Notes under the pieces: generated by a model
Seen by the model: only the letters and a program-made list of their open reading frames with translations
Database searches by the model: none
What the model was told of the DNA's origin: nothing
Shown here: positions 1-34,786 of the stretch, in pieces
Layout of the letters: every line of letters starts with the position of its first letter
Position numbering within the stretch: position 1 is the first letter of the stretch
Virus record (IMG/VR): IMGVR_UViG_3300048577_000105
Location: 1 to 34,786 of that record
Reading direction: 5' to 3' (one strand)
Source of the DNA: a virus
Taxonomy: Duplodnaviria > Caudoviricetes
Length of the DNA: 34,786 nt
Translations under genes and position numbers: made by a program

Positions 1-100
1 CAGTACTTAGACTACACTATCTATAAGGGTTGTAATTGAACTGCTTGAATCATATATCTCCGCTAACTATTTATTGATAATATTCCCTTGATTTCCCAAA

Positions 101-140
101 ACCTAAAAAGTAGGTGGATTTTTCCACCTACTTTTTAGGT
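101..140. terminator. Perfect 18-bp inverted repeat; likely terminator of the peptide gene, possibly bidirectional
   Basis: ACCTAAAAAGTAGGTGGA-TTTT-TCCACCTACTTTTTAGGT, 12 nt past the stop of 153..293. Confidence 0.8.
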
Positions 141-152
141 AATAGTATATTT

Positions 153-293
153 TTATTCGCCAGGCTCAGGATATTGAGCATCTGGAGTTATATGACTTCC
201 TATAATGTTAGTATTCATACTAGAAATTGTAGGAACAATTAAAGTTGCTATGATTGCAATACTTGCTATTACCTTTACAAAGCTTCTTTTCAT
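153..293 (-). CDS. Secreted quorum-sensing pro-peptide (46 aa), cognate of the adjacent RRNPP receptor; absent from the ORF track
   Basis: Hand translation MKRSFVKVIASIAIIATLIVPTISSMNTNIIGSHITPDAQYPEPGE*; RBS GGAAGGTG upstream; basic N-terminus plus hydrophobic core (signal peptide) and polar C-terminus; co-oriented 94 nt downstream of an HTH-TPR gene. Confidence 0.85.
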   Translation of the reverse strand: MKRSFVKVIASIAIIATLIVPTISSMNTNIIGSHITPDAQYPEPGE

Positions 294-319
294 ATTATAC
301 ACACCTTCCAAGTTTTATA

Positions 320-381
320 TATACTTCTATTATATTACACTATATTTAATAATACATTAGGTTAATGACTATAGAAGTATA
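320..381. promoter_or_regulatory. 11-bp inverted repeat with 40-bp spacer bracketing the peptide promoter; candidate operator
   Basis: TATACTTCTAT (320-330) and ATAGAAGTATA (371-381); minus-strand TATAAT at 329-334. Confidence 0.35.
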
Positions 382-387
382 AATATT

Positions 388-1668
388 TTATATAAGAGGT
401 TCAATATCATTTAATAATCTTATTGACTCCTCGTGATTGCCTTGTAATGCCTCTACATGAGCTAGTTTATATATAGCAAAGCGTTTCCCATCAATTAATT
501 GGTTAGTCTCTAAAGTATCAAGAAGCCTATACATTTTATCTTTTATTTTGTCATAGTCTTTCTTTGTCTCTAGTACCTTTACTAAACACCTATAGTTTTC
601 AATAAGAGCCTCAAACCTTTTATACTGTTCAGCCATATCTATAGCCAAATCAAATAGCATTAAACTTTCCTCATACAAGCCTTGTTTAAGAAGTACTTTT
701 CCTTTAAGACCTAAAACGTGAGGTAGAGTAGGCTTGTCACATTGTACTTTTAAGCTCTGTGCATGACTTACATATTTTAAGCTCTGCTCATAGTCACCCT
801 TCTTATAAAATACTTCAGCTAAGTTAGTATAGATAAGTGAAAGGTTAGGGATATCTTTATTACCTACAATCTTTTCTAACTGATAAAATTCACGTGCTGC
901 ATCATCTAATTGATTAGTAACAAGCATTATAGTTGCTCTTGTTAACTTAGATTTTATAACTACGCTTTCTCTAACTTCACTTTCTGCACTTAATATTGTA
1001 TTTTCTATTATGTCAATGGCTTGTTCATGTTTACCCATTTGAGAATATGCCAATGCTAATGAATAACTGGCCTTATAGTAAGAGCGTAAATCCTCTACAT
1101 CTCTAGCGTAACATATAGCTTGCTTATAAAAGAAAACAGCATCCTCAAAGCAGTTCTTTCTTATCTTGCATAAAGCTAAATTCATATATACTTCTATTTG
1201 TTCCTTGTCCATTCTAAGCTCTTTATATTTTCCTAGTGAATTATTTAGAGCTACAAATGCTTTTGTATAATCACAATCTTTAATATATCTTATGCCCTCT
1301 ATCTCACACGTATAAGCCATTAAATCATCAAGATCAAATTTCTTTTCTATCTTTACAAGCTCGTCAAGTTGTTTATAACTTAGAGAGTCTGCATTTTTAA
1401 GCTCATCATTGCAATAATATCTCGCATCCTCTGCCGGAGTTCTAGAAAAGTATTCATCATCTAAATTTAAGTTAACACTTATTCTTTTAGCTAGTTCATT
1501 AAACTTATCAGCTAATAACTTAGAGCTATTTTTGCTTACCGTTCTTTTTCCGCTCTCCATCATACTTATAAAAGCTCTAGTCATATTGATACATTCAAGC
1601 TGTGACTGATTAACACGAAATTTTTTTCTCATTAGTCTTATTTTCTCGCTTGGACTATAAAATTCCAA
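388..1668 (-). CDS. RRNPP-family peptide receptor / transcription regulator (XRE-type HTH plus TPR repeats)
   Basis: N-terminal HTH (KIRLMRKK...NQSQL...TRAFISMMESGKRTVS), then several TPR-like units (YMNLALCK...A.FFYKQA; YTNLAEVFYKKGDYEQSLKY); 426 aa; TTG start with GAGGGG RBS; small secreted ORF directly downstream. Confidence 0.88.
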   Translation of the reverse strand: MEFYSPSEKIRLMRKKFRVNQSQLECINMTRAFISMMESGKRTVSKNSSKLLADKFNELAKRISVNLNLDDEYFSRTPAEDARYYCNDELKNADSLSYKQLDELVKIEKKFDLDDLMAYTCEIEGIRYIKDCDYTKAFVALNNSLGKYKELRMDKEQIEVYMNLALCKIRKNCFEDAVFFYKQAICYARDVEDLRSYYKASYSLALAYSQMGKHEQAIDIIENTILSAESEVRESVVIKSKLTRATIMLVTNQLDDAAREFYQLEKIVGNKDIPNLSLIYTNLAEVFYKKGDYEQSLKYVSHAQSLKVQCDKPTLPHVLGLKGKVLLKQGLYEESLMLFDLAIDMAEQYKRFEALIENYRCLVKVLETKKDYDKIKDKMYRLLDTLETNQLIDGKRFAIYKLAHVEALQGNHEESIRLLNDIEPLI

Positions 1669-1908
1669 CTAAAATCCCCCCTCTATCTATTCACCCATTG
1701 ATGAAACATTATGATACATATATTAGTAATTATACATTAAAATTACATAATTTGTGTATAGTAGATAAAAAAATGTTAATACATCAAAAATATATAGATT
1801 TTTGTTTCATAAAAAATAAAAAAGCCTCAATTTAGAGGCCTTTTTTTATTGAATCATTCATATAAAAGGGTAGGGAATATAGTAAAAATATTAAATTGAT
1901 AATGGATA

Positions 1909-2175
1909 CTATATACAGTATTCCTCCTCGTTAACCTTTTTAATTACATTATGTTTAATTAATGTGTCAATAAGCTCTTTAGCTCTCCCCTCGGTGGTTG
2001 AGCTGCTTAGTTTTACACTTATACCATTTACCCTATATAGATTTATTAATATATATTTTATATAATCATCTTCATTCTTAAAGTCACCATCATAAAAACA
2101 GCTCTGCCACATATAACGAATTATGTCTATTGGTTCACCTTTTGCAATTAGACCATCAATATTCAAAGACAACAT
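1909..2175 (-). CDS. Hypothetical protein (88 aa)
   Basis: ORF track; start moved to ATG 2175, which has a GGAGG RBS; terminator-like hairpin near 1818-1847. Confidence 0.7.
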   Translation of the reverse strand: MLSLNIDGLIAKGEPIDIIRYMWQSCFYDGDFKNEDDYIKYILINLYRVNGISVKLSSSTTEGRAKELIDTLIKHNVIKKVNEEEYCI

Positions 2176-2291
2176 ACAAGCCTCCAAACTATTATATTAT
2201 AGGGGTAATACCTAACACCTATTAAGTATTATGTCAAAAAACTTACCATAAATTACATTGCTACTTTGTACAACTTGTAGTGTTTAATGGC

Positions 2292-2320
2292 TTGCTTTAT
2301 GTACCGAAAGGTGGTAGAAT
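2292..2320 (+). promoter_or_regulatory. sigmaA promoter, copy A of repeated promoter
   Basis: TTGCTT-tatgtaccgaaaggtgg (17)-TAGAAT. Confidence 0.75.
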
Positions 2321-2381
2321 GTATTTGTAGGGAAGATAACAAATCTAATAAAAAATTAAAATCTTAGGAGGATTCAAACAA

Positions 2382-2699
2382 ATGATAAAATTTAATGAAG
2401 GTTTAGAAATGAAAGTAGTTGCAGTAATAGAGGATTCTTATAAAATAGGTATGGATTCAATAGACATAGCAGAGGTATTATATGGTATATTCAAAGATGA
2501 AGAAATATTTGAAGCTCTTCAGTATCCGCAAGAGACATTCGATAAACAATTATTATTTGTAATGAGCGATATGATACCAGGGGCAAAAAAGGTTGATGAT
2601 ATGCAATATATAGATTATCAAGAGTGGCTTGACATAAGAATTGTTGAATATATAGATTTGATAGAACTTAAAAGAAAACAACAAGAAGAGGCTATATAG
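2382..2699 (+). CDS. Small acidic hypothetical protein (105 aa)
   Basis: ORF with AGGAGG RBS; D/E-rich; first gene after promoter A. Confidence 0.8.
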   Translation: MIKFNEGLEMKVVAVIEDSYKIGMDSIDIAEVLYGIFKDEEIFEALQYPQETFDKQLLFVMSDMIPGAKKVDDMQYIDYQEWLDIRIVEYIDLIELKRKQQEEAI

Positions 2700-2726
2700 C
2701 CTCTTCCTTCCTAGGAGGATAATGTT

Positions 2727-2828
2727 ATGAAAATTAGATTTACATTTTCAACTCGTACAAAAAAGGTCGGTATAATGGCAATATTCAAGCTTTGCAATAA
2801 GATTTTCCTAGCATTTAAGTTAAAATAA
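2727..2828 (+). CDS. Small basic peptide (33 aa); absent from the ORF track
   Basis: AGGAGG at 2713-2718, then MKIRFTFSTRTKKVGIMAIFKLCNKIFLAFKLK*; fills the gap between two operon genes. Confidence 0.55.
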   Translation: MKIRFTFSTRTKKVGIMAIFKLCNKIFLAFKLK

Positions 2829-2852
2829 ATCAACTTTAAACGGAGGTATACC

Positions 2853-3563
2853 ATGAGTTTTTACTATTTAGATAATAATTATGAGGTAAGAGTAAAAGAA
2901 GAAAATGAGGACTATAACACTAAAGAACTTAGAGATATTAGACTAAGTTTAACAGATAAACAAGTTAATAATTTAGAGGTTCTTGCATATGAGGCGGGCC
3001 ATAACAATGTTGAAGAGTTACTTGAGAGCCTTGTCGGAGACTTGACACAATGGCAAAGTAACGGCAGCGACGAAAGAGAGTTGGCTATTAATTGGTATGG
3101 TAGAGCTTTTGGTGCAAGTATAAATACTACATATCATTTTAGAGAATTTTTAAACGGGCGTTTAATATATGCTGAGGATTTAGTATCAAGTGAAGAGGAA
3201 CTTAATAAAGCTTATAATCAATATTTACAAATAAGTGAAGATAAAGACCACTATACAAAAGAGGAGTGCCTAGAGATTGCAAAAGAGATAAAAAACAAAA
3301 TGGATCTTCACGAAAAGCTAATTGAAAAATATTTCTATGAGTTCCGTACAAGAATAGAAAATCGCTCCACTCAGCTTAAAGAACAAAACAAATATACAGA
3401 AGATGAAAAAAGCTTTATGTTAGATGTACATTTCGGCCAAGTAGTTAATTTAATACTAAAAGATAAAGACCTTGATTCAGATAACAAAAGCGAGGCTATA
3501 AGTAACATTCATAGAGCATACAATGACTTTCTAAAAAACGATAGGTTTACTATGGATATATAA
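2853..3563 (+). CDS. Acidic hypothetical protein (236 aa)
   Basis: ORF with GGAGG RBS; no family recognised. Confidence 0.8.
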   Translation: MSFYYLDNNYEVRVKEENEDYNTKELRDIRLSLTDKQVNNLEVLAYEAGHNNVEELLESLVGDLTQWQSNGSDERELAINWYGRAFGASINTTYHFREFLNGRLIYAEDLVSSEEELNKAYNQYLQISEDKDHYTKEECLEIAKEIKNKMDLHEKLIEKYFYEFRTRIENRSTQLKEQNKYTEDEKSFMLDVHFGQVVNLILKDKDLDSDNKSEAISNIHRAYNDFLKNDRFTMDI

Positions 3564-3587
3564 AAAATAAGAGAGAAGGTTTTTCTA

Positions 3588-3821
3588 ATGCTTAGAGAAG
3601 CAGTATTAAAAAAAATGGAACATTTCGAAGATCATAAAAATAAAATTATTTATGAAAAATCTACAATATACGAGAATATATCTCTTGAAATACTTGTTAT
3701 TGTAGTTAAAGTGTGTTTTGGTTTTAGTGTTTATCAAGGTACTTTTCATCCTACAGGTGATATATTTGTTGAAAGGCTTCCCATTGATAATGATATGCTT
3801 ATTAGTATGATTAATTCGTAA
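3588..3821 (+). CDS. Hypothetical protein (77 aa)
   Basis: ORF with GAAGG RBS; followed by a terminator. Confidence 0.65.
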   Translation: MLREAVLKKMEHFEDHKNKIIYEKSTIYENISLEILVIVVKVCFGFSVYQGTFHPTGDIFVERLPIDNDMLISMINS

Positions 3822-3850
3822 TCCAAGAACTATATAGAAAATAGTAACTT

Positions 3851-3876
3851 AAAGGCGGTTAAATACCGCTTTTTTT
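3851..3876 (+). terminator. Intrinsic terminator
   Basis: AAAGGCGGT-TAAAT-ACCGCTTTTTTT. Confidence 0.75.
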
Positions 3877-3934
3877 GTTGCTCAAAATAAAAAAATCCCC
3901 CTCTAATTCCCATCATAAAGGAGTGTTTAAGAGA

Positions 3935-3963
3935 TTGCTTTATGTACCGAAAGGATATATAAT
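3935..3963 (+). promoter_or_regulatory. sigmaA promoter, copy B of repeated promoter
   Basis: TTGCTT-tatgtaccgaaaggata (17)-TATAAT; upstream CCCCCTCTAATTCCCAT at 3897-3913. Confidence 0.8.
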
Positions 3964-4004
3964 ATAGTTGTAAGGAAAATTCACTAAAAAGGTGGGAAGT
4001 ACAA

Positions 4005-4196
4005 ATGATAAAAGTTAAAGTAGTTTTTAGTACTCAAGGTGAGGACATAGAAACAATAGTAGCCAATAAGGAGGAGGCTAGAGAGTTATTAAAAGGATTC
4101 GATAAAAGCTTAGTTAAAGGCTATAGTATAATCGAATTAACTCATGAGGAATACAGAGAGTATATGCTTAATAAATACGGCATAAGGGTAATTTAA
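4005..4196 (+). CDS. Small hypothetical protein (63 aa)
   Basis: ORF with AAGGTGGG RBS directly after promoter B. Confidence 0.7.
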   Translation: MIKVKVVFSTQGEDIETIVANKEEARELLKGFDKSLVKGYSIIELTHEEYREYMLNKYGIRVI

Positions 4197-4244
4197 GAAG
4201 GGGCGGGATTTCCCGCCTTTTATATAACCTGGCGAGGTGAAAGA

Positions 4245-5111
4245 ATGAAAATAGGATTAATTGACGTTGACGGTCATAACTTCCCTAACCTTGCACTTAT
4301 GAAGCTTTCAGCATGGTATAAGCAAAATGGACATGAGGTTGAAATGCTTATGCCTCTTAAAAGCTATGATAGAGTATATATGAGTAAAGTATTTACATTT
4401 ACAAAGGACTATGAGGGTTTAATAAATTCTAAGGAAATAGTTAAAGGTGGAACTGGCTACGATTTAGATAGTGTACTTCCTAATGAGATAGAGAGTATTT
4501 ATCCGGATTATAGTCTATACAATATTACTAATACTGCCTACGGCTTCTTAACTCGTGGTTGCCCTAGACAATGTAATTTTTGCATAGTGTCAAAAAAGGA
4601 AGGCAACTGCAGTAAAAAGGTTGCTGACTTATCTCAATTTTGGAGAGGTCAAAAAGAAATAAATCTTTTAGATCCAAACTTAATAGCTTGCAGCGAGTGG
4701 AAGGACTTACTTCAGCAACTTATAGATAGTAAATCATATATTGATATAAGCCAAGGCTTAGACATAAGATTAATGACGGACGAAAAGGCTTATATGATTA
4801 ATCAGTTAAAAGTTAAAATGCTTCATTTTGCATGGGATAATTACGAGTTTAAGACCTATGAGAAGTTGAAAGAGTTTAGAACTAAGTTAAAATTCAAAGG
4901 TAGAAAACTTAGAGTATATGTGTTAACTAACTTTAATACCTCTATGGAGGAAAACCTAGAGAGAGTTTACAAGCTCAGAGAACTTGATTACGACCCTTAC
5001 ATTACAGTTTTTGAAAGGTGGAACGCTCCGAAAGAAATAAAGCGTATGCAAAGATGGGTTAATAATAAATTTGTCTTTAGGAGCTGCGACAAATTTGAGG
5101 ACTATAAATAA
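4245..5111 (+). CDS. Phage-associated radical SAM protein
   Basis: TRGCPRQCNFC = CxxxCxxC cluster motif; N-terminal IGLIDVDGHNFPNLALMKLS segment typical of phage radical SAM proteins. Confidence 0.88.
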   Translation: MKIGLIDVDGHNFPNLALMKLSAWYKQNGHEVEMLMPLKSYDRVYMSKVFTFTKDYEGLINSKEIVKGGTGYDLDSVLPNEIESIYPDYSLYNITNTAYGFLTRGCPRQCNFCIVSKKEGNCSKKVADLSQFWRGQKEINLLDPNLIACSEWKDLLQQLIDSKSYIDISQGLDIRLMTDEKAYMINQLKVKMLHFAWDNYEFKTYEKLKEFRTKLKFKGRKLRVYVLTNFNTSMEENLERVYKLRELDYDPYITVFERWNAPKEIKRMQRWVNNKFVFRSCDKFEDYK

Positions 5112-5119
5112 TAAAAGCT

Positions 5120-5150
5120 AAAAAGTGGCTAAAAATTAGGCCGCTTTTTT
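5120..5150 (+). terminator. Intrinsic terminator
   Basis: AAAAAGTGGC...GCCGCTTTTTT after the radical SAM stop. Confidence 0.65.
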
Positions 5151-5323
5151 ATTTTTTTGTGAGATTGTACAAAAGGATTTACTTTAAATTACAGTTTGTC
5201 CTAAAAATAGTTGCGAAACATAGAATTTATTTCGCCAAATCTACGTTTAGCGAAATACTTGTACTTTTTTCATGGTGGACAAAATAAAAAGAGAGGCTTT
5301 TTTTCCTCTCCACTTCTTAAGAT

Positions 5324-5488
5324 TTATAAGTCCATTTTTTCATACTTTACTGCAATTTCCTTCTCGGTATATTCGTCCATTAACCCCCACATTTTCATTT
5401 TAATACTTTCGGTTGTAATATCTACAGATTCTTTTTTTAATTCAGCTACAGCTACACACGCATAGCAAGTTGCTTCACTTCCGGTCAT
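5324..5488 (-). CDS. Small hypothetical protein (54 aa); absent from the ORF track
   Basis: GAGGTG RBS, then MTGSEATCYACVAVAELKKESVDITTESIKMKMWGLMDEYTEKEIAVKYEKMDL*; hairpin GAGAGG...CCTCTC at 5291-5310 downstream. Confidence 0.7.
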   Translation of the reverse strand: MTGSEATCYACVAVAELKKESVDITTESIKMKMWGLMDEYTEKEIAVKYEKMDL

Positions 5489-5600
5489 AGTATACTCACC
5501 TCTATATAATCATATTAATATACATTATATCCAGTAATTGAAGAGGTAAGCAATAAGCTTTTTTATATCTCCAATTACTCCAAAAAAGGAGTATGGTATT

Positions 5601-6137
5601 ATGAAATATTTTTCTTATGGGAGTAACTTAAATATAAAACTCATGGATGAAAAATGTCCTAGAGCTATGCCTATATGCTCAGCAATACTACATAATCATA
5701 TATTAGTTTTTAGAGGTTCACAGAAAGGCAAAGGCGTTGCGGATATAAAACAAACCTCAGCATATGACGATTTTGTTTTTGGTGGTCTTTATGAAATTCC
5801 GGACCATTATATTAATATCCTGGATGCATCAGAACATTATCCGGATATAGTAGATAAAAAAGAAATAAAAGTCAATCTTGAAAACGGATCAACTATAAAA
5901 GCTTTTACTTATTTTCTTAATGGCAACATAGAGCGTACTACTTTAGATAGTGATTATCTTAACTTAATGATACAAGGTTACTTTTACTTTTCTCTACCCA
6001 TTGAAGAGCTTCAAGCTTCTATAATAAAAAATTATGAGGCTAGTAAAGTATCTAAAGAGGGAAGTAAAACGCCTCCTCTTACCCCTACTAAATATCGTTT
6101 AATTAAAGGGAATTTATTTAGTAAGAGCCGCTTTTAA
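5601..6137 (+). CDS. Gamma-glutamylcyclotransferase (AIG2-like) family protein
   Basis: N-terminal YFSYGSNL motif, V.GGLYEI and LD.SE segments; AAGGAG RBS; hairpin AAGAGCCG...CGGCTCTTTT at the 3' end. Confidence 0.85.
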   Translation: MKYFSYGSNLNIKLMDEKCPRAMPICSAILHNHILVFRGSQKGKGVADIKQTSAYDDFVFGGLYEIPDHYINILDASEHYPDIVDKKEIKVNLENGSTIKAFTYFLNGNIERTTLDSDYLNLMIQGYFYFSLPIEELQASIIKNYEASKVSKEGSKTPPLTPTKYRLIKGNLFSKSRF

Positions 6138-6155
6138 TGACGGCTCTTTTTGATA

Positions 6156-6300
6156 CTTCTTTACTTCTAAACTTCTTTCCCTCTTTACTTCTTAGTCTAA
6201 AATTTAATTCAAAGCTAGTAAAATAGGCGGTTTATATTACAAAACTAACTTACTATATTTTACATAAACTTCTTTACTTCTTTTACTCTTTCCCTCTTTC
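6156..6300. repeat. Two arrays (5 and 4 units) of 8-bp CTTCTTTA-like direct repeats; candidate parS/operator upstream of parA
   Basis: 6156-6195 CTTCTTTA CTTCTAAA CTTCTTTC CCTCTTTA CTTCTTAG; 6269-6300 CTTCTTTA CTTCTTTT ACTCTTTC CCTCTTTC; second array reaches the -35 position relative to TATAAT at 6320-6325. Confidence 0.75.
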
Positions 6301-6346
6301 CATGTGTACAAGCATGGTATATAATAGTAAAAAAGGGGTGGAAAAA

Positions 6347-7132
6347 ATGAAGGTAATATCTATTTTTAACCAGAAAGGCGGCGTAGGAAAAAGTACAACC
6401 GCAAGTAATATAGCCGCATACTTGGCAAGGCATGGCAAAAAAGTTTTAGCTGTAGATATGGATTCTCAATCAAACTTAACGGCATCTTTTGGCATAGATG
6501 ACGAGGAGCTACAACTAACAGTATATGACTTGCTAAAAAATAAGAATGTTAATACAAATGATATTGAAGAGGTACTTATTGAAACTAAGTACGATAGATT
6601 GCATCTATTACCGTCAGATATATCTTTATCCAACGGAGAAATTACTCTAAGCTCATATAAAGATAGAGAGTACCTACTTAGGAACATAATTAATAATACT
6701 AAGAGAGCTTATGACTATGTAATTATCGACTGTCCTCCGGCACTCGGTTTATTGTCGGTTAATTCTTTAGTTGCTTCAGACTATATAATAATTCCGGTTA
6801 CACCTCAATTTTTCTCTATAAAAGGTATTAAAGATTTAATTAATACTTACAACCTTATAAGAGACGGCTACAACGAAAATCTTGATATTCTAGGAGTATT
6901 AATAACTCGCTTTGATGCTAGAAAGAAAATATCTAAGGATATTAGAAGCTCACTGCAAGAGGTTTTTGGCGATAAGCTATTCAACACAATAATAAGAGAA
7001 GATGTTAAAATCGAATACTCTCAAGATGAACAAGCTCCTATAATATACTACTATGAAAAATGTAAAGGCTACGAGGATTATACAGAACTAGGCAAGGAGG
7101 TACTTAAATGTCTAATGGATCTAAACATATAA
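6347..7132 (+). CDS. parA: ParA/Soj family partition ATPase
   Basis: Deviant Walker A NQKGGVGKST, VDMDSQSN, YVIIDCPP; start moved to ATG 6347 (AAGGGGTG RBS). Confidence 0.95.
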   Translation: MKVISIFNQKGGVGKSTTASNIAAYLARHGKKVLAVDMDSQSNLTASFGIDDEELQLTVYDLLKNKNVNTNDIEEVLIETKYDRLHLLPSDISLSNGEITLSSYKDREYLLRNIINNTKRAYDYVIIDCPPALGLLSVNSLVASDYIIIPVTPQFFSIKGIKDLINTYNLIRDGYNENLDILGVLITRFDARKKISKDIRSSLQEVFGDKLFNTIIREDVKIEYSQDEQAPIIYYYEKCKGYEDYTELGKEVLKCLMDLNI

Positions 7133-7377
7133 TGCAAGGAGTTCAAGAAGCTTTGACAAAAGGAAGTAAAGAAGGAAAGAAGGAAACTTCTTTAGATGAA
7201 CCCGCAGAAAATCAAGGTGGAGGCAAAGAAGAAAAGAAGAAAAGAAGTTATTGCCTTAAATTGTCAACTATAAGAAAGCTGCAAGAATTAAAATTAAGGT
7301 ACCCGGTCGGTACAAGTTTAGAGGATATTGTTGACGATGCTATATGCGTATTTTATGACATTAAGAAGAGGGCTTAA
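7108..7377 (+). CDS. Small centromere-binding partner of ParA (type Ib-like, probable ribbon-helix-helix)
   Basis: Overlaps the parA 3' end; flexible N-terminus then KKRSYCL..STIRKLQEL...SLEDIVDDAI strand-helix-helix pattern; AAGGAGG RBS. Confidence 0.7.
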   Translation: MSNGSKHIMQGVQEALTKGSKEGKKETSLDEPAENQGGGKEEKKKRSYCLKLSTIRKLQELKLRYPVGTSLEDIVDDAICVFYDIKKRA

Positions 7378-7379
7378 AT

Positions 7380-7426
7380 AAGAAGTTTAGAAGTAAAGAG
7401 GCTAAGAAGTAAACTTCTTAACCTCT
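7380..7426. repeat. Downstream parS-like array (inverted and direct 8-bp units)
   Basis: AAGAAG TTTAGAAG TAAAGAGG CTAAGAAG TAAA CTTCTTAA CCTCTC. Confidence 0.7.
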
Positions 7427-7606
7427 CTATTTTGCATTTCTTTTATAGTATATAGTTCCGGCAATCATAATAAAAATAGCCGCTTCAATCTCCATAAATT
7501 TTGATGATTTTGCTCCATGCCTAAGAGATAAAATTGAGGCTATAATCCACGCCGTACCACATATATAAAGTAATACTAGATTTCTCTTTTCCTTATTCAT
7601 GGCCAT
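7427..7606 (-). CDS. Small two-helix membrane protein (59 aa)
   Basis: Two hydrophobic stretches; start moved to ATG 7606 (GAGAGGTG RBS). Confidence 0.6.
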   Translation of the reverse strand: MAMNKEKRNLVLLYICGTAWIIASILSLRHGAKSSKFMEIEAAIFIMIAGTIYYKRNAK

Positions 7607-7672
7607 ATAGATATTACACCTCTCATAGATTCTCAACACATGGTTAAAGAACACCGCAAAGCGGTATTCTTA

Positions 7673-8050
7673 TTAATTATTTTTAATAACTTTTCTGAAA
7701 TCTTCAATCATAGTATCTATAGCTTTTTTTCCATTATCAAAACTTATATCATAGGTTATGCCATCAATATTCTTTGTTGAACTATCAAAAGATAGTAATA
7801 AGTCTAAGCTCATTTTTCTAAAGAAATAATAATTTTCAATAAACTTATCAATTTCTACTCGCTTGATATCATCTGCATTTGAATATACGAATGAAAGAGC
7901 GCAAGTTATTGCAGAAAATGGCTGTTCTCTTATAAAATCAGAGTTTACTACGCCACCAAATCCATACCTCTCACAATCATAAATATCACAAAGAATATGC
8001 TCAATAGTAACGGCATATCCTTGAGCAACTGCTCCTATAACCATAGTCAT
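7673..8050 (-). CDS. Hypothetical protein (125 aa)
   Basis: AGGAGG RBS; followed by hairpin AAGAACACCGC-AAA-GCGGTATTCTT near 7647-7671. Confidence 0.8.
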   Translation of the reverse strand: MTMVIGAVAQGYAVTIEHILCDIYDCERYGFGGVVNSDFIREQPFSAITCALSFVYSNADDIKRVEIDKFIENYYFFRKMSLDLLLSFDSSTKNIDGITYDISFDNGKKAIDTMIEDFRKVIKNN

Positions 8051-8109
8051 AATAATCCTCCTAAATTCTCTTTTATATATTTATCTCTCTTAGTAAAAAG
8101 TGATTCCAA

Positions 8110-8147
8110 TATATTTGAGTATACCATAAAATGTATACTCAAATATA
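8110..8147. repeat. Perfect 15-bp inverted repeat with 8-bp spacer
   Basis: TATATTTGAGTATAC-CATAAAAT-GTATACTCAAATATA. Confidence 0.85.
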
Positions 8148-8152
8148 AACCA

Positions 8153-8572
8153 CTACTCACCTACTGAGAATTTTTCTTCAGATCCATCAAATTTTATTTG
8201 ATATGCAGCTTTAATTTTTTCATCTGCATGAGGATTTATTAAAGTTGGATTTTCATTTGTATTTAATAATACCTCTTTAGGTTGTCCAATTTCTAAACGT
8301 AAATCCGGAAGGTCAATTTCAATAGCAGCTTTTTTTACCATACTGGTAACCTCTTTTAAAATATCCTGGAGATAAACATTTTTCATTTTAGCTATTACCT
8401 TCGGATCACCTTTTAAAAGTTGAGTAGGGTCTCCCTGGGCGTTTCTCATATCTTGCTTAATAAGTTGCTTTATGTAGTAACTAAAGTTACCGTTAGAGCT
8501 GTTTTCTGCATAGTCTCTTAAATAAAGCTCTTCCGGTGTAAAACTAACTGATTTAGTGTGCTTACTACTCAT
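8153..8572 (-). CDS. Ribbon-helix-helix-like DNA-binding protein (ParR-like N-terminus)
   Basis: KSVSFTPEE.YL..YAE....NFSYYIKQLIKQDM pattern resembles RHH proteins found next to ParM/StbA genes in Firmicutes. Confidence 0.55.
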   Translation of the reverse strand: MSSKHTKSVSFTPEELYLRDYAENSSNGNFSYYIKQLIKQDMRNAQGDPTQLLKGDPKVIAKMKNVYLQDILKEVTSMVKKAAIEIDLPDLRLEIGQPKEVLLNTNENPTLINPHADEKIKAAYQIKFDGSEEKFSVGE

Positions 8573-8597
8573 AGTTTAAATAGTCCCCCCCATTTAT

Positions 8598-8972
8598 TTA
8601 ATACAAAATCCCTTGTTTTATATCCGTATCAATTATTGTCAGTATTTCAGACATTTTATTTTCGTAGTTATTAATATTGCATATAGCCGCTCTTAAAATG
8701 CCCTCAAAAATCACTACGAGGTCATTTCCCGCGTTATTTAGTATTAAGGCTATACTTAGTAGAGGCTTCCTTTCAAGAAAGCTATAAGCGGCCATATCGC
8801 AAAATAAATCATTATGTAATATTTCGTTACATAACATTTCAATTTTTTCGGATGCGGTTGGTGAAATTATATCACTTACATAGTTAAGTTTTATCTTTGC
8901 ACAGTCCTTATTTTCAGATGCTTCGTAGAACTTTACAACCTCTACTGTAACTATATTCACCATATTACTCAT
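8598..8972 (-). CDS. Hypothetical protein (124 aa)
   Basis: ORF track; tightly coupled in the operon. Confidence 0.75.
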   Translation of the reverse strand: MSNMVNIVTVEVVKFYEASENKDCAKIKLNYVSDIISPTASEKIEMLCNEILHNDLFCDMAAYSFLERKPLLSIALILNNAGNDLVVIFEGILRAAICNINNYENKMSEILTIIDTDIKQGILY

Positions 8973-8976
8973 AATA

Positions 8977-9468
8977 TTAAGCTCCTATAGCTTTTTTAAA
9001 TAGCGTTATTAAATCATGGTACTCTTCTACTTCAGGCTTTTGTAATTCATGTACAATATTCACCATTAACTTACTCATATCGTCCTTATCATCTTCAGAG
9101 CCTCCAAAAACATTATGAAACCGTCTAATTAAGTTAATCTCTCTAACTGCAACAAAGTTAGTTAATACCCCTAAAGTATCATTCATTTGCTCATGTGATA
9201 ATAAGATTTCTTCATTAGACATAAATACCTTTAGAAGATCCTCATAATTTTTTGTTGATTCAGCTATTTCAGCAGAGATATCATTATTGGAATTAAAAAG
9301 CTCCATCATTATAGCTCTTGTTGATTCCTGAAAATCTGCAAGTGGATTATCTACTTCCTCTCTTAACTTAAAAAACTGATTGTTAATTTGCTTTTTACGT
9401 TTTAAATAGTCCTCAAATGCCATTACTATACTAGCTCGTTGGTTTAGTGTTAAATCAAAGTTTCTCAA
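8977..9468 (-). CDS. Hypothetical helical protein (163 aa)
   Basis: ORF track; TTG start with GGAGG upstream. Confidence 0.75.
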   Translation of the reverse strand: MRNFDLTLNQRASIVMAFEDYLKRKKQINNQFFKLREEVDNPLADFQESTRAIMMELFNSNNDISAEIAESTKNYEDLLKVFMSNEEILLSHEQMNDTLGVLTNFVAVREINLIRRFHNVFGGSEDDKDDMSKLMVNIVHELQKPEVEEYHDLITLFKKAIGA

Positions 9469-9763
9469 TACCTTTTATACCTCCAACTTGTCCATTAATT
9501 ATATTTTACCCTCGTTTCACTATGAAAACAAGAAGATAATTCAATAAATATCATACCCCAAAGGTGCGAGGTCGTACCCTTCCAACCCGCCCGCCGCCAT
9601 GCGCTTTTTGGGTATTAACTCACGTTTACGGGGTATGAAATTCATGTAATAAGAGTGTGATTAATTTGTTTTATTCCCGGTATGAACGTACGCTATAGAG
9701 GGTATTATTTTCACTTATTTGTGGTCATTCCGGGAGCTTTGCCGTTATACTATGAGCCAAATT

Positions 9764-10864
9764 TTAAGCCTCTTTAAGGATATAATCATCTATTTGAGAC
9801 TTGGTGAGTAACCCCTCAGATATGAAAGTATTGGCATATATTTTTATTAATGCGGCTGAACATATGCCCCTCTTTCTTGTATACTCTACAACCTTCTGCA
9901 ATAAATACATATTGCTCCTCTTATAAATCGAATATAGTTGCTCCTCATCCTCAGTATTGACAACTAATCCACTTTTTAATACCTCCATGAAGCGAATGAA
10001 CTCTTTTTCCATTCTTGTACTTTCCTTAGAGCTGTTAGGAGAAGTACTTTTTATATTGCCAGTTACCTTCGGTTCGTCCGTTACAAATTTCTTTTTATCC
10101 GTAATTGTACTTTCTTTTTGTACTTCAGTTAATGGCTCAGAGGTACGTTCCGTATCGGACAAAAAGTTATTGTTAGGTGTAGGGGTAGAAGAGGAGCTTT
10201 CTTCTTTCTTTTCTTTTACTATAGTATTTATATTTTTATTTAATATAGTCTTATTACTGGTTAGATTCTGCCCTACGTTGGTTAAATTCTGCCCTACCTC
10301 TTGGTTAGATTCTAACCTACGTTGGTTAGATTCTGCCCTACCCTCGGTTAGATTTTGACTAACATTTTTGTCTGTTTTTGAGTTATCCACATCATTATCA
10401 ACAGGTTTATCCACAGAATTATCCACAACTTTATTTTCAGAGCGTTCGCTAACGGTGTTATCATCCATTGCTTGCGGCTTTTTTGGTTCTCTTCTTTTAC
10501 TGACTTCTTCCACTCCAGTAGGTAGTCCGGTAACTGGATCTATCGCAACCATTTTATATATATTACAATCATTTTCGTTTGAGTCTTGCTTTTTTCGCTT
10601 AATCTTTATAATAAAACCATTGTCACAAAGCCATTTTATAGACTTCTTTGCGGTTGAAATGCTTATACCACAACTTTGAGCTATTGTACTTAAACTTAAC
10701 TTCCATCCGTTAGTACCCCACACATAGCTTCTAATTACACTCCAAACTTTGAAGTCATTTCCGTTCACATTAGGATTTCTTGCAAAAGCGTTATATGTTA
10801 TAAAAAAGTTTTCGTTTCTCTCGGTTTCTACGTACATTACTTCATCTTGAATATTATCGTTCAT
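9764..10864 (-). CDS. Replication initiator with N-terminal winged HTH
   Basis: LSLSTIAQSCGISISTAKKSIKWLCDNGFI...R......N.Y wHTH typical of phage/plasmid initiators; low-complexity middle encodes iterons and DnaA boxes. Confidence 0.85.
   Translation of the reverse strand: MNDNIQDEVMYVETERNENFFITYNAFARNPNVNGNDFKVWSVIRSYVWGTNGWKLSLSTIAQSCGISISTAKKSIKWLCDNGFIIKIKRKKQDSNENDCNIYKMVAIDPVTGLPTGVEEVSKRREPKKPQAMDDNTVSERSENKVVDNSVDKPVDNDVDNSKTDKNVSQNLTEGRAESNQRRLESNQEVGQNLTNVGQNLTSNKTILNKNINTIVKEKKEESSSSTPTPNNNFLSDTERTSEPLTEVQKESTITDKKKFVTDEPKVTGNIKSTSPNSSKESTRMEKEFIRFMEVLKSGLVVNTEDEEQLYSIYKRSNMYLLQKVVEYTRKRGICSAALIKIYANTFISEGLLTKSQIDDYILKEA
10259..10363. repeat. Five 18-bp iterons (GGTTAGATTCTGCCCTAC consensus) at 21-23 bp spacing; probable origin
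   Basis: Copies start at 10259, 10280, 10303, 10324, 10346; AT-rich tract at about 10215-10256 adjacent. Confidence 0.85.
10383..10427 (+). promoter_or_regulatory. Four DnaA boxes at 12-bp period
   Basis: TTATCCACA at 10383, 10407, 10419 and TTATCAACA at 10395. Confidence 0.85.
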
Positions 10865-10923
10865 AAAAAAAATCTTCCTTTCTAGTACCGAACGAAAAGC
10901 CGTACCACAAAGGAAGATTTTTT
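10865..10923 (-). terminator. Attenuator hairpin that also masks the rep RBS
   Basis: Minus strand AAAAAATCTTCCTTT...AAAGGAAGATTTTTTTT directly followed by ATG. Confidence 0.7.
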
Positions 10924-10955
10924 CTCAAACTTCATTATTATTAACTATTTTTCTA

Positions 10956-10984
10956 TTGACTATACCTATATTTTTAAGTAAAAT
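10956..10984 (+). promoter_or_regulatory. sigmaA promoter for an RNA antisense to the rep leader
   Basis: TTGACT-N17-TAAAAT. Confidence 0.75.
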
Positions 10985-10990
10985 ATAAAT

Positions 10991-11094
10991 ATAGATCAAG
11001 AGAAAAAAATAGTTCAATGAGATTTGAAAAAAATCTTTCTTGAGTGGCTCTTATAAATCGAAAGTTTGGTCGCAGACGATTTATAGGAGTTTTT
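10991..11094 (+). ncRNA. Predicted countertranscript (about 100 nt) controlling rep; ends approximate
   Basis: Runs from the promoter above to terminator CTCTTATAAATCG...CGATTTATAGGAG-TTTTT (11048-11094); no credible ORF; antisense to the rep 5' leader. Confidence 0.65.
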
Positions 11095-11290
11095 GCTTTT
11101 TCCGCTCGATTTAATTGTTAATATAATTTTATACTAACTTTAAGGAATATTCAAGCAGAATAGTGAATATTATTATTACTTATTGGAAAATATGAAACGT
11201 TAGACAAGAATAAATATAAGCTTATATATAGGGTAATTCCCCTATATACAGTAAAAAGAAGAGGTATTAACACCTCTTCTTTCTTTTGGA

Positions 11291-11728
11291 TTAAATGGCT
11301 TTATGTCTTGCATCATAACGTTGTTTTCTAATGCGGCTTTTTATTGCTTCCTCTTTCTGTCTCTTATAAAGAGCGTCAAGCTCTTCTTTACCCTTGTCCA
11401 TTAATTGCTTTATAACGCTCTTATCTTGGTTAATAGTAACGTATCTAAAGGCCGTTGAAGTAACCTTGATTAAGTTAGCCTCGACTAGCTTTTTAAAAAG
11501 GTTTTCTTGCTTCTTACGTCTAAAGGTTGTAGACATTTCTATATCAGCAACAGTACAGTGAAAACTATCCTCGTCAGTTAAAAAATTATGTTTCTTACAA
11601 TATTCATACCTTTGTAGGAGATCCGAGTATAAAAGAGCTTCATTAGCACCTAAGGCAAAAGCTAATAACCTATTAATAGTTATATTATCTTTTAACTCGT
11701 CTCCATAATTGTATACCCATTGATTCAT
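11291..11728 (-). CDS. Stand-alone wHTH protein resembling an initiator N-terminal domain
   Basis: INRLLAFALGANEALLYSDL...FHCTVADIE.STTF.RKKQ...KKL.E.NLI; start moved to ATG 11728 (GAGAGG RBS); terminator at about 11254-11282. Confidence 0.6.
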   Translation of the reverse strand: MNQWVYNYGDELKDNITINRLLAFALGANEALLYSDLLQRYEYCKKHNFLTDEDSFHCTVADIEMSTTFRRKKQENLFKKLVEANLIKVTSTAFRYVTINQDKSVIKQLMDKGKEELDALYKRQKEEAIKSRIRKQRYDARHKAI

Positions 11729-11952
11729 TTTTAGACCTCTCATATATGTTTAGTAAATTCAGTTAGTTCTACTTAGAATAGTTTATTATTTACAAGAACC
11801 TAATTATTGCTTATAACAATAATTTATTATTTACAACTAGGCGTTAGTACTACTTTTATTAATCTTTGTGGAACTTTGATTAATATTTGAAGTAGTTCAT
11901 GTAACAAGGCGTAGGACACCCAAAAGTCCTAAGCCTATAAGCGTTACATATA

Positions 11953-12201
11953 TTAACCTAGTTTAGAGCTTTGATAAAATTCATCCTCAAAAATCTTATC
12001 ACACTCTATCTTGTAAATTCTCTTTGTTCCTTGATTCAGCTCTTTGTTTATTCTGTACTCAAAATTACTCTTTGCCTGAGAAATACTTACTGCCCAGGTC
12101 GTAAGCTCTATATGTTCCTTTGCTACTGATAGCATAGTGTTGTAATAGCTCCTACGGTAAAGTATCTTTCCGGAATAAACATATTTACGCTTTATTAACA
12201 T
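11953..12201 (-). CDS. Hypothetical basic protein (82 aa)
   Basis: ORF coupled (TGATG) to the upstream gene. Confidence 0.7.
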   Translation of the reverse strand: MLIKRKYVYSGKILYRRSYYNTMLSVAKEHIELTTWAVSISQAKSNFEYRINKELNQGTKRIYKIECDKIFEDEFYQSSKLG

Positions 12202-12557
12202 CAGATTGCTTCCCTATATTCCTTTATAACACTTAGTGAATAACCTTTATTGCATAAAGCTTTACTTATATTAATTAAATCCGGTCTATATGCACTAGGT
12301 TTATTAAGGCACGTAGATTTTCTGACATTAATAAAACCTTTGTCAATAATGCTATGGAGCTTTTTGCTCATTGTGATAACAGAATTTACAACCATAGTAT
12401 GAGTTGTAAGCTCTTCAATTGTGCATCTAATCCAGTCACCTTTTAAGACTAATGATTCTTTTATAAAGTAATCTAAAAGAACCGCCTCAACCATATCGTC
12501 GGTTATGGATATAAGCTCCTCTCTAATAACTAACCTTTTAGGACATAAGCCATTCAA
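12201..12557 (-). CDS. Stand-alone wHTH protein resembling a second initiator N-terminal family
   Basis: LVIREELISITDD.VEAVLLDYF...WIRCTIEEL.....KKL..IIDKGFI.VR...YRPDL; GGAGGTG RBS. Confidence 0.6.
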   Translation of the reverse strand: MNGLCPKRLVIREELISITDDMVEAVLLDYFIKESLVLKGDWIRCTIEELTTHTMVVNSVITMSKKLHSIIDKGFINVRKSTCLNKPSAYRPDLINISKALCNKGYSLSVIKEYREAI

Positions 12558-13197
12558 TTACTGCACCTCCGCACTAAAAAAATATATTTCCATATCATTT
12601 ACAGTATTGACTTAAAAAAAATGTTTCAAACATACATTACTTATGTATCGCAATATATTTTTCTGAGTTAATTAGAGGCTTTTTTTGTATTAAATTTATA
12701 TCATATGTATCATATTACTAGCATATGCAACAGATACAATAGAGCGGCTTTGTTATCACATTTGTTAATTGTTAACTTGGTTTATTTTTAATAATAAAGG
12801 GACATAATTAATAATGAGTAGCTTAAAGATTTCCATATCAGTACTTTAGGTCTCTCATTTAATAGGTTTAGTAAAGAAAAAAACAGAGGTTAGTCTTATT
12901 ACCCTAGATTCCCTAACCCCTGTTTTTTTCTTTTTATTTATATAGATGCTATAAAAGCTATTAGAATGGATAATATATTAATAGCAACACTTAGTAATAA
13001 TCCATAATTGTTTTTGTTTGCTTGTAGTACATATTACACATGACTCTCTTTACCACTAGTTGTTAGTCATAAAATCCTTTTCGGTATATTTTTATTTTCA
13101 AGTTGCATACTAATGACATAGGCGAGGTTTAGTTGCCTTTGTGTAACCTTAGACCAAACCTTTCAGCCGGAAGTTTTACTTCCGGCTCTTATTTTTT

Positions 13198-13425
13198 CTA
13201 TGCTGTCTTTTCTAGTTTGCTTTTTGCATCTTCTAGCAATCTAATTTTTTCTTTAAACTCTTCTATCATTTCTTTCGATTCTATAAGCTCCGAGAATTCT
13301 AAATCTGTTTTTGCATCCTCTAGGCTCTCATTGATGCTATCAAGTAGGCCGTTTTTGTCTATAAGTAGATTTAGTAAGTCTTTTGCATCCTTCTCATTGA
13401 ATAGGTTGTTTTTAGTGTTTTCCAT
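13198..13425 (-). CDS. Small acidic coiled-coil protein (75 aa)
   Basis: GAGGGAG RBS; driven by promoter copy C; hairpin AGCCGGAAGT-TTT-ACTTCCGGCT at about 13165-13187. Confidence 0.8.
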   Translation of the reverse strand: MENTKNNLFNEKDAKDLLNLLIDKNGLLDSINESLEDAKTDLEFSELIESKEMIEEFKEKIRLLEDAKSKLEKTA

Positions 13426-13476
13426 AATGTAATCTCCCTCTCTTTATCTTCTTTTGTGTATCTTCCTTACAACTAT

Positions 13477-13505
13477 ATTATATATCTTTTCGGTACATAA
13501 AACAA
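13477..13505 (-). promoter_or_regulatory. sigmaA promoter, copy C of repeated promoter
   Basis: TTGTTT-tatgtaccgaaaagata (17)-TATAAT; upstream CCCCCTCTAATTCCCAT at 13527-13543 (minus). Confidence 0.8.
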
Positions 13506-13601
13506 GCTCTTAAAATGAATTTACACATGGGAATTAGAGGGGGAAAATATTTAGGAAATATAAAAGAAAGTGCGCTAAGGTGGCTCTATTCTTATAACTC
13601 T

Positions 13602-13630
13602 GTATATATTTTATAATAGGACAAATACTA
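13602..13630 (+). promoter_or_regulatory. Forespore sigmaG-type promoter for the SASP gene
   Basis: GTATA-N17-AATACTA, close to the GHATR-N17/18-CATAHTA consensus. Confidence 0.55.
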
Positions 13631-13695
13631 TTCTTGTACGAGTATTAAATAAATAAAGCTAATTTTAATAATATGGTGAGAGGTGGTGAATCACT

Positions 13696-13884
13696 ATGGC
13701 AAGAAATAAGACTTTAGTACCAGGAGCAAAGCAAGGTTTAGATGCTTTCAAAATGGAATCAGCTAAAGAGGTTGGAGTATCTTTAAAAGAAGGTTATAAC
13801 GGAGATATAACAGCTAGAGAAGCTGGATCAGTTGGCGGTAACATGGTTAAGAGAATGATTGAATCATTCGAGAAAAACCTATAA
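13696..13884 (+). CDS. Alpha/beta-type small acid-soluble spore protein
   Basis: LVPGAKQGLDAFKME.A.E.GV...GYNGDITAREAGSVGG.MVKRMI is the canonical clostridial SASP signature; GAGGTGG RBS. Confidence 0.95.
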   Translation: MARNKTLVPGAKQGLDAFKMESAKEVGVSLKEGYNGDITAREAGSVGGNMVKRMIESFEKNL

Positions 13885-13956
13885 TTATAAAATCCTTATT
13901 TTCTATATCTCAAATTTGTAGTCCTTAAAGTATTTACTTTTATATAAATATAAGTG

Positions 13957-13990
13957 CAAAAAGAGAGGCGGATTTCTCCACCTCTCTTTT
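13957..13990. terminator. Bidirectional terminator between SASP and the lysis cassette
   Basis: AAAAGAGAGGCGGA-TTTC-TCCACCTCTCTTTT. Confidence 0.8.
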
Positions 13991-14028
13991 ATATTGCTTA
14001 GAAGTATTACTTAGTATAGCAATTTAAT

Positions 14029-14388
14029 CTATAGCTTTAAATTAGGAGTATCTAAAGTTTTATTGTTTACGGCTGCAATATCTTTTTTCATCTCAAATAC
14101 TGTAAAGTCTATTAGCTTATCAATATCTTGAGTAGAAAGATTTGTTTTCTTTGATAGGTACTCTATAACAGCTCTTTTCTTAGCTGCGCCGCTTTCTGTA
14201 TTCAAAGCCTCTTCAGCAGCTTTCACACCTATAGAAGCTATATGAGTAACTTGTTTTAACTTCTCATTGCTTAATTTCTTTCTTATAAAGGCTGTAGCAT
14301 ATGAAACTAGAGCGAGTACAACAATTTGCAATATCTGAGTGAGTATATTAGTTATAAAAGAGGTATCATACACGTAATTAGTTGCCAT
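14029..14388 (-). CDS. Phage holin, LL-H-like (one TM helix)
   Basis: N-terminal hydrophobic helix, then A.IGVKAAEE......G.AKK..V...L.......ID.LI...V.EM; start moved to ATG 14388 (AAGGAGG RBS). Confidence 0.75.
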   Translation of the reverse strand: MATNYVYDTSFITNILTQILQIVVLALVSYATAFIRKKLSNEKLKQVTHIASIGVKAAEEALNTESGAAKKRAVIEYLSKKTNLSTQDIDKLIDFTVFEMKKDIAAVNNKTLDTPNLKL

Positions 14389-14389
14389 C

Positions 14390-14638
14390 TTAGTCCTCCT
14401 TAATGAACCCCTCAAAGCCTTGAGCTTTAAGTTTTCCTAGAAGATCCTCGGCCTTTTTTCTGTCTCTAAATGCGCCTACTTGAACCTTGAAGGGAATTTC
14501 ATTATATTTTAGAGTCGGGATAAAACCTATAAAGCCTTTATTTCTTAGCTTTATAAGCATATCGTCGGCGTTTTCTCTTTTGGTGTATGCTCCTACTTGA
14601 ACCTTATAAAGAAGCTGAGGAGCGTTATTATCTGAAGT
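14390..14638 (-). other. In-frame 82-codon extension of the amidase encoding two SPOR repeats, cut off by one TGA
   Basis: ...KDL*TSDNNAPQLLYKVQVGAYTKRENADDMLIKLRNKGFIGFI...PFKVQVGAFRDRKKAEDLLGKLKAQGFEGFIKED*; no ATG/GTG/TTG before the first repeat. Confidence 0.9.
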
Positions 14639-15217
14639 TCATAAGTCTTTAAAAGCTATATTAGCAAATGCACAATATCCTTTAGCTATGCCTCTAGCAC
14701 ACTTGTTTTGAAAGTCCACACTATTAAGCAATCCCTCTTCTTTAGGATTAGAAATAAAAGCACTTTCAACAAGAATAGCGGGCATTGATGTATTTCTTAA
14801 AACTGAATAGTTAGCGGTTTTAACGCCTCTATCTGTTAAGCCTATTTCTTTTATTAAAGCCGCCTCTACTGCGTGAGCTAATTTATTTCCATTAGTTGCA
14901 GCATTAGGACTTAAACAATATGTTTCTGTTCCATGAGCTGAAGCATCTGCGGCTGAATTAGCATGAAGAGAAATAAAGTGAGTGCAGCCGTTTCTATTTG
15001 CTACGTTTGCTCTAGCTATTAAGTCTTTATTTGTATCGCCATTTACTAGAGCATTGTCATTACTTCTAGTCATTACAATTTGAATCCCGCAGTTTTCAAG
15101 GTACTTTTTAAGCTTTAAAGCTAAGGATAAAGTAAAATCCTTTTCTCTATATCCAGTTGGCCCAACTGCTCCGGGGTCCCATTGTCCATGTCCAGGGTCT
15201 AAACAAACTTTAGCCAT
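14639..15217 (-). CDS. Endolysin, N-acetylmuramoyl-L-alanine amidase (Amidase_3)
   Basis: VCLDPGHG, EK, FISLHANS, PAILVESAFISN zinc-amidase motifs; start moved to ATG 15217. Confidence 0.93.
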   Translation of the reverse strand: MAKVCLDPGHGQWDPGAVGPTGYREKDFTLSLALKLKKYLENCGIQIVMTRSNDNALVNGDTNKDLIARANVANRNGCTHFISLHANSAADASAHGTETYCLSPNAATNGNKLAHAVEAALIKEIGLTDRGVKTANYSVLRNTSMPAILVESAFISNPKEEGLLNSVDFQNKCARGIAKGYCAFANIAFKDL

Positions 15218-15219
15218 CT

Positions 15220-15624
15220 TTAGTTTCCTCCTTTGTTTTTTAATTGCTCCAATACTTCTATAAGCTTTTTCGGCAGAGGCACACCACACTTTGCAATATT
15301 CTCTAAAATTGAAAGAGCTTCATTGGCAACATAGAAATATACTACAAGTGTACGAAATGCCATTGTACCGTTATTAATTAGTCTATCTAAAAGAACTGAA
15401 ACTATAAGTACAAGAAGTATACCGGCTTTCTTCATAATTCCTCTATATCCAGTCTTACTACTTAGAGCTTTATTTACATAACCTTTCATTAGTCCGGTCA
15501 TTTGATCCATAGCCATAAATGAAATTAATACTATAAGGCCAGTGTCAAAACCTCCAAAGAAAAAAGAAAGAAATGAGGTTAAAGCTGATATTAGTAATTT
15601 GTAGTCAAAAAGTTCCTCTCTCAT
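15220..15624 (-). CDS. Phage holin (toxin secretion/phage lysis holin family)
   Basis: FGGFD..L.VL..FM..D..TG, LSSK.G..GI.KK, YVANEALSILEN....GVPLP. Confidence 0.9.
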   Translation of the reverse strand: MREELFDYKLLISALTSFLSFFFGGFDTGLIVLISFMAMDQMTGLMKGYVNKALSSKTGYRGIMKKAGILLVLIVSVLLDRLINNGTMAFRTLVVYFYVANEALSILENIAKCGVPLPKKLIEVLEQLKNKGGN

Positions 15625-15667
15625 GTGTTTTATCCCCCTATGGATTTAATAAAAAAAGAAGAGGTTT

Positions 15668-15886
15668 TTAAGCCTCTTCCTTATCGTTATTTTCTATTGT
15701 TGTATCTTCAGTTATAGTTTGTGAGCTTTTAATAAGCTCTTGAATTGTTGAAGCTCTTTGATTGTTAACCTCTGTTTGTATCTCATTTAAAAGCATTGAA
15801 AGCACTGTAATAGGCATATTAGTTTCATTTAGTGCATTTATAATTTTCTGTTTAGTTTCATAAAGTACTAAATCCGGTGATTTCAT
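15668..15886 (-). CDS. Small phage hypothetical protein (72 aa)
   Basis: AAAGGGG RBS; lies between tail and lysis genes. Confidence 0.75.
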   Translation of the reverse strand: MKSPDLVLYETKQKIINALNETNMPITVLSMLLNEIQTEVNNQRASTIQELIKSSQTITEDTTIENNDKEEA

Positions 15887-16009
15887 ATAGCTGATTACCC
15901 CTTTACTATTTATTTTGCTATAGTATGCCCTTTACAGTACTTCAATAGATTTTTATTAGATAGCATATAAAGAGCCTAGGGAATACCCCTAGGCTTTACA
16001 TACTAAAGT

Positions 16010-16318
16010 TTATACTAAATTCTCTGCGCTCTTAAATACGTCTATATTGTCATATAGGAAATGATAAGATTGAGAAATATCATTAACCCCTTGTTGGTTA
16101 AGAATATCAATAGTGAAATACTTGTCATATGAGTTCTCATCACATGTAAAGGTATCTGTATATATTGGCAATCTTCCGGAACGTCTAGCCTTCTCGCTAT
16201 AGTAACCATATATAGTTATATTGGCTAGTTTGATAGTTGTACTTCTTGCTACATCACCTACTTTTACATAAGTGTAAGGTATACCTTGATTAGTTACTAA
16301 ATCTACACCAAAACCCAT
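16010..16318 (-). CDS. Hypothetical protein, possible tail-fibre-associated chaperone
   Basis: AAGGAG RBS; directly follows the tail spike gene. Confidence 0.7.
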   Translation of the reverse strand: MGFGVDLVTNQGIPYTYVKVGDVARSTTIKLANITIYGYYSEKARRSGRLPIYTDTFTCDENSYDKYFTIDILNQQGVNDISQSYHFLYDNIDVFKSAENLV

Positions 16319-16333
16319 AATAAAAGCTCCTTT

Positions 16334-19300
16334 CTATTTCCATCTTCCACGAGCTTGATATGAAACTGTAACCGAATAAGCTGTGCCGCTTGTACCTCTT
16401 CCAAGTTCATAGCTTGGTGGATTGCTCATTGTAGGAGCTGAGTTCTGTATTAATATGATTGAGTTGTTATTACTAGAATTTATAGAAATATTAACAACTG
16501 GAACCTCTATAAATGATACCGGAAAAGCCGGTAAGCTCTGCTGTCCACCCATACCAAATATAGAACCCCATGCGGTAGTAATTGCCTTATCTCCTACCGG
16601 TACTTTCTGAAATATCTCCATAATACCATTTGGGTATTTAATCCAATATCCGTAAGTATTAGAGCCATAAGAGGCGTTTGAGTTATCCCATACAGTTTTA
16701 CCGCCATTAGCTGTTAAGGTAGTTCCTACGGACATTGCGCCCATTATCATAACATTTGCGCCGGTATTAATATCTCCAGTATAATTCCTTATTCTTAAAC
16801 CGCCTTGTCCATGTTGTAATACTGTAACACCGTTAGCTCTATCAGTTGAGTTGGTCATTGTGTCAGCTCCAAAAGTACAATTATGAGTAACCCAATCTGT
16901 AGTTTGGCCGCCTTGGTGTATTAGTTTCATGTTGATAAAACCTTCATCAAGGTTATAGGAAAAGTCTTTAATCCAATTCTCACCGCCTGGATTATACAAA
17001 CCATCATGCAAAGATAGAACTGTAGAATCATATTTTGCTGAGGCAGTTCCTACAATTTCACCATATCCGGCAGTATTCCAACTATAGTAATTAGTTATCT
17101 GTAAAGGCTTTTGCATAAGTATGCCGCTATTATCTATAGAGCCGAAAATCTTACCGTTTCCGTCTTGCATCTGCATAGCGCCATTTGAGTTTGTTGTACT
17201 TCCTCCTAGTGTTAAGGTACCTCCGAATATTCTACTTGCTGATATAGTACCAGTAGTTATTTTACTAGCATCTAAATTATTTATATGTGCATTTGTAATT
17301 GATGCGTTAGCAATCTTAGCTCCGGTAATTGTAGCATCTTGAATATTGGCATTGCTTATTGTAGCAGAGGCTATTTTTGCCCCAGTTATAGTTGCATCCT
17401 GGATATTAGCTGCCGTTATTGTAGCAGCTGCAATTTTAGCTCCGGTTATGTTGGCATCTGCTATCTTTGCAGTAACGATTGTGGCATCCGCTATAATTCC
17501 ACTTGCTGCGGTTATAGTTCCGGTTACAATTTCATTCGCTGTGATTGTTTTAGTAGCTATCTCTCTAGCTGTTATACTGTCAGCTATAAGCTTAGCTCCA
17601 GTAATAGTATTATCAAGTATCTTGCCATTATCTACGGCATTAGCTGAAATTTTAGAGTTTGTAATAGCTCCGTCTGTAATCCCTTGGTTTTTAACTCCGG
17701 TTTCGTCCATTAGAACGGTTGTGCCGTCCGTTCCTCTTACTCTAAAACCATAAACTGATCCGTCTCCGTTTACATCACCTAAAGATATTCTTTCAACTGG
17801 TGTTGCCTGGTTGTCAAACACTTGAAGTCTATTTCCGGATATTTTAAGTTTTGAGTTATTACCTTGTATAGTTACTAGGTTAGTGTTTAGTGTTCCGGTA
17901 GAAATACTGCCGGCAGATACAGAAACAATTTTAGCTGAAGTAATAGAAGCATCTGCAATTTGTGCCGCTCCAATGGCAGCAGTTCCGATTTTTGCGGTTG
18001 TAATAGAACCGTCTTGTATTAATCCAGTTCCTATAGTTGCAGCTGCTATATTTGCTCCGGTTATAGTTGCAGAGGCTATTTTTGCCCCGGTAATAGTAGC
18101 GTTTGCTATATCAACATTTGAGATAGAGCCGTCAACTATCTTCGCACTTGTTATTGATGCATCTTGTATTTTTACTGTACTAATTGATGCATCTTGTATT
18201 TGAGCTGAACCTATAGCCGCAGTTCCGATTTTAACGTTAGTTATAGAACCATCTTGTATATTAGCTGTTCCTATAGCTGCGGTACCTATAAGAGCGTTTG
18301 TGATAGCTCCATTTGATATCTTAGCGGTACTAATCGCCGCATCTTGTATTTGAGCGGTACCTATTGCGGCAACACCTATATGAGCGTTTCCTATAGAGCC
18401 TTGCACAATATGAGCTGAGCCTATAGAAGCATTAGTAATTTGAGCTGCGCCTATAGTTGCATTTGCTATTTGTACATTTGTAATTGTTGCATTGGCTATC
18501 TTTGCGCCAGTTATAGAGGCATCACCTATTTTTGCATTAACTATTGAGCCGTCAATAATATCCGCAGTAGTTACCGCAACATTTTTTAGTTTTGAATAAT
18601 CTAAAGTTTGGATTTTACTGTCTGCAATCATGCCATCAGTAGTTGTTATACTGTTTACAGTATCAGCGGTATCTATTAAGTCAGAAGTTATATAATCAAG
18701 TGTTGTTAATCTATTAGCTAAAGTTATAACTGTTCTATGTGGTTCATTTGGGTACTCTTCAATTTTTATAGTTCTTTGCTTTTCTTTTATGCTCTTATTT
18801 TCATCTACAATAGTTATAATATCGCCTATATTAATATCTAAGAAAGAGTAATTACTATCCATTGAAGCCAGGTCTAAAATACTAGCTTTGTAGCTTCTAC
18901 TAGGTTTACACATATCTGAAAGCTTTGAGATTGCATCATCTTTTAAAGATTGTGGATCTGTGTATCTGTTATCTTCCCAGTAACCAGTCAATACTTTAGA
19001 ACTGTAACTATAATTTTCTACGTAGTTTTTACCGCCATTTACAGAGCTTATTGTTAATCCGTCTTTACCTAGTGGAATTAGTCTAGTATAGAAGTCATAC
19101 GAATTGCCTTGTACCTCTAAATCTTTTAGGTTTAATTTGTTTATTGCATATGCTCCAGTATCAGATCCTTTTCTGCTATAGATAGAAATTACTTTGTTTA
19201 AAGTATCGAAAGATAATTCAACCATCCATGTTTGTTCTATAGCTTGAAGTGAGTTCCAAACTGATTTATTTTTTAGCTGCAAGCTTCTCTTATTAGTAAC

Positions 19301-19657
19301 GCCGCTTTTATCTGTTGCACTCCATCCAGTTCCGGCTATAGCTAAATTGATAGCACTTAAAATCGTTACTGTACTAGCGTTAAAGCTATTAACTATATTG
19401 CCCCTTAAATCTTCAGTATTGAGTATTGCAAAAACTTCAGCATAGTAACCTTTTTTATTAACCTCTTTTATTAAAAATTCATCTGAAGAGGTTCTTATAT
19501 AGCTTTCTTCAACAACTAAAGAAGCTGTTTCATCATTCAAAGGATAAGAAAAAGAGAGCGTATCCTCTCCGGATAGCTCTCTAGTTATTTTTAAATCAAC
19601 CGTATTAAATAACGGCGCAGTTTTTATTTTTAAAGGACTATATAAGTCTAATATCAC
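16334..19657 (-). CDS. Tail spike / Tal-like protein with 10-residue repeats and a C-terminal fibre domain
   Basis: Follows Dit; N-terminal prophage tail domain (FYTRLIPLGKDGLTI, WEDNRYTD); repeats such as DASITSAKI; C-terminal YWIKYPNG...FPVSF...P.V...YQARGRWK gp53-like end. Confidence 0.88.
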   Translation of the reverse strand: MILDLYSPLKIKTAPLFNTVDLKITRELSGEDTLSFSYPLNDETASLVVEESYIRTSSDEFLIKEVNKKGYYAEVFAILNTEDLRGNIVNSFNASTVTILSAINLAIAGTGWSATDKSGVTNKRSLQLKNKSVWNSLQAIEQTWMVELSFDTLNKVISIYSRKGSDTGAYAINKLNLKDLEVQGNSYDFYTRLIPLGKDGLTISSVNGGKNYVENYSYSSKVLTGYWEDNRYTDPQSLKDDAISKLSDMCKPSRSYKASILDLASMDSNYSFLDINIGDIITIVDENKSIKEKQRTIKIEEYPNEPHRTVITLANRLTTLDYITSDLIDTADTVNSITTTDGMIADSKIQTLDYSKLKNVAVTTADIIDGSIVNAKIGDASITGAKIANATITNVQIANATIGAAQITNASIGSAHIVQGSIGNAHIGVAAIGTAQIQDAAISTAKISNGAITNALIGTAAIGTANIQDGSITNVKIGTAAIGSAQIQDASISTVKIQDASITSAKIVDGSISNVDIANATITGAKIASATITGANIAAATIGTGLIQDGSITTAKIGTAAIGAAQIADASITSAKIVSVSAGSISTGTLNTNLVTIQGNNSKLKISGNRLQVFDNQATPVERISLGDVNGDGSVYGFRVRGTDGTTVLMDETGVKNQGITDGAITNSKISANAVDNGKILDNTITGAKLIADSITAREIATKTITANEIVTGTITAASGIIADATIVTAKIADANITGAKIAAATITAANIQDATITGAKIASATISNANIQDATITGAKIANASITNAHINNLDASKITTGTISASRIFGGTLTLGGSTTNSNGAMQMQDGNGKIFGSIDNSGILMQKPLQITNYYSWNTAGYGEIVGTASAKYDSTVLSLHDGLYNPGGENWIKDFSYNLDEGFINMKLIHQGGQTTDWVTHNCTFGADTMTNSTDRANGVTVLQHGQGGLRIRNYTGDINTGANVMIMGAMSVGTTLTANGGKTVWDNSNASYGSNTYGYWIKYPNGIMEIFQKVPVGDKAITTAWGSIFGMGGQQSLPAFPVSFIEVPVVNISINSSNNNSIILIQNSAPTMSNPPSYELGRGTSGTAYSVTVSYQARGRWK

Positions 19658-19709
19658 TATAACACCACCTTAATATTTTCTTTTTATGGACTCCAATTCT
19701 CCGATTATT

Positions 19710-20396
19710 TTAGTACCATCTAGGTTTATATTTAACGTTCATATTGCAATAAACAGTATTTATAGAGGCGTTAACATTACCAGGTATTAATACCGGGAAG
19801 CTTCCGTCAAAGTCTCCATATTTGTTTGTTCCGTCTACTGTAACCTTGTATTTTTCTCCGTCTATAATGTAGGTCTTTCCGGATATTAGATTTTTAAGGG
19901 TAATTAAATTACCGCCTAGGTTTATTTGTATATTTGCAAAGTTAGCCATAGGCTTAACCTCTAATAGAGCCGGTAAGGAGCTTGTATTACCTTGTATATT
20001 AAGTGTTCTTGCTCCGGAGACGGCTTCGGTAATATAATCCTTGTATTTAAAGTTTGCTTTCAAGTTAATCTCAAGTTGATAACAAGTATTTGATAGGTAC
20101 TTAGATGTGTTAGAATCAAGAACACAATCAAAGTAAAATGATATGTTATCAAATTTAATAGTGCATAACTTTGTTGATCTAACTAAATTTGAGATATTTA
20201 AAAGGACTTCCTCTTCAGAAAGTCCCTCTACTGCTAAAACTAATTTTATAAATGTATAAGTCTCGTCTACATGCTCAACGTAGTAATTAAGCGCACCACT
20301 TAGCCAATTAGTATAAGTTCTAACGTCTGCCGTTTGTATGTCTTTATCAACTAGCTTTGCATTATAAACCGAGATATCTTGGCCGTTTATAAGCAT
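19710..20396 (-). CDS. Distal tail (Dit) family protein
   Basis: Between tape measure and Tal; IIDGE...V.VDG.NK, FP.L.PG.N, YKPRWY ending. Confidence 0.8.
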   Translation of the reverse strand: MLINGQDISVYNAKLVDKDIQTADVRTYTNWLSGALNYYVEHVDETYTFIKLVLAVEGLSEEEVLLNISNLVRSTKLCTIKFDNISFYFDCVLDSNTSKYLSNTCYQLEINLKANFKYKDYITEAVSGARTLNIQGNTSSLPALLEVKPMANFANIQINLGGNLITLKNLISGKTYIIDGEKYKVTVDGTNKYGDFDGSFPVLIPGNVNASINTVYCNMNVKYKPRWY

Positions 20397-20400
20397 TGTA

Positions 20401-23133
20401 TTATTTCCTCCTCTTTGTTAATAGAGCCGCTTGGTTCATAAAGTAATCTATATCATTTTTATCATTAAAATTATAATTACCGTTGAAGTTTATAACCGTA
20501 TTGCTACCCTTGCCGCCGCTTGTATCAACATCCATCTTATTTAATGTGTCTGCTAGTATTCCGGATAGTTTTCTAATCGGTAATACTGCCTCGTCTCCGG
20601 CTTCCCCTACTCCGATAACAGAAGGAGAGCTAAATATACCACCTTTTGCGTACCATTTAACATCCATAGTAGGGACTGGAAAAGAAACCCCCATAAAGCT
20701 TTTAGTAGTTGAACCGAATTTTACGTCCGGTCTAGGGAATTTTATATTTCTAAAGGGTGTGACAATGGCATCTCTTATCCTTCCAAAAATTTCACCGACC
20801 TTATTAAACAATCCATAAAATGTATTTAATGCATTATCCTTAATACTAGTCCAAATTCCTGAGACACTATTTTTTATTCCGGATGCTATATTTACTATGG
20901 TGTTTCGCATACCCGTTAAAATATTAGAGGCACTAGAGGAAATTCCGCTCCAGGTATTTGAGATAAAGCTCCTTAAACTATTGAAAATAGGTGATACCAT
21001 TCTAACCAATCCGGATATTAAATTACTGACCGTATTTGAGATACTAGTCCATATTGAAACCGCAGTATTTTTAATAGATGTGGTTATTGATGTCACTATG
21101 TCTGAGACCAACTTAAAACCGGTGCCCACCTTGTCAGCTATGGATTTTACTATAGTTTGTATTGTGTTGAGTATGAAGCCAAAAGCTGCGCTTATATAGT
21201 TCTTTATAATATTGAAAATACTTACTGTATTGTCTCTTATAGAGTTCCAATGTTGTACTATATATACAATCAAGAATCCAAGCGGGCCAGTAAATACAAT
21301 AAGTAATGTTGGCCACCAATAAGCAAAAAAGTTTTTTATGCCGGCAAAAATTGACGAGGTGGTGTTTGAAACTCGTAACCAGGCATTAGATACCGCATTA
21401 AATATTAACTGTCCAAAGCCTTTTATTTTATCAACTATGCCAGTGAAAATATTTTGAATCGAGGAACTTATTTCATTAAATTTTTGAGAGGTATAATCCT
21501 TTATAGAATTCCAGGTATTAGAAAAGAAGTCCGCTATGCCTCCAAAAATTTTACTTGTATAATCGCTAAGCTCTTTGAACTTTTTTGATAAGTAAGACGA
21601 TACTATACCCCACACTTTTAAAGTAGTCTCTTTAACCTTGTCCCAATGTTTAACGATAAGCCATATAGCAACGCCTATACCTATAAGCAAAGCACCAATA
21701 CCGGAAGCAATTAAAGCTCCTCTCATCATTCCGCCTACAATCTGAGTTGTTAAGCCTAAGGTCATAAAAGCTGTTTTAATAGCTGCTATTGTTGTTATGG
21801 TTTTCCCCACGATTAGTAAAAGTGGACCAATTGAAGCGACAAGTCCTAGGATTATTAAAATAATCTTTTGAGAAGTAGGACTAAGTTCCATAAACTTATT
21901 AGTTAAGTTTGTAATGCCATCTACAAAGCCTCTTAGAGTTGGAAGTACCATTTCACCGATTACAATACCGGCAGTTTCTAAAGAACCTTTAAGCTGTTCT
22001 AAAGACCCTTTAAAGTTATCTAATTTTGTTTTTGCCGTATCCTCTGCAGTAACTTTACTCATAGCGGCATTCATATCAGTTACGCCCTTTGTACCCTCTT
22101 TATAAAGCACGTTCGCCGCTCTAATGGCATCAGCACCGAAAAGAGTTTCCATTGTTGAAAGTCTTTGCGCATCTGTTAAACCGCCCATACTACTTTGAAG
22201 TAATCCGGATATTTCTGATAGGCTTTTTAAATGGCCTTGAGCATCATAAAACTTTGATGAACCATCAGCCATACTTAAACCTAACTGGTCAAACATAGCC
22301 TTTTGTGCCTTTGTCTGAGGCTGTAAATTCATAAGCATAGTTTTTAATGAAGTACCGGCATCTGAGCCTTTAATACCGTTGTTGGCGAAAAGCGACAAAG
22401 CTGTGGTTGTGTCATTGAATGACATACCAACTCCGGAGGCTACTGCTGCAACTTGAGATAAACCGAACTTTAATTCTCCGACTGAAGTTGCTGAGGCATT
22501 AGCTCCACCGGCTAAAATATCAGCCGCTTGTGCTACACTTAGCGAATCCTTTTTAAAAGAGTTTAGTACATTAGAAGCAACTTCAGCAGCATCTGCAAGG
22601 TCTAAATCTCCGGCCGCTGCAAGTGATAAAGCTCCACTTAAACCACCGTTTAATATTTGTGAGGTACTAAGTCCGGCTTTTGCTAATTCTTCAATTCCGG
22701 AAGCGGCTTCTTTAGCTGAAAATGAGGTTTTTGCTCCCATTTCAATGGCTAAATCGTGCATCTTTTTCATTTCTTCACCGGATGCGCCAGTAACAGCTTT
22801 TATTTTAGATAAACCCTCTTCAAAGTCTGCGGCGGTCTTTGTTCCAACGGCTCCCATGCCTACGATTGGCAATGTTAAATATTTTGTAAGGTCACTACCC
22901 ATATCTTGAAATTTCTTACCCATCTTACTAAAGTTCATTAGTGATTTTTGAGTACCGGTAAGTTTATCTTCAACTTTATCTATATTATTTCCTAGAGAAC
23001 CAAACTCCTTATCTCCAGTTATCAATGCCATTGACTTGGCCGCAGAGTGTAATCTATCCTCGATTAACTTCATATTATCTGTGAAGCTTCTTATATCAAG
23101 TACAAAAGAGGTTTTTATAACTCCTAAATCCAT
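20401..23133 (-). CDS. Tape measure protein (TP901 family)
   Basis: LTLPIVG.G, T.FSA.EAA.G..ELAKAG, KGSDAGTSLK core; W/F 11-mer repeats; WYAKGGIF tail; start moved to ATG 23133. Confidence 0.95.
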   Translation of the reverse strand: MDLGVIKTSFVLDIRSFTDNMKLIEDRLHSAAKSMALITGDKEFGSLGNNIDKVEDKLTGTQKSLMNFSKMGKKFQDMGSDLTKYLTLPIVGMGAVGTKTAADFEEGLSKIKAVTGASGEEMKKMHDLAIEMGAKTSFSAKEAASGIEELAKAGLSTSQILNGGLSGALSLAAAGDLDLADAAEVASNVLNSFKKDSLSVAQAADILAGGANASATSVGELKFGLSQVAAVASGVGMSFNDTTTALSLFANNGIKGSDAGTSLKTMLMNLQPQTKAQKAMFDQLGLSMADGSSKFYDAQGHLKSLSEISGLLQSSMGGLTDAQRLSTMETLFGADAIRAANVLYKEGTKGVTDMNAAMSKVTAEDTAKTKLDNFKGSLEQLKGSLETAGIVIGEMVLPTLRGFVDGITNLTNKFMELSPTSQKIILIILGLVASIGPLLLIVGKTITTIAAIKTAFMTLGLTTQIVGGMMRGALIASGIGALLIGIGVAIWLIVKHWDKVKETTLKVWGIVSSYLSKKFKELSDYTSKIFGGIADFFSNTWNSIKDYTSQKFNEISSSIQNIFTGIVDKIKGFGQLIFNAVSNAWLRVSNTTSSIFAGIKNFFAYWWPTLLIVFTGPLGFLIVYIVQHWNSIRDNTVSIFNIIKNYISAAFGFILNTIQTIVKSIADKVGTGFKLVSDIVTSITTSIKNTAVSIWTSISNTVSNLISGLVRMVSPIFNSLRSFISNTWSGISSSASNILTGMRNTIVNIASGIKNSVSGIWTSIKDNALNTFYGLFNKVGEIFGRIRDAIVTPFRNIKFPRPDVKFGSTTKSFMGVSFPVPTMDVKWYAKGGIFSSPSVIGVGEAGDEAVLPIRKLSGILADTLNKMDVDTSGGKGSNTVINFNGNYNFNDKNDIDYFMNQAALLTKRRK

Positions 23134-23181
23134 CTTCTCACATCCTTTCAATGCGTTTTTTTGCATAAAAAAAAGACCAGG

Positions 23182-23415
23182 CTAATAGAGCCCGGTCTTA
23201 AATTTTTGTAAAGCTGAGTTATTTCTTTTTTCTGTAGGATTGAATATATCAAAGTTCGGTTGTTTATCGTTATCTATTTCGCTAATAATGTAAGCACATA
23301 CCTCGTCTAAACAATAGGCGGCGTATTCATCTTTGATATGAAGCACTTCTGACGGAAGCTTCTTAAACTTCCGGCTTATCGATATTAAGCTCAATACCTT
23401 TTGGCTCTGTACGAA
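23182..23415 (-). CDS. Tail assembly chaperone extension (gpT-like), probably reached by a +1 frameshift
   Basis: Overlaps the upstream chaperone in the +1 frame; frame opens just before CCT TTT CGT (23411-23419); no well-spaced RBS. Confidence 0.65.
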   Translation of the reverse strand, partial: FVQSQKVLSLISISRKFKKLPSEVLHIKDEYAAYCLDEVCAYIISEIDNDKQPNFDIFNPTEKRNNSALQKFKTGLY

Positions 23416-23773
23416 AAGGTTCTAGTTCTTTTACACCTTTTTGACAATAATTAAAGATTGCAAATCTTTGTTCATCTGTTAAGTACTCCGAAACCTCTTC
23501 GTAAGTAGGTTCTACTAAACTATTTTTAACAAATACATCAACTAACTTTGACATTTGTGTAATATCTATATCCGAGTTAGATTTATTGTTAGCGTTGAAC
23601 ATCTGAGAGGCTATTCCTAGCAATGCATTAGGGATTAATCCTCTTGTTGCAAGGTCTAGGATAGCAACTCTTTTAAGCCTAGCAATGAAAGGTTCTTCAT
23701 CCCATCCAGGGAGTGTAACCTCAACTCCATTACCTAACTTTGCTCTTATATCTTCAATTCTTGTAACGGACAT
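23363..23773 (-). CDS. Tail assembly chaperone (gpG-like)
   Basis: Between major tail and tape measure genes; G.IPN.L, LVEPTY, LTDEQ; start moved to ATG 23773. Confidence 0.8.
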   Translation of the reverse strand: MSVTRIEDIRAKLGNGVEVTLPGWDEEPFIARLKRVAILDLATRGLIPNALLGIASQMFNANNKSNSDIDITQMSKLVDVFVKNSLVEPTYEEVSEYLTDEQRFAIFNYCQKGVKELEPFRTEPKGIELNIDKPEV

Positions 23774-23832
23774 AATGTACATTCCTCCTCGTATTAATTG
23801 ATTTACTAATACAAGTATTCCCCTTTTAAAAA

Positions 23833-24399
23833 TTAAACTGTTGGCAAAGCGGATATAAAATCTATATCATATAGAGGTAAAGCCGCCTTTGTGTTTTCTC
23901 TTGCTTTAATGTTAAACTCCGGAGCATAGAACTCACCATTTTTAAAAGCGAATCCTGGTGCAGTACCTTCACACTTACCAAGTGTTATTTTTACATAACC
24001 CTTTGTAGAATCGCCCTCAACATCTTCAACATAAACCTCTAATTTAAAAGGCTTAATTGTCTTACCTTCAGTGCCTTTTGGAGTAGAATAACCAGTCACA
24101 TTATTTTGAGCATCTTTCTTAATTGTTCCTCCATCAAGTAATTGAATGAAGTTAAGATCAAACTTGTTATCTTTTAGCTTTACATCAAAGCCGTAAACTA
24201 AATCTTGAGTTCTTGCTACTGCTAAAATCTTATCTGAATTTCTTAATATTTTTTCATCACCTTTTGACACAACTGGATCTAATGAAATTTCTTCAGCCGT
24301 TTCAATTACTATAGCCTTTGCTGTTGTATCAACTAAATTTGTGTTTATATCTAGTGGTGTTGCTACTACTCTTTTTACTCCATATAATATATCTGCCAT
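23833..24399 (-). CDS. Major tail (tube) protein
   Basis: 188 aa beta-rich protein in canonical position; FYAPEF.IKARE end. Confidence 0.8.
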   Translation of the reverse strand: MADILYGVKRVVATPLDINTNLVDTTAKAIVIETAEEISLDPVVSKGDEKILRNSDKILAVARTQDLVYGFDVKLKDNKFDLNFIQLLDGGTIKKDAQNNVTGYSTPKGTEGKTIKPFKLEVYVEDVEGDSTKGYVKITLGKCEGTAPGFAFKNGEFYAPEFNIKARENTKAALPLYDIDFISALPTV

Positions 24400-24401
24400 T
24401 T

Positions 24402-24737
24402 TTAAAAACTCTCCTTTTTCATTTTAAATTGAATTGATTTTGTATACGCTTGTACATCTGTGTCCAAAAAATCGGGAGTTATATAGCCGGTAGGTTCTGC
24501 AACCTCTCTAATGGCTTCTATAACTCCCTTGATTGCTCCATCTATTGGAGCTATTGAATTTTGCGATACATATACCATAACTTCAAGGTACTGAAAAGCA
24601 CCTTTTGTATTAACTAAGCTTTGTTGCTGTTCATTAAACTTAATTACTAGGTATGTATCTTCGCACATACCATCCTTTTGACCTAAAAAATAGCTCGGAT
24701 ATAAAGCATTTAATAGGTCATAAATCTTCTTCCTCAT
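24402..24737 (-). CDS. Tail terminator-like protein
   Basis: Size and synteny. Confidence 0.6.
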   Translation of the reverse strand: MRKKIYDLLNALYPSYFLGQKDGMCEDTYLVIKFNEQQQSLVNTKGAFQYLEVMVYVSQNSIAPIDGAIKGVIEAIREVAEPTGYITPDFLDTDVQAYTKSIQFKMKKESF

Positions 24738-24743
24738 GCTTTA

Positions 24744-25097
24744 TCATCCTTTCGCAATCCTTTGCCACTGTCTAATAAAATCGACTTTATGCTGTTCTAT
24801 GGCTTTTTCTAAAATTGAATATTTCCTTTCATGCGCAAGCTCTAGCCATACCCCATAATCTACATGGTGGCTCATTGATATAACGAGCTTGTTAGCCTCT
24901 GCAAAACTTACATGAGCTTTTAAATTTCTCCTAGCTGTTCCGGTTCTATCTGTCCAAGGTGCATTTTGTTTCGCCCACGCTTCCATTTTCAAAGCAACTA
25001 CGTTAGTAACTGCTAATAGTGCTGTTTTAACTTTTGCCTCTTGAACTTCTATATTTTTTAGTACTGCATTCATACTGCTTATATCAATCTTTAGCAT
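24744..25097 (-). CDS. HK97 gp10-like tail-completion protein
   Basis: AKQNAPWTDRTG.AR and H.VDYG.WLELA motifs. Confidence 0.85.
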   Translation of the reverse strand: MLKIDISSMNAVLKNIEVQEAKVKTALLAVTNVVALKMEAWAKQNAPWTDRTGTARRNLKAHVSFAEANKLVISMSHHVDYGVWLELAHERKYSILEKAIEQHKVDFIRQWQRIAKG

Positions 25098-25462
25098 TTT
25101 TCAACCTCTAAAGTACATTCCCAGTAAATCTCATATTGAGAACTAGCAGAGGTAACTTTGTATTTTTTTGAATTGAGCATAAAAAAATCTCCTTCTTTGA
25201 TTTCAAAGTCGGAGCTATAAACAGCTAGTAGAGAAATTTGTTTTTCTGTTTTTATTGTAGCGGCATCCTTAAGAGTTATTGAAAGACTTGAGCTGCTAGT
25301 ATCAATAAAAGCCTCAAAGGTTGCTACAAGTGAAGGAGTATTATTCTTTATAAAGCCGCCTAGACCGTCAGAGACTTTATCCAATCTTTTTAGTTCTACA
25401 TTAGAAGGAAGAGCCTTAATAGCACGCTCAACTTGAAGTTTTATTCTTGTAGTGTTTAGCAT
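25091..25462 (-). CDS. Head-closure / head-tail adaptor
   Basis: SDGLGG and IKEGD.F.....YKV pattern; synteny. Confidence 0.65.
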   Translation of the reverse strand: MLNTTRIKLQVERAIKALPSNVELKRLDKVSDGLGGFIKNNTPSLVATFEAFIDTSSSSLSITLKDAATIKTEKQISLLAVYSSDFEIKEGDFFMLNSKKYKVTSASSQYEIYWECTLEVEKC

Positions 25463-25734
25463 CTATAATCGTCCCTTCTATCTGCTCTAGTAAGTCTTAT
25501 ATCTTTTGTTGGTCTGTACTTTCTAGCCAAGGTTAGCCAGTAAGCTTTATTACTAGGAATATTAATCTTGCCTAGGCTTAAAGAATCATCTTGAGCTTTT
25601 AATATTGCACCTTCATAAGTAGCGGCCTTTATGTCATTACTATTTGAATCTAGTAAGTGCTGTAGCTGCGTATCAGTAAAGAAAGGGAACTTTTCTTCTT
25701 GTAGGTTAAACTTTAAAATTTCTAATGTATTCAT
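25456..25734 (-). CDS. Head-tail connector protein
   Basis: LE.LKFNLQE...PFFTD.QL; synteny after capsid. Confidence 0.65.
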   Translation of the reverse strand: MNTLEILKFNLQEEKFPFFTDTQLQHLLDSNSNDIKAATYEGAILKAQDDSLSLGKINIPSNKAYWLTLARKYRPTKDIRLTRADRRDDYRC

Positions 25735-25889
25735 AGAGCTTCACCCACCTTTTTTTTATTTCGTTTGGATCCTTTTTCTTTTACCTTCTCGTCAAGCTCA
25801 AGCAAAGTAAACCCATGATTTTTATAGATTACTTCAAAAGCTTTTTGAGTGACTTCAAAAATCACCCCTTTTTTAGTTATTTTAATCAT
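25731..25889 (-). CDS. Small post-capsid protein (52 aa); absent from the ORF track
   Basis: GGGGGTG RBS; MIKITKKGVIFEVTQKAFEVIYKNHGFTLLELDEKVKEKGSKRNKKKVGEAL*; ATGA overlap with the next gene. Confidence 0.75.
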   Translation of the reverse strand: MIKITKKGVIFEVTQKAFEVIYKNHGFTLLELDEKVKEKGSKRNKKKVGEAL

Positions 25890-25908
25890 CCATACACCCC
25901 CAAAATAA

Positions 25909-25929
25909 AAACACCGCTAAGCGGTGTTT
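25909..25929 (-). terminator. Terminator after the major capsid gene
   Basis: AAACACCGCT-A-AGCGGTGTTT with a T-tract on the minus strand. Confidence 0.7.
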
Positions 25930-25932
25930 AAA

Positions 25933-26032
25933 TAAGAAGTAAACTTCTTTACTTCTTTGCTTCTAAAATTCTTTTTGTAAATGCTTTAAAAATAAGGCTT
26001 ATCATAAAGAAGTTTTCTTCTTTACTTCTTAA
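25933..26032. repeat. Distal parS-like arrays inside the head operon
   Basis: TAAGAAGTAAACTTCTTTACTTCTTTGCTTCTAAA and TAAAGAAGTTTTCTTCTTTACTTCTTAA; 17-mer at 25933-25949 is identical to 7403-7419. Confidence 0.75.
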
Positions 26033-26042
26033 AAAAATAATA

Positions 26043-26945
26043 CTAGTGTGTTGTTGAAGGTTCAAGGACTGCAAAAGCATCCTCTTTTATAACTGCAAAA
26101 GCTACTCTCATAACTGCCTTAATAGCTATCATGTCTTGCTCTGCAAGTGATAGAGGTTTACCGTCTGCCATTAAAACACTTTGTAAAGTTGCCTCTGTTA
26201 AAATCTCATATCTAATATCGTCAAGTACTGAGTAATAAGCATAGTCAAAGTTACCGGCTATTAAGTCAGCTTTGCTTTTGTCAAAGGCTGAAGTTCTAAC
26301 GAACTCAATTTCATTATTATATAGCTCGTTAACTGTGCCGTCTTTTAAGCCACTAAGATAAATAGGATTTCCGGCTGTGTCTCTAAGCTTTCTAAATTGA
26401 TTTTTAAGTCCATGATGTCCTATAAATCCAGTAACATCAAGTCCGGCATCTTCTACAAGTGCCATACAATCGGAAATATCGGAAGCAAAGTCTTGACCGG
26501 CTACTGTACCTCTAACAAATTTATGGCCTGAAGTTACTGCAGCTCCGAAAATACTTCTTGCAAAAGGTGATTGAGTTCCAAATAGTGCAGCTGCATCAAA
26601 GGAAATTGCAAAAGCTTCAGCTATTTTAGATTTAACCTCACTCATTACATCTACAACGGAATCATTCATCCTATCCCTATCTATTGGTACGATAACACCA
26701 AGTTTCTTAGCTACTAAAGAAACTGTAATCCATGTAGCGTTAGAAGTTTGTATTCTCTCTGTGTCACTTATCCAATAAGCACCAGGACCGGATACAGAAA
26801 CCGGAATCCTCTTTGTTTCTGTAGTCATAGGCTCAAGCTTACAAAGCTTCATAACACTAGAACCTCTATAAGTATCTTCGACAACTGTTTTAGCTATGTC
26901 TTCCGGAATAGTCCCGGCTAAATTTTCTCTTAGTATCTCAGCCAT
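26043..26945 (-). CDS. Major capsid protein (HK97 fold)
   Basis: GAYW..E, AKKLGVIVP, FD.AALFG, LRD..G.P, EQDM.A.K..MR.AF motifs. Confidence 0.92.
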   Translation of the reverse strand: MAEILRENLAGTIPEDIAKTVVEDTYRGSSVMKLCKLEPMTTETKRIPVSVSGPGAYWISDTERIQTSNATWITVSLVAKKLGVIVPIDRDRMNDSVVDVMSEVKSKIAEAFAISFDAAALFGTQSPFARSIFGAAVTSGHKFVRGTVAGQDFASDISDCMALVEDAGLDVTGFIGHHGLKNQFRKLRDTAGNPIYLSGLKDGTVNELYNNEIEFVRTSAFDKSKADLIAGNFDYAYYSVLDDIRYEILTEATLQSVLMADGKPLSLAEQDMIAIKAVMRVAFAVIKEDAFAVLEPSTTH

Positions 26946-26973
26946 TTTTGTAACTACCTCCTAAGTGAATTAA

Positions 26974-27564
26974 TTATTTTTTATTCTTCAAGCCTAGTAA
27001 CTGCTCGAATATTCCACCTTTGGTTGTAGTATTTGTATTTGTGTTTGTACTATTCCCCCTTTGTACGTTACCTTTAGACCCTCCAGTACCTTCAGTAACG
27101 GACGTAAAGAGGTACGGTTTAGTTTCAACTAGCTTTTCTATTTGCTCCTTTATTCCTTTAACAGATCCATCTTTCTCTATAGATATAGCCTCTTTATTTA
27201 AAAATGGTAATATGTCGGCTACATCATGAGCCTTGAACTCTTTAGCAAGTGATTTTATTTCATAATCTAACTTAACAGTACTTACATTTGAGTTAGCTTT
27301 ACTAAGCTCTAATTTTAAAGTTTCAATTTCTTTTGAAAGGTTTGAACCCTTTGCAGCTTCTTTTTTTAACTCCTCTAATTGAGAGGTTAAAGTTTCTTTC
27401 TCTGAAGTGGCTGCGTTAATCTGAGTTAATAAGTCGTCAAGTTGTTTCTTTTCAACGTAAGCTGATTGCTCCTTTTGGTCTACTAAAAGCTTTATACCTT
27501 TTTCCTCTGCTATTTTCTCTATGTTACTTGCCATTTCTTCACCGAATAACTCTTTAAAATCCAT
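26974..27564 (-). CDS. Capsid scaffolding protein
   Basis: Coiled coil with G..EQI..L.E.KPYLF motif, directly upstream of capsid. Confidence 0.85.
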   Translation of the reverse strand: MDFKELFGEEMASNIEKIAEEKGIKLLVDQKEQSAYVEKKQLDDLLTQINAATSEKETLTSQLEELKKEAAKGSNLSKEIETLKLELSKANSNVSTVKLDYEIKSLAKEFKAHDVADILPFLNKEAISIEKDGSVKGIKEQIEKLVETKPYLFTSVTEGTGGSKGNVQRGNSTNTNTNTTTKGGIFEQLLGLKNKK

Positions 27565-27620
27565 ATTTATTATCCTCCATTTATCTTTAGTAATAATAAA
27601 AGCGGCTCTAGGTATATATC

Positions 27621-28589
27621 CTAAATTAAGCCGCTTGTATCTAATCTATTTTTATACTGGTCTAGCTTCTCATTAGGCTCGCCTCTAAGCCACTTTAAAA
27701 CCTCGTCTGTAGCCTCGTCCGGGTCTACTGTAACGGTTGTAGGATAGCATAAGCAATTAGGATGTGAAATTGGATATTTATCCGAGGGGAATACTCCACT
27801 ACCTAGCTTATAACTATTTTGATGTGCGTAATCGTCGCATATATCGGTACTCTTACCAAATTTGCTAAGCCTTGCATGATGCTCTGAAGATAAATTCCAT
27901 TTAAGGCCGGTTGTAAACGGATTTTCATTAGCACCCCTTATATAAGCCTCTGTGTGTGCATGAGCGATTGAAGTTCTTGCTAGTCTTGTAGCTTGATAAG
28001 ATATCTTTGAATCAATGCCAGGTACTTTAGTCCTTATTTGCATCCTATTAATAGGATTGATATATCTATCAACTTTCTTAGCTAATTCATTAGGACTTAT
28101 CTGCTCCGCTATACCACTATTTATTATATTTTCTATCGCTTTACCATTCCTCTTTGTTATCTTCCATAGTCTTTCGTCTAATGTTAAGCTATCTTTGTAA
28201 TACCCTCCGGAGACAATGCTTTTTACTGCATCCTTCGGTATAGTAGAAAACATACTTTTAAAACTTTGTATAAGCTTCGGCTCTATGTCCATGTAATCGA
28301 AAAATGACATTTGTTTATATACTGCTAGTTCGGAAGAGGCTTGTATACTCTTTAATATTGCATTTTTAAGTTCCTTTTGAAGTGTTTTAATATAAGCATC
28401 TATATTTTTCTTAAGCTCTACATGATGCCTTTTTTTAAGCTCTGATTTCTCCGTTAAAATTTTGAGGTCTAAATTTTTAGCAGCTGCTTTATATACTTTT
28501 AATATTTCCTTTTCTGCATCTAATGAAAGAGTTAGAAGCTGCTTTCTTGCATCTAGTAAAGCTTTTGTATAGTCTCTTTTAGAACTCAA
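27621..28589 (-). CDS. Minor head protein (SPP1 gp7 / MuF-like)
   Basis: RLART...A, W.LS..H, DICD, P.SHPNCLCY. Confidence 0.85.
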   Translation of the reverse strand: MSSKRDYTKALLDARKQLLTLSLDAEKEILKVYKAAAKNLDLKILTEKSELKKRHHVELKKNIDAYIKTLQKELKNAILKSIQASSELAVYKQMSFFDYMDIEPKLIQSFKSMFSTIPKDAVKSIVSGGYYKDSLTLDERLWKITKRNGKAIENIINSGIAEQISPNELAKKVDRYINPINRMQIRTKVPGIDSKISYQATRLARTSIAHAHTEAYIRGANENPFTTGLKWNLSSEHHARLSKFGKSTDICDDYAHQNSYKLGSGVFPSDKYPISHPNCLCYPTTVTVDPDEATDEVLKWLRGEPNEKLDQYKNRLDTSGLI

Positions 28590-28607
28590 TTAAAACACCT
28601 CCTTTTG

Positions 28608-30134
28608 TTACTCTGTTACCTCTTCATCATCAATAGTTGAATCATTATTACTTATATCAATATTGCTTATTTCGTCCATAGCTCTACCTTTAAAAGAGCC
28701 GTCAAGTATCTCTTGCTCTTCTATAATTCTTGCTAATTCTAATTCCGGATTATCAATGCCAAGGTCTGCCATAGCTGACTTAATAGACTGTACTTTTGCC
28801 GCAACCTTTTCAAGTACCATATTAACTCTTTCAACCTCATTTTCAGGAAGAGGGAAAATCGGTTTTATCTGTACTTGTATATTTCCGTCTATGTAATTCA
28901 TATCTTCACCATATAATTGTTTAGCTGATATTTTATAAGTTTCTAGCATTTTAAAAATACAAATAGTCATAAGCTCTAAGGCCGGAACCCATTCGAGGTT
29001 CTTTCTATTTACTTTTGAAATAGCCTCTCCATAAAGCATCTTTAAAGCTACGCCGGAAGTATTAAGTCCTTTTATTAGGTCCACCGATAATCTAGGTACC
29101 TCTGCTATAGCGTGAAGGTCATTCTTAATTCTTTCAAGTGTATGCTCAAGTCTAGAATCGTAATTATAAGTTGCTTCAACTTTTTTATATTCTGCTTGAT
29201 AATTAGAACTCGGATCACTCACTAAGTCATGTACTGCACCAGGGGCAACTTTTAGGAATCTAATACTATCCGGTGAGGCATCAGTGACGATTGTTTCTGC
29301 AAACATTTGAAACTTTAATGCGTCAATATCATCTGAAGTAAGCTTATTGTAGAGGTCTGCATTATCCCATAGGTCTTTTACTTCACTCTCGCCGTTTACT
29401 TCTCCGGATAAGCCTCCGTTAGTAACAACTATGCTAGGTATGAAATTAAGATTGCTATTATAATCAGTGTATAGAGTTTCAACAATGTTGGCTTTACCAT
29501 TGAAAATACTTTCATTAAGTATGCACTTTCCATTGATAAGCTCCCACCTTTGCACCTTTATTCTCTTTAGATACTTGTTGTCTGAATTAACTAAGGTATT
29601 AAAGTAAATTATTTTAATAAGCTTGTCTGAATCGTCCTCGTCATAAATTGCAATAAATTCTGTAGCCGGTCTGAAAAATATCTTTAATCCGTCAACTCTA
29701 TCAAAATGCAATTTAATTGCAATCCTACCGCCTATATTACAATCTAAAGCCGCTTTATATAACTTAGTGTGAAACTTGTTATCTTTAAAAATCTGCTTTA
29801 GTATTCTTTCTTTTGCATTTGCCCTAAGGTTCTCCGCTTCTTGATCCGAGGATTGAACATAACCTAAAACGCCCATATCTTTATCAACTTGATCCGGTAT
29901 AACATCAAAGTTAGGCATAATAGAAAATTGATAGTCAGTAGTCTTTTTTACAAATTTTTTGATTAAGTTTGTTATCTTCTTTGTTGGTATGTAGTCAAGT
30001 CCGCTCGCTGTATGCCATATTTGATTACCGGAATATTTATTATAGTAATCAGATATTTCTGTTAGGTTCTTTATTACTATATCTGCGTAGGAGCTACTAA
30101 CTCCATTCGCAATTAAAACCTCTTTATCTATCAT
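28608..30134 (-). CDS. Portal protein (SPP1 gp6-like)
   Basis: SGVALKMLY, G.SEV.DL, S..SAM..LG..NPE.EL.RI.EE; start moved to ATG 30134 (GGGGGTG RBS). Confidence 0.88.
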   Translation of the reverse strand: MIDKEVLIANGVSSSYADIVIKNLTEISDYYNKYSGNQIWHTASGLDYIPTKKITNLIKKFVKKTTDYQFSIMPNFDVIPDQVDKDMGVLGYVQSSDQEAENLRANAKERILKQIFKDNKFHTKLYKAALDCNIGGRIAIKLHFDRVDGLKIFFRPATEFIAIYDEDDSDKLIKIIYFNTLVNSDNKYLKRIKVQRWELINGKCILNESIFNGKANIVETLYTDYNSNLNFIPSIVVTNGGLSGEVNGESEVKDLWDNADLYNKLTSDDIDALKFQMFAETIVTDASPDSIRFLKVAPGAVHDLVSDPSSNYQAEYKKVEATYNYDSRLEHTLERIKNDLHAIAEVPRLSVDLIKGLNTSGVALKMLYGEAISKVNRKNLEWVPALELMTICIFKMLETYKISAKQLYGEDMNYIDGNIQVQIKPIFPLPENEVERVNMVLEKVAAKVQSIKSAMADLGIDNPELELARIIEEQEILDGSFKGRAMDEISNIDISNNDSTIDDEEVTE

Positions 30135-30146
30135 ACTTTCACCCCC

Positions 30147-30183
30147 AAAATAAAAATTGCCATGACTTGTAATCATGACAATT
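30147..30183 (-). terminator. Terminator after the HNH gene
   Basis: Minus strand AATTGTCATGAT-TACAA-GTCATGGCAATT-TTTATTTT. Confidence 0.6.
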
Positions 30184-30187
30184 AAAT

Positions 30188-30808
30188 CTATCTATTCTTT
30201 TTTCTTAAATTAGCGGCACATTGTTTAGAACACGTTTTAGTAGTACTATATTTATTAACTTCAAACTTTTTACCGCATATTTCGCATACTCTAGTTATAT
30301 TATCAAGTCCTTGTTTTCTTCTCCATGCCGATTTGCATTTATTGGAGCAAAACTTAATGTTACCTTGAGGCTTTTTATTAAATGTCTTTCCACAATTAGA
30401 GCATATAAACTCTTTTTCAGAGAGATTTTTACTTACCTCAATAGCGTGTTTTCTGTGCCACTCTCGACCTTCCTTACTTTTATGCCACTCTGAAGCTTTA
30501 GGCGTAGCGTTTTCTTTTAAATTGGTTCGCATTTTTTCAAGTAGAACTTCATTATTCTTTATATCTGCACCATGTAGCTCCTGGTGTTTTCCTCTAGGTA
30601 ATAGCTCAAAGTTACTAATGTCATTATTATCTTTATCACCATCTTTATGATGTATCTCATATCCTTTTGGTACTTGACCGTTATTTTTTTCCCATATGTA
30701 AACATGAAGCCTAGGTCTTTTATTACCTACTTTTTTACTAGCTAGATAATAGCCTGTCTTTTTATCTCTTGTAAACTTAATGCCATCAACTATAATTTGA
30801 TAACTCAT
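30188..30808 (-). CDS. HNH endonuclease with two C-terminal zinc-ribbon repeats
   Basis: RLHVYIWE...G.VP.GYEIHHKDGDKDNNDISN..L; C..CGK.F......FCS.KC repeated twice. Confidence 0.9.
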   Translation of the reverse strand: MSYQIIVDGIKFTRDKKTGYYLASKKVGNKRPRLHVYIWEKNNGQVPKGYEIHHKDGDKDNNDISNFELLPRGKHQELHGADIKNNEVLLEKMRTNLKENATPKASEWHKSKEGREWHRKHAIEVSKNLSEKEFICSNCGKTFNKKPQGNIKFCSNKCKSAWRRKQGLDNITRVCEICGKKFEVNKYSTTKTCSKQCAANLRKKNR

Positions 30809-30840
30809 AGATAATCTCCTTTAATATAACTGCATAACTA

Positions 30841-30869
30841 ATTATATCGAGGGTGGTCTACTTTATCAA
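30841..30869 (-). promoter_or_regulatory. sigmaA promoter for the HNH gene
   Basis: TTGATA-aagtagaccaccctcga (17)-TATAAT. Confidence 0.7.
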
Positions 30870-30888
30870 ATACAGTTAATTCCTACTA

Positions 30889-32109
30889 TTATCGTCTTGT
30901 TCTATTATAGAATGATTTTCTGCCACCCTTAATATGACTATCTGTAAAAATAGCATAGCGTAAGGCATCTTGACAATGGTCATTATCTTTTAATGGAGCA
31001 TCTTTACCAATTTCAATAGACTTTGAATCCCAAATATAAGCTCCAAATTCTCTAATAGTATTTTTACAACTAGGGTCAATAGTTAATTTCTCGTCCATAA
31101 GATAAGTTGATACTGTCCTTATGCCATCTAAAACATTGTTTTTAGCGGGCATAACCTTAAGATTATACTGTCTAAGTTGAGCAATAAAAGAAGCCGCTGA
31201 AGGGTCGGCTATTATGTAATCTATTGGTATATCACCTATGAAGCTTACCATGTCATCAGCGTACTCTTTGTCAGTTTTCTGTCTTTGTTCTTCTCTACCA
31301 TTGTAAAAATACTCTTTTATTAGATGATAACCTCCGTTACTTGTCCTACCCCATAGCTCAAAGACTGTAGGGTTTTGTGTTCCATAGTCCACCGATATAA
31401 AGTATCCGCTGAAGTCCTCTTCAACTTGTTTAACATGAATATCCTCCGAGAACATATCGTAAATAGTTCCCTCTGCTAGTACCCAAAGCCCCTCTATAAA
31501 CCTTTGATAGAAAAGACCGCTATACATGGCTTTTAAGTCCGATATATATTGAGGGTCTAAGCCTGGATTGTCATCCATTATAAAATGAAATACTTTGACT
31601 ATATCCTTAAGCTTTGGATTATCAATGTAGCTCTTTTTAATAAAGTGATAAGGTGAATCCGGATTGCAATTCCAAAATAGTTTTGAGCCAGGAACTGAGT
31701 TTCTAGTTACCATCATGGAAGTAAAATTCTCCGGGAAGAGTGTAACCTCGTCCGCTAAGCTTCCCGCTACTGTAAGACCTTGTATTTTGCTTACGGAACT
31801 TTGGTCATTTGCTCCGAAAACAAATATTTTTCTATCCGGAAGATAAATCTCGCCTTTGCTGCGGTTATATCTAAAGTTGCCCTCTCCTAGAAGGTCAAAA
31901 AGTCCTTTTTCAGCGAGTAATACGTTTCTCTCTAATGAACCAATAGTTTTACCCGCCATCATCAAATTACCTTTTGGACCACTCTTTATATAATCCAAAA
32001 ATCGAATACCAAAAATAAAAGTTTTTCCGCTACGTACGGAACCTTCAGCAATGTTTATTCTTGCATCCGAATTTACTAAAAAATCAAACTGCTTTCTACT
32101 CAATTCCAT
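30889..32109 (-). CDS. terL: Terminase large subunit (PBSX family)
   Basis: EGSVRSGKT Walker A, LADEV Walker B, CNPDSP, VDYGTQNP, DPSAAS, DH.QDALRY; start moved to ATG 32109. Confidence 0.95.
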   Translation of the reverse strand: MELSRKQFDFLVNSDARINIAEGSVRSGKTFIFGIRFLDYIKSGPKGNLMMAGKTIGSLERNVLLAEKGLFDLLGEGNFRYNRSKGEIYLPDRKIFVFGANDQSSVSKIQGLTVAGSLADEVTLFPENFTSMMVTRNSVPGSKLFWNCNPDSPYHFIKKSYIDNPKLKDIVKVFHFIMDDNPGLDPQYISDLKAMYSGLFYQRFIEGLWVLAEGTIYDMFSEDIHVKQVEEDFSGYFISVDYGTQNPTVFELWGRTSNGGYHLIKEYFYNGREEQRQKTDKEYADDMVSFIGDIPIDYIIADPSAASFIAQLRQYNLKVMPAKNNVLDGIRTVSTYLMDEKLTIDPSCKNTIREFGAYIWDSKSIEIGKDAPLKDNDHCQDALRYAIFTDSHIKGGRKSFYNRTRR

Positions 32110-32554
32110 TTGTATAGTCCTTTCTAGCCTTATCAATAGCAGCTGAAATACTATTGATTAATTCATTCTCGCCGGTGTTGTTCTGCTCTCTGTTGTTCCA
32201 CTTCTCCGGTGATCTGTTTTTAAGCCAAAAAATTAATGCGGTTACGTTTGGATGAGCTTGCTTTTTAGTTTTCTTTACTCTTGGATTTTTGCCGTCACTA
32301 GATGCAATAACCTCCGTCTCTTCATACTCATAGCCTAGAGCTGATTTAATTAATGCATCCTCTACTTTGTAGTCAAAGTACTGTTTGTTTTTTCTAAGAG
32401 CTTCGGCGAACTCCGGATATTTATTCTTCCAGTTGTAGAATGTAGAGCTTGCTATACCTAAAGAATTATATATTTGTTCATCTGTATAGCCGTCTCTTGC
32501 CATGTAAGTAACCTTGTCTAAAAATTCCTGGTCAAATTTTGTGTTTCTTCCCAT
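32096..32554 (-). CDS. terS: Terminase small subunit
   Basis: G.TDEQI...LGI..STFY.WK HTH, VEDAL.K.ALGY.Y.E, P.VTA.IFWLKNR.PE.W. Confidence 0.9.
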   Translation of the reverse strand: MGRNTKFDQEFLDKVTYMARDGYTDEQIYNSLGIASSTFYNWKNKYPEFAEALRKNKQYFDYKVEDALIKSALGYEYEETEVIASSDGKNPRVKKTKKQAHPNVTALIFWLKNRSPEKWNNREQNNTGENELINSISAAIDKARKDYTNGIE

Positions 32555-32626
32555 AGTAAACCTCCTTTTTGGTGTCCTATGGGCAACAAAAAAAGGCAGC
32601 TAATAAGCTACCTTTTAAAATCTTTG

Positions 32627-32707
32627 CTATTTCACAAAGACATTTTTACCCATAGGCTTTTTAGTATGGCGTATCGGTGTACGCCATAGTTTTTTTATTA
32701 TTCTCAT
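32627..32707 (-). CDS. Possible 26-aa basic leader peptide in the late leader
   Basis: GGAGG RBS, then MRIIKKLWRTPIRHTKKPMGKNVFVK*; contains inverted repeat TATGGCGTA-N6-TACGCCATA. Confidence 0.4.
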   Translation of the reverse strand: MRIIKKLWRTPIRHTKKPMGKNVFVK

Positions 32708-32891
32708 AATATAGACCTCCGTAAAATATGCCTTTATATTAACCACATAGCCTCTCTATGCGTTTTAAGTCTGTCCGAGGTAAACGCCTTTCCCATACCA
32801 AAAACCGTTGTAAGGGGCAAAAAAAAAGAAAAGCCACCAGTGAGGTGACTTCTCTTTAAAGGGAAGGAATAAGGAATTATGTCATAATACT

Positions 32892-32961
32892 ATTATATAA
32901 TACAATATTCAAAACTTTAGGCTCAGAAACGGTAGTAAATCGGAAGTGATGTGGCAGCACT
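32892..32961 (-). promoter_or_regulatory. Late promoter with four phased repeats (candidate ArpU binding sites)
   Basis: Minus-strand units AGTGCTGCCAC, ATCACTTCCGA, TTTACTACCGT, TTCTGAGCCTA place CC every 11 bp, upstream of TATAAT (32892-32897) with no good -35. Confidence 0.55.
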
Positions 32962-33406
32962 AAGCTGTTTGCTGTTCTCTGACAATGTCAACAGCGAATA
33001 CCGATAGGCATAGCTTTCTTACCGCATCATCCTTTATCTTTCTGCACCAACGTTCGTTATATTGCACCTTATAAGCTATATCAAACCATCTAAGACCATC
33101 AACATACTTAGAGATAACAATATCTCTTTCAACATCATTTAAACCGCCTAGAGCATTTTCTATAATTAGTATTTTAGTCTCCAATAACTCTATTTTTTCT
33201 CTAAGAGTTACTAAGTCTAAAGCAAATATTTCAGTTTCAGAAGTTACTTTATTTGTTTTTCCGGATTTCTCTCCGAATGGGTCACTATTCTTGTCCATAC
33301 CATACTTGACTTTGTTATCGTATAGCAATTTAAGGTTCTCTATGCTAACTTTCAAAGTCTTATAATTGAATAGCATTTTCTCAACTGCTCTGATATAGTT
33401 TTGCAT
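32960..33406 (-). CDS. ArpU/RinA family late-gene transcriptional activator
   Basis: VEKML.NY..L, G......SETE, IENAL..L...ER.IV..KY.....W..IA....Y.ER.C.KIK..A..KL; directly upstream of terS. Confidence 0.88.
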   Translation of the reverse strand: MQNYIRAVEKMLFNYKTLKVSIENLKLLYDNKVKYGMDKNSDPFGEKSGKTNKVTSETEIFALDLVTLREKIELLETKILIIENALGGLNDVERDIVISKYVDGLRWFDIAYKVQYNERWCRKIKDDAVRKLCLSVFAVDIVREQQTA

Positions 33407-33461
33407 AAATATGCCTCCTTGCTTGAGAATAGCTTCAAGTTATTTGATTGCTACAAGAGCA

Positions 33462-33480
33462 ATTATAGCACATATGTTCG
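33462..33480 (-). promoter_or_regulatory. Extended -10 promoter overlapped by a LexA/SOS-like box
   Basis: Minus strand CGAACATATGTGCTATAAT: GAAC-N4-GTGC (one mismatch to GAAC-N4-GTTC) abutting TGnTATAAT. Confidence 0.65.
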
Positions 33481-33912
33481 TATTTAATAGTGGGAAGTAG
33501 AGGGACATTAGATATAAAAGAATATATAAAGATATGATTAAACAAGCCATGTAATTAGTGGGATTTGTTTGGTTTTATTTTTTATAATGAAATTGCTGAA
33601 ATCAAAGAAAATCAATTATTCTGCTTGTCCTACATTGTACGATATAAGTGGAAATATAATTGTTATATGAACCATAACTTACATAATAAATTATCTTTTA
33701 ATCAGGGGAGTAGCTTCTGTAGATACAATAGAAGGGCAGATGGAAATTTATTAGTGGTTGTGTAATTATAGGAGCCTATTTTTCTATAAAAAACCACCAG
33801 CTTTTAAATGCTAGTGGCTTATAGGTTAGCGAGTTGCCAGAAATCTACATAAATTATAATTCTCTCGCTGTTGGAATTAATACTTTGATATTTGTGTTGA
33901 ATTAAATTTATG

Positions 33913-34776
33913 TTAATCAACTACAAGTGTTATTTTGTGGTACGAAGTATCTAAATCCCCTTTCATATTGGCTGAGAGTTTATCCCATGGAGTTGTTGCT
34001 ATATATGCCTGAAGTTCATAAGAACCCTTTTGTTTTGGAGCAACCACATTTATATTGCTACTAATTATTTCATTTTGCTTTATGCCTAAAAAAATATAAT
34101 TTTGGTCATTAATTTTGTATTGATTCTGATTTAGAGTAGCCCAAACTAGGTATTGGCTAGTATTGGGATATCCTCCGGCTACTATTGGTATTGATATAGT
34201 TTCTCCAGGCTTAGCTTTGGTTACCAACCCTTGAGAACTTATTTTATTATCTACTATACTAGAGTTTAATGCTATTCCAACAAATTTATTATCATTAGAA
34301 TAACTATTCAAATAAGTAATATTTTTAGGAGTCAGCAAATTCTCATTATTAACGATTAAGTTATAGCGTGATATCATTTCAATTGAATGTCCATTATTCC
34401 CATTATCCTGATAAAGAATAAAGTTTAATATATGTAATCCTTCAGTATTAGTCATATTATTCTTAAATTTTATAGGGATATCTTTAGAGTCTTTAGCTTT
34501 TATATCAATTGGATACTGCTTTATGTTCATAAATGGAGCTGTTGTATCAAATTCTATTTGATTGTAGTCTAAATATGCAGTTAAAACTAATTTTATATCT
34601 GACTTACTATCATTAGCTAGTTTTAGTGTATAATCAAATTCTTCTCCCTTTTTTAGATTCAAATCAAACTGATTTTTTACTTGCTCATTCCCTTTATAAA
34701 CTATTAATCCTACACCTTCTGGTAAAACTTGCTGTACTACTGCTAAATCTGATTTTTTAGTATTACTATTAGTCAT
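33913..34776 (-). CDS. Hypothetical beta-rich protein, probably exported and truncated at the window edge
   Basis: Frame stays open to the window end; two similar beta-sandwich-like halves; hairpin at about 33791-33820 downstream. Confidence 0.65.
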   Translation of the reverse strand: MTNSNTKKSDLAVVQQVLPEGVGLIVYKGNEQVKNQFDLNLKKGEEFDYTLKLANDSKSDIKLVLTAYLDYNQIEFDTTAPFMNIKQYPIDIKAKDSKDIPIKFKNNMTNTEGLHILNFILYQDNGNNGHSIEMISRYNLIVNNENLLTPKNITYLNSYSNDNKFVGIALNSSIVDNKISSQGLVTKAKPGETISIPIVAGGYPNTSQYLVWATLNQNQYKINDQNYIFLGIKQNEIISSNINVVAPKQKGSYELQAYIATTPWDKLSANMKGDLDTSYHKITLVVD

Positions 34777-34786
34777 CCTATTATAA

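What the first reader, a model, noticed from the sequence alone, without database searches (positions are those of the whole stretch)
101..1668. Unannotated secreted peptide plus HTH-TPR receptor: candidate arbitrium-like communication system on a clostridial phage-plasmid
Seen: a 426-aa HTH-TPR gene followed co-directionally by a 46-aa ORF (153..293, missed by the ORF track) with RBS, signal-peptide-like N-terminus and C-terminus ...TPDAQYPEPGE, then a strong hairpin. Known: this is the layout of RRNPP systems (AimR/AimP, PlcR/PapR, C. acetobutylicum Qsr/Qsp), where the C-terminal 5-10 residues form the signal; EPG/DPG-containing peptides occur among B. cereus-group arbitrium peptides. Inference: the mature signal is something like (A)QYPEPGE and lets the element sense its own density. 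No aimX-like gene, CI or integrase is visible, so the output would have to act on a plasmid-type lysogeny circuit, which would be unusual wiring.
Basis: partly seen in the sequence, partly recalled or inferred. Interest (0 to 1): 0.88.

Follow-up and report, generated by a model that had tools for sequence, protein, structure and literature searches.

The report
Host-type quorum cassette on Clostridium phage
A Clostridium phage sequence carries a receptor gene and a signal-peptide-type gene that closely match a chromosomal cassette of related Clostridium species, so the phage likely uses a borrowed bacterial quorum-sensing module to tune its host's physiology rather than an arbitrium-style lysis switch.

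Summary
In detail: a 426-aa HTH-TPR receptor, a 46-aa propeptide ORF and an 18-bp hairpin. It is an RRNPP pair. Of 62 chromosomal relatives, 38 have such an ORF, against 0 of 130 control genes. A structure model puts the peptide's C-terminus in the TPR groove (0.67, best control 0.02).

It does not look like arbitrium. The 1.8-kb cassette is 81-82% identical in DNA to one chromosomal locus of C. manihotivorum and C. sp. C8-1-8. It belongs to a family with 5-14 copies per chromosome, and its predicted recognition helix is identical in 56 of 62 relatives. No other viral member was found.

The same 1.8 kb is an indel at that chromosomal site (absent in four relatives). In the phage it is fused to a viral-type ORF and insulated by a terminator. 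It is therefore a portable module, probably on the phage, although 6.4 kb of the parent contig is unseen.

Most likely mechanism (inferred): lysogen-density control of host-family operators, i.e. stationary-phase or sporulation genes. Lysis-lysogeny control is not excluded. A new member of a known kind.

The parts
388..1668 (-). RRNPP-type receptor, XRE-like HTH plus TPR superhelix, 426 aa
   Evidence: 82%/79% aa to chromosomal copies; dN 0.10, dS 0.68 against L002
153..293 (-). 46-aa propeptide with signal-peptide-like N-terminus; predicted mature signal from the C-terminus, likely QYPEPGE
101..140 (.). Perfect 18-bp hairpin, terminator-like; the 5' arm resembles the chromosomal terminator, the rest differs; downstream end of the host-homologous segment (about 125)
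294..387 (-). Intergenic region with a conserved TGTAATATAATAG block (likely -10 of a propeptide promoter) and RBS
1729..1758 (-). Sigma-70-like promoter match of the receptor, conserved in the chromosomal copies
   Evidence: consensus match only, and such matches are no more frequent than in shuffles
1818..1845 (.). Terminator-like hairpin found only in the phage copy, between the upstream phage ORF and the receptor promoter
   Evidence: -14.7 kcal/mol, z -3.7; chromosomal copies -1.5 and -2.0
1909..2187 (-). 92-aa viral-type ORF whose last two codons and stop lie inside the host-homologous DNA (upstream junction at 1917)
   Evidence: junction bridged by a contig in run X1
6302..7377 (+). ParA plus small partner gene: plasmid-type partition module (context)
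9764..10864 (-). Replication-initiator-like protein (context)
13696..13884 (+). Alpha/beta-type SASP gene, 75-78% identical in DNA to its four best chromosomal matches in G001/G002 (context: second host-type gene, spore-related)
33913..34786 (-). ORF open at the record end; relatives are longer lipoprotein-like proteins beside an ABC exporter cluster (context: host-like cargo, record incomplete)

Best explanation
This is a receptor-propeptide cassette of a chromosomal Clostridium RRNPP family that likely rides on a probable phage-plasmid and likely lets lysogen density tune host stationary-phase or sporulation genes. Shown: the two genes, their conservation as a pair, purifying selection on the receptor, the match to a chromosomal indel, and the fusion to a viral-type ORF. 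Predicted: the C-terminal residues 35-46 (core Y41-P44) sit in the TPR groove. Inferred from known RRNPP biology: the propeptide is exported by Sec, cut to a peptide of about 7 residues (likely QYPEPGE), re-imported by Opp, and switches the receptor's DNA binding. Inferred from the unchanged recognition helix: the phage receptor binds the same operators as the host's own paralogues, so its output is on host genes, as proposed for prophage-borne Rap-Phr, QsrG and Qss5. By analogy with QsrB, the free receptor would repress these genes at low lysogen density and the peptide would lift this at high density; sign and targets are untested.
For: Closest relatives are chromosomal: 82% and 79% aa; window 125-1917 is 81-82% identical in DNA to L002/L001. 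62 chromosomal receptors in 6 of 6 genomes of that genus (5-14 each); the phage protein is sister to the L028+L029 pair (SH-aLRT 100, quick tree) inside a chromosomal clade. Residues 29-39 (predicted recognition helix) are identical in 56 of 62; mean identity to the 62 is 79% over HTH residues 19-45 and 26% over modelled pocket residues. dN/dS about 0.15 overall, 0.06 in residues 1-75. Complex model: score 0.67, best of 3 controls 0.02; the mark was reached by 116 of 157 solved complexes and 2 of 215 mismatched pairs; runs agree in at least 70% of contacts, partner pLDDT 50-52. For being on the element: both chromosomal neighbours are missing; the junction lies in a viral-type ORF; a terminator exists only in the phage copy; no shared word of 11 nt or more between the two junction zones tested; no integrase hit; ParA and Rep present. 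The element also carries a SASP gene. Clostridial Qsr/QssR systems affect solvent formation and sporulation (PMC7376267, PMC7206700; passages read).
Against: No operator or target was identified for any member of this family, so the host-regulon step is inference only. The characterised pSOL1 Qsr-type protein is only 19% identical, so its functions need not transfer. The peptide is not clearly private: it shares Q[YW]PEP with the C. manihotivorum copy, and pocket residues are not more diverged from the two orthologues than other TPR positions (83% and 71% against 79% and 76%). No spo0E or abrB gene, the published signature of sporulation hijacking, was hit in the scanned ORFs. RRNPP receptors on mobile elements usually regulate adjacent genes (PMC10075063 section 11), and the adjacent downstream DNA is not in the record. 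Both ends of the record are host-like, as in an integrated prophage with flanks. The model score may reflect likeness to solved NprR/Rap-peptide complexes.
Confidence: 0.45

Rival explanations
1. Arbitrium-like switch: the captured receptor has been rewired to control lysis versus plasmid lysogeny, through an aimX/aimC-like unit in the unseen DNA past the terminator or through the three repeated phage promoters.
For: Co-directional receptor-peptide-terminator layout as in aimR-aimP. An aimC-like gene would lie convergent just downstream (bioRxiv 2025.11.23.689978), where the record ends. Three copies of a promoter-like element with a shared spacer motif precede early genes, and their regulator is unknown. 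Arbitrium works on plasmid prophages (PMC6669507).
Against: No ORF of 20 aa or more starts within the 100 nt after the hairpin, and there is no exact LexA-type box in the window (consensus recalled). The recognition helix is the host family's, unchanged. No second viral member of the family was found in IMG/VR or INPHARED. The repeated promoter motif is not enriched in two host-relative genomes (2 and 0 matches at 1 mismatch; controls 0 and 1).
Confidence: 0.2
2. Cargo regulator: the cassette controls a neighbouring secreted-peptide/ABC-exporter/lipoprotein cluster in the unseen sector of a circular element, as Rgg or ComR control bacteriocin loci.
For: The ORF cut at the right end has relatives in a tandem lipoprotein cluster with an ABC exporter and a small secreted protein in G110. 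If the 41-kb contig is a circle, this sector lies directly downstream of the peptide gene. A similar exporter cluster with a weak lactococcin 972 match (E 0.003, under the cut-off) lies about 17 kb from another family member in G002.
Against: Circularity and the content of the 6.4 kb are unseen. No family receptor ORF appeared in the 21 kb listed around the G110 cluster. A strong terminator separates the peptide gene from downstream DNA.
Confidence: 0.15
3. The cassette is host chromosome next to an integrated prophage and is not part of the element.
For: Both record ends are host-like. The virus record is 6.4 kb shorter than the longest contig holding its proteins, which fits trimming of host-like DNA (pipeline behaviour recalled). 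The family is otherwise chromosomal and its members sit in many contexts, two of them a few kb from prophage remnants.
Against: The ohrR and metal-transporter neighbours of the orthologous locus are absent. The junction falls inside a viral-type ORF whose terminator lies within the cassette. No integrase hit, no att-like shared word of 11 nt or more. ParA and Rep point to plasmid maintenance.
Confidence: 0.15
4. Neutral passenger: host DNA picked up by illegitimate recombination, with no role for the phage.
For: Single occurrence among the viral collections searched.
Against: Both ORFs are intact at dS about 0.7 with dN/dS about 0.15 for the receptor, though part of that history may be chromosomal; terminators are intact on both sides.
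Confidence: 0.05

Closest known systems
Qsr-Qsp systems of Clostridium acetobutylicum (Kotte et al. 2020, PMC7376267) and QssR-QssP of C. saccharoperbutylacetonicum (Feng et al. 2020, PMC7206700)
   Same: XRE-HTH + TPR receptor followed by a short signal-peptide ORF (Qsp 39-50 aa; here 44-50 aa); multiple paralogous systems plus orphan receptors per chromosome; a proline near the peptide C-terminus (37 of 39 here).
   Different: Only 19% identity to the pSOL1 Qsr-type protein; no C-terminal Trp in 39 of 39 propeptides, and an acidic residue in the last 8 in 38 of 39. QssR sequences were not compared.
Prophage-borne host-type RRNPP systems: Rap-Phr of Bacillus phages; QsrG and Qss5 in predicted Clostridium prophages (Bernard et al., bioRxiv 2021.07.15.452460; PMC10075063)
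   Same: A receptor-peptide pair of a mainly chromosomal family carried by a temperate phage, proposed to modulate host sporulation by (pro)phage density.
   Different: Different receptor family; no adjacent spo0E/abrB seen; a probable phage-plasmid; a near-identical chromosomal counterpart and empty chromosomal sites are available for comparison.
Arbitrium (AimR-AimP-AimX, extended with AimC-AimL), including plasmid prophage B83 (PMC6669507; bioRxiv 2025.11.23.689978)
   Same: Co-directional receptor, 46-aa propeptide and terminator on a temperate phage; the B83 propeptide also contains DPG.
   Different: Arbitrium families are described as 100% viral (bioRxiv 2021.07.15.452460), whereas this family is chromosomal; no aimX/aimC/aimL in the sequence available; the cassette does not flank a visible repressor-cro pair.
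NprR-NprX of Bacillus thuringiensis
   Same: Best bacterial structural match (5dbk: Z 25.7, rmsd 6.0, 336 aligned; profile E 2.4e-12); HTH plus long TPR domain.
   Different: 18% identity; eukaryotic LGN TPR domains score higher, so the fold match is generic.

Membership tests
RRNPP receptor-propeptide system | Cytoplasmic TPR receptor, with N-terminal HTH | tested here: met
   (HTH profile match weak, model clear)
RRNPP receptor-propeptide system | Adjacent short ORF with basic N-terminus, hydrophobic core and RBS, conserved beside homologues | tested here: met
   38 of 62 relatives against 0 of 130 controls; own filter, not SignalP
RRNPP receptor-propeptide system | C-terminal peptide binds the TPR groove | tested here: inconclusive
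   Model supports but does not show binding: 0.67 against best control 0.02
RRNPP receptor-propeptide system | Secretion, processing, re-import and density-dependent output | not testable with these tools
   needs culture experiments
Arbitrium (AimR-AimP-AimX) | Receptor belongs to the AimR family | tested here: inconclusive
   No AimR chain among the rows shown (60 of 81), 55 or 118; no tblastn hit in INPHARED phages; nearest kin chromosomal. No direct pairwise comparison with AimR was made.
Arbitrium (AimR-AimP-AimX) | aimX ORF (29-80 aa) after the aimP terminator and convergent aimC / divergent aimL HTH pair | tested here: inconclusive
   None in the 100 nt available; record ends there and 6.4 kb is unseen
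Arbitrium (AimR-AimP-AimX) | Family confined to phages and related mobile elements | tested here: not met
   62 chromosomal-context members in 6 genomes; none in other viral records searched
Arbitrium (AimR-AimP-AimX) | Peptide shifts lysis to lysogeny | not testable with these tools
   needs infection assays
Qsr-Qsp of C. acetobutylicum | Receptor identity within the family range (31-55% among Qsr proteins) | tested here: not met
   19% global identity to the one pSOL1 member compared; full-length profile match E 6e-18
Qsr-Qsp of C. acetobutylicum | Conserved C-terminal Leu, Pro, Trp in the propeptide | tested here: not met
   C-terminal Trp in 0 of 39; Pro in the last 8 residues in 37 of 39
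QssR-QssP of C. saccharoperbutylacetonicum | At least 30% identity over 80% length to QssR | not tested
   sequences not fetched
Phage-plasmid | Virion genes together with plasmid partition and replication genes, no integrase | tested here: met
   for the 34.8 kb available
Phage-plasmid | Closed extrachromosomal replicon | tested here: inconclusive
   No terminal repeat; right-end ORF cut; parent contig not seen

The most novel reading that the evidence does not exclude
The 1.8-kb promoter-receptor-peptide-terminator unit is a portable module that phage-plasmids shuttle in and out of Clostridium chromosomes, which would explain 5-14 paralogues per genome. On this phage it has been rewired so that a host-type quorum signal, cross-reacting with the chromosomal copy's QWPEPGDL-type peptide, decides between lysis and plasmid lysogeny or spore entrapment: an independent origin of phage communication caught shortly after capture.
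Probability: 0.15. Interest if true: 0.8.

Novelty: new member of a known kind. Interest (0 to 1): 0.45.

Why it matters
It gives a tractable natural experiment on how phages acquire peptide communication. The same cassette exists on a phage, in two cultured species' chromosomes and as an empty site in four relatives, with a conserved DNA-reading head and a variable peptide. That makes the proposed density-dependent manipulation of clostridial hosts by prophage RRNPP systems directly testable. It also flags an expanded RRNPP subfamily in this Clostridium group that I did not find described in the searches made.

Tried and rejected
Other viral carriers of the receptor: none confirmed in IMG/VR with the single protein (7 candidates) or alignment A1 (31 candidates), in the metagenome collection (369 candidates), or in INPHARED. 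Plasmids gave only two C. tagluense records at 27% identity. These searches rest on short exact patterns and may withhold near-identical records. A wider alignment was too diverse to scan.

Close relatives of the phage that might show an empty site or a closed genome: none. Best identities were capsid about 53%, ParA 40%, terminase 45-51% and portal 34% (none). No prophage counterpart in the 6 genomes of the genus. The 287-aa ORF found only itself.

Operator search: k-mer counts upstream of receptors and peptides gave only AT-rich promoter words. The repeated phage promoter motif was not found in IMG/VR. Exact Spo0A-box matches (consensus recalled) numbered 5 against 11.7 in shuffles, and exact LexA-type boxes 0. 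No Rfam hit. No RNA holder listed, so there is no evidence on expression. Sequencing-run contigs were too short and shallow to show circularity or flanks; X3 and X4 held small shares only. No AimR chain appeared among the listed structure matches, which does not exclude kinship.

The careful tree did not finish; the quick tree is cited. The Bernard 2023 supplement had no hit for the C. manihotivorum locus, but the held file is cut (2,396 strict rows held), so prior computational detection of this family is not excluded. bioRxiv supplements were not available.

Full report
OBSERVATION. The window is a 34,786-nt virus record. It holds a siphovirus-type late region (terminase, portal, capsid, tape measure, tail, holins, amidase), a RinA-like regulator, a replication-initiator-like gene, ParA with a small partner, a SASP gene, and at the left end the pair in question. 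The receptor (388-1668, minus strand, 426 aa) has strong TPR matches and a weak HTH match. Its model is confident (mean pLDDT 94.3). The best bacterial structural match is NprR (Z 25.7, rmsd 6.0, 336 aligned), below generic eukaryotic TPR domains. The 46-aa ORF (153-293) starts 94 nt after the receptor stop, has an RBS, a basic N-terminus and a hydrophobic core, and is a called gene in the source database. The hairpin at 101-140 is perfect over 18 pairs.

IT IS AN RRNPP PAIR. Profile searches found 14, 14, 5, 9, 9 and 11 near-full-length receptors in the six genomes of the genus that holds C. manihotivorum. I left out the six weak or partial matches; searches used E 1e-40. Of these 62, 38 are followed by a 44-50-aa signal-peptide-type ORF under my filter. 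The same filter fired after 0 of 130 other long ORFs and missed the pSOL1 Qsp-type ORF. The propeptides share the N-terminal design and vary at the tail: Pro within the last 8 residues in 37 of 39, and T/S/A-x-x-G followed by 6-9 residues in 15 of 39. By alignment with that pattern the phage signal would be about QYPEPGE (inference). The two nearest chromosomal copies end in QWPEPGDL and QWPDPNQM. A co-folding model of receptor residues 75-426 with peptide residues 17-46 scored 0.67 against a best control of 0.02; the mark was reached by 116 of 157 solved complexes and 2 of 215 mismatched pairs; runs agreed in at least 70% of contacts; partner pLDDT was 50-52. Peptide residues 35-46 lie in the groove, with Y41-P44 best placed. 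This supports binding but may reflect likeness to solved RRNPP complexes.

IT IS A HOST-TYPE, PORTABLE MODULE. Window 125-1917 is 81.7% identical to a C. manihotivorum chromosomal locus, and 162-1917 is 80.7% identical to the syntenic locus of C. sp. C8-1-8. There the cassette lies between a metal-binding membrane protein gene and an ohrR-like/glutathione peroxidase pair (gene labels from my reading of the sequences). Apart from the receptor family, only the SASP gene and a short parA piece matched these two genomes in window 1-20000. In the tree the phage receptor is sister to those two copies (SH-aLRT 100), inside a 13-member clade that is otherwise from bacterial genomes (quick tree). In 4 of 4 other genomes of the genus the two flanking genes are adjacent and the cassette is absent. 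The chromosomal indel spans about L002 9718-11577; the phage-homologous piece spans 9753-11543. The same unit, within about 35 nt at each end, is thus seen in two settings. The direction of transfer is not resolved; the chromosomal spread of the family makes host-to-phage the simpler reading. Residues 29-39, the predicted recognition helix, are identical in 56 of 62 relatives, while modelled pocket residues average 26% identity. Against the nearest copy the receptor has dN 0.10 and dS 0.68, with dN 0.04 in residues 1-75. Against my reading of a private signal, the pocket is no more diverged from the two orthologues than the rest of the TPR domain (83% and 71% against 79% and 76%), so cross-talk with a chromosomal orthologue is plausible. 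The wider family reached E 1e-40 in 65 of 384 scored genomes of the family-level sample.

IS IT ON THE PHAGE? Probably. The chromosomal neighbours are missing on both sides. The upstream junction falls in the last codons of a 92-aa ORF whose look-alike clusters are largely viral. A terminator-like hairpin between that ORF and the receptor promoter folds at -14.7 kcal/mol in the phage and at -1.5 and -2.0 in the chromosomal copies. No word of 11 nt or more is shared between 1701-2400 and 33401-34786, and no integrase was hit among 67 ORFs scanned. In run X1 a 185-nt contig with no mismatch spans 1885-2069, 33 nt on the cassette side. Runs X1 and X2 hold near-identical pieces of both cassette and phage genes. 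Both come from one study, one may be the source sample, and both also hold pieces of related receptors, so they do not show packaging. Against: the proteins also occur on a 41,185-nt contig, so 6.4 kb is unseen; the last ORF is open at the right end and its relatives are longer; window 33608-33789 resembles intergenic chromosomal DNA of G002. A circular element with one cargo sector, and an integrated element with host flanks, both fit host-like ends. The first fits ParA, Rep and the lack of an integrase better (inference).

MECHANISM. Shown: gene pair, conservation, selection, module boundaries. Predicted: peptide binding. Inferred from RRNPP biology as described in PMC7376267: export, processing, Opp import, switch of DNA binding. 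Inferred here: because the DNA-reading head is that of the host family, the phage receptor would act on the same operators as the host paralogues, with output set by the density of cells that carry the element. In solventogenic clostridia related systems affect solvent formation, motility and sporulation, and QsrB behaves as a repressor relieved by a heptapeptide (PMC7376267, PMC7206700). The element's SASP gene fits a lifestyle tied to sporulation; its upstream region resembles a forespore sigma-G promoter (consensus recalled). No target was identified, so I give this 0.45, the arbitrium-like rival 0.2, cargo control 0.15, chromosomal flank 0.15, passenger 0.05.

COMPARISON. It works like an RRNPP system and meets the testable sequence criteria. 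It should not be filed as arbitrium: the family is not phage-confined, and aimX/aimC cannot be tested on this record. It is not a Qsr member by identity (19% to the pSOL1 protein WP_010890725.1, which I take to be CA_P0040 by position and by its Trp-ending downstream ORF) or by peptide motif. Host-type RRNPP systems on prophages, including clostridial QsrG and Qss5, were already proposed (bioRxiv 2021.07.15.452460; PMC10075063), and arbitrium on plasmid prophages is known (PMC6669507; bioRxiv 2025.11.23.689978). I found no paper on this receptor family or phage in searches; the library omits most subscription papers, and the Bernard 2023 supplement is held only in part.

PAPERS SEEN. PMC10075063: passages, section 11, term searches in a cut supplement. 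bioRxiv 2021.07.15.452460: passages. PMC7376267: passages. PMC7206700: passages. bioRxiv 2025.11.23.689978: passages. PMC6669507: passages. Others: search listings only. Earlier scan notes on arbitrium-like cassettes in other clostridial phages were not tested and are not used as support.

VERDICT. Real feature, new member of a known kind, interest 0.45. Its value lies in the clean comparative set (phage copy, chromosomal copies, empty sites), not in a new wiring.

Noticed in passing
window 2258-2383 (+), 3877-4009 (+), 13421-13559 (-): Three copies of a promoter-like element (-35 and -10 matches around a shared spacer motif) precede early genes; likely a phage operator or promoter cassette with unknown regulator. 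Not found in IMG/VR and not enriched in two host-relative genomes.
   Followed up: partly
window 13696-13884: Alpha/beta SASP gene, 75-78% identical in DNA to the best chromosomal copies, transcribed against the late genes, with a sigma-G-like upstream sequence (consensus recalled).
   Followed up: partly
window 33913-34786; G110:C55:73289-77840: The cut right-end ORF resembles four tandem lipoprotein-like genes next to an ABC exporter and a small secreted protein in G110, possibly a bacteriocin-immunity cluster.
   Followed up: partly
window 33608-33789; G002:C24:137634-137816: A 180-nt non-coding stretch is 72% identical to intergenic chromosomal DNA about 9 kb from another family receptor; no Rfam match.
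   Followed up: no
G001:C1 about 5,775,500-5,799,100 and G002:C104 about 138,400-162,000: About 23 kb of polysaccharide-synthesis-type genes, including an RRNPP cassette (L043/L044) flanked by transposase-like genes, is essentially 100% identical between two species: recent horizontal transfer, or an assembly issue.
   Followed up: partly
L143-L146 (G140:C5, G017:C3): Another family cassette lies 4-7 kb from holin/amidase genes of a prophage remnant; in G017 the remnant has tail genes and a RinA-like gene but no head genes in the stretch read.
   Followed up: partly
window 10250-10360: Short direct repeats inside the replication-initiator-like gene, iteron-like.
   Followed up: no
window 4245-6137: Radical SAM gene and gamma-glutamyl cyclotransferase-like gene in the early region.
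   Followed up: no
window 30188-30808: HNH endonuclease gene between terminase and portal.
   Followed up: no
L265 6001-7473: A distant family member (27% identity) with its own propeptide sits on a 183-kb C. tagluense plasmid near a spoIIIAH-annotated gene and a sigma factor.
   Followed up: partly
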